Positions 1-64,000 of a stretch of DNA of 64,000 nucleotides are shown piece by piece. This DNA is from Candidatus Latescibacterota bacterium. Its GTDB lineage: Bacteria > Latescibacterota > UBA2968. Each line of letters begins with the position of its first letter. Positions within the stretch are counted from its first letter, which is position 1. The notes under the pieces were generated by a model. It did no database searches. It saw only the letters and a program-made list of their open reading frames with translations, and was not told where the DNA came from. The DNA lies in assembly GCA_965116885.1 (NCBI GenBank), contig OZ220741.1:576001-640000 (forward strand). Reading direction: 5' to 3'. Position numbers and translations under genes: made by a program.

Positions 1-649
1 GATACGCGACAAAAGCCTCGGCAAGCGCGCCCCCATCTTTCGCGCTCGCAACAATATCCACATCCTTACTCGTCTCCATACATCGCCGCACACTGCCCGC
101 CACCGATAGGCGAATCACCCCCGGTTGATCTGACAGATAAGCGCGCAACGCCTCTGCTTCATCCCGCGCCGTACGGCTCAAAAAACGCCCGCGGTGTTGC
201 TGCAAATAAGACACCCCGCGCAAAATACTCTCAGCGGTCTTCTTCCCGAACCCACGCAATTTTTCGACCTCACCCGCCTCGCACGCCTTTGCCAGCGCAT
301 CCACATCGGCAATCCCCAACTGCTCGTAAATAGACCGCACCCGCTTCGCGCCCAAACCGGGTACCTCAATCATCTCCAATAATCCTTCGGGCAGCGCGGA
401 ACGCAAATCGCCCATACCCGGCAACTGCCCCGTCTCAATAAGTACTGCGATATTTTGCGCCATCTTCGCGCCAATACCGCGCACAGATTCCAATTCACCG
501 CGCGTGCTCAAATTCGAAGCAGACTCTTGCAACAGCTCAATCTGCCGCGCTGCATTGACATAAGACCGAATGCGAAATGCATTTTCGCCATTCAGTTCCA
601 TCAACGTGGTCATATCTTCCAATGCCGCGGCAATATCTTTATTATCCAT
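1..649 (-). CDS. polX: DNA polymerase X / PHP-family PolX, N-terminal part (runs off the window edge)
   Basis: Manual translation from ATG at 649: MDNKDIAAALEDMTTLMELNGENAFRIRSYVNAARQIE...RGIGAKMA...VPGLGAKRV...GFGKKTAESIL...AGSVRR..ETSKDVDIV; HhH motifs plus the PolX nucleotidyltransferase GS..R/DxD motif. Absent from the ORF track because there is no stop in the window. Confidence 0.9.
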   Translation of the reverse strand, partial: MDNKDIAAALEDMTTLMELNGENAFRIRSYVNAARQIELLQESASNLSTRGELESVRGIGAKMAQNIAVLIETGQLPGMGDLRSALPEGLLEMIEVPGLGAKRVRSIYEQLGIADVDALAKACEAGEVEKLRGFGKKTAESILRGVSYLQQHRGRFLSRTARDEAEALRAYLSDQPGVIRLSVAGSVRRCMETSKDVDIVASAKDGGALAEAFVAY

Positions 650-678
650 TCAAAACCACCGGGGAATGTAGTGGACAT

Positions 679-706
679 TTGACAATTCACATGGTTATTT
701 TAACTT
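679..706 (+). promoter_or_regulatory. putative sigma70 promoter for the 761-4749 operon
   Basis: TTGACA at 679-684, TAACTT at 701-706 (16-bp spacer). Confidence 0.4.
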
Positions 707-760
707 CAATCGCCTGCATCAAAATTTCGGAGAATATAGATACAGAATGGAGCTAAGTCA

Positions 761-1789
761 ATGAATCAAACCACAAAAATCGCCATCGTCGGACTGGGGC
801 GCATCGGCTGGCGATTTCACTTTCAGCAAGCCCTGTCATCCGACCAATTCGAACTCACCGCCGTCGTCGATCCCCTGCCCGAACGCTTATCCGAAGCACG
901 CGCAGCAGCGGGTTGTGAAACCCATACCGATTTTGAATCGCTCTGGTCCGGCCCATTGCCCGATGTGGTCGCCATTGCCACCCCCACCACATTGCACGAA
1001 GACATGACCATTCGCGCCCTCAACGAAGGGTGTCACGTCATCCTCGAAAAACCCATGACCACCTCCCTCGCCTCGGCAGATCGCATGATCGCCCAGGCCG
1101 AAAAGAACAACCGCCGCATCTTTCTCTATCAGCCCCACCGCCTCACACCCGAAACACAAACCGCGCGAGAAATTATCCAAAGCGGCAAGCTGGGACCCAT
1201 CTACGCCATACACCGGGGCGTCTATCGCTATGTTCGCCGAAACGACTGGCAGAGCTTGCGGAAAAACGGCGGCGGCATGCTCAACAACTACGGCGCGCAT
1301 TACCTCGACCAACTCATCTATCTCTCCGACGACTCGGCAATCACAGAAGTCGATTGCAAACGCTGGGCAATAGCCACCCGCGGCGACGCCGACGACGTGG
1401 TCAAAGCCTGGGTCAAAAAAGACTCTGGACAGCTCTTAGACGTGCAAATCAATCAGGCCTCTGCCTATACAATGCCCCTCTGGCATATTTGCGGGAAATA
1501 CGGCACAGCCATTCGCGAGGACAACGTATTCAAAGTGCGATATTACGACCCCGCAGAAGCACCTCCGCTCAACGTCGTCGAAGGCGCAGCCCCCGAACGC
1601 AGCTACGATAATAAGGACCGACTGCCCTGGCGGGAAGAAGACATCCCCATTACCCGGGACAAACAGCGCGACTTCTACGCCAACATCTACGACGTAATCG
1701 TCAACAACGCCACCCCGTATATTCGCATAGAAGAGTCGCGCGAACTCATGCGCGTCATGGACTTATGCCGCCAGAGTGCCAAATTCTGA
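761..1789 (+). CDS. Gfo/Idh/MocA family oxidoreductase
   Basis: IAIVGLGRIG Rossmann motif, HVILEKP, GGGMLNNYGAHYLD. Confidence 0.9.
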   Translation: MNQTTKIAIVGLGRIGWRFHFQQALSSDQFELTAVVDPLPERLSEARAAAGCETHTDFESLWSGPLPDVVAIATPTTLHEDMTIRALNEGCHVILEKPMTTSLASADRMIAQAEKNNRRIFLYQPHRLTPETQTAREIIQSGKLGPIYAIHRGVYRYVRRNDWQSLRKNGGGMLNNYGAHYLDQLIYLSDDSAITEVDCKRWAIATRGDADDVVKAWVKKDSGQLLDVQINQASAYTMPLWHICGKYGTAIREDNVFKVRYYDPAEAPPLNVVEGAAPERSYDNKDRLPWREEDIPITRDKQRDFYANIYDVIVNNATPYIRIEESRELMRVMDLCRQSAKF

Positions 1790-1871
1790 TCAGGATGTGC
1801 CGGATTAAAGGATATACAGGATAAAATCCGTAGATCGAACCAACGATACAATCAAACTATCAGGAGACACG

Positions 1872-2726
1872 ATGAAACTTTCACTCACCTCTGTCATGCT
1901 TCCCCGATGGGATTTGGAAACCACATTCAAAAAATTGGAAAAACACGGTTACGAAGGCATTGAACTCCGCTGCCGATACAATCCCGAAGACCCCAATGCC
2001 GAATTGTTCTATTGGGGACGCCACCTCACGGATGTCAGCCCAGACAATATCCTGGACAAGGCAGCGCAGATACGCGACCTCTCAAACCAAACCGGCGTGC
2101 GCGTTTGCACCCTCGCATCCAATTTCACTTATGATCGGACTGATATCATCGAAAAAATATTCAAAGGCGCGCGTGCAATCGACTCCGATAACCCACCCCT
2201 CATTCGCGTTGGTGCCCAGAGCCACGACCGCCAGGCGCCCTATATTCCCCAATTCCTCAAAGCGCGTGTCGGTTTTGCCGACCTCGTTGAAATGGCGCGC
2301 GATTACGGCGTCAAAATCATCTATGAAATTCACGTTGGCACCATCGCTGTGAGCGCATCTCGCACCATCGCCCTCTTAGAAAATCTCGATCCCAATCACA
2401 TCGGTGCCATCTGGGATGTGCCCAACATGATCCGCGTGGGACTTGAAGACAGCAAAATGGGCCTCGAACTACTCGGCCCGTATCTCGCCCATGTACACAT
2501 CGGCAATGCCACACCCGTGCAAACCGAGCGCGACGAGACCGGAAGCATGCAATGGGAATGGGATTTTAGCGACCTGCGAGAAGGCATGGCAGATATTCCC
2601 CAAATTATCCAGGACCTCAAAGACGTCGGATATTGGGGTTATATCTCACTCGAAGAATTTGGTCCCGGCGATGACGAAGAAAAAATCAGTTCCCAGGGCA
2701 ACTATTTGAAATCCCTCATCAATTAA
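1872..2726 (+). CDS. sugar phosphate isomerase/epimerase (xylose isomerase-like TIM barrel)
   Basis: GYEGIELR, YEIH, WDVPN, HVHIGN, GYISLEE; RBS AGGAG. Confidence 0.85.
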   Translation: MKLSLTSVMLPRWDLETTFKKLEKHGYEGIELRCRYNPEDPNAELFYWGRHLTDVSPDNILDKAAQIRDLSNQTGVRVCTLASNFTYDRTDIIEKIFKGARAIDSDNPPLIRVGAQSHDRQAPYIPQFLKARVGFADLVEMARDYGVKIIYEIHVGTIAVSASRTIALLENLDPNHIGAIWDVPNMIRVGLEDSKMGLELLGPYLAHVHIGNATPVQTERDETGSMQWEWDFSDLREGMADIPQIIQDLKDVGYWGYISLEEFGPGDDEEKISSQGNYLKSLIN

Positions 2727-2739
2727 CAAGGAGCATACT

Positions 2740-3624
2740 ATGGTCCCCCTCATCAGCAGCCTCGTCTATGGCCCACTCGGCGCGTGTCAATTGCCCCGCA
2801 CATGGTGGAAAGTCCTCACGCGCAACGCCGGTATTTTAGACGACGAATATCCCGACATGACAGATAATGGCCTCGACCCCCGCGTACTGCGCGCATTAAA
2901 CCTGGATATCGACACCACATTGGCCTACTTGCGCGAAAACATGCCCTCATACCTCGAATTTGAAGCGTGGATACTCGAACAAAGAGGCGACGACTTCTGG
3001 GGCTTTGAACAGCAAGACGCCATCGTCCGATGGAACACGTTTATTCGCGCACGGCGACACCGCGGAGAAAAAATTGAAGAAACGTACACAGACACGGGCC
3101 TGCCGCGAGATGCGGGCATTGATTCTGCAACCGTACTCAACAGCCTTCAGGACTGGCAGTTATTTTACAAGCGCGACCTGCCCAAACTCAGCGGAAACAT
3201 CGTCCCCCTCATCGCCACAATCGACTTCGGTCCCCTCGGCGTGCGCCAGTTGCCCCGCACATGGTACAAAATCCTCCTCCGCGCAAAAGGACTGCTCCAC
3301 CCCGACTATCCCGACATGACGGATAGTGGCCTGGACCCCCGCGTACTGCACGCATTAAATCTGGACATCGACGCCACATTAAACTACATCCGCACAAACC
3401 TCCCGTCCTATCTCGAATTTGAAGGCTGGGTGCTCGAACAGTGCGGCGGTCAAATTCCCGTACAAGCCGTTGACGAATGGAATGACTACCTGTGCAATCG
3501 CATCCACAACGACGCCAAACGCGCAGAAATCCGCGCAACCGTGGGATGTGGCGACATATCCTCAGCCGTCGTACTCAACCACATCGAAGACTGGCATCTG
3601 GCACATCAGTGGCTCTCAATGTGA
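2740..3624 (+). CDS. protein with two tandem DUF5069-like domains
   Basis: Two internal repeats GPLG..QLPRTW.K...G.L...YPDMTD.GLDPRVL.ALNLDID...LEFE.W; family assignment from memory. Confidence 0.6.
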   Translation: MVPLISSLVYGPLGACQLPRTWWKVLTRNAGILDDEYPDMTDNGLDPRVLRALNLDIDTTLAYLRENMPSYLEFEAWILEQRGDDFWGFEQQDAIVRWNTFIRARRHRGEKIEETYTDTGLPRDAGIDSATVLNSLQDWQLFYKRDLPKLSGNIVPLIATIDFGPLGVRQLPRTWYKILLRAKGLLHPDYPDMTDSGLDPRVLHALNLDIDATLNYIRTNLPSYLEFEGWVLEQCGGQIPVQAVDEWNDYLCNRIHNDAKRAEIRATVGCGDISSAVVLNHIEDWHLAHQWLSM

Positions 3625-3639
3625 AAAGGAGAAAAGAAA

Positions 3640-4749
3640 ATGTCCATCGAACTCGGCGAAATGTCCAATGGCGTGTCACTAACACAAGTGACCACAGACA
3701 CGCTTGAAAAATCCAACATCTACTGTGAACTACCCTACTGCTCTGCTGACTCGCGCGTCTTTGTCTATGAGCAGAAAAATTCAGACACCGCGCCCAACAC
3801 CACCGAATATATCGCCTGTGAATTTGGCACATGGGAAACCGAAATAATCGGTCGCGGTCTGGGCGGACCTGGCATGACCCACAGCGGCATCTTCTTTTAT
3901 CGGCGTATTGTCCCCAACAAATGCCAGGAACTCGTGCGCGTTGACCTGCGCACGGGCAAACAGCGCGTCATCCATGAATTTCCCGAAGACCTTCAAACGC
4001 GCGGCCTGGGTACCCTATCGCCCGATGAGCGCTATTACGCCTATGGCGTCACCATCAGCTATCATCCCAAAATGTTTGGCATAGAACTCGTCGATCTCGA
4101 AAAGGGAACGCGAGAAATCATCAACACCGACCCCGACATCTGCAATCCCCACACGCAATTTGAACCCACAGAAGGCAAACAAATTATGGTTCAACACAAC
4201 CGGGGCTGCGAATTTAAACCCGATGGCACCCGCCTCAAACTCGTCGGCGACGAAGGCGCCACCGAATACCTCGTCGATATACCCGACGGCAAAGTCACGC
4301 GCCTTCAGGTCGGACTACCCCATACGCCGAGCATCACCGGACACGAAGCCTGGATCGCGGGCGCGAATGAAATCCTCCTATCCGTCCGCGCCGAAGGGGA
4401 GTACGCACCCGACAAGGGCAACCTCGTCAAAGTATCCGCAAACAACCCTCCAGAGCGCGTCGGCACGCCGGGCTATCGCTTCAATCACGTCGGCACCTCC
4501 CCCTGTGGTCAATACTTTTTCTGCGACGACTGGCAGGGCGCCAGCAAACTCGTCGTCGGCAATATCCAGACCGGCAAAACCGCGGTTGTATGCGAAGCCC
4601 ATACATCCATGAGCACCGCGCAAAACACACACGGGCATCCCTATCTCTCGCCCGACCTCAAATGGCTCGTCTTCAACTCTGACCGCTCGGGACATCCCCA
4701 AATCCACGTCGCATCTGTGCCGTTTGATCTTATTGCTCGGTTGAATTAG
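3640..4749 (+). CDS. oligogalacturonate lyase-like / TolB-like beta-propeller
   Basis: HGHPYLSPDLKWLVFNSDRSGHPQI C-terminal motif, GHEAW, NPHTQF. Confidence 0.7.
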   Translation: MSIELGEMSNGVSLTQVTTDTLEKSNIYCELPYCSADSRVFVYEQKNSDTAPNTTEYIACEFGTWETEIIGRGLGGPGMTHSGIFFYRRIVPNKCQELVRVDLRTGKQRVIHEFPEDLQTRGLGTLSPDERYYAYGVTISYHPKMFGIELVDLEKGTREIINTDPDICNPHTQFEPTEGKQIMVQHNRGCEFKPDGTRLKLVGDEGATEYLVDIPDGKVTRLQVGLPHTPSITGHEAWIAGANEILLSVRAEGEYAPDKGNLVKVSANNPPERVGTPGYRFNHVGTSPCGQYFFCDDWQGASKLVVGNIQTGKTAVVCEAHTSMSTAQNTHGHPYLSPDLKWLVFNSDRSGHPQIHVASVPFDLIARLN

Positions 4750-4815
4750 GAGTGTGCATAATTCATTTGTTGTGGTGTAACGATGTATAGAGATTTTTTT
4801 ACTATTTTTCTTTTT

Positions 4816-5027
4816 ATGCCTTCGGCGACCTACTTTTTGTCACCAGCAACAAAAAGTAGGCAAAAAATGCCGCTCTCAAACGCCGAGGGGCTATGCACAG
4901 CGCAAATCGTTCTTGTAGTAATACGCCATGCTGTGGCCTGCACAGTTGGAATGCCATAAAGATGTCCGCTGCGAGACGGACTCACACGCTGTGCATAATG
5001 GCCTTGATTGATGGCGTTTTGTGAGGG
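4816..5027. repeat. nested palindromic intergenic element
   Basis: CCTACTTTTTGT..ACAAAAAGTAGG hairpin; TATGCACAGCG (4892-4902) / CGCTGTGCATA (4987-4997) inverted pair; outer AAACGCC / GGCGTTT. Confidence 0.6.
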
Positions 5028-5080
5028 TGTGTTTTTGTGATGGCTTATCTGAAGTACTGCGTAATATCAGTCACAAATTC

Positions 5081-5120
5081 AACAGGCACATGGAAGTCAA
5101 AACAATGTGCCTGTTTTTTT
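5081..5120 (+). terminator. intrinsic terminator
   Basis: ACAGGCACAT-N13-ATGTGCCTGT followed by a T run. Confidence 0.7.
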
Positions 5121-5126
5121 ATAAAG

Positions 5127-5242
5127 TGTTCATTTTCGGACACCACTGTATCAAAATCGGACACTTATTACAAGGCGTTCATAACGCGAATTTTCATAAC
5201 TACTTGTAAAACATAGAAAAGAAACTTTGGCACAGAAATTGC
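5127..5242 (+). promoter_or_regulatory. sigma54 promoter with tandem upstream activator sites
   Basis: TGGCACAGAAATTGC at 5228-5242 (GG-N10-GC); TGT-N-TCGGACAC sites at 5127-5143 and 5147-5164. Confidence 0.75.
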
Positions 5243-5297
5243 GTACCTGTTTCCCACACATTCACTCTACTCTATGAATCATTGCAGAGGATAACCG

Positions 5298-7784
5298 ATG
5301 ATTGCCAATTATTTTCGAACATGGTTTCGCAATGTCCTCAAGTATAGAACCTATGCCGCTATTAACCTGCTGGGTTTGGGGATCGGGATTGCCTGCTGCT
5401 ATCTTTGCGTTCTTTACCTTCTTTACGATTGGAGTTTTGACAGGTTTCACAAAGACCATCATCGCATACACCGCGTTACGGGGAAGGTAATGCGTGACAA
5501 AAGAATAGGTGGTTCTATGGCGGGTACATGGGCTGAGACAGTCCATTTTCCGGTTCCATTGGCATCGGTGATGCCTGCTGAGATCCCAGAAATCGAGATT
5601 GCCACCAGTATAAAAGATATCAATTCTCCTCTAAATAAGACGACGTGGCGCGTGGGTACTCACAAAAATTCTCTGCGGGATATAGAAGATGTCGTATTCG
5701 TAGATAGCAATTTTGTAGAGATTTTTTCATTTCCTATCATCAATGGTACATTTCCTTCAACCCCGGGGCAAGTCGTGATCACACGCGCATTCGCCCAGAC
5801 ACTTTCCAACGATATTGACAGTTTGGTAGGCCAGGTTTTATGGATGCAACCTCCTGAGCGACCGTTTTCCAGAAACCAGCCAAATGCAGTCTCAGTTGAA
5901 ATCGGAAGCATTGTGGAAACCCCTCCCCGCAATTCAAGCCTGACATTCGAGATTCTTGTGCCTTTTACTATGTATTCAACCTTTCGTACAACAAGAAAGC
6001 GAGAATGGGATTGGATCTTTAGTGCCAATCATTACATCCGCCTGTCAGAAGAATCGCCTGTAAATGTCGTAGAGGAAAAGCTCACGCAGGTCATCCAAAA
6101 GCGATCCGCTTTCAATTCGCTATGGGATGTATCTACCTTTGAGGCCAAACTGCAACCTATCACGGATCTACACCATATAGGTGAGGGAAGCGGTGGTGAT
6201 GGCGTGCGTCCTGGTACCAACCCGATATATGGCTACATTCTCGGCGGTATGGGTATTCTGGTGCTGTCTGTCGCGTGTCTGAATTACGTGCTGCTCTACG
6301 TAGCGCGGTTCAATTCGCGTACCAAAGAACTGGGCATAAGACAAATTTTTGGCGCAAACCGACGGCAACTCCGATACCAGCTATTGGTCGAATGCTTTGG
6401 ATACAGCATGTTGGCTTGCATCATAGGCCTGGCAGTCGCAGAATTGGCATCAGGTCCTCTTGAAGGCGTTTTGAAAACCTCACTCGTGTCCTCAACAGAC
6501 CCCATTCAGACCGCGCTCATTCTCCTATCGCTTGCCTGTCTAATAGGTCTGGGCACAGCCCTTTACCCGGCAGCCTTTATGTCGTCTGTTTCTGCGGTCA
6601 GCATTCTAAACAAAACAGCAAAAGCCGCCAGGTCTGGACCTTTCTTAAAAATATTAATGGCCATCCAATCCGGTGTGACATTGGTATTTGTGTTTTGCAC
6701 AATCATTATCTTTCAACAGACCTATTTCGTTGTCACAGCAGATCCAGGATTTGAACCCGCGAATCTGGTCAGACTCAGTATCAGAGGATTGACAAAAAAT
6801 GAGGTTGGCCGTCTGCAAGCATCTTTATCTGAGCATCCACTCGTAGCCACATGCGTCCGGGAGGTTGGATCTGCAGGAGTACAGATGAAGGATAGCAATG
6901 GCAACTTGATTGATGAGGTGATTACCTATGAAGCAGATGGTGACTTTCTCAAGACTTTGGGGTTGAAACTCTTACAGGGAAAATCCCTGTACCCAAACCC
7001 CACTCAGGGTGATGTGGTCGTAAATGAAGCCTTCCTGAAACGCTTGGCATCCGCAGAAGCTCTTGGACAGGAAATCACTCAGGAGGATGAAAATACAAGC
7101 TCACGAGTGTTTGGGCGCAATGTCAGTGGCCGCATCGTCGGTGTGGTCAAAGACTTTCACTTCCGAGACTTGCGCCACACAGCCTCGCCTACCGTCATCG
7201 CCATTGCCGATGATGCGACCACATATTTATTTAAGGAAAAATATATCACGGGAGAAATATTAATTCGCATCCAGGAGAACAGTGCCGATGAATTTGTCCC
7301 TTACCTCGAAAAGCTCTGGAAAGACCTGAAAATTGGTGGGTCACTGACATTTTCCTTCGAAGAAGATGAAAGGCAACACTTTTACGCCAAAGAAATCAGT
7401 TGGAGCAAAATCGTCTCTGGCGCAGCCCTGTGTGCTGTCCTCATCGCGTCAATGGGTGCTCTGGGCATGATCTCTCTATCCGTGGCGCGCAGAAGAAAGG
7501 AAATCGCCATCCGCAGGGTCATGGGTGCCATACCATCCAAAATAGCCAGCGGTATAGTGCTGAACTACGCGCTGCCCGGATTTATAGCCGCTGTCATCGC
7601 ACTTCCGCTCTCCTACTTCTTTATGGACGAATGGCTCTCGATATTTGCCTACCGCTTTCAATTCAGCGTTATTACTATATTGGTGGCGATCTTGTTGGGC
7701 ATCCTGCTTCCGCTCACAGGCGGTTTCTTACACGCGCTAAAGATCGCTTCCGAAAGTCCGAGTGCTGCCCTACGGGAGGACTGA
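5298..7784 (+). CDS. ABC transporter permease, duplicated MacB/FtsX type
   Basis: N-terminal INLLGLGIGIACC, two FtsX halves (RTKELGIRQIFGA; RRKEIAIRRVMGA), GVVKDFHF. Confidence 0.9.
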   Translation: MIANYFRTWFRNVLKYRTYAAINLLGLGIGIACCYLCVLYLLYDWSFDRFHKDHHRIHRVTGKVMRDKRIGGSMAGTWAETVHFPVPLASVMPAEIPEIEIATSIKDINSPLNKTTWRVGTHKNSLRDIEDVVFVDSNFVEIFSFPIINGTFPSTPGQVVITRAFAQTLSNDIDSLVGQVLWMQPPERPFSRNQPNAVSVEIGSIVETPPRNSSLTFEILVPFTMYSTFRTTRKREWDWIFSANHYIRLSEESPVNVVEEKLTQVIQKRSAFNSLWDVSTFEAKLQPITDLHHIGEGSGGDGVRPGTNPIYGYILGGMGILVLSVACLNYVLLYVARFNSRTKELGIRQIFGANRRQLRYQLLVECFGYSMLACIIGLAVAELASGPLEGVLKTSLVSSTDPIQTALILLSLACLIGLGTALYPAAFMSSVSAVSILNKTAKAARSGPFLKILMAIQSGVTLVFVFCTIIIFQQTYFVVTADPGFEPANLVRLSIRGLTKNEVGRLQASLSEHPLVATCVREVGSAGVQMKDSNGNLIDEVITYEADGDFLKTLGLKLLQGKSLYPNPTQGDVVVNEAFLKRLASAEALGQEITQEDENTSSRVFGRNVSGRIVGVVKDFHFRDLRHTASPTVIAIADDATTYLFKEKYITGEILIRIQENSADEFVPYLEKLWKDLKIGGSLTFSFEEDERQHFYAKEISWSKIVSGAALCAVLIASMGALGMISLSVARRRKEIAIRRVMGAIPSKIASGIVLNYALPGFIAAVIALPLSYFFMDEWLSIFAYRFQFSVITILVAILLGILLPLTGGFLHALKIASESPSAALRED

Positions 7785-7868
7785 TACGCGAATATATACA
7801 TGTTTTTTTCAGGGAAAATGGGAGGAAAGAATAATTTGGCCTACCATACTACACCAAAAAGAAAGACT

Positions 7869-9602
7869 ATGCAGAATTGCATCTCAATAATTTTTATTTT
7901 CATCGCGCTTGCGTTGACAGTTCACCCTCTTCCTACTAAATATATTTTTGCCCGGGCAGAAGATAATCAGGTGCATATCCCGGATGTCAACCTGCGAGCG
8001 GTGATTCTGCAAACGATAAATGCAAAAAGCGAGGCCCCAGACGCGATAATCACGCAGGCAGAAATGTCAACCTTAACTGGCCTTTCTGCATCGAATGCGC
8101 TTGAGACATCAAATACGAAGATCAGCGATTTGTCCGGGCTGGAGTATGCAACCGGTCTAAAACGGCTGTTTCTCAGCAGTAACAACATTTCTGACATTAC
8201 ACCACTATCTGGATTGAGCAACCTGACAGACCTGTGGCTTGACCACAATAGTATCTCGGACATTAAACCGCTATCTGGATTAACCAGTCTGACACAGCTA
8301 CGTCTTGACACCACCACCATCTCGAACATCACGCCACTATCTGGCCTAAAAAATCTGACAGATCTGCATCTCAGTAACAACACCATCTCAAACATCGCAC
8401 CATTATCTGGATTGACCAATCTAAAAGCATTGCATCTTGACACCAACACCATCTCAGACATCACATCACTATCTAAATTGAACAACCTGATAGACCTGCG
8501 GCTCTACGACAACAGCATCTCAGACCTCGCGCCCCTATCTAAATTAACCAACCTGACACGGATAAATCTTGACGACAACAGCATCTCGGACCTCGCGCCA
8601 CTATCCCAATTGACCAACCTGAAAACACTATCTCTTTACCGCAACCGCATCTCGGACATTACACCATTATCTGGCGTAAAAAATCTGGCAGACCTGCGAC
8701 TTGACAACAATAACATCTCGGATATTACACCCCTATCAGAGTTAAATGGGCTGATACGGCTCTATCTTTCCACCAACAATATCTCGGACCTCACACCACT
8801 ATCTGGCCTAAACGGGCTGACAGACCTGCATCTCGACAACAACAGCATCTCAATCATTACACCCCTATCTAAATTGAACAACCTGAGGGTGCTGTCCCTT
8901 TACAATAACACAATCTCGGATATCACATCGCTGTCTGAGTTAAAAAGCCTGGGAGAACTGGATATTTCTCACAACAGCATCTCGAACCTCACGCCACTAT
9001 CTAAATTGAACAATCTGGCAGACCTGCGGCTTGACAATAACAACATCTCGGATATCACGCCATTATCCGAGTTAAATATCTTGACGTGGCTGGGACTATC
9101 CCACAACAGCATCTTAGACATCACACCCCTATCTAAATTGACCAACCTGACACGAATAAATCTTGACGACAACAGCATCTCAGACATCACACCCCTATCT
9201 AAATTATACATCTTGACATGGCTGGGGCTTTCCGACAACAGCATCTCGGATCTCGCACCACTATCTGGTTTAAACCTTCTAATGGGGTTGGATCTTTCCG
9301 ACAACAGTATCTCGAACCTTACATCATTATCTGGCGTAAAAAATCTGGCAGACCTGCGGCTTGACAACAACAATATCTCGGACATTACATCACTATCTGA
9401 ATTAACCGGCCTGAAAGGGCTGCGTCTTTACAACAACAAAATCTCGGATCTTTCGCCTCTGGTTGCAAACCCGGGGTTGGTCAATGGAGACGGGGTTGAT
9501 ATAGGTAATAATCCTTTGAGTGCCACATCACTCAATACACACATTCCTGCCCTGAGAGCCAGGGGGGTTACGGTAGAGATATATTCAAAAGTGGATGAAT
9601 AA
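7869..9602 (+). CDS. secreted internalin-like leucine-rich repeat protein (20 x 22-aa LRR)
   Basis: Signal-like N-terminus from ATG 7869, cap VHIPDVNLRAVI, repeats LSxLxNLxxLxLxxNxISDITP, C-cap NNPLS..HIPALRARGVTV; start uncertain (7800 alternative). Confidence 0.9.
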   Translation: MQNCISIIFIFIALALTVHPLPTKYIFARAEDNQVHIPDVNLRAVILQTINAKSEAPDAIITQAEMSTLTGLSASNALETSNTKISDLSGLEYATGLKRLFLSSNNISDITPLSGLSNLTDLWLDHNSISDIKPLSGLTSLTQLRLDTTTISNITPLSGLKNLTDLHLSNNTISNIAPLSGLTNLKALHLDTNTISDITSLSKLNNLIDLRLYDNSISDLAPLSKLTNLTRINLDDNSISDLAPLSQLTNLKTLSLYRNRISDITPLSGVKNLADLRLDNNNISDITPLSELNGLIRLYLSTNNISDLTPLSGLNGLTDLHLDNNSISIITPLSKLNNLRVLSLYNNTISDITSLSELKSLGELDISHNSISNLTPLSKLNNLADLRLDNNNISDITPLSELNILTWLGLSHNSILDITPLSKLTNLTRINLDDNSISDITPLSKLYILTWLGLSDNSISDLAPLSGLNLLMGLDLSDNSISNLTSLSGVKNLADLRLDNNNISDITSLSELTGLKGLRLYNNKISDLSPLVANPGLVNGDGVDIGNNPLSATSLNTHIPALRARGVTVEIYSKVDE

Positions 9603-9617
9603 AAGAAAGGAGCACAC

Positions 9618-11021
9618 ATGAGCGAAAGACCCAATATTCTATTCATCATGACCGATGACCATGCATCGCATGCCATGAGTTGTTATAACAGTCGGATTAA
9701 CGAAACGCCCAACCTGGACCGCATCGCAGAAGGTGGCATGCGCTTTAACAACTGCTTTTGCACCAACTCGATCTGCGCGCCGAGCCGGGCGGTAATCTTA
9801 ACCGGCACGTACAATCACATCAACGGCGTAACCACATTGCGCACGAACCTGGACGGGCGACAGGTCACATTTCCCAAACTCCTGCAAGCAGCGGGATACC
9901 AGACTGCAATGGTGGGAAAATGGCATCTCGGGCACGGCGGACACAACGACCCCACCGGATTTGACTACTGGAACGTACTCCCCGGCCAAGGCGCGTATCA
10001 CAACCCCATGATGTACGACATGGGCAAAGAAGTACATTACGAGGGATACACCACAGACATCATAACCGACCTCGCACTGGACTGGCTAAAAGACCGCGAC
10101 AAAAACAAACCCTTCATGCTCATGTATCACCACAAAGCACCCCATCGCCCCTGGGAGCCAGACGACAAACACGCGGACATGTACGAAGACATCGACATCC
10201 CCGAACCCGAAACCCTGTGGGACGACTACAGCAACCGCGCCACAGCGGCATCTCAGGCCGAAATGCGCGTCAACCGCGACCTGAACCCCCGCGACCTGAA
10301 ACAACCCGTCCCCGAAGGTTTAAGTCCCGAAGAAGACATGAGATGGAAATACCAGCGCTACATCAAAGACTACCTGCGCTGTGTGGCATCCGTTGATGAC
10401 AATGTCGGCCGCGTACTGGACTACCTGGACGAAGAAGGACTGACCAACAACACCATCGTCGTCTATACATCGGACCAGGGCTTTTACCTCGGCGACCACG
10501 GCTGGTACGACAAACGCTTTATGTACGAAGAATCCCTCCGCATGCCATTCCTCATTCGGTACCCCAAAGAAATCAAAGCGGGAAGTGTCTGCGACGACAT
10601 GATCCTCAACGTGGATTTCGCATCCACATTCCTGGACTACGCCGGCATAAACATCCCCAGCCATTTTCAGGGACACAGCATGCGCCCCCTGTTAAACGGG
10701 GACCGCCCCGCCTACTGGCGCACCTCAATGTATTACCGCTATTGGATGCACCTGAACGGACACAATATCTACGCGCACTACGGCGTCAGAACGCATCGGC
10801 ACAAACTCATCTACTACTACGCCGACGGATGTGGGCAAGAAGGCGCCTCGGACGACGCCCGAGAACCAGAATGGGAATTATTTGACCTGGACAAAGACCC
10901 GTATGAACTGAACAGCGTCTATCACAACCCGGAATACGCAGAAATAGTCGCCGAACTAAAAGACGAACTCCACCGCTTGCAGGACGAAGTGGGAGATGAG
11001 CGATACGAAAAAGACGTATAA
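9618..11021 (+). CDS. sulfatase (S1 family, Cys-type)
   Basis: [23 protein letters not shown]. Confidence 0.95.
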
Positions 11022-11033
11022 GAGGAGCGATTA

Positions 11034-12380
11034 ATGCCCAATGTCGTATTCATGATGACCGACAACCAGGGGGCCTGGACCCTGGGCTGTTATGGCAACC
11101 CGGACATCCGAACCCCCAACATCGACAGACTTGCAAACGAGGGAATTCGGTTCTCAAACGCCTATTGCGTAAACTCGGTTTGCTCGCCCAGCCGCGCCAC
11201 ATTCATGACCGGACTGATCCCCTCTCAGCACGGCGTACACTGCTACCTCGGCGGAGAAAAACCAGATGCACAAATGGGACCAGACGCGTACTGCACCATT
11301 CGGGAATTTGCAAACCTCCCCCGCGTCATGGCAGACGCGGGCTATGTATGCGGACTGAGCGGAAAATGGCACCTGGGAGACAGCCTGCGGCCCCAGGAAG
11401 GATTTTCATACTGGTTTACCCGACCAAAGGGACACACCACGACATTTTACGACGACGAATGGATCTGGCAGAACCGGGTTTACACAGAACCGCGATACAC
11501 AACCGAAGCCATAACAGAACACGCCCTCGAATTCCTGCGGCAAAACCACCATCAGCCATTTTTTCTCTACGTAGCGTACAACGGTCCCTATGGCCTGGGC
11601 CAGAGCATGCTGGAAACACATCTCAACCAACATACCGAATATTACGCAGACAAAGAACTGCCGAGCTTCCCCAGAGAACCAGTACATCCCTGGCTACGCA
11701 GCAATCGGGACATGATCAACAACCCGGTGAGCATTCGCGGATATGCCGCAGCGGTCAGCGGCGTAGATGACGGGATAGGCGAAATAACAAACGCCTTAAA
11801 AGAATACGACCTGGAAGAAGACACCCTGGTAATTTTCACAGCAGATCAGGGCTGGTGCGGAGGGCATCACGGAATGTGGGGCATGGGAGACCACGCCCGA
11901 CCCCTGCATACTTATGAAGAAACCATCCATATCCCGCTGATATTCCGCCAGCCCGGGCAGATACCGTCGGGCAGGGTATTTGAAGGGCGAACATGCAACT
12001 ACGATTTCTTCCCCTCCGTACTGGACCATCTGGAATTGCGGGAACGAATCGCCGACAACCCCAATCTCCCAGGCACAAGTTATGCCCCGGCACTTATAGG
12101 AGAGGAAATGGCATGGAACAATGAGATATTCCACGAATTTGAAAACACGCGCCTGGTGCGAAATGACCGCTGGAAATACACCTGGCGTCATCCAGATGGC
12201 CCGGATGAGCTATACGACATGCAGGCAGATCCCGGAGAACGCAACAACCTGACGAACCGCTCCCACGCAACAGTCATCAACGAATGTCGCAACCGCATCC
12301 AGAACTTCTTTAACCAGTACGCAGACCCTCAGTACGACCTGTGGCGCGGCGGGCACTCCAAAGCGGGGCGAATCGGATAA
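11034..12380 (+). CDS. sulfatase (S1 family, Cys-type)
   Basis: PNVVFMMTDN, CSPSR, GKWH, ADQG. Confidence 0.93.
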   Translation: MPNVVFMMTDNQGAWTLGCYGNPDIRTPNIDRLANEGIRFSNAYCVNSVCSPSRATFMTGLIPSQHGVHCYLGGEKPDAQMGPDAYCTIREFANLPRVMADAGYVCGLSGKWHLGDSLRPQEGFSYWFTRPKGHTTTFYDDEWIWQNRVYTEPRYTTEAITEHALEFLRQNHHQPFFLYVAYNGPYGLGQSMLETHLNQHTEYYADKELPSFPREPVHPWLRSNRDMINNPVSIRGYAAAVSGVDDGIGEITNALKEYDLEEDTLVIFTADQGWCGGHHGMWGMGDHARPLHTYEETIHIPLIFRQPGQIPSGRVFEGRTCNYDFFPSVLDHLELRERIADNPNLPGTSYAPALIGEEMAWNNEIFHEFENTRLVRNDRWKYTWRHPDGPDELYDMQADPGERNNLTNRSHATVINECRNRIQNFFNQYADPQYDLWRGGHSKAGRIG

Positions 12381-12444
12381 CGGGACCTCATCCCGGTTAA
12401 ATGAGATCTGGTCAGCACCCAGGGTCCAAAGGGTAAAGCACCAC

Positions 12445-12477
12445 AAAAAAAGACACCGATATATGGTGTCTTTTTTT
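12445..12477. terminator. bidirectional intrinsic terminator
   Basis: A7-GACACC-gatatat-GGTGTC-T7 between convergent genes. Confidence 0.85.
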
Positions 12478-12496
12478 CTATCAACCGTAAAACGCC

Positions 12497-15400
12497 TTAG
12501 TCGGCCGCCTGCGCGTCCATTCCTCCAGTGGGTCGTGCTCGGGGGAAAGCCACCACCGCGACCTGTCGCAATATCCCCCTCAGATCGTCCAGAAAGGTGT
12601 AGAAAAGCGGTACCACAAACAGAGTGAGAAGCGTAGAACAGAGCAGCCCGCCCATCATGGTGCGACCCAGAGGCGCGTAAGGTGTCCCCAGCATAGAACT
12701 GTTCCCCAGTGCCATGGGCATCAAACCAAACACCGTGGTAAACGTCGTCATCAAAATCGGCCGGAACCGATTAAACCCGGCCTCCAGAATGGCCTCGTCA
12801 CGTGCCATCCCCTCCGCGCGAAGTCGATTAATCATATCCACCAGTACAATGGCATTGTTCACCACGACCCCAATCAATACAATAAGTCCCACCTGCGCCA
12901 TGGGATTCATCGCTGTATCCCACAAGTAGAGCGTCCAATAGACCCCCAGAAAGGAAAACGGGACAGCCAGTAATACAGAAAAGGGCAGGACAATGGATTC
13001 GAAGAGCACCCCCATGAGCAAAAATACGAAGATGATGGCCAGAAAGATTGCAAAATTCATCATGTCATTTTCTTCTCGATACCGCTGTCCCTCCGTACCC
13101 CGATCCCAGCTATACCCATAGGGAAGCGACATGCCGTCCATCACCCGATCAATATCTGTGAAGAGCGTCTTTAGATCATCCTCCATGGTAAAACACTTCA
13201 GCCTAATTCGCATCTTTCCGTCAATCCGCCGAATGGTTCCTGGCCCTTCGGTCACCTTGAATGAAGCAAAGGCGGACAGGGGAATACTCTGCCCGTCCCT
13301 GGAGGTAAACATATAATTTTTCAACTGCGCCACCTGCTGTCGGTCCGCCTCTCGCAACCGAAGCCGAACTTCCACTTCCCGGTCGTCCGACTTGTAACGC
13401 GGCAGAAAGGTCCCCCGAAGTTGAAATCCGATACTCTGCCCTACTTCCTGCGCATTAATCCCGTATTTTTTAGCCCGATCCCGATCGATCACGACCTGCA
13501 CCTCCGGTTCGGCCCGCTCCAGATCGTTTTCGATGTTCACAATCTCAGGGATGGTCTGTAGCCGACGTTCCGCCTCCTCCACCAGGGGGATCAGCCCCTC
13601 CTGATCTTCACCGTAGAGAAACACCTTGATATTGGCATCGGTGTTCACCGCCTGTGAATTGTTGGTATTCACAGACCTTCGGACGCCCACATGCTTGGGG
13701 AAGTTCTCCTTCATATCATTGATCACGTCCTTTTTGCTCATGCGCTGGTCCAGAGGAAAGCCAATTTTCGCCCTCGCATCTCGATAGACTGTGTACCACC
13801 ATTCCTCGGCGTCCTGATGATGGAGAAAAGCCTGGATACGCAGACCCGTTTTCCAGTAACTCAGCCGGATCGTTCGAACCCCATAGAGTTCCCGTCTGGC
13901 TTCAAAATAGGCCTCGTATTCGGCCCCCAGCTTGCTGATATCCTCAAAGGTGAAAAAAGGCGGCGGATAGGCCCGAACATAGACCTCGTTGAGGTTAAAT
14001 CCGCCCGCGTTGGCCATCTTCACCTTTTCCAGCGGATAAAGCATGGTGGCCATCATCCCCACCACAATCAAGGTCGTATCTCGCCGGTGTGTCACGGTCC
14101 AGGATAACATGCGGTGATAAGTGTCTCGCATCCAGCGAATCACCCCCAGATCTGCCTTAATATCGCACCCGCCAAATCGCTTGGCCGCAAGTGGGATAAA
14201 CAACAGGGCGACAAACAAAGACCCGACAAGAGCCACCACCACAGGCATTCCGATGCGGGCGAGTTGGAAGGTGAGGTTCCTGCTTCCACCCATTAAGATC
14301 AGGGGCAAAAACACGACCACGGTGGTTAAGGTGGCCATTGTAATGGCCAACCCCACCTCGCTGGCACCACCAATAGACGCTTCGTGGGGCGCGTCACCCT
14401 TTGCCCGCCTCCGGTAGATATTTTCAACAATCACAATCGCATTATCGACCACCATCCCCACCCCCACCATCAGCCCCATCATCGTGAAGAGATTGAGCGT
14501 CCATCCCACAAAATACAACGCCGTCGTCGTGATCATCAAACAAAGCGGAATAGCCAGCGTGATCAACGCAGTCATGCGCATAGACCGAAGGAATAACAGC
14601 AGCACCAGGGCGGCGAAAAACCCACCCCAGAGGCCGGTGTTCCGCAGATTGCGGATCGACTCTCCGACCACCTTGCCCTGGTTAAAAAAAGCGTCAAATT
14701 CGATATCCGTTCTGCCCTCGATCTGGTCTAAAGCGGCCTGTACCCGGTTGCACACATCCACCAAATTTTCGCCGGGTTCCCGAAACACGCCAAGATTGAT
14801 AGCGGGCTTGCCGTCGATGCGCTGATACCACTGCCGATCGGGCACATCGTAAGCCACTCGGGCCACATCTTTTAAGCGAACTTCGCTGTCCTGGGTCGGG
14901 ATCAGGATATTTTCTATCTCCGACAGGCTGTGGTATTTCGCCATGGAGCGGACGAAAAATTTCTTGCCACCTTCCTGGACATAGCCTCCCGTGAGCGCGA
15001 AATTGTCTGATCGCAGCCCCATCACCAGTTGGAAGGGCTGCACCCCTCGCGTCACCATCTTTTCCACATCGATCTCCACCAGTACCTCGTTGCGATTCAC
15101 CCCCCACAACTGAACCTGAGCTACCCCTTTCAGTCGCTCCAGGGGCCTTTTGATGTGGAGATCGGAAAAATAATACGGATCTTCTATCCCATCGGGCAGT
15201 GCCACCCCCACCCACATCACCTCCATGTCGGTATCTGGATTCCACTTCCACACAAAGGTGTGATCCCGCACCTCCTCGGGCAGGTCGATCTTGGCCCGAT
15301 CCAGGCGATCCACCAGTTGATTATAAGCCAGTTGCATATTTGCATCTTCCCGCAGCCAGACCCCCATCCACAGGCCCCACTGAGAACTTGCGAAACTTTC

Positions 15401-15658
15401 AAAGCCTCTGACCCCCTTCACCGTGCGGATGTGCTCCTCAACGGGCCTCCGAATTTGCCGGTCAATCTCCTGGGGCGCCAGGCCCGGAAAATCTACCCCG
15501 ACCCAGAGCCATCGGTTTTCCCAGCCACTGGGGAAGGCCTGTGCCTGAAGTCGAACATAAGACACCAGACCCACCACCAGCAACGCCACAAGCGTCACCG
15601 TGACCATCACCGGACGCGTGACCGAGATGCGCGGCAGAAAAGAGGAATGGGTTTTCAA
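12497..15658 (-). CDS. RND efflux transporter permease subunit (AcrB/AcrD/AcrF family)
   Basis: 1053 aa; GMVVDNAIVIVENI, GVVVNNAIVLVD, RFRPILMTT. Confidence 0.93.
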   Translation of the reverse strand: MKTHSSFLPRISVTRPVMVTVTLVALLVVGLVSYVRLQAQAFPSGWENRWLWVGVDFPGLAPQEIDRQIRRPVEEHIRTVKGVRGFESFASSQWGLWMGVWLREDANMQLAYNQLVDRLDRAKIDLPEEVRDHTFVWKWNPDTDMEVMWVGVALPDGIEDPYYFSDLHIKRPLERLKGVAQVQLWGVNRNEVLVEIDVEKMVTRGVQPFQLVMGLRSDNFALTGGYVQEGGKKFFVRSMAKYHSLSEIENILIPTQDSEVRLKDVARVAYDVPDRQWYQRIDGKPAINLGVFREPGENLVDVCNRVQAALDQIEGRTDIEFDAFFNQGKVVGESIRNLRNTGLWGGFFAALVLLLFLRSMRMTALITLAIPLCLMITTTALYFVGWTLNLFTMMGLMVGVGMVVDNAIVIVENIYRRRAKGDAPHEASIGGASEVGLAITMATLTTVVVFLPLILMGGSRNLTFQLARIGMPVVVALVGSLFVALLFIPLAAKRFGGCDIKADLGVIRWMRDTYHRMLSWTVTHRRDTTLIVVGMMATMLYPLEKVKMANAGGFNLNEVYVRAYPPPFFTFEDISKLGAEYEAYFEARRELYGVRTIRLSYWKTGLRIQAFLHHQDAEEWWYTVYRDARAKIGFPLDQRMSKKDVINDMKENFPKHVGVRRSVNTNNSQAVNTDANIKVFLYGEDQEGLIPLVEEAERRLQTIPEIVNIENDLERAEPEVQVVIDRDRAKKYGINAQEVGQSIGFQLRGTFLPRYKSDDREVEVRLRLREADRQQVAQLKNYMFTSRDGQSIPLSAFASFKVTEGPGTIRRIDGKMRIRLKCFTMEDDLKTLFTDIDRVMDGMSLPYGYSWDRGTEGQRYREENDMMNFAIFLAIIFVFLLMGVLFESIVLPFSVLLAVPFSFLGVYWTLYLWDTAMNPMAQVGLIVLIGVVVNNAIVLVDMINRLRAEGMARDEAILEAGFNRFRPILMTTFTTVFGLMPMALGNSSMLGTPYAPLGRTMMGGLLCSTLLTLFVVPLFYTFLDDLRGILRQVAVVAFPRARPTGGMDAQAAD

Positions 15659-15888
15659 GGCATTTCTCCTTAGTCCAGGGCCTGGTTTTCTGACCTATCT
15701 ATTCATCCGACAAAGTAATACATCCAAAAGTTTCGCAATCATGCCATTTACATCAGCTTTCTGGATGCATCCTACTTCAATAAGGAGAAAAAAGAAAAAC
15801 CCATTATTAAATGGGTTGTGTAAAATACCTCTGATATGGATAGGCCAGACCAATGGGTCTGCCCTTTTTGATGGGCGCAGGCGCCCCT

Positions 15889-17058
15889 TTACGCCTCCCA
15901 AATCAGCGCCAGCGCGCCCGTATAGCTATGCACAAAATTGCGCCCGCCCACAGGAGCCAACTCTGAATTGCCAAAAAAGCCAGCCATCGGAAAAGCGCCC
16001 AGATGTTTTCGAATCACCAGAACATCGTGATCGGGCTGTCCGTAAAGCCCAAATCCGCGTCCCATACAGTTAAAATACAAACCACATGTATTGGACGGGC
16101 GCCCGACAGACTGCCGCAACTCCTGCATCACCTTCACCATATCTTCATGCCCTGCCTGGGGCGTGCGCCGATTAAATTGAATGGTCTGTCCCACAGACAC
16201 CTGTTCATTAACCGCAATCGCGCCCGACTGCTCGTCGATATGCGTCAAACTGCGAATTAAAAAATCGCCTCGCCCCCGTTCAATTGCGTATTCATCCATC
16301 GCCAGACCCACGAAAATATTGTAGCGCAAATCGGCCTTTTCCTCTGCCGAAAGCGTATTGAGCGCCTCCTTCAGCGCATCCACAGCCGGAACAAATGCAA
16401 TCTGCTGAATTACATTGCCCTCGGCTCTGGTAATCGCATAAGCCTGTCCAAACGGTTGGCAACCTTGTGCCACCCCCGTAGCCACCTTTACCCCGGACAG
16501 CAACGCCCCCACCACGCCGTGTTCACCAATCCACCGTCCACACCATTGCAATGTCTGCGGCGACGCCGATCCCCACGGATTGCCCGATGCGACGCCCCCC
16601 ACAATGGGCACATCGCCAGCCATCTCGGCAATCTGTTCCAGACAAATCGCCGGATTGGAGTAAATCCCACACATAAGCACCAGCAACGCATCCTCTGTTC
16701 CCTGGGCTGCCACGCGCTCGCCAATCATAACCCCGGCATCGGCACCCTCTGCCACAAGAGGTGTCACCTCGAGATGATCTCCGCCCAAAACCAGCACCGC
16801 CACCCCAGGCTCGCGATCATTTTCTCGGGCATCTGTCAAAACCCCCATGCCACTACATCCAAACACAGCCTCTGTCTCCACCCGATCAATAACAACATCC
16901 ACCATAGCAGCCGCATCGCCCATGTGGTGATAGGTCAAAAAAAGAAACGCAGCATCAATCGCAACATCGCCCAGCCCCTTCATAGCTTCTGACAAAGCGG
17001 CCTCAACAGCGTACATGCCCTCGGCTTCATTTGAATGTCCAGCCCCGGATCGCAACAT
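15889..17058 (-). CDS. FIST_N/FIST_C sensory domain protein
   Basis: GCSGMGV, GGVAS, VAQGCQPFG, YFNCMGRG, GFFGNSEL, HSYT. Confidence 0.88.
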   Translation of the reverse strand: MLRSGAGHSNEAEGMYAVEAALSEAMKGLGDVAIDAAFLFLTYHHMGDAAAMVDVVIDRVETEAVFGCSGMGVLTDARENDREPGVAVLVLGGDHLEVTPLVAEGADAGVMIGERVAAQGTEDALLVLMCGIYSNPAICLEQIAEMAGDVPIVGGVASGNPWGSASPQTLQWCGRWIGEHGVVGALLSGVKVATGVAQGCQPFGQAYAITRAEGNVIQQIAFVPAVDALKEALNTLSAEEKADLRYNIFVGLAMDEYAIERGRGDFLIRSLTHIDEQSGAIAVNEQVSVGQTIQFNRRTPQAGHEDMVKVMQELRQSVGRPSNTCGLYFNCMGRGFGLYGQPDHDVLVIRKHLGAFPMAGFFGNSELAPVGGRNFVHSYTGALALIWEA

Positions 17059-17077
17059 ATCTTCTCCATAAGAAGCG

Positions 17078-17189
17078 CGAATAGACGAATAGACGAACCC
17101 CGCCCCACCACCTAACGGGCGGGCACAGGGGCACCGCCCCTACATTGATGAACTGGCCTGACACCAGTTGTACCCCGTTCCGCTGATTC
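17078..17189 (+). repeat. composite REP-like repeat family A, copy 1
   Basis: (GAATAGAC)n + GGGCGGGCACAGGGGCACCGCCCCTAC + ATTGATGAAC..CCAGTTGTACCCCG; also at 30301 and 55411. Confidence 0.85.
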
Positions 17190-17378
17190 TCAATATAGAG
17201 GCAAAAAACCGCAGATCAAACAATTTCCGAACCGACCTTTTTTAGCAAACGTATTGGATTTGCTCTCCTTGCTTTATTATTAGAACAATACTTGCCACAC
17301 CCATGTAAATACCTTATATTAAATTGCTCTAAAATTATAGCTCTAAACCCCTCTAAAATCACCCCAAGAGCCTTCCCA

Positions 17379-17846
17379 ATGAATCTGAATTACAGCCTCC
17401 ACAACGACACAGTAAAACACGTTGATCTCTCCTTTTACGTCGAAGTACAAAAAGACAATTCCGTTGATCAGGTCATCACCAAAATGCAGACCAGCCAGCG
17501 CAAATGCGCGCTGGTCATGGACCAGGGCAAACTAATCGGCATCTTTACAGCACACGATATTGCCCGCCGCGTAATCGACCAATCCAAAGTACTCAACGAG
17601 CCTATAGAAGCGATCATGACCCCCGATCCACTCACTCTGCAATCGGATACCACACTGATCGAAGCCATCCGATTTATGAGCGACAAGCCCCACCGCTACA
17701 TGCCCGTTGTAGATGCAGAAGGGCGCGTATTGGGCACACTGACACACTATGCCATCATCAAATACATGAGCGATCACTTCCCAGAAGAAATCTACAACTT
17801 ACCGCCAACCCCCGACCATTTTGCCAGCGCTCGGGCTGGTGCCTAA
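17379..17846 (+). CDS. stand-alone CBS-pair protein
   Basis: LIGIFTAHDI, IMTPDPLTL, RYMPVVD..GRVLG; start taken at ATG 17379. Confidence 0.85.
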   Translation: MNLNYSLHNDTVKHVDLSFYVEVQKDNSVDQVITKMQTSQRKCALVMDQGKLIGIFTAHDIARRVIDQSKVLNEPIEAIMTPDPLTLQSDTTLIEAIRFMSDKPHRYMPVVDAEGRVLGTLTHYAIIKYMSDHFPEEIYNLPPTPDHFASARAGA

Positions 17847-17864
17847 AATACTTCAGGAGGATTT

Positions 17865-19757
17865 ATGGCCGAAATAGACATCGAAGAAACGGCCGAATCG
17901 GCGCTTTTTGAACTGTCCGAAATCGAATCGATTGCCATTCGCTTTGCAGGTGATTCCGGCGACGGCAGTCAGCTCATCGGCAACGAATTTGCCAACACCT
18001 CGGCAATCGTCGGCAATGACATCAGTACCCTGCCGGACTTCCCCGCTGAAATCCGCGCACCTGCCGGCACATTGCCCGGCGTTAGCGGGTTTCAAATCCA
18101 CATATCCAGCGAAGAAATATATACGCCCGGCGATGAACCCCAGGTCCTCGTGGCGATGAACCCGGCAGCACTCAAAGCCAATATCAACGACCTTCCAAAC
18201 GGCGGCATCGTCATTGCCAACACAGACAACTTCACGCGCAACAACCTGCGCAAAGCCGGATACGACGGCGATCCCCTCGAAGGCAATGAACTCTCCAATT
18301 ACCGCGTAGTCAAAGTTCCCCTCACCACGCTGCACAAAGAAGCTGTCGCACACGTTGAGGGCCTGAGCAATCGCCAGATTGACATGATGAAAAACTTCTT
18401 CGCACTGGGCCTGTCCTACTGGATATTTGACCGCCCGATCGAGCCGACCATTCGCATGCTCGAAAAGAAATTTCAGGGCAAAGACGAAATCATCGACGGC
18501 AATGTGAGCACCCTGAAAGCCGGCTACAACTTTGGTGAAACAGTCGAAGAATTTCAGGTTCAGTACCAGGTTAAAAAAGCCGTCGTCGCACCGGGCACTT
18601 ATCGCGCTGTCACGGGTACACAAGCCACGGCAATAGGCATGGTCACCGCCGCTCACAAAGCGGGCAAAACCCTCTTTTACGGCAGCTATCCCATCACGCC
18701 GGCCAGCGCAGTACTCGAGGAATTGGCCGCATTGAAAAATTTTGACGTGCGAACCTTCCAGGCAGAAGATGAAATTTCCGCACTGGGCTCGGGTATTGGT
18801 GCTGCTTTTGGAGGCGCATTTGCCGCCACGGGCACCAGCGGCCCCGGCATCGCACTGAAAAGCGAAGCCATGAACCTCGCCCTGATGATGGAATTGCCCC
18901 TCGTCATCTGCGACTTTCAGCGCGGCGGTCCCAGCACGGGTATGCCCACCAAAACAGAGCAATCGGACCTGCTCCAATGCATGTTTGGTCGCAATGGCGA
19001 CAGCCCCATCCCCATTGTCTCACCGGCCACGCCCTCAGACTGCTTTGACATGATCATCGAAGCGTTTCGCATCGCCGTTGAAACCATGAGCCCGGTCATT
19101 TTCCTCTCCGATGGATACCTCAACACCAGCGCTGAACCGTGGAAAATTCCCGATCCGGATGATATTCCGACCATTTCAGTCGAGCACAGAACCGATCCCG
19201 AGGGCTTCTTGCCCTATCTGCGAGATCCAAAAACGCTATCTCGTCCCTGGGTACTGCCGGGCACGCCGGGCCTTGAACACAGATTGGGTGGACTGGGCAA
19301 AGAAGACGGCACAGGCAATGTATCCTACGACCCGGATGACAACCAGCACATGGCCAACATACGCGCCGAACGCCTGGCACGCATCGCCGACCGCATTCCA
19401 CTCCAGCACGTCATGGGTCCCAAATCGGGCGATTTGCTCGTCCTGGGCTGGGGATGTACTTATGGCTCAATCCGCTCAGCAGTGCGTAGAATGCGACAGC
19501 AAGGCTATTCGGTAGCCGCGGCGCATCTGCGCTACCTCAACCCATTCCCCAAAAACCTGGGCGCGATATTATCGAGTTACAAAACCGTACTCGTTCCCGA
19601 ACTCAACATGGGACAGTTGTCTTTGCTGCTTCAGGCCAAATATCCCTCACAGGTCATCGTTCCCTTCAATAAAGTTCAGGGATTGCCCTTCAAAATTACA
19701 GAAATCTCCGGCAAAATTGCCGAAATACTGGGTGCTCCAAAGAGCGCATCGTTATAG
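17865..19757 (+). CDS. korA: 2-oxoacid:ferredoxin oxidoreductase alpha subunit
   Basis: IRFAGDSGDG, YPITPAS, QAEDEI, TSGPG, QRGGPSTGMPTKTEQSD. Confidence 0.93.
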   Translation: MAEIDIEETAESALFELSEIESIAIRFAGDSGDGSQLIGNEFANTSAIVGNDISTLPDFPAEIRAPAGTLPGVSGFQIHISSEEIYTPGDEPQVLVAMNPAALKANINDLPNGGIVIANTDNFTRNNLRKAGYDGDPLEGNELSNYRVVKVPLTTLHKEAVAHVEGLSNRQIDMMKNFFALGLSYWIFDRPIEPTIRMLEKKFQGKDEIIDGNVSTLKAGYNFGETVEEFQVQYQVKKAVVAPGTYRAVTGTQATAIGMVTAAHKAGKTLFYGSYPITPASAVLEELAALKNFDVRTFQAEDEISALGSGIGAAFGGAFAATGTSGPGIALKSEAMNLALMMELPLVICDFQRGGPSTGMPTKTEQSDLLQCMFGRNGDSPIPIVSPATPSDCFDMIIEAFRIAVETMSPVIFLSDGYLNTSAEPWKIPDPDDIPTISVEHRTDPEGFLPYLRDPKTLSRPWVLPGTPGLEHRLGGLGKEDGTGNVSYDPDDNQHMANIRAERLARIADRIPLQHVMGPKSGDLLVLGWGCTYGSIRSAVRRMRQQGYSVAAAHLRYLNPFPKNLGAILSSYKTVLVPELNMGQLSLLLQAKYPSQVIVPFNKVQGLPFKITEISGKIAEILGAPKSASL

Positions 19758-19769
19758 AGGAATCCAAAC

Positions 19770-21311
19770 ATGGCAGACGCTATTGAAACACTGACGCGAA
19801 AAGACTTCGTATCCGACCAGGAAGTGCGCTGGTGCCCCGGTTGTGGCGATTACGCCATCCTCGCACAGATGCAGCGCGTGTTGCCCGAAATGGGCATTGC
19901 GCGAGAAGATATGGTCTTTATATCGGGCATCGGTTGCTCCAGCCGCTTCCCCTATTACATGAACACGTACGGTCTGCACACCATTCACGGTCGTGCGGCA
20001 ACCGTGGCGACTGGCCTCAAAGTGGCCAATCCCGACCTCCACGTATGGGTAATAACCGGCGATGGCGACAGCCTATCCATTGGCGGCAATCACCTGTTGC
20101 ATGTGCTGCGTCGCAATGTCGATCTCAACATCATACTCTTCAACAATGCGATCTACGGCCTCACCAAAGGACAATACTCACCCACATCGCCACCGGGCAC
20201 GCGCACCTATTCGTCGCCCATGGGCTCTGTGGAACAGGACTTCAATGCCATCTCCGTTGCCCTGGCAGCCGAAGCCACCTTTGTCGCCCGCAGTGTTGAC
20301 CGCAACACCAAGCACATGGCCGAGATTCTCAAACGCGCCACAGAACATCGGGGCACATCCTTTGTCGAAATTTACCAGAACTGCAACATCTACAACGACG
20401 GTGCCTGGTTTTTTGCCACCGAGGCAGATGTCAAAGACGATCAAACCGTGATCCTCGAACACGGCCAACCCATCATTTTTGGCAAAGACCGCGACAAAGG
20501 CATCCGCGTCAATGGACTCGCGCCCGAAGTCGTCACCCTGGGCAATGGCGTTTCGGAAAGTGACTTGCTCACACACGACGAAACCCTGGACAATCCAGCC
20601 CATGCGTATTTGCTCAGCCGCCTCACACATCCGGAATATCCCGTACCATTCGGCGTATTTCGCTGTGTCGAACGTCCAATTTACGAAGAGCAAATCATCG
20701 CACAGGGCCGCCAGGCAGTTGAAGACCGCGGCGCAGGCGACCTCAATGCACTGTATCACGCGGCAGACACCTGGATTGTTCCCGAAGGTCCCGACGCCGA
20801 AACCGTGCAAGAAGTCCACGAAGAATTGCCCACATCAAATATCATTCCCGATATCGATCAAGAAGACCCCATGGCACCGCGCACCGCGCTTCAGCAACTG
20901 CTCTACGATCCGATCTCATCGCTCGATCTGCCAGCACCCGAATGCGTATCCGCCGAGACCTCGGTAGCCGATGCCGTCGAGATCATGCGCAGCAAAAATC
21001 TGGGATGTTTGCTGGTCGTTAACAAACAGGGCTTGTTGCGCGGCATATTCGCACAGGGCGATCTCTTTGAAAAAGTTGCCGGGCGCGATATAGACCTGAC
21101 AAAAATAACGGTCGATAGCCTGATGACCAAAGATCCCACTGCATTGAAAACATCTGATCCCATCGGTCATCTCCTGCACCTGATGTCTCTGCACGGCTTC
21201 CGCCACATACCCATTGTAGATCCCGATGGGCGTCCCGTGGGCCTGGCATCCTTCAAAGTCATGCTCAAGTTCACCGGCGGCCTCTTCTCAGAAGACATAT
21301 CCCCCAACTAA
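19770..21311 (+). CDS. korB: 2-oxoacid:ferredoxin oxidoreductase beta subunit fused to a C-terminal CBS pair
   Basis: WCPGCGD, SGIGCSSR, HGRA, GDGD..IGGNH, YGLTKGQ; after an acidic linker, CBS motifs LLRGIF, LMTKDP, FRHIPIVD. Confidence 0.9.
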   Translation: MADAIETLTRKDFVSDQEVRWCPGCGDYAILAQMQRVLPEMGIAREDMVFISGIGCSSRFPYYMNTYGLHTIHGRAATVATGLKVANPDLHVWVITGDGDSLSIGGNHLLHVLRRNVDLNIILFNNAIYGLTKGQYSPTSPPGTRTYSSPMGSVEQDFNAISVALAAEATFVARSVDRNTKHMAEILKRATEHRGTSFVEIYQNCNIYNDGAWFFATEADVKDDQTVILEHGQPIIFGKDRDKGIRVNGLAPEVVTLGNGVSESDLLTHDETLDNPAHAYLLSRLTHPEYPVPFGVFRCVERPIYEEQIIAQGRQAVEDRGAGDLNALYHAADTWIVPEGPDAETVQEVHEELPTSNIIPDIDQEDPMAPRTALQQLLYDPISSLDLPAPECVSAETSVADAVEIMRSKNLGCLLVVNKQGLLRGIFAQGDLFEKVAGRDIDLTKITVDSLMTKDPTALKTSDPIGHLLHLMSLHGFRHIPIVDPDGRPVGLASFKVMLKFTGGLFSEDISPN

Positions 21312-21332
21312 CGCGCGTCAACATCACAGCGC

Positions 21333-21369
21333 AAAAAGAGTCCGCAAGCACCTCGCGGACTCTTTTTTT
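21333..21369 (+). terminator. intrinsic terminator
   Basis: AAAAAGAGTCCGC-aagcacctc-GCGGACTCTTTTTTT. Confidence 0.85.
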
Positions 21370-21386
21370 ATGAAGGAGAGCACGTC

Positions 21387-22194
21387 GTGAGCACCGCTGC
21401 CGAACGCGACTATCTGTACAAATGACGAGGAACTGCGCCGCCTGCAAGCACAACACAATACATGGCGGGCCGAGACCACAGACTTGTGGGACCGCGTCGG
21501 TTTTCGCGCTGGGCAAACGATTCTCGACCTCGGTTGTGGCCCTGGCTCTACGAGTTTAGAACTGGGCGAGCGCGTGGGCGCGGGTGGGCGCGTTCTGGCC
21601 GTGGATGGATCAAAAAAATTCGCAGATATACTCCGACACCGCGCTACATCAGCCAGTATGACGCAAATCGAGGTCGTCGTAGCGGATGTCCGCACCCTTG
21701 ACCTGCCAGCCGCTTCTATAGACGCTGCGTTCGCTCGTTGGCTACTCTGCTTCATAGAAGAGCCACAAAAAGTAATTGAGCAGGTGGCCCGTACGCTTAA
21801 AAAGGGCGGACGCCTGCTCGTTATGGATTACTGCGCTTATGGCGCATTTGTCGCCCAGATCGAATATCCCCACTTGCGGCGCGTGCTGCAGGCGGTACAC
21901 AGGAGCTTCGGCGACGGGCTCGAAATCGGCGATAAGCTACCGCAACTCCTGGAACGTTGTGGCCTGGCGGTCGTGGAGATCGTTCCTATCAGCGGCATTG
22001 CCCGCCCGGGCAACCGCATCTGGTGCTGGATAGAAGATTTCTTGCGCATGTATTTGCCCGAACTCGTGGCACGCGGCGCATTGCGCGAAGAAGATTGCGC
22101 GGCGCATTGGGAAGAATGGCAAACAAATGCCCGCGATCCACAAACCACTATTTCATCGCCATCAATGACCGGCGTAATTGGCGTCAAGGTCTAA
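21387..22194 (+). pseudogene. class I SAM-dependent methyltransferase with a frameshift near the 5' end
   Basis: RBS AAGGAG + GTG 21387 gives MSTAAERDYL then TAC AAA TGA; the +1 frame continues TNDEELRRLQAQH...LDLGCGPG...FARWLL to 22194. Confidence 0.7.
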
Positions 22195-22207
22195 GTTTGG
22201 AGGAAAA

Positions 22208-23182
22208 ATGAACGACATTCGCATTGGCATCATCGGCTCAGGCGGTATGGCGAGCCGCCACGCCCAGAGTTTCTCTCAAACAGACGGCTTTGAACTCATT
22301 GCCATTGCTGCGCGAAACACAGAAACCGGGCCAGCACTCGCCAACAAATACGCCGTAGATTACTTACCGACCTATCGGGACATACTCAAACGCGACGACA
22401 TCGACGCCATTGCGATATGCACCTACAACAATACCCACAGTGAAATCGCCCTTGCCGCGCTCGATGCAAACAAACACGTTTTTACCGAATATCCCGCAAC
22501 GCGCAATAGCGATGAAGCGCGGCAACTACTTTCCAGAATCGACCAGTCGTCCCACGTCCTCCGCGTGGGACACAACGAAGTACTCTCACCCTCTCACCGG
22601 GCACTAAAACGACAAACAGCCCAAACGGGAAATCTCATAACCGCACTATTCACCCGCCTCACCCCGGGCCGAGGTCAACGCCCTGAAATCCTCTTTAATA
22701 TTTCCATATCGGGTCCACCAGCCCTCTTTTTTGTCTATAACATCTATCCACTCGTCGATTGTTTTGGTCCCGCCACCTGGGTTGAAGCCGCTGCCCACTA
22801 TGAAAATCTGCGCCATGACAGCACCTATGATAGCTTTGCAAATTCCGTCACAGTCGGTTTTGAAAACGGCGGTATTGGGCAGTGGAACTGGACCGGTGGC
22901 ATTGAAATTTCTCAGGCCGAAGAATACCGTCACATCGTCATGACAGACGGGACGCTCATCAACAGAGGCGATGGCTGGCACCTATCGACAAAATCGGGCG
23001 AACGCGACCTGCCCGCAGCCGAACCATCGGACATCACAATCCAAACCCAATTCCTCAACGACATCCACAATGGCAACTGGCAAACCGACGCCCGCACGGC
23101 CCTCAACGCCGCGCTGATCGGTCTCGCAGCCGAACGATCAATGCAAGAAAATCGCCGCATAACCCTATCAGAACTTCTGTAA
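22208..23182 (+). CDS. Gfo/Idh/MocA family oxidoreductase
   Basis: RBS GGAGG, IGIIGSGGM, KHVFTEYP. Confidence 0.85.
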   Translation: MNDIRIGIIGSGGMASRHAQSFSQTDGFELIAIAARNTETGPALANKYAVDYLPTYRDILKRDDIDAIAICTYNNTHSEIALAALDANKHVFTEYPATRNSDEARQLLSRIDQSSHVLRVGHNEVLSPSHRALKRQTAQTGNLITALFTRLTPGRGQRPEILFNISISGPPALFFVYNIYPLVDCFGPATWVEAAAHYENLRHDSTYDSFANSVTVGFENGGIGQWNWTGGIEISQAEEYRHIVMTDGTLINRGDGWHLSTKSGERDLPAAEPSDITIQTQFLNDIHNGNWQTDARTALNAALIGLAAERSMQENRRITLSELL

Positions 23183-23266
23183 AAGCACAAAATATGCGTG
23201 ACAGTTTGCGTTACTTCGCGTATCATAAAAGCCTAAATACCTTCTCCACAACTTTGAGAAAAAACA

Positions 23267-24133
23267 ATGACCCAAACCATTTCCTTACGCGACCTGGACT
23301 TCCAGTCCAAAGACATCGACATACAACGTGCAGCCGAGGCATTCAAAGCGCATGGCGCGATAGTCGTGCGGGGATTGCTCCGCGAATACATCGACGCGCT
23401 TAACCGCGACATCGAAGCCACAGCCACGCAATCTCTCGCCCTCCTCGATCAAGCCAGCGCAATACCCGAAGGATGGCGCACGCCCAACAACACCCTCTTC
23501 ATACCCGCGCCTGAAAATTACGAACGCGACCGACAAATCATGGTCCTGGGCATCAACTACAACACCAGCGCCACCTTCTTGCGCTCGGCATTTCACCCCC
23601 CCACCCTCGACATCGTCGAAGCCATCCTCGGCCCCAACATCGAAATCTACGGCAACGGGCAATGCCTCTACAAAGAACCCGTCGGAGGCCACCCCAAACA
23701 CCTGCATCAGGACTCGGCCTATTTCGAACACCGGTACGAAGGACCCGTTGGCATCCTCACCTACGTCGTCCCCACCGACCTCAACAACGGTGCCCTCCAC
23801 GTCGTCCCCGGCTCTCACAAACTGGGGCAACTCGACCACATCGACACCTTCTCGCACCTGGGACTCGCAGACCGCGAATGGCCCTGGGAGCGTGCCCTCC
23901 CAATACCCGGTCAACCCGGTGACGCCATCTTCTTCCACGTCAAAACCGTTCACGGCTCCAAACAGAACCACTCGAACAAACCCCGCCCCGTCTTCATACA
24001 CCGCTACCGCAGAGCAGATGACTATGTCGTCATACGCGGCACCACCACAAAAAACCGCGCAGAATCGTCAAAGCGTCCGGTGGAAATAAAAAAAGAAAAT
24101 GGATTTATGGTGCGCGGCTTTCGGCCATATTAA
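23267..24133 (+). CDS. phytanoyl-CoA dioxygenase (PhyH) family Fe(II)/2OG dioxygenase
   Basis: HQD...NGALHVVPGSH...PGDAIFFH...HGS..N...R. Confidence 0.88.
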   Translation: MTQTISLRDLDFQSKDIDIQRAAEAFKAHGAIVVRGLLREYIDALNRDIEATATQSLALLDQASAIPEGWRTPNNTLFIPAPENYERDRQIMVLGINYNTSATFLRSAFHPPTLDIVEAILGPNIEIYGNGQCLYKEPVGGHPKHLHQDSAYFEHRYEGPVGILTYVVPTDLNNGALHVVPGSHKLGQLDHIDTFSHLGLADREWPWERALPIPGQPGDAIFFHVKTVHGSKQNHSNKPRPVFIHRYRRADDYVVIRGTTTKNRAESSKRPVEIKKENGFMVRGFRPY

Positions 24134-24134
24134 A

Positions 24135-24161
24135 AAAGCGCGGGACATAATCCCACGCTTT
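24135..24161. terminator. probable intrinsic terminator
   Basis: AAAGCGCGGGA-cataa-TCCCACGCTTT. Confidence 0.55.
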
Positions 24162-24242
24162 ATCTTTCAAACAAAAGTCCCTTCACACCACACCCTTCCC
24201 CTCTTGTCTCTCGCCTTTCATCTGCGTTCATCTGCGGATAAA

Positions 24243-24343
24243 CATTAGCCTCCACCATCACCTCAACAGCCGCCAGATGCGCTGCAACGCGCACATCCAT
24301 CGGCTGTGCCGTCGGGCTTTCTGACGTCACCAAATGCCCGTAT
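24243..24343 (-). repeat. displaced copy of the 3' end of the M14 peptidase gene (direct repeat with 27694-27795)
   Basis: About 101 nt, 5 substitutions and 1 edge indel; encodes GHLVTSESPTAQPMDVRVAAHLAAVEVMVEAN. Confidence 0.95.
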
Positions 24344-24395
24344 TCCCACCCCGCGCTTCCGCTAATTCCTATCACGTTTACAAAACTTTTCGGAC

Positions 24396-24443
24396 TTGAC
24401 TTTATTGCTTAATCTATATATCGTCCATAGTCTATATATCGTC
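24396..24443 (+). promoter_or_regulatory. sigma70-like promoter overlapped by 13-bp direct repeats
   Basis: TTGACT-N17-TATCGT; TCTATATATCGTC at 24413-24425 and 24431-24443. Confidence 0.55.
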
Positions 24444-24537
24444 TTTTATAGAGTCTGCTTATGCACGCCCTTCATCTATATAGGGCCACCGCAAGTTTTA
24501 AAAGATTTTTCGTCATAGTAGATATAGAAACACATAC

Positions 24538-26505
24538 ATGCTGAGATTTGCTGAAGAAATACTACTGCTCCTCCACGACGAAGACCGGGGCGATTTCGCA
24601 CCCGGTCTTGCACAGCACGCGTTGAATATCGCTCTTGCCGGGGCCGTATTGATGGATTTGGCCCTGGAAAACCGCATCGATACCGATCTCGAGCATCTCT
24701 TTTTGGCTGATGCCACGCCTCTTGAAGACGACCTGCTCGATCCCACCCTTGCCGACATCGCACGCGATACGGACACACGAGACACCAACTATTGGCTCGC
24801 ACAAACGACCAAACGGGGCGACGAAATCCGCGATAAAGCACTTACGCGTTTGGTCAACCGGGGCATATTGGAAGCTGAGTCCGAAGATATCTTTCTCCTC
24901 TCTCGCCTGGTGTCGCGCTCCCGCCGCTATCCAACCATTGATGGAAAAACATTAGAAGAAGTCCGGTTGCGCATTATGCGCGTACTGTTCACCGATGAAA
25001 TTCCGGACCCACGCGACATCGTCATTATCTGTCTGGCGGATGCCTGCGGCGTTTTCAAGAATATTTTATCCCAGTCAGAACTATCGGAGGTACAAGAACG
25101 GATCGAACTGATTCGCAAAATGGACCTGATCGGCCAATCGGTTACCAAAGCGATCCGCGAGCATGAGCCTCCTACCCCTGTCCCTACTCCACGCAAAGAG
25201 ATACCTCAGGCACCGGGGTTGCCGCTTATTGGCAACACCATCGGCATGACGCGCGATTTGGGCTCGCTTCTCGTCAAACAATACCGAAACTTAGGTCCGA
25301 TTTTTCGCATCAAGGCATTCAATCGCCGTTTCGTCGTCCTCGTAGGTCCCGAGGCGAATACCTTCGTAAAGCGAGGGGGTAAGTACCTGCGCACGCTTGA
25401 AAACTGGGTGGATTACAACAAAGCTGGGGGCGTCGGACGTAGCATAATCAGCATGGATGGTCCCGACCATATTCGCCTGCGCAAAGAACTGGCGGATGTG
25501 TACACCCACCGCCTCATTGAAGGTCGTGTGGGAGACGCTGTCCACGTTCTTCAACAAGATATCGCCGGATGGCCCCAGGACAAGCCGCTGCCGGGCTTAT
25601 ACACCTGGCAGCGCATCGTCTTAGATCAGATCGGTGTACTGGCTCTCAGCATGCCTGTACACGACTACTTAGACGACATTATGATTTATTTTCAAAGCAA
25701 GATGAAAACCTATGTCATGCGGCAGCAACCCAGGCTGATGTTATATCGACCACGCGTCCGGCGTGCCTTCAAGCGAGTGGAAGAACTGGCTCAGCGCATT
25801 CTGGCAGATCACGAACCAGAAAAACGCCGCAACAAGCCACCGGATGCCATTGACCATTTGCTGGAACTGCACCGCAGGGATCCGCAATTTCTTCCCGAGA
25901 CCGATTTAGACATGTTGGGACCTCTCTCGGCCGGTCTCGATACCGTGGCAAATATCTGTGCCTTCATGTTCTACGAATTATTGAAGCGACCGGATCTGCG
26001 CGAGCAGGTAATTGCTGAAGCAGACGCCCTCTTTGATCAGGGTATGCCTACCGTGAACGATCTGCGTCAACTCGACGTCCTGCACCGCACGACAATGGAA
26101 ATAATACGCCTCTATCCCCTTGCGCCAGTAATGTCATTGCGCACAGTAGCCAACTCATTTGAATTTGAGGGCTATAAGGTCCCCGCTGGCGAGACCCTTC
26201 TGATTGGATTCACAATACCGCACCGGATGCCGGAATATTTCCCCAATCCGGAGCGCTTCGATATCGACCGCTACACCGCAGAACGCGCTGAGCACCGCCA
26301 GCACGGGGTCTATGTCCCCTTCGGCTTAGGAGCGCATCGGTGCCCAGGCAACAGGCTCGCCGAGGTGCTCATTGCGCTCAACATGGCGACCGTCCTCCGC
26401 GAAGCCGAATTGGTTCTCCATCCGCCCGATTGCGAATTGAAGACCAAACGAAGCTATGCCCTCCTACCCAACTACAAGTTCCGCCTGGTGCGTCGGCACC
26501 GATAG
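24538..26505 (+). CDS. GPP34/GOLPH3-like domain fused to cytochrome P450
   Basis: N-terminal FAEEILLLLHDE..G...LAGAVLMDLALENRI (GPP34-like); P450 motifs PGLPLIGN, AGLDT, EIIR, PERF, FGLGAHRCPG. Confidence 0.88.
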   Translation: MLRFAEEILLLLHDEDRGDFAPGLAQHALNIALAGAVLMDLALENRIDTDLEHLFLADATPLEDDLLDPTLADIARDTDTRDTNYWLAQTTKRGDEIRDKALTRLVNRGILEAESEDIFLLSRLVSRSRRYPTIDGKTLEEVRLRIMRVLFTDEIPDPRDIVIICLADACGVFKNILSQSELSEVQERIELIRKMDLIGQSVTKAIREHEPPTPVPTPRKEIPQAPGLPLIGNTIGMTRDLGSLLVKQYRNLGPIFRIKAFNRRFVVLVGPEANTFVKRGGKYLRTLENWVDYNKAGGVGRSIISMDGPDHIRLRKELADVYTHRLIEGRVGDAVHVLQQDIAGWPQDKPLPGLYTWQRIVLDQIGVLALSMPVHDYLDDIMIYFQSKMKTYVMRQQPRLMLYRPRVRRAFKRVEELAQRILADHEPEKRRNKPPDAIDHLLELHRRDPQFLPETDLDMLGPLSAGLDTVANICAFMFYELLKRPDLREQVIAEADALFDQGMPTVNDLRQLDVLHRTTMEIIRLYPLAPVMSLRTVANSFEFEGYKVPAGETLLIGFTIPHRMPEYFPNPERFDIDRYTAERAEHRQHGVYVPFGLGAHRCPGNRLAEVLIALNMATVLREAELVLHPPDCELKTKRSYALLPNYKFRLVRRHR

Positions 26506-26522
26506 CGAAATGGAGTGTCAAA

Positions 26523-27641
26523 ATGCCCACTAAGAAGCCACGCGCTCACCCAAATACGACCGCACCGTTGCGCGTTTGGGCGAAGCTACTCTGGGGCCAG
26601 GACGGGGTGAGGGTTGCGCCCCAGCACCGGGGACGAGTAAGGCGAATTCTCCTTGGCTCGGCCCTGATGGTACCGCTACGCTTGATCGAAAAGATGCGCT
26701 ACGGGCGCGCCGTAGCTCGGACGAAAATTGCGCATCCACCGATCTTTATCATCGGCCATGCCCGCTCGGGCACGACGCACTTGCACTATCTCCTGACGCG
26801 CGATCCGCAGTTCGCAATCGTCTCGTTGTTCCAATCCATCGCCCCGACATTCTTTCTGATCGGCCGTGGTTGGATCAAGCGTTTCATGGCCAAACAGCTC
26901 AAGCCAAAACGTCCGCAGGATGATGTCGAACTGGCGATGGACCTGCCGAATGAGGAGGAATTCGCGATTGCCAATTCCTCTGAGCTATCCAACGTTCACT
27001 TCCTTACATTCCCATCCAGGACGACGGAATACTTTGAAAAATATATCTTCATGAGGGGGCTGACTGAGCGGCAACAGGCGCGCTGGGATGCCGTCATCAC
27101 GGACATCATTAAAAAAGCCACCCTTGCGGGCGGTGGAAAACAGTTGGTACTCAAAAGCCCCTCCAACACCGGCCGAATTCCCCACCTCCTGCGCCTTTTC
27201 CCCAATGCCAGGTTCATTCATATCGCAAGAAATCCAGGCGATGTCTATTACTCGACAAACCATACATTAAGAAAGATGTTTGAGTTGTTCCTGCTGGAGG
27301 AGCATCCGGGCGATTTTTCGGATTTCGTCATCACCGAGTACAAGGCTCTAATGGAACAATACCTGAAAGACAGAGCTTTGATCCCAGAAGGCAATCTGGC
27401 GGAAGTGAAGTACGAGGACCTCGTAGCTGATCCACTGGGCGAAATGGAACGCATCTACGCGGCACTCGGATTGTCTGGTTGGGAAAGCGGAGGAAAGCAG
27501 GCTGTGGTCGAATACCTGAACACGCTTTCGGACTACCAAAAAAATACATTTGAACCGGACCCCGCCGCTATGGAGCGCGTCTCACGGGCCTGGCGATTTG
27601 CTTTCGAAGAATGGAATTATGAACTACCGGTGAAGCCATAG
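26523..27641 (+). CDS. PAPS-dependent sulfotransferase (Stf3-like)
   Basis: RBS GGAG + ATG 26523; PPIFIIGHARSGTTHLH, RPQD, PNEEE, LKSP, FPNARFIHIARNP, YEDLVADP. Confidence 0.88.
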   Translation: MPTKKPRAHPNTTAPLRVWAKLLWGQDGVRVAPQHRGRVRRILLGSALMVPLRLIEKMRYGRAVARTKIAHPPIFIIGHARSGTTHLHYLLTRDPQFAIVSLFQSIAPTFFLIGRGWIKRFMAKQLKPKRPQDDVELAMDLPNEEEFAIANSSELSNVHFLTFPSRTTEYFEKYIFMRGLTERQQARWDAVITDIIKKATLAGGGKQLVLKSPSNTGRIPHLLRLFPNARFIHIARNPGDVYYSTNHTLRKMFELFLLEEHPGDFSDFVITEYKALMEQYLKDRALIPEGNLAEVKYEDLVADPLGEMERIYAALGLSGWESGGKQAVVEYLNTLSDYQKNTFEPDPAAMERVSRAWRFAFEEWNYELPVKP

Positions 27642-27679
27642 ACTGGCCCAACCTATGTGCCAGTTTTAGATGAATTACT

Positions 27680-28420
27680 CTAAAAATCCCTCGCATTAGC
27701 CTCCACCATCACCTCAACAGCTACCAGATGCGCTGCAACGCGCACATCCATCGGTTGTGCAGTCGGGCTTTCTGACGTCACCAGATGACCCGTATGCCCT
27801 CTCTGATACAAAGCAATCGGTATGCCCTCCCCGTACTTCCGCCTCGACACCTCCATATTGGGATGAATCACCCCATTGACCGCAACCTCGCCCTCAATCT
27901 CGGCCTCTTTGTTAATCGGACACACCTGTGCCACCCGCTTCACCATCTCCCGTCCCAGGGATTCTCTGTCCCCAAACATCTCGTACAGATAAAACCCCGG
28001 ACTCTCCCAATCCTCGTGCAAATCGATCACACCCGCAAAAACCCGTCCTTCCACAAACCCCTTCAAAATCTCAATCTCGGGCACATCATCGCGCAAAAAC
28101 GCCCAATTCACATCCACCTCCTGTGCATTGAGCCGCGCATTGTGAACATAGCTCCACGGGCACAAACACGGAACAACCTCAAAACGCACCCGATCAGCCC
28201 AGCGTTCCCATCCCCCCTCCAAAAAAGCCAGCGCAGCCTCCACGCCAGCCGGTTCATCGCCGTGCGTCCCCCCATTGATATACACAACAGGTGTGTCTCC
28301 CTTGCCAGCAGACACGCGCAAAACCGGCAAACCTTCAACCTCCCCCAACTCGTACACATCAACACCAGACACAGCTTCCACGCGCTTAACAACAGCATCG
28401 TAATCCCGTTGACCCATCAC
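27680..28420 (-). CDS. M14 family metallocarboxypeptidase / succinylglutamate desuccinylase-like
   Basis: GTHGDEPAG (HxxE), IDLHED, TSESP. Confidence 0.85.
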   Translation of the reverse strand: MMGQRDYDAVVKRVEAVSGVDVYELGEVEGLPVLRVSAGKGDTPVVYINGGTHGDEPAGVEAALAFLEGGWERWADRVRFEVVPCLCPWSYVHNARLNAQEVDVNWAFLRDDVPEIEILKGFVEGRVFAGVIDLHEDWESPGFYLYEMFGDRESLGREMVKRVAQVCPINKEAEIEGEVAVNGVIHPNMEVSRRKYGEGIPIALYQRGHTGHLVTSESPTAQPMDVRVAAHLVAVEVMVEANARDF

Positions 28421-29376
28421 ATATCCCGAAGCGCGTCAATCACCCGCGCGTGAATCTCGCGGGCACTCACCACCACCCCACGATTGTCCTCCATCTGAGC
28501 AGCAGACGAAAAATCCAGCGGCCTACCAAACATATCGCTCACCTCTCCACCGGCTTCCTCAACAATAAGAGCACCCGCAGCGTGATCCCAGATATTCTCG
28601 CGATAGCCCGGAGATTCTGGCGACGGCAACCTCAAATACAACGCCGCATCGCCGCGAGCCACCGCGCCGTATTTCACCTGACTATCCATCCTGAGCGACG
28701 GCGAAACAATCCCAACCGCACGAGCCACCGCTTGCTGTGCATCGAAATCGCAGTGTGACGGCTCCACGCTCTCCGCAAACCGCCATGCAGGGTCATCAAT
28801 GTGAATATCAACACCATCCCCACCTGCAAGAGACATCGCTCGTGTGCCCTCTCCCCGCACCGCCACAAATAACACCCCACAATCACCCTCCACCTCCTCC
28901 ATATCCACGGGCAGAGCCGGACACGCCAGCGCGGCAACCTTCACCTCCTCGCAATCGACGAGCGCCAGAGCCACCGCATATTGATCTCCGCGCAAAAAGC
29001 CCTTTGTGCCATCAATGGGATCGAGCGTCCAGAAACGCTCTGCAACATCCCCATTACCCGCATCAATCCAGTCGCAAATGGTATTTTCATCCGCCTGTGC
29101 ATACGTCCGAACAAACCCGCACACAGTCTTCCGCATCGCAGCTTGCTCCGCACCCCGAAGCACCGACGCATCTTCCTCTGCCACAATCGGATCATTGGGA
29201 AAAACCGACTTTAATCGCCGGCACACAAGCGCCTGCGAGCCAAAATCCGCAACCGTCACCGGACTGCGATCCTCCTTCTCCATCGCTCCAACAAGTGATT
29301 TTCGCACATCGACACAAAGCCGAGCCGCCTCGCGCACAGCCTCAACAGCGACCTCGCGCTCCCGATCATATCCCAT
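28417..29376 (-). CDS. 3'(2'),5'-bisphosphate nucleotidase, HAL2/Met22 type
   Basis: SPVTVADF, AEED, WTLDPIDGTKGFLRGDQYAVALA, RMDSQVKY, ENIWDHAAG. Confidence 0.9.
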   Translation of the reverse strand: MGYDREREVAVEAVREAARLCVDVRKSLVGAMEKEDRSPVTVADFGSQALVCRRLKSVFPNDPIVAEEDASVLRGAEQAAMRKTVCGFVRTYAQADENTICDWIDAGNGDVAERFWTLDPIDGTKGFLRGDQYAVALALVDCEEVKVAALACPALPVDMEEVEGDCGVLFVAVRGEGTRAMSLAGGDGVDIHIDDPAWRFAESVEPSHCDFDAQQAVARAVGIVSPSLRMDSQVKYGAVARGDAALYLRLPSPESPGYRENIWDHAAGALIVEEAGGEVSDMFGRPLDFSSAAQMEDNRGVVVSAREIHARVIDALRDM

Positions 29377-29384
29377 AAACACCC

Positions 29385-30284
29385 CTATTTCTTTTTTTCA
29401 CCAAAATGATCCATCTCGCCGCGATCAATCCAACCCGGCAACCTGATCTTCTCCGACATCTTCCACGCCGTCAAATAAAGTGAAACTGTAAAACCCGCCG
29501 CCCGCTTTGCATGCATCTCCGCAAATGTACGCACCGCAGGCTCATTCTTCCAATCTATATCCTTTGGAATCAGAAACTGCTCCATAGACAGCGCAGACTC
29601 AACCTCATCAAAACTCTCGTGCATCTGTGCCACAATACCCACCATCAAACTATCCACAGGCGCAGCAGTCAAACCCTCGGCAATATCTTCGGGTCTCAAA
29701 TCCAAATTTTGAAGCAACCCATCAATCTTTTCGTGAATACGCGTCATCGACGACTTGCCATCTACAACCCGACCATTCCAGTGAATCGTCAAATTCAGAG
29801 GTTGACAAATCTCCTGAGCAAAATGCGCCACATACCCGGCGTATATCAGACACTTATTCTGGATAAACGGACTCTCGGGCCACTTGCGAAACTCTGCAAA
29901 TGCCAGAGCCAGTTGCCCGGTATATTCCGCCGTCACGTACGGCAACAAACCCACCTGTTCTGGCCTCTTCCCCAACTCTGCACAGCGTCTTGCAAACGCG
30001 TACCGAGACGCGGGCAAATCCTCCGCCTCAAACAACTCCATATTAAAATAATGAACCGGATGACCAGCCTTTTCCAGATGAAGCGTACCGCGATTCTTTG
30101 CAACATCCGGATCAACAGCCGCATGAGCCACCATACCTGTGCCAGCCCTGAGAAAAGCAGGCGCATCTGCCGGAAGCGCCTGAACAGCCGCCCGCGTCAA
30201 AATGCCATGCCCTCGCGGCCACCAGCCCCAGGCGGACGACCCGAATACAAATAGAATAAGTAATACCATACCTAATCGACGCAT
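29385..30284 (-). CDS. secreted S1/P1 nuclease / zinc phospholipase C-fold protein (paralog 2)
   Basis: RBS AAGGAG, signal peptide then WWPRGH, DPD, HPVHY, HFAQEICQPLN, IHEKID. Confidence 0.65.
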   Translation of the reverse strand: MRRLGMVLLILFVFGSSAWGWWPRGHGILTRAAVQALPADAPAFLRAGTGMVAHAAVDPDVAKNRGTLHLEKAGHPVHYFNMELFEAEDLPASRYAFARRCAELGKRPEQVGLLPYVTAEYTGQLALAFAEFRKWPESPFIQNKCLIYAGYVAHFAQEICQPLNLTIHWNGRVVDGKSSMTRIHEKIDGLLQNLDLRPEDIAEGLTAAPVDSLMVGIVAQMHESFDEVESALSMEQFLIPKDIDWKNEPAVRTFAEMHAKRAAGFTVSLYLTAWKMSEKIRLPGWIDRGEMDHFGEKKK

Positions 30285-30300
30285 TGAAAATCTCCTTGAA

Positions 30301-30407
30301 CGAATAGACGAATAGACGAATCGAACTCCGCCCCACACCCACGGGCGGGCACAGGGGCACCGCCCCTACATTGATGAACCGGCATGAACCAGTTATACAC
30401 CGCTCCG
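30301..30407 (+). repeat. composite REP-like repeat family A, copy 2
   Basis: (GAATAGAC)n...GGGCGGGCACAGGGGCACCGCCCCTACATTGATGAAC. Confidence 0.85.
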
Positions 30408-30413
30408 CGTTTT

Positions 30414-31307
30414 TTACTTCCCGTCCCAAATCTCTCGCTTCACATAATCTGCAATCTCCAAACGCTCGGACAGTCGCCAGGCAGTCAAATAAAGCCGCGC
30501 AGTAAACCGCGTCGCAGCCCGGGCGCGATCTTTTGCAAAAGCGATCACCTCGGCATTCGGTACCCAATTCTCCTCATCATATCTGGGAATATTCGGCCCC
30601 ATTTCATAAACCCGATCAACCAGTGCAAACCCCTCCTCAAACTCCCGCATAATCTCAGACATCACATCATCAAAAGGGGTCACATCCTGATCGCGCGACA
30701 AATCCCCTGGCTCCATCTTCAAAAACTGCACCAGACCATCCACCTTCTGGTGAATACCCCTCTGCAACTTCTCGCCCCCCTCCTGCACGCGCCCATCGTA
30801 GTGAATCGTCAAATGCAAAGGCTGACACATATCCTCGGCATAATGCGCGAGAAAACCCGCATAAATCAGGCACTTACTCTGAATATGCGGATTATCGGGC
30901 CACTTGCGAAACTCTGCAAAAGCCACCGCTAAGCGCTCTGTCCACTCATTCACCGCATAAGGCACAAAACCCATCTTCTCGGGCGACACCCCGTGCTCAT
31001 AACACAACTTGACAAACGCGTATCGACTCGCTGGCAACGTCTCCACATCGAGCATCTCGCGATCCAAAAAATGCTCGGGATACTCTGCCCCTCGCACCTG
31101 CGGCGTACCCCGATTCTTGCCCATATCGGGGTCAATACTCAAATGCGCCACCGTCTTTGCCCCCTGCCTGAAAAACGCCGGAACTTCATCGGGCAAAGCC
31201 GCCACAGCGGACAAAGTCAAAATATGGTGCCCTTCCAGCAACCAGCCTCGAGCGGGAGAACACAACCCTGCCAAAAGCAAAACAGAAATAGCAAATCGTT
31301 TGAACAT
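30414..31307 (-). CDS. secreted S1/P1 nuclease / zinc phospholipase C-fold protein (paralog 1)
   Basis: RBS AGGAGG, signal peptide then WLLEGH, DPD, EHFLD, HYAEDMCQPLH, IHQKVD. Confidence 0.72.
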   Translation of the reverse strand: MFKRFAISVLLLAGLCSPARGWLLEGHHILTLSAVAALPDEVPAFFRQGAKTVAHLSIDPDMGKNRGTPQVRGAEYPEHFLDREMLDVETLPASRYAFVKLCYEHGVSPEKMGFVPYAVNEWTERLAVAFAEFRKWPDNPHIQSKCLIYAGFLAHYAEDMCQPLHLTIHYDGRVQEGGEKLQRGIHQKVDGLVQFLKMEPGDLSRDQDVTPFDDVMSEIMREFEEGFALVDRVYEMGPNIPRYDEENWVPNAEVIAFAKDRARAATRFTARLYLTAWRLSERLEIADYVKREIWDGK

Positions 31308-31378
31308 TAATACCTCCTGTAAATGCATAGGCAACCACAAATGGACACTGATGAACACAGAGGGAAAGGCAAAACCTT

Positions 31379-31410
31379 CTGGATCGCGGCTAACAGCATG
31401 CCGCGATGAC
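31379..31410 (+). repeat. palindromic repeat family B, copy 1
   Basis: CTGGATCGCGGC-N-GCCGCGATGAC; also at 45827, 49448, 57545. Confidence 0.85.
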
Positions 31411-31464
31411 GGCTTTTATGTACTGCATAGACCGCTGACTGCTTATTCACACATAAAGAAAGAC

Positions 31465-31493
31465 AGCGGAGAAACTCAGAAAGTTTCTCCGCT
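31465..31493 (-). terminator. terminator downstream of selC
   Basis: AGCGGAGAAACT-N5-AGTTTCTCCGCT, U-rich tail on the minus strand. Confidence 0.75.
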
Positions 31494-31501
31494 ATCAAAA
31501 A

Positions 31502-31599
31502 TGGCGGGAATGTGTGGGAATCGAACCCACCAAGCGTGGGGTTAGCACGCAACAACGGGTTTGAAGCCCGCGGGGGACACCAGTTCCCCATCCACTCCC
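31502..31599 (-). tRNA. selC: tRNA-Sec (anticodon UCA)
   Basis: GGGAGTGG...GCGGG-CTTCAAA-CCCGT, long variable arm, GTGGG-TTCGATT-CCCAC, 3' GCCA; 98 nt, immediately downstream of selD. Confidence 0.95.
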
Positions 31600-31601
31600 A
31601 A

Positions 31602-32645
31602 TCACGCTCGTACCTCAATCTCACCGGGATATTCTGCAACCACCTCGCCAATATCTCGAGCCATCACACCGCGATCGTCCAACGACTCAAGAAAAGCATC
31701 AGCCACATCGGGCGCAAGTGCAATCAACAGACCGCCAGAAGTCTGCGGATCAAAAAACAAACGCCTCAAAGCCTCATCAACATCATCGGCAAATCGCACC
31801 GCATGCCCGCGCGCCGCCCGATTGCGCCGCAAACCCCCGCCCTCGCGCCCCTCTGCAATCTGCAAAGCCAGATCAAAACGCGGCACATCAGAAGCACGTA
31901 TGCGAATCCCAACGCCACTCGCCTGCGCCATCTCCAACCCATGCCCCAGCAACCCAAACCCGGTAATATCCGTACATCCACCCGCATTATATGCAACCAT
32001 CTCCTCGGCTGCGATGCGATTCAACTGCACCATAGAATCCACCGCAATCTGCAACGCATCTTCATCGATCTCACCATTTTGATAGGCATCCGACATCAAA
32101 CCCGTACCCAGCGGCTTGGTCAGAATCAGACGATCTCCCACCCGGGCGCCCGCATTGGTCTTCACATCGTCTGGATGCACAACCCCCGTCACAGACAACC
32201 CGAACTTGGGTTCCACATCCTCCACAGAATGCCCGCCGACCAAAACCGCGCCAGACTCCGCCACCTTCTCCTGCGCCCCTCTTAAAACCTCGGCAATCAC
32301 CTCTGGCTCGACGTCATCACTCGGAAACCCGCAAATATTCAGCGCAGTAATCGGGCGCCCCCCCATCGCATACACATCGCTCAGTGAATTGGCTGCGGCA
32401 ATCTGCCCATACGCATGCGGATCATCGACAATAGGCGTAAAAAAATCCACCGTCTGAATAAGCGCCACATCCTCAGAAATCCGAAACACCCCGGCATCAT
32501 CAGCCGTATTCATCCCCACCATCAAATCGGGATGCGCCACAGGCGTCAACTTTTTTAGAATCACATCCAGCACCGCTGGATCGAGTTTCGATGCTCAACC
32601 ACCGCAACTGACGAGCTGAGTCAATCTTCTACCGCGATACTTCAT
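31602..32645 (-). CDS. selD: selenide, water dikinase; selenoprotein (UGA codon 17)
   Basis: MKYRGRRLTQLVSCGG-U-ASKL in frame with ORF 31602-32573; DDAGV, TVDFFTPIVDDP, ANSLSDVYAMGG, TDITGFGLLGH, DPQTSGGLL. Confidence 0.95.
32565..32581 (-). promoter_or_regulatory. SECIS-like hairpin of selD
   Basis: ATCCAGC-GGT-GCTGGAT, 13 nt after the UGA at 32597-32595. Confidence 0.7.
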
Positions 32646-33469
32646 TTTTTCAACTCCTCATTTTCTCTCGCCATCTGTTCCTTTTGCCAGCGATAATCGA
32701 CCTTGCCATCGTAAAACATCCCGGGATTCTCTATCGCCCACAACTGCTTTCGAATCAACCAATTCTTGGGATCCAGAACATACGCGCGCTTTAATTCAGC
32801 AATAGCGTTTTCCTTCTTCCCCTGTTTTAGCAACACAATAGCGCGCTGAAATATTGCATCGGCCTCCTGCTCATCCGCAGTCAGCGCGCGGGGTTTCGCA
32901 CCCTTATCCCCATCGCGCCATGCCCCGGGAATAGCCCCCGTTGTTATCCACTCGACCAGTTCTCCGCGCAACGTCTCATTGTCAATATTGACGCTACCAA
33001 CACTGCGAACAAGTCGCCCTTCTTCATCCACAAAAATCCCAACCGGAACAAATTTGACATTATACGCCTTGCCAACCGCGTTGTGCTGATCCAGCAATGC
33101 GCGATATGTACCACCGGCCTTTTCAACCCAGGGTCTGGCAACCTCGGCCCCCTGTGCATCCTGAGCAATAACCACCACCTCAACCTGTTCACCGTACTCC
33201 TGATAAAACGCTTGCCATCCAGGCAACTGAGCGCGGCACCCTCACCAGGACGCCCACATAAAAAACGCCGTCTTCTTCCCGCGAAAATCACTCGAAGAAA
33301 TCATCTCCCCAGAGTACAAATCCGGCAGTGTAAACGCAGGCGGCGCATGCCCAATGCTCAGGCCAACATCACTCAGTTCAGGCTCCAAAGTCTTCACAGA
33401 TTCCTCCCCTGAAAGGGTATGAACCGACCCATTTATCAACAAGAGCAACACAAATACTATTTTTTTCAT
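32642..33469 (-). CDS. secreted AhpC/TSA (TlpA-like) redoxin selenoprotein with a C-terminal TPR-like region
   Basis: ORFs 33242-33469 and 32642-33226 are in one frame joined by TGA: APPAFTLPDL..FRGKK..WASW-U-GCRAQLPGWQ; signal peptide; its stop overlaps the selD start (ATGA). Confidence 0.88.
33212..33226 (-). promoter_or_regulatory. SECIS-like hairpin of the redoxin gene
   Basis: TTGCC-TGGAT-GGCAA, 15 nt after the UGA at 33244-33242. Confidence 0.6.
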
Positions 33470-33548
33470 CTCGTATCCAATCTAACAGAATTTGAACAAT
33501 GTGCAACACACAAGCTCGTTTTCATCTCGTATTCGAACCCGTGAACAC

Positions 33549-33583
33549 CAAACCGCTCGGCAATCATCTCACCGAGCGGTTTG
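33549..33583. terminator. hairpin / probable terminator after msrP
   Basis: CAAACCGCTCGG-N11-CCGAGCGGTTTG perfect 12-bp stem. Confidence 0.6.
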
Positions 33584-33607
33584 ACATACAATGGACATTT
33601 CTTTTAA

Positions 33608-34567
33608 CTAACCGTACAGATGCGCCACATAATCGCCATACCCATTGTACATTTGGGTAGGCACGCGATCCATCGTCCCGATCAACCGCTCCGTAGCCTG
33701 AGACCAGCGCGGGTGTGGCACATTGGGATTTACATTAGACCAAAAATCGTACTCAGCAGGTGCCACCTTGTTCCAGAACGTCGGCGGTTGCCGTTTGGTG
33801 AACTCGATCTTCACAATGGACTTAATACTCTTATACCCGTATTTCCACGGCGTAACCAACCGAATGGGCGCCCCGTGCTGTTTGGGCAACGCATGACCGT
33901 AAATACCCGTCGTGAGCAACGTCAGTTCATTCGTCGCCTCTTCCATAGTCAGCCCCTCAAAATAAGGCCACGGATACCAGGACTGCGCCTTGATGCCCGG
34001 CGCCTGATCCGGACGATTGAACGTCACCATACGCACGTATTTTGCCGATGACTGGGGCTGCACATAATCGATCAACGCCTTCATCGGAAACCCCGTCCAC
34101 GGCACCGTCATCGCCCATGCTTCCACGCACCGAAACCGATACACGCGCTCTTCCAGCGCAAATCGCTTGAGCAAATCATCCAGATCATACGTCCCGGGCT
34201 TCTCCACATAACCCGAAATCTCGATCTCCCAGGGGCGCACCTCAAACTTATCTGTCAACTCGTGAACCTTGCCCTTATTCGTGGTAAACTCGTAAAAATT
34301 ATTGTACCGCGCGGCAACCTTCTCCTCTGTCAATTCCCGCTCCACCGTGTAATTTTCATTGCGCTTTGTAGGATACAAACCCGGCAGCGATGGAGGCACC
34401 TCCACCTCAAACTCATCTTCTGCCACCGCACAGCCCGCGCCAATCACCGCGCTCGCGCCCGCAACACCTATAGCCTGCATAAAGCGCCGACGATTCAGGT
34501 AAATGTCTTCAGGCGTAACCTCGCCTTCGGGCAACTGCCAGCCTTTGGGAATATGAATAAAAGCCAT
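33608..34567 (-). CDS. msrP: protein-methionine-sulfoxide reductase catalytic subunit (molybdopterin)
   Basis: Tat motif NRRRFM, YNNFYEF, RFRCVEAW, GAPIRLVTPWKYGYKSIKSIV, HPRWSQATER. Confidence 0.95.
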   Translation of the reverse strand: MAFIHIPKGWQLPEGEVTPEDIYLNRRRFMQAIGVAGASAVIGAGCAVAEDEFEVEVPPSLPGLYPTKRNENYTVERELTEEKVAARYNNFYEFTTNKGKVHELTDKFEVRPWEIEISGYVEKPGTYDLDDLLKRFALEERVYRFRCVEAWAMTVPWTGFPMKALIDYVQPQSSAKYVRMVTFNRPDQAPGIKAQSWYPWPYFEGLTMEEATNELTLLTTGIYGHALPKQHGAPIRLVTPWKYGYKSIKSIVKIEFTKRQPPTFWNKVAPAEYDFWSNVNPNVPHPRWSQATERLIGTMDRVPTQMYNGYGDYVAHLYG

Positions 34568-34591
34568 CGCATGCCTCCAATTAAATGCAAA

Positions 34592-34712
34592 AGCGAATCA
34601 ACGAATCAACGACGGAGTTCGCACTGACTTTGGGAGATAGGGTGGGGTTCGTCTATTCGTCTATTCGTCTATGAATTGGCCTGAGAGGCGGCCAATTGTA
34701 CCCCGCTCCGTC
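34592..34712. repeat. rearranged family A modules
   Basis: (GAATCAAC)2, inverted (TTCGTCTA)3, GAATTGGCCTGAGAGGCGGCCAATTGTACCCCG also seen at about 55536. Confidence 0.75.
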
Positions 34713-36018
34713 ACCGCTGACCCATCGCCACGTAATCGCGTATATCTGCTCCGGTATAAATCTGGCGCGGACGGGCGATTTTCTGTTCGCTATCCCCCAG
34801 CATCTCTTTCCACTGCGCCAGCCAGCCACAAGACCGTCCCACCGCGAATAACACCGTCATCATCCGCGTGGGCAACCCAATAGCCTGATAGATAATACCC
34901 GAATAAAAATCCACATTGGGATACAACTGACGCGAAATAAAATACTCCTCTTGAAGGGCAATCCGCTCCAACTCCAGCGCAATATCAATCAGGGGATTCT
35001 TACCCGTCACCTCAAACACACTATACGCGGTCTCTTTGACAATCGCCGCCCTCGGATCATAATTCTTGTAAACCCGATGCCCAAACCCCTGCAACACCAC
35101 CTCTTTGTTCTCCACCCGCTCGATATAAGCCGGCACCTTATCCACCGAGCCGATCTCATTGAGCATATTCAGCACCGCCTCATTCGCGCCCCCGTGTGCC
35201 GGACCGTAAAGCGCCGCTGCTGCGCCGGCCATAGATGAATACGGATCTGCCCCTCCACTGGCAATACCCCGCATGATACTGGTAGATAAATTCTGGCCGT
35301 GATCTGCGTGCAAAATAAGCAACACTTCCAACGCGCGCTCGAGCACAGGATCAGCCCGATAGGCCTCGCCCTCTGTCCCAAACAGCATATTCAAAAAATT
35401 GCCGTAAAATCCCAACCCGGGATCTGAAGACACATAAGGCAGACCTGCACTGCGGCGATGCACCGCAGCACCTATGGTCGCAATATTGCCAACCAACCGA
35501 CAAATATGACGAAGTTGTGCCTCTTCGGTTCCAAAATCTCCCTCATCATCGTAAAAAACCGACAGCCCCCCCAGCGCACCCACCAGCATACCCATCGTAT
35601 GAGACCCTTTGGGAAAACCATCGATAAAAGACAAAATATCGTCTGAGATCACCGTTTGAGAATTTACCTGCTCGGAAAATCCATCCAATTGATCGCGGCT
35701 GGGCAACTCGCCATAAACCAGCAAATAAGCCACTTCGAGATACGAAGACTCCGCCACCAACTGCTCAATGGGATATCCGCGATAGCGCAAAATTCCCTTT
35801 GCACCATCGATATACGTAACCGCACTGCTGCAAGACGCCGTATTGACATACGACGGGTCGTATCCCAACAGACCAAAATCATTATCCGAACCCTTGATCT
35901 GGTTCAAATCTGTCGAACGCACATGAGCGCCATCCTCAAAATACGTGCCATAAGTAATAGATAAATCATACGTTTCATCTGTCCGATTATCAATAACTTT
36001 AAGTGAATCCTTGCTCAT
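34711..36018 (-). CDS. gltA: citrate synthase
   Basis: YIDGAKGILRYRGYPI, LHADH, HGGANE, GFGHRVYKNYDPRA, YPNVDFYSG, IARPRQIY. Confidence 0.95.
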   Translation of the reverse strand: MSKDSLKVIDNRTDETYDLSITYGTYFEDGAHVRSTDLNQIKGSDNDFGLLGYDPSYVNTASCSSAVTYIDGAKGILRYRGYPIEQLVAESSYLEVAYLLVYGELPSRDQLDGFSEQVNSQTVISDDILSFIDGFPKGSHTMGMLVGALGGLSVFYDDEGDFGTEEAQLRHICRLVGNIATIGAAVHRRSAGLPYVSSDPGLGFYGNFLNMLFGTEGEAYRADPVLERALEVLLILHADHGQNLSTSIMRGIASGGADPYSSMAGAAAALYGPAHGGANEAVLNMLNEIGSVDKVPAYIERVENKEVVLQGFGHRVYKNYDPRAAIVKETAYSVFEVTGKNPLIDIALELERIALQEEYFISRQLYPNVDFYSGIIYQAIGLPTRMMTVLFAVGRSCGWLAQWKEMLGDSEQKIARPRQIYTGADIRDYVAMGQR

Positions 36019-36068
36019 CACAAGCCCCTTTCTCATAATCCGCCCATTTTTGGAGGAGATTTGTTCTA

Positions 36069-36734
36069 CTACTGTGCTATTACCTGATAAACTCTACGCG
36101 ATCTGAATTGATCTACAGGATCGGACTGCATAGAAACCGCATCAAAAACGCGCCGCAGTGCCCGTTCGTAAGATGACCCACCCGCACAAATCGCAAGTGC
36201 CCCGCCCGCCCGAAGTCGCATTTGCAACACGCGCAACATCGACAAACTGTAAGCCTGGCGATTCTCTGCTCGCGCCACCTGATCTGGCCCAACATCAATG
36301 TGCATCGCAATACCGTGATAATTGCGCGGTGTACCCTGCACATAAGAACAAAAATCGCCCACAATAAGCTCGACCCGTGCGTCATTCAGCAAATCGGCAT
36401 TGGTCAAATACGTGCGATTCCATTCTACAATTTGCGGCTCAATTTCCACCACACAAACGGACTGCACAGCCCTGTGCTTCAGCACCTGCCTCAGCGTCAC
36501 ACCCAGTCCAAGCCCACCGACCAACACATCGGCATATCTCTGACCTGGAGAAATGCCAGATAGTGCGAGATCGGCAAGTGCAATCTCCAAATCGGAACTG
36601 CTACTCGCAATCGCATGCCCATTTATAGAAAGCACATGATGCACCTGCTCGTCAACCGTCACCGCGTCAAGCCGAAAATTTCCATTTTGCGTCTCGACCG
36701 ATGCCACGTGACCTGACGTGCTATCGCTCTGCAT
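36069..36734 (-). CDS. spermidine synthase-like SAM-dependent protein
   Basis: VLVGGLGLGVTL, VVEIEPQIVEWNR. Confidence 0.75.
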   Translation of the reverse strand: MQSDSTSGHVASVETQNGNFRLDAVTVDEQVHHVLSINGHAIASSSSDLEIALADLALSGISPGQRYADVLVGGLGLGVTLRQVLKHRAVQSVCVVEIEPQIVEWNRTYLTNADLLNDARVELIVGDFCSYVQGTPRNYHGIAMHIDVGPDQVARAENRQAYSLSMLRVLQMRLRAGGALAICAGGSSYERALRRVFDAVSMQSDPVDQFRSRRVYQVIAQ

Positions 36735-36896
36735 TCATCGCGCCTTTTTTTTAAAAAATCCGATTTGGACAAGTATTACAATATAACGGAGATTCCAAAA
36801 TTTTCAAACACATTTGGTCGAGAACAGGATAATTACCCACTTGATTTTTAAAGCGCGAATCCCTTTATTGACGCACCGTCTAACAGGAATAAATTT

Positions 36897-37718
36897 ATGA
36901 GTCAACACATCGGCAACATCGAAATCATTGCAACACACATCACCCGGGGGCATTATCGTTCAGTGCTCTTTGATTTTGACGGCACATTGTCGCTCATTCG
37001 CCAGGGCTGGCGTGAAATCATGATCCCCATGATGGTCGAGATACTCTCCGAACTCAACACCGGCGAAACCGAAGCGGAACATCGCGTCCTGGTCACCGAA
37101 TTTATCGACCGCCTCACCGGCAAACAAACCATTTACCAGATGATTCAGCTCTGTCGAGAAATCCAAAAACGCGGCGGCACACCAGATGATCCTCTCACCT
37201 ACAAACAGCGTTTTCACGACCTGCTCGACGCCCACATAGCCCATCGCATTCGCGGCCTCGAAACCGGCGCAATGGACCCCGACGACCTCATGCTCCCCCA
37301 TACCCGCGCCCTGCTCGACAACCTGTCCAACCGCGGCCTGGTACTTTATTTAGCCAGCGGCACCGACCACGTCTTTGTCCGCCGCGAAGTCGAATTACTC
37401 GGCCTTACAACCTACTTTGAAGACCGCGTCTTTGGCGCCTTGGACCAGCACGAAAACTTTTCCAAAGCCATGGTCATACAAAATATGCTCAAAACCCACG
37501 CCATAGACGGCTCTGAACTCCTCGGTTTTGGCGATGGATACGTCGAAATCGAAAACGTAAAAGCCGTGGGCGGCACCGCCATCGGTGTCGCATCAGACGA
37601 AGTCAAACGCGAAGGCATCAATGCCTGGAAGCGAAATCGCCTCATCGAAGTCGGTGCAGACATCATCGTCCCGGAATACCGCGAACAAGAAACTCTCATC
37701 GCATATTTGTGTGACTGA
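36897..37718 (+). CDS. HAD family hydrolase
   Basis: FDFDGTLS, LASGT, K, GDG..E. Confidence 0.85.
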   Translation: MSQHIGNIEIIATHITRGHYRSVLFDFDGTLSLIRQGWREIMIPMMVEILSELNTGETEAEHRVLVTEFIDRLTGKQTIYQMIQLCREIQKRGGTPDDPLTYKQRFHDLLDAHIAHRIRGLETGAMDPDDLMLPHTRALLDNLSNRGLVLYLASGTDHVFVRREVELLGLTTYFEDRVFGALDQHENFSKAMVIQNMLKTHAIDGSELLGFGDGYVEIENVKAVGGTAIGVASDEVKREGINAWKRNRLIEVGADIIVPEYREQETLIAYLCD

Positions 37719-37761
37719 CCCCTCTCCCGGCCCCTCCCCGAGACGGGGAGAGGAGACCTAA
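37719..37761. repeat. palindromic repeat family C (CCCTCCCC..GGGGAG), left of dgoD
   Basis: 37731-37751 is the exact reverse complement of 38970-38990. Confidence 0.75.
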
Positions 37762-37781
37762 CTCACCCCAAAGGAGTTGAC

Positions 37782-38906
37782 ATGAAAATCACCAAACTCG
37801 AAACCTTTCTCGTCAAACCCCGCTGGCTCTTTCTCAAAATGCACACAGACGAGGGCCTCATTGGCCTTGGCGAACCCATCCTCGAAGGACGCGCCCGTAC
37901 ATGCGCTCAAGCCGTAGCAGAACTCGAACCCTATCTCATCGGCAAAGACCCCCGTCGCGTGGTGCATCACTGGCAGGCCATGTATCGCCATGCATTCTAT
38001 CGCGGCGGACCCATTCTCACCAGCGCCCTATCCGGTGTTGAACAAGCACTTTGGGACCTCGCCGGAAAAGCCGCAAACATGCCCGTCTATGAAATGCTCG
38101 GCGGACCCCTGCGCGACCGCATCAAAATGTACAAAGGCACGGGAGGGGGCGGCACACCCGAACAGGCTGCTGCCGCAGTAAAAGAACGCAAAGAACAGGG
38201 ATTTATCGCCATAAAGACCGGACCGGCCAAAATTCGCCCGGCGCGCATCGTCGAATCCCCGGCCTTTATCGATCACGCAGTCGAAACATTTGCCGCCATG
38301 CGCGAAGCTGGCGGACCGGACTTTGACATCGCCATCGACTTTCACGGCGCCATATCACCACAAACCGCCGCCATACTCATCAAAGCACTCGAACCCTACC
38401 AGCCGATGTTTGTCGAAGAACCCATCCAGTGTCAAGACATAGAAGGCATGGCAGAACTCGCGCGCAAAACCCACTTGCCCATCGCAACAGGCGAACGCAT
38501 CTTCACCAAATGGGGCTTCCGCGACCTCCTCGAAAAACGCGCCTGTTCCATCATCCAACCCGACCTGTCACACGCTGGCGGCATCTTCGAAACCCGCCTG
38601 ATCGCGGGCATGGCCGAATCCTATTACGCAGCCGTTGCCCCGCACTGTCCGCTCGGCCCCATTTCATTAGCCGCCTGCATCCAGCTCGACGCCAGCATAC
38701 CCAACTTCCTCGCACAAGAACACACCATGTTTGGCGAAGACTACCTCAAAGAACCGTTCCAATTCAAAGACGGCTACGTCGAATTGCCCAAAGGTCCCGG
38801 CCTTGGCATTGAACTGGACGACGACAAAATGGAAGACAAAATAGGCCACGACTGGACCAATCAAAGATCCCTTCACCCCGACGATGGATCGGTCGTTGAT
38901 TGGTAA
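37782..38906 (+). CDS. dgoD: galactonate dehydratase (mandelate racemase/enolase superfamily)
   Basis: PRWLFLK, GEPILEGRA, FYRGGPIL, DFHG, EEP, TGER, QPDLSHAGGI, PHCPLGPI. Confidence 0.88.
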   Translation: MKITKLETFLVKPRWLFLKMHTDEGLIGLGEPILEGRARTCAQAVAELEPYLIGKDPRRVVHHWQAMYRHAFYRGGPILTSALSGVEQALWDLAGKAANMPVYEMLGGPLRDRIKMYKGTGGGGTPEQAAAAVKERKEQGFIAIKTGPAKIRPARIVESPAFIDHAVETFAAMREAGGPDFDIAIDFHGAISPQTAAILIKALEPYQPMFVEEPIQCQDIEGMAELARKTHLPIATGERIFTKWGFRDLLEKRACSIIQPDLSHAGGIFETRLIAGMAESYYAAVAPHCPLGPISLAACIQLDASIPNFLAQEHTMFGEDYLKEPFQFKDGYVELPKGPGLGIELDDDKMEDKIGHDWTNQRSLHPDDGSVVDW

Positions 38907-38924
38907 AATAGTTTCTCATTGGGA

Positions 38925-38990
38925 CCTACCCCCCTAACCCCCCTTCCTACGAGGAAGGGGGGAATTAGGTCTCCCCGTCTCGGGGAGGGG
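38925..38990. repeat. palindromic repeat family C, right of dgoD
   Basis: CCCCCTTCCT-ACG-AGGAAGGGGG and TCTCCCCGTCTCGGGGAGGGG. Confidence 0.75.
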
Positions 38991-39027
38991 TCATTATGCG
39001 TTTTTAACAATTCCTCAAGGAGACCGC

Positions 39028-39765
39028 ATGTCACAACTCACCGGAAAAATCGCACTCGTCACCGGCAGTGGGCGGGGTATTGGTCGCGCCATCGCCATCG
39101 CCTTTGCCGCAGAAGGAGCCGACCTCATACTCGCCGCACGCACGGCCGAACAACTCGACGCCGTTGCCGAAGAAATTCGCGCCCTCGGTCGCAAAGTTCT
39201 GTCCGTGCCCACCGATGTCACCGATCGCCAGAGCGTAGATGCATTGGCAGAAAAAGTCCGCGGAGAATTTGACCGCCTGGACATCCTCGTCAACAACGCG
39301 GGCGGTGGCATAGAGCGCAACAGCATCCTCGACAGCGATCCCGATGTCTGGATCGAAGACGTCACGGTAAACTGCATCAGCGCCTACCTCGTCTCGCACG
39401 CCCTGCTCCCCCTCATGATTGACTCCGGCGGTGGCAGAGTCATCAACGTGGGATCGGGCATGGGCCACCGCCCCACAGCGAGCAGTTCTGCGTATCACGT
39501 TGGCAAAGCCGGCATGTGGATGTTCACCCAATGCCTATCAGAAGAAGTCTGGGAACACAACATCACAGTCAACGAACTCATCCCCGGGCCGGTAGCCACA
39601 CATCTTACCGGCGGTCGCATGAGAGTGGGTGGCCCACCGCCCTTCGCACCCAGCGAAGTCGTCAAAGCACCCGAAGATGTCGTCCCCCTCGCGCTCTTCT
39701 TAGCCACCCAACCCGACGGGGGACCGACCGCTCAAACCTTCAGCCTGACCCGTCGCCCAATTTAG
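39028..39765 (+). CDS. SDR family oxidoreductase
   Basis: TGSGRGIG, NNAG, YHVGK. Confidence 0.9.
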   Translation: MSQLTGKIALVTGSGRGIGRAIAIAFAAEGADLILAARTAEQLDAVAEEIRALGRKVLSVPTDVTDRQSVDALAEKVRGEFDRLDILVNNAGGGIERNSILDSDPDVWIEDVTVNCISAYLVSHALLPLMIDSGGGRVINVGSGMGHRPTASSSAYHVGKAGMWMFTQCLSEEVWEHNITVNELIPGPVATHLTGGRMRVGGPPPFAPSEVVKAPEDVVPLALFLATQPDGGPTAQTFSLTRRPI

Positions 39766-39879
39766 AACGCGGATTACGCGGATTACGCAGAGGACACGGA
39801 TTGAAGCTAAACCAAAAATCAGTTCAAATAGCCATCGGATTACAGTATTGATCTTATCCATTTCAAAAAAGGAACAGCT

Positions 39880-41832
39880 ATGTCAAAAAAAATCATCGCC
39901 TATGGCATGGACGGATTCATCACCCCTATGATGAAATACTTTGCCGACGAAGGCGTTATCCCAACTTTTAAACGCCTGCTCGACGAGGGCGCAGTCAACG
40001 AAACCTTCCCCTCCTTCCCCGTCTGGACACCCACCAACTGGGCAACCCTCTCCACTGGCGCGCACACCGGCACGCACAGCGTCACGCGCTGGCGCGTCGA
40101 AGTAGGTCCCGGCGAACGCATCAACTCGTTTCACGGTCGCGCCAACAATGCCCAGCGCCTGTGGAACGCCCTCGAACGCGAAGGACTCAAAGGCGTTGCC
40201 CTGCACTATCCGGCAGCGCATCCATCAGGCGTTGAAAAAGGGTACGTAATCGACGGATTTGGTCACCCCGGACACGCCAGCACCGACTATGAAATCGCCG
40301 CAGCACAGGCTTATACCACCGCCGAACACGTCGAAGAAATCGTGCAAATGGACCACGACGGCACAGCCGTGCGCCGGAGACAGCGAAGCATCGAACCCAT
40401 CCCCGCACTATCGCCCGCGGATGGCTGGACCAATCTTCCACAAAGCGCTGCCCCGCCCCTCGCTTCCACCATTGCAATCCACGCGCGCCTCGGCGGCGAC
40501 ATCAACCGCTTTCACCTGCTCGTCTTCGCCAGTGCCAACAGCGGATACGACACCCTGCGCGTCTGCCGCTCCCAAAATGGCAGCGACCACATCGCCGAAA
40601 CCAGCACGGGTGCGTGGAGCAACTGGGCCATCGAACCCTTCTGCATCGAAAGCCGCGAACAACGCGCCTCTGTGCGCTTCAAACTCCTCGAACTCGAACC
40701 CGATGGCTCCCATCTCAAGCTCTACCGCTCTCAAATCACATATAGCGACGGCTTCACATATCCAGATGACCTCGCCGACGAACTCATCCAGCGATTTGGC
40801 CCCTATCAAGAACACGCCTCAATGACCCCCTACACCTCCGGCATGACCGACTTTGACACCGCCCTTGAAGAATGCGAATACCAGGGTCTCTGGTTTGCCG
40901 ATGTCGCCAATTACATGCTCCACGAAAAAGATGCCAATTTCTTCATCTGCCACTGGCACCTCTATGACTACATCAACCACATCCACCTCGACGGCGTCGA
41001 TCCGGTTTGTCCGGCTTACGATCCCGACAAAGCCGACGACATCATGCACCTCTTCCGCAAAGCCTACATTGTGGGCGACAAAATCCTGAAACGCATGTGG
41101 GACGCCGCCGATGACACCACATACGTCGGCGTGCTTTCCGATCACGGCGCATCGCCGGATGTACGCATCGCCAATATCCGAAAATTCCTGCACGACGAAG
41201 GATTCACCGTCCTGAAAGAAGACGCCAGCGACGGCGTCGAGCGCGATGAAGTCCTGGAAAGAGAAATCGACTTTGAAAAAACCCGCGCCTACCTCAAAGA
41301 CGACAAGGGATTCGACATCTGGATCAACGCCGAACCCGGTCCCAAATTCGACGAAATCGAACGCGATGTCCTCCTCGCCCTTCGCACCTGGGTCGATGAA
41401 GACATCGGTCGCAATGTCGTCGCCATCGCCCTGCCCAGACGCGACGCGTACATACTCGGACAATGGGGCGATCAGTGCGGCGACGTCATCTTCGCATGGG
41501 ATCACGGATTCGTCAGCGGGTACTACGGCCAGTGGAAAGGCATTGTGGGCGGCGGCTGCGTAGGCGCACCCGAAGTCTTCGGCGCACACCACGGCGGCTT
41601 CATCCCCACGCGCAGCGATATCTCATCGAGCTTTGGTTCTTTCTTCCTCTCAGGTCCCGGCATCAAAAAAGGCTACGAACGCCCCACCGACAAACTCGGC
41701 TACATCCACGCCGCAGACGTCGTCCCCACGCTTTGTCACATCTTCGGCATTGCGCCACCGGACCAGAGCCAGGGCGCGGTTGCCTATGACATTCTCGAAG
41801 GTCATGAGATGGTGCGGGAACGCCCTGAATAA
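39880..41832 (+). CDS. alkaline phosphatase superfamily (type I phosphodiesterase/nucleotide pyrophosphatase) protein
   Basis: GMDG, TPTNWATLSTG, DYINH, SDHG, DVVPTL. Confidence 0.85.
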   Translation: MSKKIIAYGMDGFITPMMKYFADEGVIPTFKRLLDEGAVNETFPSFPVWTPTNWATLSTGAHTGTHSVTRWRVEVGPGERINSFHGRANNAQRLWNALEREGLKGVALHYPAAHPSGVEKGYVIDGFGHPGHASTDYEIAAAQAYTTAEHVEEIVQMDHDGTAVRRRQRSIEPIPALSPADGWTNLPQSAAPPLASTIAIHARLGGDINRFHLLVFASANSGYDTLRVCRSQNGSDHIAETSTGAWSNWAIEPFCIESREQRASVRFKLLELEPDGSHLKLYRSQITYSDGFTYPDDLADELIQRFGPYQEHASMTPYTSGMTDFDTALEECEYQGLWFADVANYMLHEKDANFFICHWHLYDYINHIHLDGVDPVCPAYDPDKADDIMHLFRKAYIVGDKILKRMWDAADDTTYVGVLSDHGASPDVRIANIRKFLHDEGFTVLKEDASDGVERDEVLEREIDFEKTRAYLKDDKGFDIWINAEPGPKFDEIERDVLLALRTWVDEDIGRNVVAIALPRRDAYILGQWGDQCGDVIFAWDHGFVSGYYGQWKGIVGGGCVGAPEVFGAHHGGFIPTRSDISSSFGSFFLSGPGIKKGYERPTDKLGYIHAADVVPTLCHIFGIAPPDQSQGAVAYDILEGHEMVRERPE

Positions 41833-41839
41833 AAAAAAT

Positions 41840-42583
41840 ATGACACGCCAATTTGCTCTTATTCTTATCACTTGCCTGACGATTACATCCTGTACCGCTA
41901 CGAAGGGTGCAACCGAGGCTGAGTTCAGTTTTACTTTTCAAAGTGATGCCGAAGGCTGGATGGCCGGATTTGCCGATCTTCCCGCCAACTTCGAGCCATC
42001 AATCTACGAACTCGACTCCGGTTATCGCCCTCTTCCATCAGGTCTCGAAGGCAATGGTCTCTACATCCAGGGACATAATCGCAGCGATGACCTCTTCATG
42101 TTTTTCAAGAGGCGGATTGACGGGCTTAAGGCAGATGCGACCTACGCGGTATTCGCGTCCCTCGACCTGGCGACCAATGTTCCGACCAACACCTTTGGCA
42201 TCGGTGGCTCTCCCGGTGAGAGCGTGTACGTAAAAGCGGGAGCCTCTACTGTTGAACCCGTAGCAGAGGGGGCAAACCTCAGACTGAACATCGACAAGGG
42301 AAATCAGTCCAACGGCGGCGCGTCAATGGTCGTGATAGGAAATGTCGCTCATCCCGAAGTTATAGGCAGAGAGTTCCGGCTCAAGTCTCTTGACAATGCC
42401 GACAATCCAGTGAATGTCACGACTAACAGCAAGGGCGAACTCTGGCTGATCGTCGGTACCGACTCTGGCTTTGAGGGACTGAGCACATTCTACTACGCCC
42501 GCATTGCCTACACACTCAAAATAGTGGAATCCCCTAACTCGGAGGCTTCACTCCTCGGGCCGAGTAACCGGAGTGTGGATTAG
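41840..42583 (+). CDS. hypothetical lipoprotein
   Basis: ATG 41840, lipobox ITSC; GW.AGFADLP, GHNRSDDLFMF, GTDSGFEG. Confidence 0.7.
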   Translation: MTRQFALILITCLTITSCTATKGATEAEFSFTFQSDAEGWMAGFADLPANFEPSIYELDSGYRPLPSGLEGNGLYIQGHNRSDDLFMFFKRRIDGLKADATYAVFASLDLATNVPTNTFGIGGSPGESVYVKAGASTVEPVAEGANLRLNIDKGNQSNGGASMVVIGNVAHPEVIGREFRLKSLDNADNPVNVTTNSKGELWLIVGTDSGFEGLSTFYYARIAYTLKIVESPNSEASLLGPSNRSVD

Positions 42584-42671
42584 GTTTGCGCGGCATTCAA
42601 TACCAAAATTCACAACCCTTTATGAACGAGGTTCAGGATGAAAACAGGGTGTGCTTTCAGAAAATGCCCAG

Positions 42672-42703
42672 ATCGCTCCCTACGTGGGAGCGTGGATTGA
42701 AAC
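42672..42703 (+). CRISPR. solitary type I-C-like CRISPR repeat (no array, no cas genes in the window)
   Basis: ATCGCTCCCTACGTGGGAGCGTGGATTGAAAC: 32 nt, stem CGCTCCC/GGGAGCG, 3' ATTGAAAC handle. Confidence 0.8.
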
Positions 42704-42714
42704 TCTTTTTGGAA

Positions 42715-42795
42715 ATCGCCCCCGACCAGAGTTAGGGTGTGATTGCCTATGACATTCTCGAAGGGCATGAGATGGTGCGCGAACTACAGGTATAG
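42715..42795 (+). repeat. displaced, decayed copy of the 3' end of the 39880-41832 gene
   Basis: 42724-42784 vs 41761-41821: 54/61 identical; reads IAPDQS*GVIAYDILEGHEMVRELQV*. Confidence 0.92.
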
Positions 42796-42828
42796 ATCAC
42801 AGTTTTTGATAGCTAACAGCGATAGATG

Positions 42829-42857
42829 TTGACACAAGTTCGGCAGAATGCGATACT
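42829..42857 (+). promoter_or_regulatory. sigma70 promoter of hicBA
   Basis: TTGACA-N17-GATACT with extended TG. Confidence 0.65.
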
Positions 42858-42899
42858 TTCCACGCATTGCACCAAAAGCAAACTGGAAAGGAGTACAAG

Positions 42900-43145
42900 A
42901 TGGTAGAAGGATATCGATTACATCTTCAGATCAGGCGAGTAGAAAACGGTCAACACCTCGCTACCTCTGATGACTTTCCCGGTCTCGTGGCACAAGGAAG
43001 AACTGTGTCTGAAGCGATTGAAATTGCTCAAGACGTTGCAAGAAAACTAATTGAATCCTATCGGGAACATGGCGACATTCTGCCAAAGGGTTTGCAGGCT
43101 ATAAATACAGAGAGCGTTGAATTGGACGTTCTCGTAGGTGTGTGA
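42900..43145 (+). CDS. hicB: HicB-like antitoxin
   Basis: RBS AAGGAG; FPGLVAQGRTVSEAIEIAQD. Confidence 0.82.
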   Translation: MVEGYRLHLQIRRVENGQHLATSDDFPGLVAQGRTVSEAIEIAQDVARKLIESYREHGDILPKGLQAINTESVELDVLVGV

Positions 43146-43369
43146 TGGGTCGGCTGGCAGGTTTTACATATCGACAAGTGACCCGCAAATTGCGGCGGTT
43201 GGGATTCGAATTTGATCGACAAGCACGGGGAAGTCATGAGATCTGGTGGAACCCTGATACGCGACATCGAACCACTATTCCCAATCATCCAAGAGATTTA
43301 CCAGAAGGAACTTTATCCGCAGTTCTTAAGCAAGCGGGTATAACCGCGGAAGAATTCCTTGGAGCGTAG
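43142..43369 (+). CDS. hicA: HicA toxin
   Basis: LGFEFDRQARGSHEIW, TIPNH, GTLSAVLKQAG. Confidence 0.9.
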   Translation: MMGRLAGFTYRQVTRKLRRLGFEFDRQARGSHEIWWNPDTRHRTTIPNHPRDLPEGTLSAVLKQAGITAEEFLGA

Positions 43370-43411
43370 GATGTGCGTATATCTCGCTATCTCCGTTAAA
43401 TGAGGCCCATC

Positions 43412-43672
43412 ATGAAAACAGAATGTGCTTTCTGTGGCCATAAAGAACTCCGGTCTTGCCAAACGCAATATATTTACCGGTACGATGGCAAATTCCTTAT
43501 TGTGGATGATGTGCCATGTCTCCAGTGTGCATATTGCGGCGAGCAATATTTTGAAGGTACGGTATTGCGGGATATTGAAAAACGATTCAATGAACTTCAT
43601 GTCCAGGGACAGAAAGCGAGCAAGGAAGTTCAGATTCCCGTAGAACACTTCACGGACCTTTGCCAAGCCTAA
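43412..43672 (+). CDS. YgiT-type zinc finger protein (MqsA N-terminal-like)
   Basis: CAFCG...VPCLQCAYCGEQYF. Confidence 0.82.
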   Translation: MKTECAFCGHKELRSCQTQYIYRYDGKFLIVDDVPCLQCAYCGEQYFEGTVLRDIEKRFNELHVQGQKASKEVQIPVEHFTDLCQA

Positions 43673-43692
43673 ATGACAGTAAAAAAGAGAAC

Positions 43693-43917
43693 ATGACAAA
43701 ACCATTTGCCATCTGCATCAATAATGAGGGATACGAGGCTTCTCTCGAAGTAGGTAAGGTTTATTGCATCATACCCGATGAAGAAGCCTCCGCCCATGGC
43801 TATATTCGCATCATTGATGAAAGCGGTGAAGATTATGCTTTTGGCGACCACCGCTTTCATCGCGTTGACCTGCCCGATGCTGTTGGTGAGATGTTGGTAT
43901 CTGCACAGCAGGTATAG
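43693..43917 (+). CDS. small conserved hypothetical protein of a type seen in TA-like loci
   Basis: FAICINNEGYEASLE..KVY..RIIDESGEDY. Confidence 0.7.
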   Translation: MTKPFAICINNEGYEASLEVGKVYCIIPDEEASAHGYIRIIDESGEDYAFGDHRFHRVDLPDAVGEMLVSAQQV

Positions 43918-44001
43918 CTCATAAACACAATGGTACAAACAACGGGCGTGCGGGATCGAATCGCACGCCCTTGTGTATTGAAAGAAGACTATCTTTTTAT
44001 C

Positions 44002-44208
44002 TCATGACACCCTCTTGGGCTTTTTCTTTTTATGGACGCAATCCTGGAGATACAGATTGATCAAACTCTGGTATGGAATACCTGTTTCGTCCGCCAAATC
44101 CTTAAAATACGCAATCACATCCGTCCCCAAACGAAGCGTGACCTGCTTTGTAAGATGTTTTGCATAGGGATTCTTGACGGATTTTGAGAAATCGTATTCT
44201 TTTCTCAT
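44002..44208 (-). CDS. brnA: BrnA-family antitoxin (orphan)
   Basis: RBS GAGG; MRKEYDFSKSVKNPY, VTLRL, YFK, GIPYQSLINLYL. Confidence 0.82.
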   Translation of the reverse strand: MRKEYDFSKSVKNPYAKHLTKQVTLRLGTDVIAYFKDLADETGIPYQSLINLYLQDCVHKKKKPKRVS

Positions 44209-44292
44209 TACATATACCTCACACAGCCTCATACCAAAAATCCTGGCAATAAGCGAAAAACTCGCCTCCTTCGACGAGAGAATGGAAACTAT

Positions 44293-44337
44293 TTGACATT
44301 TTATCTTAAAGTGCACACATTATGTGTACACTTTAAG
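44293..44337 (+). promoter_or_regulatory. vapBC promoter and palindromic operator
   Basis: TTGACA at 44293; CTTAAAGTGCACACA-TTA-TGTGTACACTTTAAG (one mismatch) at 44305-44337. Confidence 0.7.
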
Positions 44338-44345
44338 GAGGAATT

Positions 44346-44591
44346 ATGAAAGCATCTATTCTCGACTTAAGACGACGCATGAAAGATGTCTTACTCGCAC
44401 TTGACCGCAACGAAACGGTCACCATTTTTTATCGCGGCAAAGAAAAAGCCATCCTCACTCCCAGCCAACAGCGAACAAACAAATCTGTAAAAGACCACGA
44501 AGCTTTTGGGATGTGGCGAGACAGAAAAGATATGACAGATGTCGATGCTTACGTCCGCAATTTGAGAAAAGGCCGCTTGAATGATTTTTGA
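44346..44591 (+). CDS. Phd/YefM-like antitoxin
   Basis: MKASILDLRR..VTIFYRGKEKAIL..FGMWRDR; overlaps the PIN gene. Confidence 0.8.
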   Translation: MKASILDLRRRMKDVLLALDRNETVTIFYRGKEKAILTPSQQRTNKSVKDHEAFGMWRDRKDMTDVDAYVRNLRKGRLNDF

Positions 44592-44958
44592 TACCGATGT
44601 TATAATATGGGTTTTCAGAGGTCATGAAGAGGCTGCAAAACTCGTTGAAAGTATCGATGAGCGTCAGATATCAATTGTTACGTATATGGAATTTATCCAG
44701 GGAGCGAGAAATCGGCAGGAATTAAAAAAGATCAAAGATTTTCTCACTGACCACGCCTTTCAGACCCTACCTCTCACTGAAAATATCGGACATAGAGCAT
44801 CTGTATATATGGAAGAATATACCCTTAAGACAGCACTGTATATGGCAGATGCTTTAATTGCAGCAACAGCTATTGAACACCATTTAACCCTTTGTACAGC
44901 CAACAGAAAACACTACCACCAAATCAACGAACTCAATCTAAAAATCTTTCGTCCTTGA
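44581..44958 (+). CDS. vapC: VapC/PIN-domain toxin
   Basis: IFDTDVII, YME, ADALIAATA, TANRKHY. Confidence 0.9.
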   Translation: MIFDTDVIIWVFRGHEEAAKLVESIDERQISIVTYMEFIQGARNRQELKKIKDFLTDHAFQTLPLTENIGHRASVYMEEYTLKTALYMADALIAATAIEHHLTLCTANRKHYHQINELNLKIFRP

Positions 44959-44982
44959 CCTCTGACGACCATCTTTAAATTG

Positions 44983-45744
44983 CTACCGACAACAGCGGAA
45001 CCCGATATCCTTCCCCTGCCATCTGGGACTGAGACGTCCGCGCTCTTGCACCCGCACGGCTGGTGCGCCATTTACCCAACTGCCGCCGCGCATCACGCGC
45101 AAGCTCCCGCTCTCTGGTCCCTGGGGATTTTCCCGCGGACTATTGCGATAATAATCCACGCGGTGCCAATCCGCCACCCACTCCCACACATTGCCCGACA
45201 AATCCGCCACCTCAAAAGGACTCATACCATTGGGAAAACTGCCCACAGTCGAGGGCTTGCCCACATGCCCATTAAAATTCAACCGCGTCGGATCGGGATC
45301 CTCATTGCCCCAGGGATAAATACGCCCATCGCCACCCGCAGCCTTTTCCCACTCCGCCTCGGAACACAACCGCTTGCCTGCCCACGCGCAAAAATCCTGT
45401 GCATCAAACCAGGTCACACCAACCACCGGTTGCCGCGCGGCATTAAACCCCACAGAATCGGCACAAGCCGAAGGATCGCGCCCTGTAGTCGCAACAAATA
45501 ATCTGTAATCCGCGTTCACCACCTCAAAGCGATCAATCCAGAAAGCATCCAAAAACACCACATGCTCGGGACCTTCGTCCCGCCCATATTCATTGGTCCC
45601 CATCACAAATTCGCCCGCTGGAATTTCGACCATCTCCTCAATCAACTCGCCCTCTGATTCTGGCTGAACGGGATAATCATCACCGCAACCAGCCAGCAAC
45701 CCCATCCCAATGAGCACGCACAAAAATTTCAAAATATCGCCCAT
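44983..45744 (-). CDS. FGE-sulfatase (SUMF1/EgtB/PvdO) domain lipoprotein
   Basis: Lipobox LAGC, IPAGEFVMG, RLCSEAEWEKAA, GNVWEW, RGGSW, IGFRC. Confidence 0.88.
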   Translation of the reverse strand: MGDILKFLCVLIGMGLLAGCGDDYPVQPESEGELIEEMVEIPAGEFVMGTNEYGRDEGPEHVVFLDAFWIDRFEVVNADYRLFVATTGRDPSACADSVGFNAARQPVVGVTWFDAQDFCAWAGKRLCSEAEWEKAAGGDGRIYPWGNEDPDPTRLNFNGHVGKPSTVGSFPNGMSPFEVADLSGNVWEWVADWHRVDYYRNSPRENPQGPESGSLRVMRGGSWVNGAPAVRVQERGRLSPRWQGKDIGFRCCR

Positions 45745-45826
45745 CGCAGCATCCTGAATGACATCGCCAAAACAGCGGCATCCGAAAGAGGTTGTTTGTT
45801 CTCGAAATCGCGTTTATTTTTCCGTC

Positions 45827-45859
45827 CTGGATCGCGGCTCAAAATCATGCCGCGATGAC
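45827..45859 (+). repeat. palindromic repeat family B, copy 2
   Basis: CTGGATCGCGGC-tcaaaatcat-GCCGCGATGAC. Confidence 0.85.
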
Positions 45860-45899
45860 ATGGGGAGATTGCAGTCCTGTGAATTACGCCGGAGAAATC

Positions 45900-46403
45900 A
45901 TGAACAAAGTCACCACATATTACCTCGAAATGAAATCGCCTTCATCGCTCAACGAAAAAACGGAATCAAATGGACTGCAAGTACACGAATGCGAAATCAA
46001 ACAATATCAATTTAACAAATTCCTATATCAATTCATAGGCGGACCCTATGATTGGACAAATAAACTCTCCTGGTCAGATGAACAATGGAAAGCACATGTA
46101 GAGAACGACAACCTGAGAACATGGCTTGCGCAGTACAAAGGCGCGCCCGCAGGATACTACGAACTCCACAAGCAAGATGATGGCAACGTCGAAATCCTCT
46201 ATTTTGGTCTGACCACCAAATTCATCGGACAGGGCTTTGGGGGTTATCTCTTATCCCATGCAATAAAATCCGCCTGGCAGTGGGGACAAACAAAAAGAGT
46301 ATGGGTACACACCTGCACCCTTGACCATCCACATGCACTGCAAAATTACAAAGCACGAGGCATGGAAGTCTATCGCGTGGAGACTGGTGACCATGAGCCG
46401 TAA
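45900..46403 (+). CDS. GNAT family N-acetyltransferase
   Basis: RBS GGAG; YFGL..FIGQGFGGYLL, VWVHTCTLDHPHALQNYKARG. Confidence 0.88.
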   Translation: MNKVTTYYLEMKSPSSLNEKTESNGLQVHECEIKQYQFNKFLYQFIGGPYDWTNKLSWSDEQWKAHVENDNLRTWLAQYKGAPAGYYELHKQDDGNVEILYFGLTTKFIGQGFGGYLLSHAIKSAWQWGQTKRVWVHTCTLDHPHALQNYKARGMEVYRVETGDHEP

Positions 46404-46414
46404 ATAATGACAAA

Positions 46415-46441
46415 CGGGACGGCACGGGGGCCGTTCCCTAC
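46415..46441 (+). repeat. single REP-like palindrome
   Basis: CGGGACGGCACGGGGGCCGTTCCCTAC, related to 53534-53560. Confidence 0.65.
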
Positions 46442-46468
46442 AACACGCGAACAAACCAAGGAGAACCC

Positions 46469-47203
46469 ATGAGACTTGAAAACAAAAACATCGTCGTAAC
46501 GGGCGGTGCATCGGGCATAGGACAGGCGGCAGCGCGATGCTGTGCCCGGGAGGGCGCACGCGTAGCCGTAGTAGATCTGGACGGAGCGGGCGTGGAACGC
46601 ACCGTTCGAGAAATCGAAAACGCGGGAGGCAATGCAGCGGGATATCACGCAGACATAAAAGAAGAAACTCAGGTACGCGCGCTCTTTGAAAACATCGGCA
46701 ACGCCTTCGGGCATATCGATGGCTTAATCAACGCCGCTGGCATCCTCGAAGGCGCGCTCGTCCCGATCGATGAATTTGATGAATTCACCTGGGACAGAGT
46801 CATAGACATCAATCTAAAAGGAAGCTTTCTCGTCTCAAAATACACCGTGCCACTAATGGAAAAAGCCGGCAAAGGCGTCATCGTACTCATCGCCTCTGGC
46901 GCGGGCGTCAAAGGTGGCAGTTCATCCGTCGCCTATGGCTCCAGCAAAGGCGGCGCCCACGGCCTCTCCCTCGTATTGGCAGCCCAACTGTCCAACCGCA
47001 ACATCCGCGTCCACGGCGTATGTCCGGGCGGTATTGAAACACCACTCAAAATGCGCGTCGTACAAAAACAAGCCGACGTTTCAGGGCGCGACGTCTCAAA
47101 AATGGCAGCCGGACTCGGCGACCCCGAAGGCGTGGGCAAAATACTATCCTTCCTCGTATCTGACGAAGCCGATTATCTTCGCGGCAGCATCTTCACGCGA
47201 TAG
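46469..47203 (+). CDS. SDR family oxidoreductase
   Basis: TGGASGIG, NAAG, YGSSK. Confidence 0.9.
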   Translation: MRLENKNIVVTGGASGIGQAAARCCAREGARVAVVDLDGAGVERTVREIENAGGNAAGYHADIKEETQVRALFENIGNAFGHIDGLINAAGILEGALVPIDEFDEFTWDRVIDINLKGSFLVSKYTVPLMEKAGKGVIVLIASGAGVKGGSSSVAYGSSKGGAHGLSLVLAAQLSNRNIRVHGVCPGGIETPLKMRVVQKQADVSGRDVSKMAAGLGDPEGVGKILSFLVSDEADYLRGSIFTR

Positions 47204-47214
47204 GAGACCAGACC

Positions 47215-48111
47215 ATGCGCTTAGGTATTGTTGGCCTTTTACCCCGAGATTTTCGCACCCTGCAATCGCCACATCTTCAGACCGTCCAGAACCTCGGATT
47301 CACAGGCGGAGCCTTTCACTTCCCCGCAGAACTCTGCGAAGAAATCACAACCGCCGACACGGACCGGTGTCGCGCACTTTTTGCCGAACACAACCTGGAC
47401 CTCGCACAATTCTCCATCACATATCCCGAATGCCTCTTTGATCCCGACCCCGAAATCCGAACCGCAATCATCCGCAAAATCAAAAAAGGCACAGAAATCG
47501 CCGCGGGCCTATCTGCACAAACCTATCTCCTGCGCCCGGGCAGCCGCAACCCCTCTGGAAGCTGGACGCCCCATCGCCACAATCACACGCCAGAAGCATG
47601 GGATCGCCTCATTGAAACCCTGCGAGAAATCACCCCCACCCTCGAACAACACGGCGTCACAGTCGTCATGGAAACCCACCTCGTCTCCATCCTCAAAAAC
47701 CCGGAAACCTGCCGCCAAATGGTCGAAAGCGTCGGATCGCCCAACCTGCGCCTGGTCATGGACTACGTCAACCACTTTGAAACCTTAAGCCAGGTCTATG
47801 CCAGCACTGACCGCCTGGACCACATCTTTTCCCAAATGGGCGCTTATTCCCCGGTCATGCACATCAAAGACATCGCCATTGGCAAAGGGCTTGTGGTCCA
47901 CCTCGACGAAACCGTACCCGGCAACGGCGAACTCGACCTCGCCCACTGCTTCCGGCATTTCCAGAACCACCACCCCAACAACTACGGCCTCATCGAACAC
48001 CTCAAACCCGACCTCATACCCGAAGCCGCAGCCAACACCCACGCCATCGCCACCCGCGCCGGTGTTCCGATAGACGAACAAACGAAAAAATATGACCCCT
48101 TCCCGCGTTAA
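47215..48111 (+). CDS. sugar phosphate isomerase/epimerase (TIM barrel)
   Basis: METH, MDYVN, HIKD, PGNGELD, IEH. Confidence 0.85.
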   Translation: MRLGIVGLLPRDFRTLQSPHLQTVQNLGFTGGAFHFPAELCEEITTADTDRCRALFAEHNLDLAQFSITYPECLFDPDPEIRTAIIRKIKKGTEIAAGLSAQTYLLRPGSRNPSGSWTPHRHNHTPEAWDRLIETLREITPTLEQHGVTVVMETHLVSILKNPETCRQMVESVGSPNLRLVMDYVNHFETLSQVYASTDRLDHIFSQMGAYSPVMHIKDIAIGKGLVVHLDETVPGNGELDLAHCFRHFQNHHPNNYGLIEHLKPDLIPEAAANTHAIATRAGVPIDEQTKKYDPFPR

Positions 48112-49246
48112 AATTTTCCCTCACGCACTCGGCACTGTTAGTGTGCTGAGCCTCCTGCTTTTGATTTCTCCGCGACCTCTTTTTTCCCAGAATAGTAGCC
48201 CAGCTTCTTCGGACTTTAGCGGCAATGGGGTTGTGGATATTCCCGACTTTTTGCTCTTTGTCGATGTGTTCGGGTCAAAGGAAGGCCAGGAGAAGTATGA
48301 TGCAAAATACGATCTGGATGGGAATGGCGAGATAGGGATTCCCGATTTTCTGATCTTTGTCGATAACTTTGGCCAAACAGTGACCCGCGAACCGACTGCT
48401 CCCGTATTGGTCGCAGATAACTTTATGGAAACCGTGCGAGGCGATAATGGCGTCAACGTTTCGGTTGTTGACGCGCAAGGATTCGCGGCTGGCACACATG
48501 GACAACGGGTTACCGACATCTTTCTAACAAATACCAATCGGGCGCGACTCGTACAAATAGATGGTTGGGGTACCTATCGAATCAATGACCTGACCCTGTT
48601 TGGAATTAATTCGACCGGCTACATCAGGCATGTATTGGAACATGATGGAGGCATTTTCTGGACCGCCAGCGATCAGTCGCCTTCGTATAAGTCAAATAAT
48701 ACCAGTCAGTGGTTCATTGAAAACAATCGACCATTCACTTATAAAGCTAGAGCATTCGCAACTTGGATGCAGCACCAGAATACCCTTTTTATTTCGTCCT
48801 TAGAAAACCCCACCGTTAAGAATCGTTCCCCTGTTTACTGTGACGACTACGACCAAGATGCAGAGTCTTGGGTCCCTCTTTGCGGAGCGCTTGATGACTA
48901 TATCGCCCATTCGGGCACAGGATTGGCAAACACGGTTTTTGTCGGTGCCATTGACACAAGATCAAGATTTGATGATCGAGCTCTGGGTGCTATTCGCGCC
49001 GATGGCGTCTTCGCGCCGCACGCCATTTATGTCGAATCTCCAAATGGCTCAACTTCCCAAGCCACGCCGGTTCTGGCCGCCTATGCCACCAACCTCGCTT
49101 ATGCCAATCCCACCTGGGGTGCGGCAAGGCTCAAGCAGGAACTGATGAAACTCGCCCGCGATGAGACCATTAAATATTATAATGGGATCACCGAGACGCG
49201 TACCATCAAATCCATTCGCCCTGCATTTGCGCCAGGGGGCAATTAG
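48092..49246 (+). CDS. secreted EF-hand/dockerin-like domain protein with a subtilase-like region
   Basis: Signal peptide; DFSGNGVVDIPDFL and DLDGNGEIGIPDFL; VSVVD, THG, GSTSQATP. Confidence 0.65.
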   Translation: MTPSRVKIFPHALGTVSVLSLLLLISPRPLFSQNSSPASSDFSGNGVVDIPDFLLFVDVFGSKEGQEKYDAKYDLDGNGEIGIPDFLIFVDNFGQTVTREPTAPVLVADNFMETVRGDNGVNVSVVDAQGFAAGTHGQRVTDIFLTNTNRARLVQIDGWGTYRINDLTLFGINSTGYIRHVLEHDGGIFWTASDQSPSYKSNNTSQWFIENNRPFTYKARAFATWMQHQNTLFISSLENPTVKNRSPVYCDDYDQDAESWVPLCGALDDYIAHSGTGLANTVFVGAIDTRSRFDDRALGAIRADGVFAPHAIYVESPNGSTSQATPVLAAYATNLAYANPTWGAARLKQELMKLARDETIKYYNGITETRTIKSIRPAFAPGGN

Positions 49247-49447
49247 ATACAATGACGTTGTTGTACACCATTCAATTCGGAGAAATCCAGCGCTTTTTCC
49301 ACTCCCGCATAACGTGAAAATGCTGTTGTACCTTGCTATAGCGGCGCAAAATCTCGATCAACTTCAACCGCAAAACATACTTTTCCTGTTCCATAACGCC
49401 TCTCCCCCTTGTGATAGCTGAGCGATTGCCCATTCTCCCAGCCCCCT

Positions 49448-49480
49448 CTGGATCGCGGCTCAACACCCTGCCGCGATGAC
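49448..49480 (+). repeat. palindromic repeat family B, copy 3
   Basis: CTGGATCGCGGC-tcaacaccct-GCCGCGATGAC. Confidence 0.85.
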
Positions 49481-49508
49481 GGGTTTCATTCTTTTCACTT
49501 CACACTTC

Positions 49509-50909
49509 CTACTTCACACTTCTATCTCCTTCCCGATACCGATTCAAAATCCCCAACAATTCCTCTACAACCTCTTGCTTCTCACTGAATAAATTATTCT
49601 GCTCCTCCGGATCGGAAGCCATATCGTAAAGCTGCATCGGCGGTGCATCTTCTGGCACATCTGCCTCTCTCAAACTCCAGCCACCCGAACCGCGACAAGT
49701 CACCAACTTCCACTGATCTTTACGAATCGCAAACTCCCCGCTAATCGAATGATGCACCGTCGCCTCCCGAATCGTATCCTCCTGATCGCCCTGCATATAC
49801 GGCAAAATATCATAACTATCCTCCCCCGCATCCCTCGGCAAATCCACATCGCAAATCCCGGCTACCGTCGCCAGCAAATCCGTCAAACACACCGTCTTAT
49901 CACAACGCGACCCCGGTTCAATCACCCCCGGCCACGAAGCGATAAACGGAATGCGATGCCCGCCATCCCACGCATCGGACTTCTGCCCCCGATAAATATA
50001 ATTCCCCAAATGATCGTACTTCTTCTTCAACCCTATCGGCTCTTCGTGACAGCCATTATCACTCGTCACAATAATCAGCGTATCATCCGCCAACCCATTG
50101 CGCTTCACCGCCGACAAAATGCGCCCAACACTCCAATCGTGCTCCGTCACATAATCCCCGTATTCCCCAGCCTGACTTCGCCCTGCAAATCTCCCCCGTG
50201 CAAAATGCGGCGTATGCGGCGACGGCGCGGGAAAATACAAAAAGAACGGCTTATCCCCATTCTCCTTCGCGTGCTGATTGATAAACCCCTCGGCGCGAAT
50301 CGTCAACTCCAGCAAACACGTATCATGCATAAACCCGGGCGCACACGCACCCCCGCGCCAAAATTCTGGCCTCGGCGAATCCGCAGTCTCCTCAAGCGGC
50401 TGCTCCACCACCACCCCATCTTCAATATAACAATACGGAGCCATATCCAGCGACGCCGGAATAATAAACGAATAATCAAAACCCACCGTATGGGGACCAT
50501 CTGACAACGGCGCAGAAAAAACCACCGACTCCCCATTCGCCCGCTCCGCCCCATCACTCACCTGCCAGCCCAACCCCAAATGCCACTTGCCCACACAAGC
50601 CGTCGTATAACCCTCATCGCGCAAAAGCGATGGCACAGTCATCCGCCCCTCTTCAATCAACGGCTCAGAATACCCATTCAAAACCCCGCGCTTCAACCGC
50701 GAGCGCCAGCAATAGCGCCCCGTCATCACCCCATACCGCGTGGGCGTACACACCGCAGAATTGCTATGTGCATCCGCAAAAATCATCCCCTCAGACGCGA
50801 GTTGATCCGTATGCGGCGTAGGAATCTTCGAATCGGGATTCAAACAACTCACATCTCCGTATCCCCAATCATCTGCCAAAAGGTAGATAATATTTGGCTT
50901 GCGCATCAT
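49509..50909 (-). CDS. arylsulfatase (S1 family, Cys-type)
   Basis: PNIIYLLADD, CTPTR, GKWHLG, SDNG, GHRIPF. Confidence 0.95.
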   Translation of the reverse strand: MMRKPNIIYLLADDWGYGDVSCLNPDSKIPTPHTDQLASEGMIFADAHSNSAVCTPTRYGVMTGRYCWRSRLKRGVLNGYSEPLIEEGRMTVPSLLRDEGYTTACVGKWHLGLGWQVSDGAERANGESVVFSAPLSDGPHTVGFDYSFIIPASLDMAPYCYIEDGVVVEQPLEETADSPRPEFWRGGACAPGFMHDTCLLELTIRAEGFINQHAKENGDKPFFLYFPAPSPHTPHFARGRFAGRSQAGEYGDYVTEHDWSVGRILSAVKRNGLADDTLIIVTSDNGCHEEPIGLKKKYDHLGNYIYRGQKSDAWDGGHRIPFIASWPGVIEPGSRCDKTVCLTDLLATVAGICDVDLPRDAGEDSYDILPYMQGDQEDTIREATVHHSISGEFAIRKDQWKLVTCRGSGGWSLREADVPEDAPPMQLYDMASDPEEQNNLFSEKQEVVEELLGILNRYREGDRSVK

Positions 50910-50988
50910 ACAAACTCCCTTCATTATATCTATTCAAAAGCTACAAAAATCATGATCATCAACCACTATAATACACCCATCCAATACC

Positions 50989-52026
50989 ATGACACAACCT
51001 CATTTTCTCCAAACACTCCAGCGCTCCAAATCCAACCCCCTCTTAACCATTGACGACATCACCTGGGACTACAAAAAAAGGCGATCCATCATGTTTCCCA
51101 GCGTCATCGACATGAGTGACAAACTGGACAACCCCATTGATCGCTACTACATGTATCTCGCCTCACACGGCGGCAGAGAAATCGGCTTTGCAACCGCGCC
51201 AACGCTCGAAGGCCCCTGGACAATGCAAAAAGAAGCCGTCCTCCACCTCGACAATTGCCCCGCCGTCAAGGGCCACCTCAGCTCGCCCGAAATCATTTAT
51301 TACAACAACCGCTTCATCCTCTACTACCACGGCGGCTGTCCGCCAGAAGTCCTCGAAGAACAAAACCGCCGAATGCCCACCCACTATTATCAACGCATTC
51401 AAAACTCAGGCGCAGCCACCTCAACCGATGGCATCCACTTTGATGTACATCCCAACAACCTCCTCTTGCCCATCACCACACCCGATCATTGGCGTGTGGC
51501 CACCAACATGTATCTGCGCGTCGTGCCCACAGAAAACGGATGCCACGGCTTCTTCATGACCATGAGCCGCGAAGAAGCGGATTACAATAATGAAACCAAA
51601 AAACTACCCAAAGAACAACGGAGAGGTCGCCCCCATCCCACAAGCATCGGCCATGCCTATTCACCCGACGGATTAGATTGGACCCTCGACGAAACCGGTG
51701 CCATCCTCACCGCCGAAGAAATATATGGAGAACACCAGCGCATTCGCCACATTGGATGCACGCTCATCGACGACACACACATCCTGGCGACCTATTCTTG
51801 CTTTGCCAACATCAATGCAACCTTTGAAAGCATCTTCGCTGCCACATTACAAATCAACGGCCCTGCGGCACGCCTTGTTCAAAAACACGGTACAATCTTA
51901 ACACCTCAAGGAGAATGGGAAAAGCGAAATGTGCGCGACCCCTTTCCCATATTTCACGATAAAAAACTCTATCTCTATTACGCCGGTGGTGGAGAAAAAG
52001 GCATTGGACTGGCCATCAGCGCGTAA
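50989..52026 (+). CDS. five-bladed beta-propeller glycosidase-like protein
   Basis: YYMY, EGPW, SSPE, STDGIHF, SPDGLDW, RDP, LYYAG; exact GH family unclear. Confidence 0.6.
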   Translation: MTQPHFLQTLQRSKSNPLLTIDDITWDYKKRRSIMFPSVIDMSDKLDNPIDRYYMYLASHGGREIGFATAPTLEGPWTMQKEAVLHLDNCPAVKGHLSSPEIIYYNNRFILYYHGGCPPEVLEEQNRRMPTHYYQRIQNSGAATSTDGIHFDVHPNNLLLPITTPDHWRVATNMYLRVVPTENGCHGFFMTMSREEADYNNETKKLPKEQRRGRPHPTSIGHAYSPDGLDWTLDETGAILTAEEIYGEHQRIRHIGCTLIDDTHILATYSCFANINATFESIFAATLQINGPAARLVQKHGTILTPQGEWEKRNVRDPFPIFHDKKLYLYYAGGGEKGIGLAISA

Positions 52027-52077
52027 TTGAACTCAAAAACATCATTTCTTTTCTTGATTGTATAACACGAGGTATTC

Positions 52078-53523
52078 ATGCCCAACAAACCAAACATCCT
52101 CTGGATCTGCACCGACCAGCAGCGCTTTGACACCCTCGGCTGTTATGGCAACCCATTCGTACACACCCCCAACCTGGACCGCCTTGCCGAACAAAGCATC
52201 CTCTTTGAAACCGCCTTCTCACAAAGCCCCGTCTGCACGCCCAGCCGATCCAGCTTCCTCACCGGACGCTATCCGCGCACCACGCGCTGCCGGCAAAACG
52301 GACAATCCATACCCGGCGATGAAATCCCCGTCACCAAACTGCTTCACGACGCCGGATACGTATGTGGCCTATCCGGCAAACTCCACCTCTCGGTCTGCAA
52401 CCCCAGCGCGTGTCACGGCACAGAACGCCGCATAGACGACGGCTATGACCAGTTCTTCTGGTCGCACGATCCCGCCCCCAGATGGCCCACCAACGACTAT
52501 CACCAGTGGTTGCGCGACAAGAGCCTGAAGCGCGACGTCCAGCCCTTCCCGGATTCTCAATACGTACAGACACTCCCCTCTGAAGAACACAGCCAGACCA
52601 CCTATTGCATCCAGCGCGCCATCACCTTCATCCGCCGATGCGCTGAAGAAAACATGCCCTGGACCTTCTCTCTCAACCCCTTTGACCCCCATCACGCCTT
52701 TGATCCCCCGCGCGAAGACCTCGAACGCTACCGCGATATAATCGACGACATCCCCTTGCCCAACTACACCGAAGGCGAACTCGACGACAAACCCATCTGG
52801 CAACGCATCGATCACAGCGGCTCTTACGGCGGCAAAGGCATGTATGCCTACGACCAGATGACAGACACCGATCACCGCTGGATCACTGCGGCGTACTGGG
52901 CCATGGTCGATGTCATCGACCGGCAGATCGGCCACCTGCTCGACTGCCTCGAAGAAACCGGTCAACGCGACAACACCTATATCATCTTCACCTCTGACCA
53001 CGGCGAAATGCTCGGCGACCACGGCATCTACCTCAAAGGACCCTTCTTCTACGAACCCGCTGTGCGCGTCCCCCTCCTCATCTCAGGACCCGGCCTTCGC
53101 AACGACGGCTCGCGATCATCCGCACTCGTCGAACTCGTTGACCTCGCACCCACCATCCTCGAATGGGTCGGCCTCGACCGCCATCCCGCCATGCAGGGCC
53201 GCACGCTCCAACCCCTCCTGAAAGGCGACGCGCCCCTCAACCAGCACCGCGACGACATCTACTGCGAATATTACAACGCCATGCAGGGCCACAAAAATCC
53301 GCCCGCCCATGCCACCATGGTACGCACCGACCGCTACAAACTCGTCGCCGCACACGGCACTGGCGGTGGCGAACTCTACGACCTCGAAACCGACCCCACT
53401 GAAACGCACAACCAGTGGAACAACCCCGACTACACCACCGTAAGACTCGACCTCATGACCCGCCTTGCCGACCGCATGGCCTGGACCGTAGATCCTCTAC
53501 CTCCAAGAGAAGCCGGATTTTAG
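52078..53523 (+). CDS. sulfatase (S1 family, Cys-type)
   Basis: PNILWICTDQQR, CTPSR, GKLH, DPH, SDHG. Confidence 0.95.
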   Translation: MPNKPNILWICTDQQRFDTLGCYGNPFVHTPNLDRLAEQSILFETAFSQSPVCTPSRSSFLTGRYPRTTRCRQNGQSIPGDEIPVTKLLHDAGYVCGLSGKLHLSVCNPSACHGTERRIDDGYDQFFWSHDPAPRWPTNDYHQWLRDKSLKRDVQPFPDSQYVQTLPSEEHSQTTYCIQRAITFIRRCAEENMPWTFSLNPFDPHHAFDPPREDLERYRDIIDDIPLPNYTEGELDDKPIWQRIDHSGSYGGKGMYAYDQMTDTDHRWITAAYWAMVDVIDRQIGHLLDCLEETGQRDNTYIIFTSDHGEMLGDHGIYLKGPFFYEPAVRVPLLISGPGLRNDGSRSSALVELVDLAPTILEWVGLDRHPAMQGRTLQPLLKGDAPLNQHRDDIYCEYYNAMQGHKNPPAHATMVRTDRYKLVAAHGTGGGELYDLETDPTETHNQWNNPDYTTVRLDLMTRLADRMAWTVDPLPPREAGF

Positions 53524-53533
53524 GGAGCAATCA

Positions 53534-53598
53534 GTAGGGGACGGCCCCTGTGCCGTCCCGAACGACAGCAACGGGCGACCACAGGGGGTCGCCCCTAC
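53534..53598. repeat. REPIN-like inverted REP doublet
   Basis: GTAGGGGACGGCCCCTGTGCCGTCCCG ... CGGGCGACCACAGGGGGTCGCCCCTAC (GTAG/CTAC ends). Confidence 0.8.
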
Positions 53599-53640
53599 CC
53601 ACAACCACATGAATACCACCGATTAATTCAGGAGCATTTC

Positions 53641-55425
53641 ATGCCCGAAACACAGCCGCGCCCCGAACACCCCCGTCCGCAATTTCAGCGCACCACCTGG
53701 CTAAACCTCAACGGCACCTATAACTTCGCCATAGACTCTGGAAAATCCGGCGAAGCCAAAGGCTGGCCCCAAAATCCCGCTGAATTAGACCGCACCATCA
53801 CCGTCCCCTTCTGCCCGGAATCCAGCCTCTCGGGCATTCAACACACGGACTTCATGCCCTCGGTCTGGTATCACAGAACCCTCGACATCCCCGACGAATG
53901 GACGGACAAGCGCGTACTCCTGCACTTCGGCGCGGTCGATTACCACTGCAAAGCCTGGGTCAACGGTCAGCTCATCGGACAGCATTACGGCGGCAGTTCA
54001 TCCTTCACTTATGACATCACAGACGCACTCACGTCTGGCGCGAACCACCTCGTCGTCTGCGCCAATGACGACACGCGCTCAGGCGACCAGCCCTCGGGCA
54101 AACAATGCCCCGACCTCTATTCCCGCGGCTGCCACTACACGCGCGTCACGGGAATCTGGCAAACCGTCTGGCTCGAAGCCGTACCCGAATCGCGCATCGA
54201 AACGGTGCGCATCGTACCCGACCTCGACAGCAGCCGCTTTGTACTCACCCCCACATTCAAAAACGCGCATCGCGGACACACCTTCCGCGCCGTCCTCCTC
54301 AACGGCAAAGAAGAAGTCGCAGTCTCCACCATGCCCGCCACGAGCGGCGCTGCCATGTCCTTGCGCATCAAAAACCCGCAACCCTGGTCGCCAGACAACC
54401 CCCACCTCTACGACCTCCGCTTTGAACTCTGCGATGGCGACACCACCATCGACACCGTCAACAGCTATGCCGGCCTGCGAAAATTTCACATCGAAGGCCA
54501 CAAATTCTACCTCAACAACACCCCCATCTTCCTGCGCCTTGTACTGGACCAGGGATTCTATCCCGACGGAATATGGACCGCTCCATCCGACGACATGCTC
54601 AAAGGCGACATCGAAAAATCGCTCGCCGTCGGCTTCAACGGCGCGCGCCTGCACCAGAAAGTATTCGAAGAACGCTTTCACTACTGGGCCGACAAACTCG
54701 GATACCTCACCTGGGGCGAATACTGCGACTGGGGCATGAACTTCGGCTCACCCCAATCAATACACAACCAGCAACGCGAATGGCGAGAAATCGTCCAGCG
54801 CGACCTCAACCACCCCTCTATCCTCGCCTGGACCCCATACAACGAAACCCGGGGCGGCGCGACCAACCACTTTGAAGCGCATCGCCGTGCCGTACAGGAA
54901 ACCTACGACCTCACCAGAGCACTCGACCCCTCTCGCCCCTGCCACGACACCAGCGGCTACGTACACGTCTGCACGGACATCTACACCGTACACGACTACG
55001 AACAGGACCCCGTCAAATTCAAATCAACTTATGCACCCGTATCCCCCGAAGACTGGGAAAACACCCCCATACGCTTCCCCGAATTGAATGTGCCCTATCA
55101 GGGCCAACCCTACGTCGTCGATGAATACGGCGGCACATGGTGGGATCCCAATGCCGTCGAAACAGAACAGGACGCAGACCGCAAAAGCAGCTGGGGCTAT
55201 GGCAAGCGCCCCACCGACATTGAAGAAGTGTATCACCGCATCGAAAAACTCACAGCCATACTCCTCAACCACCCCAACATCGCGGGGTATTGCTACACCC
55301 AACTCACCGACATCGAACAAGAACAAAACGGCATCTACACCTACGACCGCCGGGAAAAATTCGACGCAAAACGCCTGAAAAAATATTTCGGCGCCCCCGC
55401 GGCGATTGAACGAATAGACGAATAG
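53641..55425 (+). CDS. glycoside hydrolase family 2 (beta-galactosidase/glucuronidase-like)
   Basis: HPRPQF, VPFCPES, LHFGAVD, GIWQTVWLE, LDQG, NET, DEYGG, YTQLTDIEQEQNG. Confidence 0.92.
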   Translation: MPETQPRPEHPRPQFQRTTWLNLNGTYNFAIDSGKSGEAKGWPQNPAELDRTITVPFCPESSLSGIQHTDFMPSVWYHRTLDIPDEWTDKRVLLHFGAVDYHCKAWVNGQLIGQHYGGSSSFTYDITDALTSGANHLVVCANDDTRSGDQPSGKQCPDLYSRGCHYTRVTGIWQTVWLEAVPESRIETVRIVPDLDSSRFVLTPTFKNAHRGHTFRAVLLNGKEEVAVSTMPATSGAAMSLRIKNPQPWSPDNPHLYDLRFELCDGDTTIDTVNSYAGLRKFHIEGHKFYLNNTPIFLRLVLDQGFYPDGIWTAPSDDMLKGDIEKSLAVGFNGARLHQKVFEERFHYWADKLGYLTWGEYCDWGMNFGSPQSIHNQQREWREIVQRDLNHPSILAWTPYNETRGGATNHFEAHRRAVQETYDLTRALDPSRPCHDTSGYVHVCTDIYTVHDYEQDPVKFKSTYAPVSPEDWENTPIRFPELNVPYQGQPYVVDEYGGTWWDPNAVETEQDADRKSSWGYGKRPTDIEEVYHRIEKLTAILLNHPNIAGYCYTQLTDIEQEQNGIYTYDRREKFDAKRLKKYFGAPAAIERIDE

Positions 55426-55600
55426 ACGAATAGACGAACCCCGCCCCACCACCCAACGGGCGGGCACAGGGGCACCGCCCCTACATTGATGAATTGTCCC
55501 GAACCAGTTGTACCCCGTTCCGTTGATTCGCTGATGAACTGGCCTGAGAGGCGGCCAGTTGTACCCCGGTCCGTTGATTCGCCGATTCGCTGATTCGCGC
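55411..55600 (+). repeat. composite REP-like repeat family A, copy 3 (longest; supplies the GH2 stop codon)
   Basis: (GAATAGAC)3 + REP + two GATGAA..CCAGTTGTACCCCG units + (GATTCGCY)n. Confidence 0.85.
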
Positions 55601-55616
55601 TTTTACAGGAGACCCC

Positions 55617-57536
55617 ATGGACCCCCGATGGCAAAACCTCCCGCACACCAACACCGAATTCACGCCCGCAACATATCCCGACCGCGAAACCTGGGAACGG
55701 GAACGGGCGAGACTCAAAAAGCAAATCCTCTTTGCCGCTGGACTCTGGCCAATGCCCGAAAAGCTCCCGCTCGACATCCACATCTACGACCGCATTGAAC
55801 GAGACGGGTACACCATCGAAAAAGCCTACTTCCAGAGCTTGCCCAACTTCTACGTAGGCGGCAGCCTCTTTCGCTCCCTCGACCCACAACCCAAAAGCCA
55901 CCCCGGCGTCTTAAGCCCACATGGACATGCACAACTGGGCCGCATACAACACGGGGACACATCCTACCCAGGCCGAGGCATCACCTTTGCTCGAATGGGC
56001 TGCACGGCCTTCATGTGGGACATGGTCGATTACAACGACAGCGCCCGGCACCTCTCCGGCGCATACCAGGAAGAAACCTACAGTATTGTACACCGCGCAC
56101 CCTGGCCCCACAAACAGGACGACCGCATGCTCTGGAACATCGGCATCCTCGGCTTTCAACTCTGGAACAGCATCCGCGCGCTCGACTTCCTCTGCGAACT
56201 CCCCGAAGTCGATACCAACCGCCTGGGCTGCACCGGCGAATCGGGCGGCGGCACCCAAACCTATAACCTCTATGCCGTTGACGACCGCCTGCACGTCGCC
56301 GCACCCGTCTGCATGGTCTCCGCCTACATGCAAGGCGGCTGTGTCTGTGAAAACGCCCCTCTGTTGCGCATCGACACCAACAACGTCGATATCGGCGCCA
56401 CCTTCTCGCCCAAACCCCTCATTCTCGTCAGCTCTTCACAGGACTGGACACAACACACTCCCGACGTCGAATACCCCGCCATCAAACGCATCTACGACCT
56501 CTACGACGCCGACGACCGCATCTCTCAAATCCAGATTGACGCGCCCCACGGCTACAACCTCGAAATGCGAGAAGCCGTGTACCGCTGGTTCGCCCGCTGG
56601 CTCGACCTGCCCATTGGCGACGACTTTCGCGAACCCCCTTTTGAAGTCGAAGAACACAAAAACATGCTCGCCTTCTTCAATGGCCTGCCCGACGGCGCAA
56701 TCACCCAACACGAAGACCTCATCCGCCAGTGCATCGCCGCATCCAAAACCGCACTGGAAACATATCGCCCAAACACCCCCGACGCGCTCGCCGCAAATCG
56801 ACGCATCCTGGGCGAAGCACTGCGCATCACCGTCGGCTACGACAACAGCACCGTCACATATCAACACAACTCTGAAGAAAACGGGACACTCATCGGCAAC
56901 CGTCGCAATGTGCGCGTCCCCATCCGCACCTTCGCACCCGAAACCCCGTCCGGCACATCCACCCTCTTAATCCACCCGCATGGCATGGACGCCCTGTACT
57001 TCCCCATCATCCATGCCCTCCTCGACAAAGGTCAAACCGTCTATGCCATAGATCCCTTCGGCACGGGCCAAAACATCGGCGCAGAAAACCCCGAAGAACC
57101 GCGCGGGGGCGAGAGATTCTTCAACACCTTTAACCGCACCGACGACGCCGAGCGCATATACGACATCACACTCACATTGCGCCACATCCCCGATGGCCCG
57201 GTAAACATCGTCGGCTTTGGCAATGCCGGACTCTGGGCCCTCATCGCAGGTGCAATCACAGAACGCACCGACCTGCAAATCGCATCCGATATCAACGCAT
57301 TCAACACCGCAACCGAGAACGACTACCTCAACCGCCTGCCCATCCCCGGCATACTCAAAGCGGGAGGCTTGCCCAACGCCGCCGCCCTCATCGCCCCGAA
57401 CAACTTGCTCTTGCACAACACGGACGACACCTTCGACACCTCATGGGCAGAAGCGGCCTACGCGCTTTATCCCGAAGCGACCCTGACAGTAAAAAATGAC
57501 CTTGCAAAAAACGAGGACCTGATCGATTTTTTGTAA
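55617..57536 (+). CDS. two-domain alpha/beta hydrolase (acetylxylan esterase-like)
   Basis: PHGH, RALDFL, GESGGGTQ nucleophile, PHGY; second, degenerate hydrolase domain. Confidence 0.8.
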   Translation: MDPRWQNLPHTNTEFTPATYPDRETWERERARLKKQILFAAGLWPMPEKLPLDIHIYDRIERDGYTIEKAYFQSLPNFYVGGSLFRSLDPQPKSHPGVLSPHGHAQLGRIQHGDTSYPGRGITFARMGCTAFMWDMVDYNDSARHLSGAYQEETYSIVHRAPWPHKQDDRMLWNIGILGFQLWNSIRALDFLCELPEVDTNRLGCTGESGGGTQTYNLYAVDDRLHVAAPVCMVSAYMQGGCVCENAPLLRIDTNNVDIGATFSPKPLILVSSSQDWTQHTPDVEYPAIKRIYDLYDADDRISQIQIDAPHGYNLEMREAVYRWFARWLDLPIGDDFREPPFEVEEHKNMLAFFNGLPDGAITQHEDLIRQCIAASKTALETYRPNTPDALAANRRILGEALRITVGYDNSTVTYQHNSEENGTLIGNRRNVRVPIRTFAPETPSGTSTLLIHPHGMDALYFPIIHALLDKGQTVYAIDPFGTGQNIGAENPEEPRGGERFFNTFNRTDDAERIYDITLTLRHIPDGPVNIVGFGNAGLWALIAGAITERTDLQIASDINAFNTATENDYLNRLPIPGILKAGGLPNAAALIAPNNLLLHNTDDTFDTSWAEAAYALYPEATLTVKNDLAKNEDLIDFL

Positions 57537-57544
57537 AAAACCTT

Positions 57545-57577
57545 CTGGATCGCGGCTCAAAAGCATACCGCGATGAC
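57545..57577 (+). repeat. palindromic repeat family B, copy 4
   Basis: CTGGATCGCGGC-tcaaaagcat-ACCGCGATGAC. Confidence 0.85.
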
Positions 57578-57628
57578 GGCTCTATAACGCCTGAAAGCTG
57601 ACCGCTGAACACAAACAGGAAAACAACC

Positions 57629-58864
57629 ATGAACGACCAAATGCAACACGCTCGCGACGTAGCACTCGACATCCTCAAACCATCAAAGCGCGACCTGGAA
57701 CACGGTCTGGAACTTCACGAACACGCCCTCGTCATCGAATCCTACGGCATAGGCCTGCGCTCACCCATCGATCCCGACCCCGTCAACGCTGCCATCGAAG
57801 CAGGCGCGTCTGACCGCGAACTGCAAGACCTCACCGAAGACATGGGCATGACCCGCTGGGCACTCACCCCCGAACTCCGTCGAGAATACCGGGAAATCTG
57901 GCGTGCCTCTGGCGTCACCTGCACCTTTCAAAACGCAGGCGAAGAATGCAACGACCCCCTGCGCCTCATCAAACGCCTTGCCCGACACACGTACAACACC
58001 GACGCCATGTCCGACTTCCTCCAGCGCGCCACCACACCCGACGCCATCGTCGCAGCGCACAAAGCGGGCAAACGCTGCACCTATCTCACCTGCAACGGCA
58101 TTCCACTCGCTGGCGACCAGACCAACCCGGAAGAAGAACTGCGCTTCATCCGCGTCTTTGCACAACTCGGCGCGCGCATGATGCACCTCACGTACAACCG
58201 CCGCAATCCCATCGGAGACGGCTGTGGCGAACCCAACGACGCGGGCTTGAGCGACTTTGGACATGCCACAGTCGCCGAAATGAACCGCCTCGGCATCATC
58301 ATTGACCTCGCCCACACCGGCTGGCAAACCTGCCTCGACACAGCAAAAGCATCCGCACAACCCGTCGTTGTCAGCCACTCCGTCGCCTGCACAGTAAACG
58401 AACACATCCGAAGCAAACCCGACAACATCATCCGCGCGGTACTCGACACCGGGGGCACCATGGGCATCACCAATGTACCCGCATTCCTCGGCGGCAGCGG
58501 CGACATCAGTGCCTTCCTCGACCACATCGACTACGTCGCCAAAACCTTTGGCACCGACGCCGTCACCATCGGCACGGATCGAGGCTACCCCTCTCAATAC
58601 ACCGCCGAAGCCAACCGCAAACTCAACCCCCGTCCCAGACAGCGCAACCGCTGGGAGGCACTCTGGCCGCCCGGAGACCCGCTCCATTCCCCCGAATGGC
58701 GACAACCCCACCAGGGACAAAGCCTCACCTGGACCAACTGGCCCCTCTTCACCGTCGGCCTTGTGCAACGGGGCTACAGCGACGACGACATCGCAAAAAT
58801 CATCGGCGGCAACATCCTCCGCGTAGCTCAGGACGTCTGGAAAAACTCAGCTTACGCGGTCTAA
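57629..58864 (+). CDS. membrane dipeptidase (M19) family amidohydrolase
   Basis: HLTYNRRN, GLSDFG, MNRLGIIIDLAH, SHS, R.KPD, HIDY, IGTD, GGNILRV. Confidence 0.82.
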   Translation: MNDQMQHARDVALDILKPSKRDLEHGLELHEHALVIESYGIGLRSPIDPDPVNAAIEAGASDRELQDLTEDMGMTRWALTPELRREYREIWRASGVTCTFQNAGEECNDPLRLIKRLARHTYNTDAMSDFLQRATTPDAIVAAHKAGKRCTYLTCNGIPLAGDQTNPEEELRFIRVFAQLGARMMHLTYNRRNPIGDGCGEPNDAGLSDFGHATVAEMNRLGIIIDLAHTGWQTCLDTAKASAQPVVVSHSVACTVNEHIRSKPDNIIRAVLDTGGTMGITNVPAFLGGSGDISAFLDHIDYVAKTFGTDAVTIGTDRGYPSQYTAEANRKLNPRPRQRNRWEALWPPGDPLHSPEWRQPHQGQSLTWTNWPLFTVGLVQRGYSDDDIAKIIGGNILRVAQDVWKNSAYAV

Positions 58865-58886
58865 TAAATAAAAAGGGAGAAAAATC

Positions 58887-60014
58887 ATGAGCAAAGCGCG
58901 TCAAATCTACGAAGACCTGGGCGTTGTGCCTGTAATCAACGCATCGGGATATCAGACAGTTATCGGCGGGTCGCGTGTGGGCACAGAAGTGCAAGCCGCA
59001 ATGGACATAGCGAATCGCTACTTTGCGGACATGGAAGCACTACTCAAAAAAACCGGCGCACTCATCGCCGACACCCTCGGCGCAGAAGCGGCAATGGTCA
59101 CACCCGGATGCGCGGCGGCCTTAGCCCTCAGCTCAGCCGCCTGCATGTCGGGCAGCGACCCCGAAAAAATGGAACAATTGCCCGATACAACGGGTATGAA
59201 ACACCACATTCTAATCCAAAAAAAACAGCGGTATCACTACGACCCGGTACTCACTGTTTTCGGCGCTAAACTCATCGAAGTAGGCGATGAAAACGGAACG
59301 ACCGAAGCCCAACTCGAAGCCGCCATATCAGACCAGACCGCAGCCATCCACTATTTTGCCCCGGGAGGCCAGGAAGGCGTCCTATCCCCTGAAGACGTCG
59401 TCCGCATCGCCCACGCCAATGGGATCCCCGTCATCGTCGATGCAGCGAGCCAGGTCTATCCCCTCGAAACCATGCTAAAATATCCCGACATGGGCGCAGA
59501 CCTGATCGGCTACGGCGCCAAATACATCGGCTCGTGTCACTCCACAGGCATCCTGTGCGGGCGCAAAGACCTGATCGACGCCGCCTATCTCCACTCCTTC
59601 ATCGGTTATGAAACCAGCCCCTACGACACCATAGGCCGCCCGCTAAAAGTAGATCGACAAGAAGTCATCGCCGTCGTCGTTGCCCTGCGCGAATGGTTCA
59701 GCATGGACCACGAAGTGCGCCTATCCGGCTACAAACGCAAATCCGAAGCGCTACTCTCAAACCTGAAGGACATCCCCCACATCACAGCCAAATTCTCAGC
59801 CGACGCACGAAGCCTGAGCAATGGCGTACACATCACAGTCGATGAAACCGCACTGGGCAAAACCGCAGCGCAAATCATCGAAGAACTTCGACAGGGCAAT
59901 CCATCTGTATGGACACGCGGCAGTGCAAATACCTTCCGCGTTGCCGTAACAAATTTCATTGAAGACGACCAGGAAATCGTCACCTCACGCCTGCGCGAAG
60001 TATTGACAAAATAA
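58887..60014 (+). CDS. SelA-like (DgaE-type) PLP-dependent enzyme
   Basis: LGVVPVINASG..T.IGGS, GAEAA, PVIVDAA, GAKYIG, IGRPLKVDRQE. Confidence 0.8.
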   Translation: MSKARQIYEDLGVVPVINASGYQTVIGGSRVGTEVQAAMDIANRYFADMEALLKKTGALIADTLGAEAAMVTPGCAAALALSSAACMSGSDPEKMEQLPDTTGMKHHILIQKKQRYHYDPVLTVFGAKLIEVGDENGTTEAQLEAAISDQTAAIHYFAPGGQEGVLSPEDVVRIAHANGIPVIVDAASQVYPLETMLKYPDMGADLIGYGAKYIGSCHSTGILCGRKDLIDAAYLHSFIGYETSPYDTIGRPLKVDRQEVIAVVVALREWFSMDHEVRLSGYKRKSEALLSNLKDIPHITAKFSADARSLSNGVHITVDETALGKTAAQIIEELRQGNPSVWTRGSANTFRVAVTNFIEDDQEIVTSRLREVLTK

Positions 60015-60038
60015 CCTTGCGACACACAATCCCAACAC

Positions 60039-60072
60039 AAAAAACGCCATCAGCAAAATAGCTGATGGCGTT
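60039..60072. terminator. intrinsic terminator between convergent genes
   Basis: AACGCCATCAGC-aaaata-GCTGATGGCGTT with an A run on the left. Confidence 0.8.
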
Positions 60073-60089
60073 CGTGCTTATAACCTCTC

Positions 60090-60875
60090 TCATCCCCGCG
60101 CGAGATCGCGATACGCTCTGAACAGATCTGAATAATAAGCCACAAACATCCACAGATCGCCCACTCCCTTATCGGGGCGTCGCTCGGTCTCTGCCGACAT
60201 GTAGCCCTCATATCCCTTCTCGTGCAACAGCCGGAACAACTCGCGATACGGATAGCCCTGTCCCGCCAGATCGTGCATATGCACATGATCCAACCAGGGC
60301 CATACCGTATCCAGCGCCTGTTTCACAGACCCATCAACCACATCTTGCGGCACCGAATTCCAGACCAACCCAAAATTCTCGTGATCCACCAGCTCAGCCA
60401 CTGCCCTGCACGCCTGCCAATCGAACTCACCGTGCAACTCCAGGCACGGCTTCACCCCCCTCTCAGCACCGTAATCACACAGCGGCTTCAGCGCCTCTGC
60501 CACCTGATCAATCGTCTGTTCTCTGGACACTTCCGTTGGGAAATTATTCCCAAACACGCGCACGCGAGGCGCGCCCAGATCCGATGCCAGATCCATCCGA
60601 ACCATCGTCTGCTCAATATGATCCCGAAGCTCATCCGGATCCGTATCGTGATACCGGTTACCCGTCGCAACACTCATAATATCGATCCCCATCGCCGCGC
60701 AATCTGCCACCACCTGCTCTCGCTCTGCCGCGTCAATCGACGCCTCCACCCCGTGACCGTGCCCCGCATCCGTCCGAAACTCCACCCCTTCAAACCCGTG
60801 ATCCTTCAACATCTGCAACAAATCCCGTCGGGAAAGCGCCTTCAAAACACCATAAGTCATCCACGAAAGTTTCAT
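60090..60875 (-). CDS. sugar phosphate isomerase/epimerase (TIM barrel)
   Basis: GFEGVEFR, VRVFG, LELHG, HVHMHD, GYMSAE. Confidence 0.85.
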   Translation of the reverse strand: MKLSWMTYGVLKALSRRDLLQMLKDHGFEGVEFRTDAGHGHGVEASIDAAEREQVVADCAAMGIDIMSVATGNRYHDTDPDELRDHIEQTMVRMDLASDLGAPRVRVFGNNFPTEVSREQTIDQVAEALKPLCDYGAERGVKPCLELHGEFDWQACRAVAELVDHENFGLVWNSVPQDVVDGSVKQALDTVWPWLDHVHMHDLAGQGYPYRELFRLLHEKGYEGYMSAETERRPDKGVGDLWMFVAYYSDLFRAYRDLARG

Positions 60876-60914
60876 TCTTTTTCTCCTATCTGGTTAAAAC
60901 TAAAAATCCAGAAC

Positions 60915-62024
60915 CTACAACCTATCCACCTGAGTCTCTCCGCTCTTCAACTCTTCCATAAGCTCATCGTATCGATCCCGATCAACTGGCATAGCGACCT
61001 CTTCTTTTCGCAGAGCCGAAAGCACAATCGCGTTAATCAGCTCCAGCGTTCGCCGCGCCGTCACCCCATCTGTAATCGCCTCCCCCCCATCCAGAATCGC
61101 CGAAACAAAACTCTCCACCAATGTTGGACCGCCCTCATCGGACGGCACATCCTCCCAGTTAATATTTGGCTGATGCCCCTTTGCCCCCTTTATAAACGCC
61201 CGCATAGGCGCTTCGTACCGCCCCAATCGAAACACATCTGGCACCTTTGAATTGGCATTCTTCTCATCCCGAAACTCAATCGTACCCAGATCCCCTGAAA
61301 TCTGCCTGTAATTCAACCGCCTATCGCACGTACTCAACTGCACATTCGCATGGGCACCACAGGCAAAACGGATATTGGCAACAACTGTATCCTCAATCTC
61401 CACCCGATGACCCCAATTGCACATCATCGCAGAAACCGCAACCGGATCGCCCACCATCCAGCACAGCAAATCCAGATCGTGACTCGTCTGATTCATCAGC
61501 ACCCCACCCCCTGCGTGCGCCCAGGTACACCGCCATATATCCCGGTCGTAATATACCTCTGGCCGCGTCTCAATCCACATCCACAGCACCCGGTAAATCT
61601 CTCCCAACGCCCCCTCATCAATCAGTCGCTTCAGCGCGCGATTGCCCGGAAACGTGCGATAATTGTGCCCCACCGCCAGCTTCAAATCCCGCGCCTGTGC
61701 CGCCTCGATCATCCTATCCGCTTCGGAAACCGTATTCGCAATCGGCTTCTCCACAAAAGTATGCAACCCCGCCTCCAAACAATCCAACCCCATCGGCGCG
61801 TGCAGATGGTGCGGCGTAGCAATCACCACCGCATCCAGATCCTCGGCCTCGACCATCTCCCGATAATCGCCCCAGGCGCGCGCACCCCGTTCTTCTCCAA
61901 CCTGCCGCGCATAATCCAGATCCAAATCCGCCACCGCCACCAACTCCGCCCGATCCAGCCCTGAAATCTCCCGCACATGTTGCCCGCCCATACCCTTCAA
62001 ACCGACCACACCGAACCTGACCAT
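60915..62024 (-). CDS. Gfo/Idh/MocA family oxidoreductase
   Basis: GVVGLKGMG, IATPHHLH, VEKP, GGGVLMNQTSHDLD. Confidence 0.9.
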   Translation of the reverse strand: MVRFGVVGLKGMGGQHVREISGLDRAELVAVADLDLDYARQVGEERGARAWGDYREMVEAEDLDAVVIATPHHLHAPMGLDCLEAGLHTFVEKPIANTVSEADRMIEAAQARDLKLAVGHNYRTFPGNRALKRLIDEGALGEIYRVLWMWIETRPEVYYDRDIWRCTWAHAGGGVLMNQTSHDLDLLCWMVGDPVAVSAMMCNWGHRVEIEDTVVANIRFACGAHANVQLSTCDRRLNYRQISGDLGTIEFRDEKNANSKVPDVFRLGRYEAPMRAFIKGAKGHQPNINWEDVPSDEGGPTLVESFVSAILDGGEAITDGVTARRTLELINAIVLSALRKEEVAMPVDRDRYDELMEELKSGETQVDRL

Positions 62025-62050
62025 AACGCTCTCCTTTTTACTTTCCTATA

Positions 62051-62079
62051 TTGACAAACAACATATCAATCCATAATAT
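62051..62079 (+). promoter_or_regulatory. sigma70 promoter of the deiodinase-like gene
   Basis: TTGACA-N17-TAATAT. Confidence 0.6.
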
Positions 62080-62105
62080 ATTCAAAAAAACCCGGAGGAC
62101 TCCCC

Positions 62106-62669
62106 ATGTCCAAAACCTTCCAAAATCGCGCCGAAGCCTTTGCCTGGCTCCACCAGCATGACCCCCGTGCGCCCAAAGCCGGGGACCTCGCACCGAACTT
62201 TGAACTATCGGACATCAACGGCGAAAACCCCGTGCGCCTCTCGCAACTATGCAAAGACAAACCCGTTGCACTCATCTTCGGCAGCTTCACATGACCGCCC
62301 TTTGTCCGCGAGGCAGTTAGCTTCCGCGACCTCTATGCAACATATCACAAACAGATCCACTTTCTCGTCATCTACATCCGCGAAGCCCATCCAGAAGACG
62401 GCTGGAAACTCAAAGACACGGGCATCTACGACCCAAAAACCCTTGCGGAACGCCGAAAAGTTGCAAAAACGTGCGAAGATGCCATGCAATACGGCATACG
62501 CACCTACGTTGACGACATAGACGACACCGTCATGAACGACTACGTCGCCTGGCCCGAACGCCTCTACCTGATCGGCACGAACAACCGCATCGCCTATGCG
62601 GGCAAACACGGCCCTTATGGATTCAGCCCCAAAGAACTCAAAGCGGCAATAGATCACATCACCCGTTGA
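62106..62669 (+). CDS. iodothyronine deiodinase-like selenoprotein (UGA codon 63)
   Basis: ORFs 62106-62294 and 62484-62669 are in one open frame across TGA: KPVALIFGSFT-U-PPF...IYIREAHPEDGW...VDD...AWPERLY. Confidence 0.92.
62304..62330 (+). promoter_or_regulatory. SECIS-like hairpin of the deiodinase-like gene
   Basis: GTC(C)GCGAGGC-AGTTA-GCTT(C)CGCGAC, 9 nt after the UGA. Confidence 0.55.
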
Positions 62670-64000
62670 AAATTCTCAAACGCCTCGTCCCAGGCATCCG
62701 TATCCGTCGGGCTATACGTCTTAATCGCAGTAGAAGCGCGCACAACATCCCGCAGTTCATCCAGAGAACCAATCTGCCCCTTGCCCATCGCCTGCATCAA
62801 AAGATTGCCCATTGCAGTCGCCTCAGCCGGCCCCGACAGCACCGCGCGCCCTGTTGCAGAAGCGATAAACTGGCACAAAAGCGTATTGTGTATCCCCCCA
62901 CCCACAATGTGAATATCCCCCAGCGTCTTGCCCAATACATCTTCGAGCTGCCCCAGAACATAGCGACATTTGAGCGCCAGGCTCTCCAGCGCCGTGCGAA
63001 TAATATCCCCCTCACTATCGGGCAACCGTTGACCAGTGCGCCTGCAAAAATCCCGAATGCGGGACGGCATATCCCCTGGCGTACCAAAATCGGCGTGATC
63101 CGGATCGATAAACGACGCGAGCCGATCCGATTCCATCGCCAGCCCCATCAACGCCTCCCACGAATAATCCTTCCCCGCCAACGCCCACACGCGGCGGCAC
63201 TCCTGCACAATCCACAGCCCCGAAATATTCTTCAAAAACCGGATCATATTGTCAACACCGCCCTCATTGGTAAAATTGTGTGCGAGCGCGCGTTTATTAA
63301 TCGCGGGCGCGGGCAGTTCCGCACCCATCAACGCCCACGTGCCACAACTGATATAAACCGCATCGGGTGAAGAAAGGGGCACAGCCGCAACCGCCGACCC
63401 CGTATCGTGACAAGCCGGTGCAATCACATCAATCGGTGCAACACCCATCTCATCTGCAATGCTCCTGCGAACAGGCCCGAGCACCGTACCTGGCGACACC
63501 ACATCCGGAAGCATATCCGTGGGAATATCCAGCGCATTGAGCATTGATTTTGCCCAGGCATTCTCGCGCGGATTGAAGAACTGCGTGGTAGTTGCATTGG
63601 AATACTCACACACCTTCATACCGGTGAACCAGAAATTGAACAAATCGGGCATCGTGAGAAACGTGCGCGCAATATCGAGCTGGGGCGACTGCGCGAGCCG
63701 TTGCGCGAGCAACTGATACAGCGTGTTAAGCTCCATAAACTGAATACCCGTCTGCTCGAAAATCTCCTCGCGAGAAACCCGCTCAAACGCGACATCCATC
63801 ATCCCCTGAGTGCGCGCATCGCGGTAACAAAAGGGATTGCCGAGCAAATTGTCCTGCGCGTCGAGCAAGCCATAATCAACACCCCACGTATCACAGCCCA
63901 TACCATTGAGTGGTTCCCCAGACCGAACCGCGAGACGCAACCCCGTACACATCTCGTCAAACAGCCGCAGCGCGTCCCAATAATAATGATTGCCAACAGG
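62654..64000 (-). CDS. rhaB: rhamnulokinase / FGGY carbohydrate kinase (5' end outside the window)
   Basis: DTWGVDYGLLD, YRDART, NTLYQL, HDTGSAV, NFTNEGG, ESLALK, GPAEATAMGN. Confidence 0.85.
   Translation of the reverse strand, partial: PVGNHYYWDALRLFDEMCTGLRLAVRSGEPLNGMGCDTWGVDYGLLDAQDNLLGNPFCYRDARTQGMMDVAFERVSREEIFEQTGIQFMELNTLYQLLAQRLAQSPQLDIARTFLTMPDLFNFWFTGMKVCEYSNATTTQFFNPRENAWAKSMLNALDIPTDMLPDVVSPGTVLGPVRRSIADEMGVAPIDVIAPACHDTGSAVAAVPLSSPDAVYISCGTWALMGAELPAPAINKRALAHNFTNEGGVDNMIRFLKNISGLWIVQECRRVWALAGKDYSWEALMGLAMESDRLASFIDPDHADFGTPGDMPSRIRDFCRRTGQRLPDSEGDIIRTALESLALKCRYVLGQLEDVLGKTLGDIHIVGGGIHNTLLCQFIASATGRAVLSGPAEATAMGNLLMQAMGKGQIGSLDELRDVVRASTAIKTYSPTDTDAWDEAFENFQRVM

Follow-up and report, generated by a model that had tools for sequence, protein, structure and literature searches.

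A gene fusing a GPP34 domain to a cytochrome P450 and the PAPS-type sulfotransferase gene directly behind it appear to encode a cytoplasmic cassette that hydroxylates and then sulfates its substrate, probably an acquired sterol or triterpenoid. We infer the substrate, the order of the reactions and the role of the GPP34 domain, and we hold this reading with moderate confidence. The architecture of the fusion, the linkage, specificity and co-inheritance of the two genes, the loss of the PI4P pocket known from eukaryotic GPP34 proteins and the presence in sponge RNA libraries are established observations. All coordinates below are positions in the window, that is, the whole stretch of 64,000 nt that was analysed, and the features are as follows.

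23267 to 24133, forward strand: PhyH-family Fe(II)/2-oxoglutarate dioxygenase gene, directly upstream of the fusion (Pfam PhyH, E 2.9e-27)
24396 to 24424, forward strand: weak TTGACT-17-TATCGT site resembling a promoter, located before the fusion gene in a consensus scan
24410 to 24487, forward strand: three direct copies of the 16-nt unit TAATCTATATATCGTC plus variants, in the 404-nt intergenic region; a possible operator
24538 to 26505, forward strand: GPP34–cytochrome P450 fusion gene of the GPP34_L family described in 2025 (655 aa)
24550 to 25161, forward strand: GPP34 domain, the non-catalytic N-terminal module (residues 5–208; Pfam E 1.9e-36)
25162 to 25206, forward strand: Pro-rich linker (residues 209–223), reading EPPTPVPTPRKEIPQAPGLP
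25207 to 26475, forward strand: P450 catalytic domain (residues 224–646; Pfam p450 E 3.1e-53)
26506 to 26522, forward strand: 17-nt spacer between the fusion and sulfotransferase genes, holding a ribosome-binding-like GGAG
26523 to 27641, forward strand: PAPS-type sulfotransferase gene (372 aa) with a conserved N-terminal extension of ~70 aa
28417 to 29382, reverse strand: HAL2-type 3'(2'),5'-bisphosphate nucleotidase (PAP phosphatase) gene of a convergent neighbouring operon (TIGR01330, 298 bits against a cut-off of 267)

The first-pass annotation had described a GPP34 domain of ~205 aa, a Pro-rich linker and a complete P450, followed after 17 nt by a sulfotransferase, and had proposed a Pfam scan and a structure prediction as checks. 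The scan matched GPP34, p450 and Sulfotransfer_3, and together with the open reading frames it confirmed every element of this description. The GPP34 match (PF05719) scored 126.4 bits against a cut-off of 29.1 and spanned profile positions 2–200 of 201, and the p450 match (PF00067) scored 182 bits over a complete domain. All three quoted P450 motifs were found, AGLDT in the I-helix (residues 465–469), EIIR as the EXXR motif (521–524) and FGLGAHRCPG (595–604) with the haem ligand Cys602 (codon 26341–26343); the protein combines the FxxGxxxCxG loop, EXXR, the I-helix acid–alcohol pair and the P450 fold. An AlphaFold2 model of the full-length fusion reached a mean pLDDT of 89.9 and a pTM of 0.82, showing a helical core and paired strands at residues 111–121 in the GPP34 part, and the linker was its only low-confidence stretch (pLDDT ~60 on average, block of residues 211–220). 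Both Pfam domains are present in 118 of the 120 best database relatives, which come from MAGs and bear only the name 'cytochrome P450', so the fusion architecture is neither a chance event nor an assembly artefact. Across 54 fusions the linker measures 15–38 aa (median 24), and both domains are under purifying selection (dN/dS 0.09–0.39; 0.09–0.22 for the GPP34 domain). A 1024-aa frame in locus L063 was considered as a sulfotransferase–GPP34–P450 triple fusion and rejected, the sulfotransferase domain being absent.

The fusion gene ends with TAG (26503–26505) and the sulfotransferase starts with ATG at 26523; the GTG at 26340, where the longest open reading frame call begins, overlaps the P450 gene and is not likely to be the start. 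The sulfotransferase matched Sulfotransfer_3 (PF13469, E 8.4e-38, 131 bits against a cut-off of 27) and Sulfotransfer_1 (E 2.1e-12), and R81, G83, T85, E144, R236 and S244 were invariant among 16 partner sulfotransferases. We take R81, G83 and T85 to belong to the 5'-phosphosulfate loop and R236 and S244 to be the 3'-phosphate Arg...Ser pair; this pair, the predicted GxxRSGTT-like loop and the profile match place the protein among the PAPS sulfotransferases. Among solved structures it comes closest to 2z6v (E 1e-20) and 2zq5 (E 2e-14), presumably both mycobacterial Stf proteins. The label 'Stf3-like' that the gene had been given accordingly holds only for the broad sulfotransferase group.

In three RNA libraries (X18, X19 and X20), which come from two studies, contigs span the junction of the two genes, although such contigs may contain DNA and cannot prove a single transcript. 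Adjacent, co-oriented P450 and sulfotransferase genes with RNA contigs across their junction correspond to an operon of the Cyp128/Stf3 type. Upstream of the fusion, RNA contigs start at 24447 and 24452 in two runs of one study, a DNA run extends further upstream, and positions 23908–24438 are free of RNA-library contigs in X18 and X19 (one study), X20 covering a small share of the stretch; the contig starts give a weak hint of the transcript start of the operon. Promoter-like sites were no more frequent in the consensus scan than expected by chance (2 found, 3.3 expected), and the upstream intergenic region is not conserved before the orthologues L001–L003 or before paralogue B of the same genome. 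Neither the fusion nor the sulfotransferase has a hydrophobic segment or a signal-like N-terminus, and the 98.4%-complete genome contains no T4SS (VirB4), T6SS (TssC) or T3SS/flagellar (FHIPEP) marker, which argues for a cytoplasmic location. Among the 20 sequencing runs containing the stretch (10 studies in all; contigs matched at 90–99% likeness), 15 are labelled sponge metagenome.

This habitat, the size and the two-domain architecture are those of GPP34_L, the GPP34–cytochrome P450 fusion of sponge symbionts (Ferreira et al., Microbiome 2025;13:4; PMC11706023), and the window's fusion is a member of that family. GPP34_L was reported there to be restricted to sponge symbionts and expressed, and was proposed to be a secreted PI4P-binding effector that interferes with phagosome maturation. 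Flanking genes were analysed in that study for the short form only, and its main text and spreadsheet supplement mention neither a sulfotransferase nor a sterol and offer no enzymatic reading. The earlier remark that no characterised GPP34–P450 fusion was known is outdated, the architecture having been catalogued in 2025, although the fusion is not known to have been characterised biochemically. In contrast to the published secreted PI4P binder, the gene neighbours, the pocket and the sterol context described below point to lipid tailoring inside the bacterium.

CYP51 is the closest P450 to the catalytic domain by sequence (E 4e-34) and, narrowly, by fold in a comparison covering residues 217–655 of the fusion model; fatty-acid hydroxylases (P450 BM3, CYP184A1) and terpene P450s lie within ~1–2 Z of it or have a similar E-value. 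Identity to the CYP51 references, Methylococcus capsulatus CYP51–ferredoxin (6mcw, 7jj1 and 7snm) and the human enzyme (3jus), is 19–25%. The alignment with CYP51 is significant only in the C-terminal half (residues 185–406 of the P450 domain), whereas the N-terminal half gives E 7.3, and at the I-helix AGLDT stands opposite AGHHTS of the CYP51 chain 6mi0. We take AGQHTS/AGHHTS to be the CYP51 I-helix signature. Given the partial alignment, the I-helix mismatch and the nearly equal scores of other families, we rejected the fusion P450 as a CYP51 orthologue. No redox partner is fused to it, and a motif scan of small open reading frames within 4 kb in 70 loci yielded spurious frames only.

A profile built from 25 fused GPP34 domains recovered GOLPH3 (3kn1, E 6e-10), 9qpq (E 1e-9) and Vps74 (2zii, 4tu3 and 2zih, E 4–8e-9) from PDB sequences; a PDB search with the single GPP34 domain returned noise only. 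The domain is homologous to GOLPH3 and Vps74 (3kn1, 2zii) over nearly its full length, but here it is fused to an enzyme and found in a bacterium. In GOLPH3 the PI4P pocket consists of W81, R90, R171 and R174, which are needed by mutagenesis (PMC2806290). The equivalents in the window's GPP34 domain are L24, A34, D95 and R98, and this replacement of three of the four residues speaks against the PI4P-dependent membrane targeting that the first-pass annotation had suggested by analogy with the eukaryotic proteins. In the set of 54 fusions, Ala occupies the R90 position in 47 and neither Arg nor Lys ever occurs there; the R171 position is Asp or Glu in 37, and the R174 position retains Arg in 32. 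At the W81 position Phe and aliphatic residues prevail and none of those listed is Trp, in a column that adjoins a gap and is for that reason less certain. The pocket loss is common to all four GPP34 domains of the window's genome, short form included. Other arginines of the fused domain are conserved (R104 in 47, R145 in 51 and R188 in 50 of the 54 fusions).

The gene neighbourhood was surveyed for 69 homologues in 68 loci, taken from the best 80 of at least 610 matches, a sample that is biased to relatives of this protein and non-independent. In this sample a conjugating or activating enzyme lies within 2.5 kb of 48 of the 69 homologues, namely a sulfotransferase (21), an Acyl_transf_3 protein (15), an APH/EcKL kinase (8) or an acyl-CoA (AMP-)ligase (6), two genes having two, and 21 homologues have none of these four partner types. 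Most partner genes in the 68 loci are adjacent to the fusion and on the same strand. Linkage to a sulfotransferase is therefore a minority pattern (21 of 69 in this set), but it recurs, on either side of the fusion and in MAGs titled as several phyla, which was the co-occurrence that had been asked of homologous fusions. Partner type tracks the fusion tree, with 21 changes against 39.6 in shuffles, a value reached in 0 of 200, and closely related clades can switch class, as do L004 and L005 relative to the window clade. A partner gene stands beside 47 of 57 fused but only 1 of 12 unfused homologues (Fisher p 2e-6 for the raw counts), although these counts contain only 2–3 phylogenetically independent contrasts, too few for a valid test. 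No docking motif is common to the N-termini of the four partner classes.

The partnership with the sulfotransferase is specific. In the window's genus, 13 sulfotransferases of this subfamily occur in 9 of 21 genomes and 12 of them lie beside a GPP34–P450 gene; the window's own genome has a second fusion and sulfotransferase copy, implying that the pair was duplicated as a unit. Fusion and sulfotransferase distances are correlated over 14 pairs (Mantel r 0.77, 0 of 2000 permutations), a result that shared descent can also yield. The recurring linkage, the genus specificity and the RNA contigs across the junction together support the hydroxylate-then-sulfate module first suggested from the sequence. 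Sulfur accessories recur across lineages as well, with the PAP phosphatase in the window, CysN/CysC in L055 and a Na/sulfate symporter in L012. The PAP phosphatase is possibly an accessory that clears the by-product of sulfotransfer, although only L002 and L003, both close relatives, share its neighbourhood. PhyH genes flank the fusion also in L002, L003, L005 and L023, and the dioxygenase is possibly a second oxygenase. Exporters often adjoin: 8 loci have an MFS cluster, and RND, MMPL and ABC genes also occur. Eukaryote-like LRR proteins flank paralogue B and also occur in the window.

The link to sterols rests on a paralogue and on relatives, the window's own operon being without a sterol gene. 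In the same genome a third fusion, paralogue C, is flanked by genes for an RND pump, a Sterol_MT_C methyltransferase and a Rieske/KshA_C oxygenase, a cluster that is largely retained among 16 genomes (RND gene in 16, Rieske gene in 13, methyltransferase in 11). At locus L053 two fusions are accompanied by a squalene-epoxidase::oxidosqualene-cyclase gene, an acyltransferase and a homologue of sterol methyltransferases, and in L062 a cyclase homologue sits between the fusion and the sulfotransferase. The window's genome (98.4% complete, one contig) has a sterol methyltransferase and no cyclase. These sterol genes and the missing cyclase strengthen the option, raised at the outset, that the substrate is a host sterol-like compound. 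In comparison with the sterol clusters of sponge symbionts (Brown et al., Nat Commun 2023, PMC10070321), paralogue C and L053 adjoin Sterol_MT_C methyltransferases, and a fused squalene-monooxygenase/oxidosqualene-cyclase, a gene type mentioned there, lies near the L053 fusion; the main text of that paper contains no occurrence of P450, and the window's genome differs in having the methyltransferase without a cyclase.

We therefore favour a model in which both genes would form one transcription unit for a tailoring cassette that is cytoplasmic and peripheral to the membrane. In this cassette the P450 domain would hydroxylate a lipophilic, isoprenoid-type substrate, and the PAPS-dependent sulfotransferase would then sulfate a hydroxyl on the P450 product. 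The substrate would most probably be a sterol or another polycyclic triterpenoid, and uptake from the sponge host is suggested because the genome cannot itself cyclise squalene. GPP34 would serve as a conserved non-catalytic module that replaces the membrane anchor of eukaryote-style P450s and docks on a membrane, a lipid or a partner, presumably without using the GOLPH3 PI4P pocket. The family would be modular, and in its other versions the place of the sulfotransferase would be taken by a membrane O-acyltransferase, an ecdysteroid-kinase-like kinase or an acyl-CoA ligase.

Alternatively, the cassette might tailor an isoprenoid lipid of the bacterium itself, such as menaquinone, a carotenoid or a polyprenol, in the manner proposed for Cyp128 and Stf3, which we consider unlikely. 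The solved structures nearest to the sulfotransferase, presumably mycobacterial Stf proteins, agree with this, as does the absence of a cyclase from the genome, since a non-cyclic lipid made by the bacterium itself would not have to be taken up. According to PMC6469627, the mycobacterial cyp128-stf3 operon likewise pairs a P450 with a sulfotransferase and is proposed to hydroxylate and then sulfate dihydromenaquinone-9 to give sulfomenaquinone S881. However, Cyp128 has no GPP34 domain while the fusion P450 is nearest to CYP51-type enzymes, and cyp128-stf3 is confined to mycobacteria whereas the fusion is spread over MAGs titled as many phyla. The UbiE/MenG-like methyltransferase encoded 2.3 kb upstream of the fusion speaks for this alternative but scores far under the menaquinone-family cut-offs, and the genes beside relatives and paralogues are sterol and cyclase genes, not quinone genes. 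The patchy, genus-by-genus distribution of the family (9 of 49 genera) and its restriction to sponge symbionts (PMC11706023) also agree better with a substrate tied to the habitat than with a housekeeping lipid. The substrate is probably not a quinone.

Improbable to a similar degree is a detoxification resembling phase I/phase II metabolism, in which lipophilic host defence metabolites or other xenobiotics would be hydroxylated, conjugated and exported. Sulfotransferases, APH/EcKL kinases and O-acyltransferases are enzyme types of inactivation by conjugation, and both the common exporters and the switches of partner class between close fusion clades would suit such a role; against it, the neighbouring genes for sterol methyltransferase, oxidosqualene cyclase and cyclase serve biosynthesis or tailoring, not detoxification, and the 1:1 partnership with correlated divergence of fusion and sulfotransferase suggests a dedicated substrate. 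We give very little credence to the published effector that binds host PI4P through GPP34, since, for all the genuine GOLPH3/Vps74 homology, the reported symbiont restriction and expression (PMC11706023) and the nearby LRR proteins, the pocket residues needed by mutagenesis are replaced, a signal-like N-terminus and the secretion-system markers are absent, a P450 requires haem and reducing partners, and the fusion shares operons with PAPS-, ATP- or CoA-dependent cytoplasmic enzymes.

GPP34_L is a reported hallmark of sponge symbionts, and the sole function proposed for it in print is manipulation of the host phagosome via PI4P. The cytoplasmic cassette favoured here offers an alternative, directly testable reading, a modular system that would oxidise and then conjugate sterol-like lipids inside the bacterium. 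In a wider and more doubtful extension, symbionts of many phyla may use GPP34–P450 cassettes to turn host sterols into the hydroxylated and sulfated, acylated or phosphorylated steroids of sponges; GPP34 would then be an ancient module by which lipid-modifying enzymes dock on membranes or partners, not a reader of PI4P, and, going by the raw counts of partner genes beside fused and unfused homologues, might hold P450 and transferase together as GOLPH3/Vps74 holds Golgi transferases. To our knowledge, the makers of the sulfated and polyhydroxylated steroids of sponges are not known. Such compounds have been isolated from sponges (PMC6723502, PMC7551063 and PMC8145587), and the cassettes, if the reading is true, would be candidate genes for them. 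Bacterial sterol-modifying steps would then also enter the debate on sponge sterol biomarkers (PMC10070321), and the family would hint at a role that GPP34 had before its eukaryotic use at the Golgi.

The first-pass annotation had read a GPP34-like domain, a proline-rich linker and a complete P450 in one protein, with a sulfotransferase 17 nt downstream, and both readings were borne out by Pfam scans and motif inspection. The cassette is laid out as follows.

24538-26505, + strand: GPP34-P450 fusion ORF (fusion A), 655 aa
26503-26505: TAG stop of fusion A, followed by a 17-nt spacer with GGAG
26523: ATG of a 372-aa Sulfotransfer_3 protein (E 8.4e-38)

Residues 5-208 of fusion A form the GPP34 domain (E 1.9e-36) and residues 224-646 the cytochrome P450 domain (E 3.1e-53), bridged by the Pro-rich stretch EPPTPVPTPRKEIPQAPGLP, and the I-helix AGLDT, the EXXR motif (EIIR) and the haem loop FGLGAHRCPG are all intact. 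The AlphaFold2 model of the fusion (mean pLDDT 89.9, pTM 0.82) had the linker as its only weak block. Across 16 partner sulfotransferases, R81, G83, T85, R236, S244 and E144 are invariant, the first three forming what we take to be the phosphosulfate loop, and an N-terminal extension of ~70 aa is also conserved. Among solved structures, the window sulfotransferase is closest to 2z6v (E 1e-20) and 2zq5 (E 2e-14), with tyrosylprotein and polyketide sulfotransferases next. A HAL2-type PAP phosphatase gene lies in a convergent operon beside the cassette, a neighbourhood kept only in close relatives, and an APS-kinase homologue is present elsewhere in the genome. In other lineages, CysN/CysC adjoin the cassette (locus L055) and a Na/sulfate symporter adjoins an unfused P450 homologue (L012).

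The GPP34-P450 architecture is already in print. Ferreira et al. (Microbiome 2025, PMC11706023) defined it as GPP34_L (656/663 long forms), described the family as expressed and as occurring solely in sponge symbionts, across many phyla, and proposed GPP34 proteins as secreted effectors binding PI4P. That paper analysed flanking genes for the short GPP34 form only, its main text and one supplementary spreadsheet contain neither 'sulfotransferase' nor 'sterol', and our literature search found no other paper tying GPP34 to a sulfotransferase, or a sponge-symbiont P450 to sterol plus sulfotransferase. In a 5.8-billion-protein collection, both domains were present in 118 of the best 120 clusters, which are 54% to 99% identical to the window protein and of which the few named are all called 'cytochrome P450'. 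An exhaustive representative search returned 566 proteins at E <= 1e-30, including full-length fusions down to ~29% identity and unfused P450s of ~450 aa (32-46% identity). Among P0223, P0265, P0268 and P0126, unfused relatives of the P450 domain carry two C-terminal cyclic-nucleotide-binding domains, and in one relative a pair of GPP34 domains precedes the P450.

Relatives are encoded on at least 610 stretches of species-representative genomes, the best 80 of which gave 67 loci from MAGs titled Latescibacterota, Binatia, Gemmatimonadota, Vicinamibacterales, Chloroflexota/SAR202, Paracoccaceae, Gammaproteobacteria, Entotheonella and others. We clustered every ORF of these loci jointly with those of the window and the two paralogous loci of the same genome, and named the clusters with Pfam; the truncated loci L032 and L064 fell outside the fusion cluster and were left out.

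Partner genes within 2.5 kb of each of 69 homologous genes (68 loci). The survey covers the query's closest relatives (best 80 of at least 610), and its loci are hence biased, phylogenetically structured and not independent.
Sulfotransfer_3: 21/69 genes
Acyl_transf_3 membrane acyltransferase: 15/69 genes
APH/ecdysteroid-kinase-like kinase: 8/69 genes
AMP-dependent acyl-CoA ligase: 6/69 genes
None of the four: 21/69 genes

Linkage to a sulfotransferase was recovered in 21 genes of this sample, and 48 of the 69 homologues had at least one partner of any type (two of them had two). Most partners are directly adjacent and on the same strand, and they occur both before and after the fusion. A P450 oxidation would create hydroxyl or carboxyl groups, and each of the four partner types acts on such a group. 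In a quick maximum-likelihood phylogeny of these 69 proteins, partner type was clustered (21 changes vs 39.6 shuffled, 0/200). Switches of partner class do occur between sister clades: the window clade is all sulfotransferase and its sister, L004/L005, has the acyltransferase. A partner enzyme accompanied 47 of 57 GPP34-bearing genes vs 1 of 12 unfused homologues, a comparison comprising only 2-3 independent contrasts.

The pairing is specific within the source genome, a single contig of 5.56 Mb (98.4% complete) with four GPP34 domains, three of them in fusions and the fourth a short form. Its two strong Sulfotransfer_3 matches are exactly the genes adjoining fusion A and its paralogue B, so the pair is present twice, with sulfotransferases 86% identical in protein sequence. 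A partner-sulfotransferase profile picked up 13 genes, spread over 9 of 21 genomes from the genus; judged against the positions of GPP34 domains, 12 adjoin GPP34-P450, singly or as tandem arrays with two or three members, and the remaining one is 1.2 kb from the end of its contig. Divergence of fusion and sulfotransferase was correlated over 14 pairs (Mantel r 0.77, 0/2000 permutations), which fits inheritance as a unit and also shared descent. dN/dS was 0.09-0.22 for GPP34, 0.28-0.39 for the P450 and 0.22 for the sulfotransferase. Between fusion A and its relatives in L001 and L072 (the locus of paralogue B), dS was 0.40-0.50 in the GPP34 part and 0.12-0.21 in the P450 part, a two- to four-fold difference within the same gene pairs, which suggests that paralogous cassettes have recombined or undergone gene conversion. 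In the close relative L003, a duplicated fragment (7256-7459) sits between the PhyH gene and the fusion and shares 91% identity with the C-terminal end of the 246-aa protein downstream of the cassette (window 27680-28420), suggesting rearrangement at the cassette border. Large leucine-rich-repeat proteins flank the paralogue B pair on both sides (L072:5739-7877 and L072:11689-14406), and beyond them lie two near-identical sigma-54 activators with Reg_prop/Y_Y_Y sensor domains.

Judged by sequence, the GPP34 domain is a true homologue of GOLPH3/Vps74. In GOLPH3 the PI4P pocket is lined by W81, R90, R171 and R174, and neither the W81A/R90A nor the R171A/R174A double mutant retains binding (Wood et al. 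2009, PMC2806290). The PI4P pocket has been lost in the fusions: profile alignment gave L24, A34, D95 and R98 as the window equivalents. Of 54 fusions, 47 have Ala where GOLPH3 has R90 and none has a basic residue there, 37 have an acidic residue in place of R171, and 32 have Arg at the R174 position; at the W81 position the listed residues are aliphatic, Phe or Pro, and Trp does not occur among them. All four GPP34 domains of the genome, the short form included, show this altered pattern, and R104, R145 and R188 are conserved in 47-51 of the 54 fusions. We found no hydrophobic segment or signal-like N-terminus in the fusion or the sulfotransferase, and none of the export markers VirB4, TssC and FHIPEP in the genome.

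The best PDB sequence matches of the P450 domain were the CYP51 entries 6mi0, 7jj1 and 6mcw (E ~4e-34). We rejected CYP51 identity and regard the protein as CYP51-like, because the match covers only residues 185-406 of the domain, the I-helix reads AGLDT vs AGHHTS in CYP51, and P450 BM3, CYP184A1, CYP170A1, CYP90B1 and CYP46A1 lie within ~2 Z of the leading CYP51 in the fold list; the modelled fold alone leaves the substrate unfixed. Gene context points to sterols or triterpenoids. Fusion C, the third fusion of the genome, sits between genes for an RND pump, a Sterol_MT_C-domain methyltransferase and a Rieske/KshA_C oxygenase whose sole NCBIfam match, 4beta-methylsterol monooxygenase SdmA, is weak (E 4e-8, far below cut-off); of 16 genomes of the phylum compared around this paralogue, all 16 have the RND gene beside it, 11 the methyltransferase and 13 the Rieske gene. 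Locus L053 carries two tandem fusions, an acyltransferase, a homologue of fusion C's methyltransferase (41% identity) and a gene for a 1128-aa squalene-epoxidase::oxidosqualene-cyclase (TIGR01787, 504 bits vs cut-off 323), and in L062 a cyclase homologue lies between fusion and sulfotransferase. Sterol methyltransferases and fused monooxygenase/cyclase genes were reported in sponge-symbiont bacteria by Brown et al. (2023, PMC10070321), whose main text does not mention P450. The source genome retains the sterol methyltransferase; neither the Pfam model nor tblastn found a squalene or oxidosqualene cyclase in it, so the bacterium would need to obtain any sterol substrate from elsewhere.

A motif scan of small ORFs within 4 kb of the fusion in 70 loci revealed no redox partner, yielding spurious frames only. 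A 2-oxoacid:ferredoxin oxidoreductase pair (17292-21311, +), its beta subunit bearing two C-terminal CBS domains and a separate CBS-pair protein preceding it, places a ferredoxin-reducing enzyme 3-7 kb upstream of fusion A, in a neighbourhood kept only in close relatives.

Other genes of the window were also annotated. A SelD gene (31602-32645, -) probably starts at ATG 32645 and is read through an in-frame TGA (32595-32597; …SCGG-TGA-ASK…) that occupies the catalytic Cys/Sec position, and therefore probably encodes a selenoprotein; the ORF call from GTG 32573 omits its N-terminus, and family models match only from position 20-26. An LRR protein, four sulfatases and a formylglycine-generating enzyme (7800-12380; 44983-45744, -; 49509-50924, -; 52078-53523) and a GH2 glycosidase (53641-55425) look like a sulfated-glycan degradation set alongside the sulfating cassette. 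Neither of two tandem paralogues at 29385-30338 and 30414-31358 (-), 44-46% identical, matches a Pfam family at normal thresholds; the clusters that neighbour them in the atlas come from Acidobacteriota and Poribacteria and have minority S1/P1-nuclease or Zn-phospholipase-C annotation.

The window stretch or part of it occurred in 20 public runs from 10 studies, 15 of the runs labelled sponge metagenome. Contigs of two metatranscriptome runs (one study) span 24447-27817 and 24452-27502, with gaps, and the junction from the fusion's stop to the sulfotransferase's start is bridged by contigs from three RNA libraries (two studies). Such contigs cannot prove a single transcript, and RNA libraries can contain DNA. 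Observation covers the anatomy, linkage and distribution of the cassette and the loss of the pocket, whereas reaction order, substrate and GPP34 role are inferred. We propose that electrons from a ferredoxin system would pass to the P450 domain, which the GPP34 module may keep at the membrane or at its substrate, and that the P450 would hydroxylate a sterol-like lipid. The sulfotransferase would then move sulfate from PAPS onto the product, with the neighbouring phosphatase clearing PAP, and the resulting anionic product would remain in the envelope or be exported.

Follow-up and report, generated by a model that had tools for sequence, protein, structure and literature searches.

The 3′ end of a phosphodiesterase-family gene in a Candidatus Latescibacterota bacterium (genome G000) is found a second time shortly downstream, behind a lipoprotein-like gene and a CRISPR-like repeat, which raises the question of whether the enclosed DNA is a captured cassette or the remainder of an older event. 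The locus lies in a 64,000-nucleotide stretch of contig OZ220741.1 (hereafter the window, to which coordinates refer unless a genome is named). A repeat search of the window returned positions 41758–41821 and 42721–42784 as a direct repeat of 64 nt with 56 identical positions (88%, 8 mismatches), and if a 3-nt indel is allowed, the homology of the proximal and distal copies reaches upstream to ∼41741. Genome-wide self-BLAST of G000 recovered the same pair (E = 1.7e-11) and no third copy. Both searches bear out what had been described from the letters alone (hereafter the sequence-only reading), namely a 61-nt match (41761–41821 and 42724–42784, 54/61 identical) in which CAG at 41770–41772 has become TAG at 42733–42735 and which encloses the lipoprotein gene and the CRISPR-like repeat.

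The arrangement was also present in independent assemblies of public runs. A single contig of run X1 covers 41300–43700 with 51 letters different, a 380-nt contig of run X3 covers 42421–42800 with 1 difference, and runs X15 and X16 each contributed a 189-nt contig (42591–42779) with 0 differences. As these assemblies have an identical structure, the repeat pair is not an assembly artefact. Neither a joint omitting the 963-nt segment nor a circle junction was seen among the contigs of the four runs, from which rare variants are dropped. The features of the locus, together with those of a partner locus discussed below, are collected in Table 1.

Table 1. Features of the phosphodiesterase locus (39880–45744) and of the partner locus in the window.
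Feature	Positions	Strand	Basis or remark
Phosphodiesterase/nucleotide pyrophosphatase-family gene, 650 aa, target gene	39880–41832	+	Pfam PF01663, E = 6.9e-19
Proximal copy, the duplicated part of the working gene's 3′ end	41741–41823	+	gapless repeat 41758–41821
New last codons CCT GAA TAA (..RPE-stop), left junction of the old insertion	41824–41832	+	homology with distal copy and G019 breaks here
Lipoprotein-like gene, 247 aa, Cys-containing signal peptide	41840–42583	+	no Pfam match; Atlas: unnamed clusters only
Relic: 3′ tail of DUF4258 toxin-like gene and first 20 nt of MqsA/YgiT-like partner	42602–42658	+	
12 nt before the CRISPR repeat, probably the end of the last spacer	42659–42670	+	inferred from position only
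Solitary orphan type I-C CRISPR repeat	42671–42703	+	93.5% to array repeats of G017/G020
Distal copy, displaced original phosphodiesterase 3′ end, pseudo-fragment	42704–42795	+	in-frame TAG 42733–42735; old stop 42793–42795, ..ELQV-stop
HicB-like/HicA toxin–antitoxin pair, ancestral neighbour of the gene	42796–43369	+	Pfam HicA E = 5e-21; HicB-like weak
Remaining variable region: MqsA/YgiT-like gene, small ORF, BrnA/CopG-like antitoxin (-), VapB-like ORF and PIN toxin	43400–44958	.	Pfam
FGE-sulfatase-domain lipoprotein gene, conserved right border, convergent with target gene	44983–45744	-	PF03781, E = 1e-54
Partner locus: distal copy, displaced original 3′ end, contiguous with ancestral downstream DNA	24243–24339	-	
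Partner locus: cargo, GPP34–cytochrome P450 fusion and sulfotransferase	24532–27653	+	Pfam
Partner locus: resident gene, 246 aa, 3′ end (27694–27790) duplicated	27680–28420	-	no Pfam family

Orthologues of the phosphodiesterase gene occur in 19 of 20 same-genus genomes with 87–98% amino acid identity, and at the opposite border homologous DNA was found from 44985 on in the stretches of 16 of the 20 relatives. Between these borders, DNA homologous to the lipoprotein gene is present at the same position in 8 of 20 same-genus stretches, and the modules of the variable region (43400–44958) are present, absent or shuffled across the 20 relatives. A promoter-like site is predicted for the HicBA pair at 42829–42857.

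The identity of the solitary repeat to the arrays of G017 and G020 holds over 31 nt (42673–42703), and its positions 42675–42703 represent the sole copy in the 5.56-Mb G000 genome at up to 6 substitutions. A genome-wide search of G000 found no second repeat with a spacer, an array being defined by at least two repeats; the Rfam model CRISPR-DR9 gave 19.7 bits compared to a gathering score of 45 (E = 0.058), that is, no match at the gathering threshold. No cognate cas genes were detected in G000 by tblastn with six G017 Cas proteins (E ≤ 1e-3), and a search of this genome for Cas8c returned nothing. In G017 and G020, the same site is occupied by a complete type I-C cas operon with an array of ∼26–34 repeats behind it, in the order cas3-cas5d-cas8c(csd1)-cas7-cas4-cas1-cas2-array; Cas3, Cas5d, Csd1, Cas7, Cas1 and Cas2 were confirmed by Pfam at the sister locus. 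The terminal repeat of both arrays adjoins the very pseudo-fragment known from G000, recognizable by the shared AGTTAG (CAG to TAG), a common 3-nt deletion and a start point corresponding to 42704, and gene homology begins 0–3 nt past the terminal repeat in all three species.

Further forms of the locus were found in other relatives. G002 harbours a decayed version (cas3, cas5, a truncated cas8c and 6 degenerate repeats) and G003 stray repeats; both display an alternative array end, array-DUF4258-MqsA, which lacks the displaced fragment and in which the DUF4258/MqsA-like pair is intact and contiguous (DUF4258 Pfam E = 9e-22 for the G002 gene). Stumps of both array-end forms are present in G000, where 42625–42658 duplicates 43399–43432 (79%), and the MqsA-like start thus occurs twice. 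In G015, the displaced tail is cut to about its last 21 nt ahead of HicBA. A second copy of the displaced fragment was not detected in the first 8.4 kb 3′ of the gene in the 20 relatives (word size 7), the G017 and G020 fragments lying further out. These comparisons indicate that the lone repeat of G000 is, as judged by its sequence and position, the last remnant of a type I-C CRISPR-Cas locus still kept by sister species, and it is presumably inert. Since 42671–42703 is a relic of a whole CRISPR-Cas locus, the 963-nt segment, which the sequence-only reading had taken for a captured cassette with lipoprotein and CRISPR-like cargo, is a deletion remnant of the locus kept in G017 and G020 and not a captured unit. 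The two array-end forms and the stumps of both in G000 require several further deletions or recombinations, which can only be sketched.

The empty counterpart of the site is seen in G019, where the gene ends in ..ERQV-stop, followed by ATCACAG and HicB; this region is colinear with window positions 42719–43121, and HicBA lies directly 3′ of the gene. The empty site, with RQV-type gene ends, was observed in G019 and in four outgroup genomes. Among 21 genomes, the gene end ..ERPE-stop was found in 15, the other ends being ERQV (G019), KRQV (G001), KREV (G016), ERQG (G018), RREA (G029), each before the stop, and a longer tail (G010); RQV-like ends occur in the 5 same-genus genomes outside the RPE clade, and in a tree of the flank (1.6 kb, 17 rows) the RQV group corresponds to one change (branch support 97/91). 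The proximal copy differs from G019 at ∼6 of 80 nt (counted by eye), compared to 93.7% identity over 332 nt for the rest of the gene; being no more diverged than the remainder, it bears nothing that would mark it as donor DNA.

Taken together, these comparisons establish gene(..RQV-stop)-HicBA as the apparent ancestral site, retained by G019, and the sister loci with the same junction together with this empty site point to one ancient insertion, basal to a clade that comprises at least 15 species. A single insertion thus appears to have displaced the gene tail, with the cas genes and the array being lost later in G000. The gene-end repeat records an old insertion and its decay and does not speak for a novel capture system still at work: G000, G017 and G020 have the junction and the TAG in common, and the RPE end is shared by 15 genomes, so the event is old and no sign of ongoing capture. 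We therefore favor a model, which we consider likely, in which the locus is the scar of an old 3′-end displacement insertion that carried type I-C CRISPR-Cas and has since been mostly deleted in G000. On the comparisons above, the phosphodiesterase gene received a block of DNA within its final codons in the ancestor of the clade (at least 15 species), which gave it the new tail RPE-stop and pushed a copy of the original last ∼92 nt, with the stop and HicBA, downstream. Decay has left one repeat, the displaced tail, the lipoprotein gene and the DUF4258/MqsA-like stump in G000, and the flanking direct repeats may serve as later homology arms for loss, gene conversion or re-transfer.

The architecture is not restricted to this gene. 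At the partner locus of the window, the repeat search identified a direct repeat of 97 nt with 94% identity (24243–24339 and 27694–27790), and self-BLAST located an 88% copy of its P450-sulfotransferase cargo at G000 4410148–4413300. Among the stretches of 13 relatives, the site is empty in 7 and holds the cargo in 4; in the empty-site relatives the gene end runs directly into 24343 and below. The incoming end of the gene is ARDF-stop, as compared to the longer native tail. The distal fragment of G009 measures at least 194 nt. The distal tail of G000 matches the empty-site allele of G013 and G014, and that of G009 a different empty-site allele. A third locus, at 4.93 Mb of G000, contains an inserted 9-kb island with KAP NTPase, TatD, DUF4062 and SLFN/AlbA_2 genes; the site is empty in G008, G011 and G012, and the displaced fragments measure 41 nt in G004, 92 nt in G006 and 83 + 45 nt in G007. 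Each locus of G000 has one displaced fragment, two being found only in G007 at the third locus. At all three loci, the gene end of the empty sites is immediately followed by the DNA that lies 3′ of the distal copy. At a fourth candidate (gene at G000 3650855–3651598, with FAD-oxidoreductase cargo), no clean empty site was found in the relatives' flanks (±1.5 kb).

Of the three target genes, one belongs to the phosphodiesterase family and the other two have no toxin family; the cargo consists of CRISPR-Cas, P450-sulfotransferase or defence-like genes. Genome-wide, a 3′-end duplicate downstream in the same orientation was obtained for 11 of 3715 probed genes of G000 and for 2 in the mirror control. 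Recurrence at unrelated targets with unrelated cargo, proposed earlier from the two loci of the window, is thus upheld by these counts and by the third locus, and a comparison of the same sites across related genomes uncovered filled and empty alleles at three loci.

With regard to the mechanism, the mismatches of the 64-nt pair are unevenly distributed, 6 falling in the first 22 nt and 2 in the last 42 nt (Fisher p = 0.016), and the longest identical run within this decayed repeat is 22 nt. This skew and the two alleles in the G000 and G009 tails indicate that homologous recombination apparently acts on the repeats. The insertion itself may have proceeded by one-sided homologous recombination between two alleles of the variable site, either through a circularised piece (gene 3′ end plus cargo) that integrated in the Campbell manner via the common gene end or through homology-facilitated illegitimate recombination (HFIR) of a linear piece. 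Homology-driven circle integration, one of three mechanisms offered in the sequence-only reading, fits the anatomy and is plausible on sequence grounds; nothing points to the other two, RNA-templated capture and a trans-acting recombinase. A duplication copied from the recipient's own sequence at insertion, whether as an unusually long target duplication or through template switching during replication, would fit equally well. The preference for 3′ ends may be seen because only insertions that leave the gene whole survive.

HFIR is said to proceed in transformable bacteria by one-sided integration with a homologous anchor and an illegitimate joint, reportedly according to de Vries and Wackernagel and Prudhomme and colleagues in 2002 and Meier and Wackernagel in 2003, and its usual outcome is reportedly an insertion accompanied by deletion of recipient DNA. 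Unlike this usual outcome, the anchor is duplicated here, and the joint would have to fall upstream of the crossover. Separately, the right junction coincides exactly with a CRISPR repeat end, which would be rare for a random illegitimate join and which the displacement model leaves unexplained.

A common type of island reconstitutes the 3′ end of its target and leaves direct repeats behind, and integrase-borne islands and prophages enter gene 3′ ends and restore the gene. Similar to these, direct 3′-end repeats flank the cargo at our locus and the proximal copy keeps the gene intact, so an integrative island that brought a replacement tail and was inserted by a tyrosine or serine recombinase, with the repeats as attL/attR and the integrase lost or acting in trans, would account for the RPE tail exactly at the junction and for the defence genes in the cargo. 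We nevertheless consider such an island very unlikely. Integrase or transposase Pfam families were absent from the 52 window ORFs scanned, which agrees with the earlier designation 'integrase-free', and integrase or recombinase families from 10 ORFs of the G017 locus and 27 ORFs at eight other candidate loci. Moreover, the repeats are long and unequal, ranging from 41–92 nt at the third locus and ∼92 nt at the phosphodiesterase gene to at least 194 nt in G009, a short identical core was not found, and the right end is a CRISPR repeat and not an att-like core. The search for a shared junction motif, which the sequence-only reading had put forward as a check, yielded none across 10 loci. Tandem duplication of a segment that begins with the gene's last ∼92 nt and extends downstream, with the cargo of the copies later replaced or lost, is also unlikely for this pair. 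The genome-wide class is mixed, and some of its 11 members are of this type, at least 2 being remnants of tandem or whole-gene duplication: gene 2779 retains parts of both ends (5′ and 3′) of a complete copy, gene 58 belongs to a pair of tandem paralogues, and gene 453 has two similar outer-membrane genes behind it; the MqsA-like start is likewise doubled in G000. The origin from whole-gene tandem duplications, named in the sequence-only reading as what would speak against its proposal, thus applies to cases of this type but probably not to the phosphodiesterase pair, in which the distal copy matches the empty arrangement of G019 with which it is colinear. Furthermore, the two copies end differently (RPE-stop and LQV-stop) and are followed by unrelated DNA, all three loci have empty sites in relatives, and extra replacement steps would be needed. 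That the gene ends require a single change on the tree also argues against tandem duplication.

The start of gene homology 0–3 nt from the terminal repeat end in three species could also suggest that the CRISPR machinery made the junction and the locus inserted itself, by Cas1-Cas2 activity at repeat borders or by recombination through a self-matching spacer. We regard this as highly improbable: with a length of at least 92 nt and a continuation into the native neighbouring DNA, the stretch of homology is no spacer, and a spacer crossover would truncate the resident gene and duplicate at most 37 nt, neither of which is seen. The two other loci have the same architecture without CRISPR, a type I-C island in G030 has no flanking repeat (best E = 0.2), and a 59-nt flanking repeat in G060 lies in fragments that resemble transposases and not at a gene end. 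The idea that type I-C islands are generally flanked by gene tails was dropped, as it is unsupported by G030 and G060. Homing of the CAST type or by a self-targeting spacer was likewise rejected; the match is at least 92 nt long and, like the G019 sequence, continues past the old stop as far as the HicB promoter region, and neither tnsB, tnsC or tniQ in the window nor cas genes in G000 were found.

The displacement reading has precedents in two known systems. In rhs genes, C-terminal displacement has been described, with excision and insertion via a circular intermediate proposed to occur by homologous recombination, the model that fits our locus (Jackson et al. 2009, PMC2935791). According to the excerpted text of that report, the likeness extends to an intact gene followed by a dissociated fragment of variable length with a conserved 3′ piece and the old end, and to a new end that arrives with its own downstream genes while the old end is shunted downstream and not deleted. 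Compared with the same excerpts (PMC2935791), our targets are ordinary enzyme genes and not polymorphic toxins, only the last 3–4 codons change and not a toxic tip, the cargo is CRISPR-Cas, a metabolic pair or a defence island and not immunity genes, and the window contains single fragments and no long strings. For the Vibrio cholerae T6SS, sequential displacement of effector–immunity modules behind a conserved upstream anchor has been reported, with HFIR as the proposed route (Kirchberger et al. 2017, PMC5361080). As far as the excerpts of that study describe it, modules are similarly inserted behind the anchor, with the old 3′ part and its partners shifted back and no integrase; unlike the orphan immunity genes there, which are thought to be useful, the displaced tail here is dead and contains a stop (PMC5361080). 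Overall, with the signature and the circle model in print for rhs (PMC2935791) and HFIR for T6SS (PMC5361080), at least in the portions considered, we rate the locus as a new example of a known displacement process; the 'undescribed mechanism' suspected earlier is not supported. Our literature search on integrase-free islands with partial duplication returned unrelated work only, and the search on lone-repeat remnants no paper on such a scar.

It is possible, though in our view doubtful, that the displaced tail acts as a portable homology arm, such that a unit of gene 3′ end plus cargo loops out between the two repeats and is taken up into the corresponding gene of a naive relative through one crossover. 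The P450-sulfotransferase unit in front of two native tail alleles (G000 and G009) would be consistent with this, and four fragment lengths in four genomes at the third locus would be the expected trace of repeated entries. If so, whole islands, such as complete CRISPR-Cas or multi-gene defence, would shuttle between species at fixed sites in a recombinase-free manner. Under the favored scar model, a puzzling 'cassette' becomes a readable history in which a working CRISPR-Cas locus entered the last codons of a housekeeping-type gene, was inherited by a clade and eroded unequally, and thereby a dated, site-anchored case of how uncultivated, sponge-associated bacteria gain and lose CRISPR-Cas. 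The displacement signature of toxin loci also marks ordinary genes at the edge of variable or defence regions that are integrase-free, and if such scars are common, they may provide a simple marker for hotspots and allow one-sided insertion to be distinguished from plain allele replacement.

Standalone CRISPR repeats in cas loci have been described to yield regulatory cr-like RNAs (Shmakov et al. 2023, bioRxiv 10.1101/2023.03.03.530964). Within what the excerpted preprint covers, 42671–42703 resembles these as a single CRISPR repeat outside an array, and differs from them in standing in a genome without cas genes, array decay being sufficient to explain it (bioRxiv 10.1101/2023.03.03.530964). 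Two further candidates were rejected in the window: an integron array of toxin–antitoxin cassettes, as there are no attC-like inverted repeats at the module borders between 41800 and 45100 and no integrase family in the window, and a CRISPR at 8154–9443, where the 66-nt tandem array is the coding repeat of a leucine-rich-repeat protein.

The arrangement behind the phosphodiesterase-family gene is, in our judgement, likely to be the scar of a decayed CRISPR-Cas insertion and a fresh instance of an event type already described. In a genome-wide self-BLAST of the source genome (G000), 41758-41821 matched 42721-42784 over 64 nt (88% identity, E = 1.7e-11), and no third copy of this gene-end repeat was found. 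The codon CAG at 41770-41772 reads TAG at 42733-42735 in the distal copy, and the 54/61 identity over 61 nt noted in the sequence-only reading was reproduced. Allowing a 3-nt indel, homology extends back to about 41741/42704, and the distal copy carries its own stop at 42793-42795; it therefore corresponds to the last ~92 nt of the gene. Mismatches within the 64-nt pair are unevenly spread, with six in the first 22 nt versus two in the last 42 (Fisher p = 0.016). As had also been claimed, the copies enclose a lipoprotein gene and a CRISPR-like repeat, the latter occurring only once in the 5.56-Mb single-contig G000 at up to 6 substitutions. Four public runs, each from a different study, have contigs that contain the junction, one contig covering 41300-43700; among the 20 runs listed with part of the stretch, 13 bear a sponge metagenome label and 6 a coded organism.

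Features at the phosphodiesterase locus, the partner duplication, the third locus and the selenocysteine tRNA gene (window coordinates unless marked G000)
Feature	Position	Strand	Remarks
Phosphodiesterase-family gene	39880-41832	+	PF01663
Lipoprotein-like ORF	41840-42583		no family; between copies
57-nt stump	42602-42658		between copies
246-aa gene (partner case)	27680-28420	-	3' end duplicated at 24243-24339
Partner cargo	24532-27653		GPP34-P450 fusion + sulfotransferase (Pfam)
Gene at third locus	G000 4939049-4939894		followed by 9-kb island, then 45-nt tail copy adjoining SLFN gene
Selenocysteine tRNA gene	31506-31599	-	Rfam tRNA-Sec, 70 bits
AIR-synthase-family gene	31602-32573	-	directly adjoins tRNA-Sec gene

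To place this arrangement, the region that follows the phosphodiesterase gene was examined in 20 relatives. All but G029 belong to the same genus, and G029 falls in a different family within the same order. The stretches covered 8.4 kb in 19 relatives and 2.7 kb in the remaining one. The interval up to the convergent FGE-sulfatase gene (44983-45744) is hypervariable among them: the lipoprotein gene, HicBA, an MqsA/YgiT-like gene, a small ORF, a BrnA/CopG-like gene and a VapBC-like pair are kept, missing or shuffled depending on the relative. Two relatives, G017 and G020, carry a full type I-C set in this interval (Cas3, Cas5d, Csd1/Cas8c, Cas7, Cas1 and Cas2 by Pfam, together with a Cas4-like ORF), and 3' of their cas genes lie 34 and 26 matches, respectively, to the 12-nt end of the window's repeat. 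Cas3, cas5, a truncated cas8c and six degenerate repeats were retained in G002, and stray CRISPR repeats in G003. Because the window's repeat is 93.5% identical over 31 nt to the G017/G020 array repeats, while the six Cas proteins had no tblastn match in G000 and Rfam gave only a sub-threshold match (CRISPR-DR9), the repeat is taken to be the orphaned remnant of a type I-C array.

Directly behind the degenerate terminal repeat of the array, both G017 and G020 carry a pseudo-copy of the 3' end of the phosphodiesterase gene; it is 74.6% identical to the window's gene across 71 nt in G017 and 75.5% identical across 94 nt in G020. These pseudo-copies share with window 42704-42795 an identical start point, the 3-nt deletion and AGTTAG, the CAG-to-TAG change; the junction between terminal repeat and displaced tail was therefore inherited from a common ancestor. 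In G015, about the last 21 nt of the displaced tail are left before HicBA. The fragment ends differ, being RPA*-like in G020 versus RQG*/LQV* in G017 and G000 (last residues before the stop, marked by an asterisk).

The relatives also indicate which copy is older. In G019, the gene end ERQV* is directly joined to ATCACAG and then HicB, and window 42719-43121 (ELQV*, ATCACAG, HicB) is colinear with this arrangement. An ERPE* gene end is found in 15 of the 21 genomes (G000 plus the 20 relatives), the others being G019, G001, G016, G018, G010 and G029 (ERQV*, KRQV*, KREV*, ERQG*, a longer tail and RREA*). The flank tree (1.6 kb, 17 rows; G002, G003 and G012 were left out for an incomplete flank and G008 for want of an orthologue) placed G019 as sister to a 12-row clade made up entirely of RPE* members (support 97/91), and one change is enough for the RQV group. 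Because of this colinearity, the distribution of gene ends and the tree, the distal copy is identified as the original gene end. The last three codons of the present tail of the working phosphodiesterase gene came with the insertion, which is placed at the base of the RPE* clade; the fragment has diverged 12-25% from the gene, in keeping with neutral decay over the time since.

Further traces lie between the copies in G000. The 57-nt stump joins the end (~23 nt) of a DUF4258 toxin-like gene to the beginning (20 nt) of the MqsA-like gene paired with it; this pair is intact in G002 and G003. The simplest reading of the order of events, which we infer, is a long ancestral arrangement of gene (RPE*), lipoprotein gene, DUF4258/MqsA, further genes, cas genes and array, followed by old tail, HicBA, MqsA and onward, from which deletions would have produced all present forms; one of them, in G000, would have removed the DNA between the MqsA start and a point inside the last spacer. 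The scheme does not fully place G002 and G003, which show a different array end (array, then DUF4258/MqsA) without the fragment. The start of the MqsA/YgiT-like gene region (~34 nt) also has a copy upstream (42625-42658 versus 43399-43432, 79%), a nested 5'-end counterpart of the 3'-end duplication and another breakpoint in the variable region. Several relatives without the lipoprotein gene (among stretches L013-L035) still show its opening ~18 nt (ATGACAC.ACAATTTGC), joined to the beginning of the small ORF that is the counterpart of window 43693-43917; that ORF begins much as the lipoprotein gene does. Gene loss in these relatives seems to have proceeded via recombination between the two short similar gene starts.

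Comparing cargo across relatives, as had been proposed, was informative at two further loci. At the partner duplication (24243-24339/27694-27790), the site is empty in 7 of 13 relatives' stretches, with the gene end directly joined to 24343 and below; cargo is present in 4, and 2 are uninformative. Homology stops a few codons before the stop (ARDF* versus a longer native tail), and the distal fragment of G009 is longer, reaching at least 194 nt by blastn and aa 156-242 by protein search. In their distal tails, G000 and G009 each match a different empty-site allele, which needs either two entries of the P450-sulfotransferase unit or later recombination through the fragment. An 88% copy of the cargo lies at G000 4410148-4413300, where it largely replaces one copy of a duplicated gene. 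This second pair (4410148-4413626, outside the window) stands behind what remains of the 5' end of a 941-aa gene, a stump of 112 aa; within a duplicated block of three genes, that gene is intact at a distance of 13 kb. The cargo has thus landed in a different kind of site.

Recurrence was assessed with 150-nt probes from the start, middle and end of each ORF of at least 510 nt (n = 3715), searched against G000. These ORFs came from a crude set of 4342, built without a gene finder by greedily taking the longest ORFs down to 100 aa. Copies were kept if in the same orientation, within 10 kb, at least 40 nt long and at least 78% identical, outside same-strand ORFs and from probes with at most 4 genomic matches; three genes with several matching probes (whole-gene relics) were removed. 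Orphan copies of the 3' probe lay downstream of 11 genes and upstream of 2 (binomial p = 0.022); those of the 5' probe did not differ (upstream 7, downstream 6), and the middle probe gave one upstream and none downstream. The class of 11 is mixed, at least two (genes 58 and 2779) being relics of tandem or whole-gene copies, and genes 453 and 1953 probably so too. The third locus, another of the 11, has empty sites in G008, G011 and G012. Its island in G000 encodes KAP NTPase, TatD, DUF4062 and SLFN/AlbA_2, and fragments stand behind other cargo in G004 (41 nt), G006 (92 nt) and G007 (83+45 nt). The two G007 copies (G007:C218) lie about 1.8 kb apart, the only string of fragments seen, like rhs arrays. 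At one further locus of the class, flanks of +/-1.5 kb in the relatives yielded no clean empty site.

The comparisons show that cargo was inserted into the last codons of a resident gene and the tail duplicated, the older copy lying distal and joined to the ancestral neighbour. Erosion followed, and no recombinase was found in the ORFs scanned (integrase/transposase in 0/27 ORFs at eight loci, 0/10 at the G017 locus and 0/52 in the window). The shared junction motif that had been looked to as a check did not emerge from the junctions of 10 loci, where homology ends 11-21 nt before the gene end in 4 and passes through the stop in 6. Two alleles of a variable site would have undergone one-sided homologous recombination. 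Either a circle of gene tail and cargo would enter when a single crossover occurs within the tail, or a linear piece would anchor in the gene and be joined illegitimately upstream of the crossover; selection would retain only events leaving the gene whole. The uneven mismatches in the 64-nt pair, the differing fragment ends and the two distal alleles at the partner locus argue for recombination acting on the repeats. The tail duplication may instead have been made in place rather than brought as a donor-borne arm, since divergence from G019 is no higher in the proximal tail than elsewhere in the gene. The right junction lies exactly at the border of the CRISPR repeat, a position for which the insertion model offers no explanation. 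That islands shuttle between species using displaced tails as homology arms strikes us as doubtful.

The proposal of an undescribed cassette-capture mechanism thus holds as to a plausible recurrent, integrase-free and homology-driven route, but was wrong on cargo, age and novelty. The displacement signature and a circle model were described for rhs genes as 'C-terminal displacement' (PMC2935791), and homology-facilitated illegitimate recombination was modelled for T6SS effector-immunity arrays (PMC5361080). Compared with those loci, the targets here are ordinary enzyme genes, the changed end comprises just 3-4 codons, and the cargo is CRISPR-Cas, a metabolic pair or a defence island. A text search of the literature, which is not proof of absence, found no published description of a displaced gene tail bordering a CRISPR-Cas locus. 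Integron and CAST readings of the locus were rejected, and none of the testable defining features of an integrase island was present.

In G060 (L050, another family), a type I-C CRISPR-Cas locus on the reverse strand lies between 59-nt direct repeats (about 2675-2733 and 16986-17044, 83%), which lie in reading frames resembling fragments of a transposase. A dispersed intergenic repeat family, unrelated to the CRISPR scar, occurs at 17078-17161, 30304-30387 and 55419-55502, and also at 17164-17195, 34658-34711 and 55504-55586; its members (68-95% alike) combine an 8-nt tandem motif (ACGAATAG or complement), a GC-rich stretch and a conserved tail. A 600-aa leucine-rich-repeat protein of about 18 units of 22 residues (66-nt period) is encoded at 7800-9602 (+), adjoining sulfatase genes. 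Finally, the AIR-synthase-family gene may be selD-like, and the tRNA-Sec gene behind it suggests selenoprotein use in this organism.
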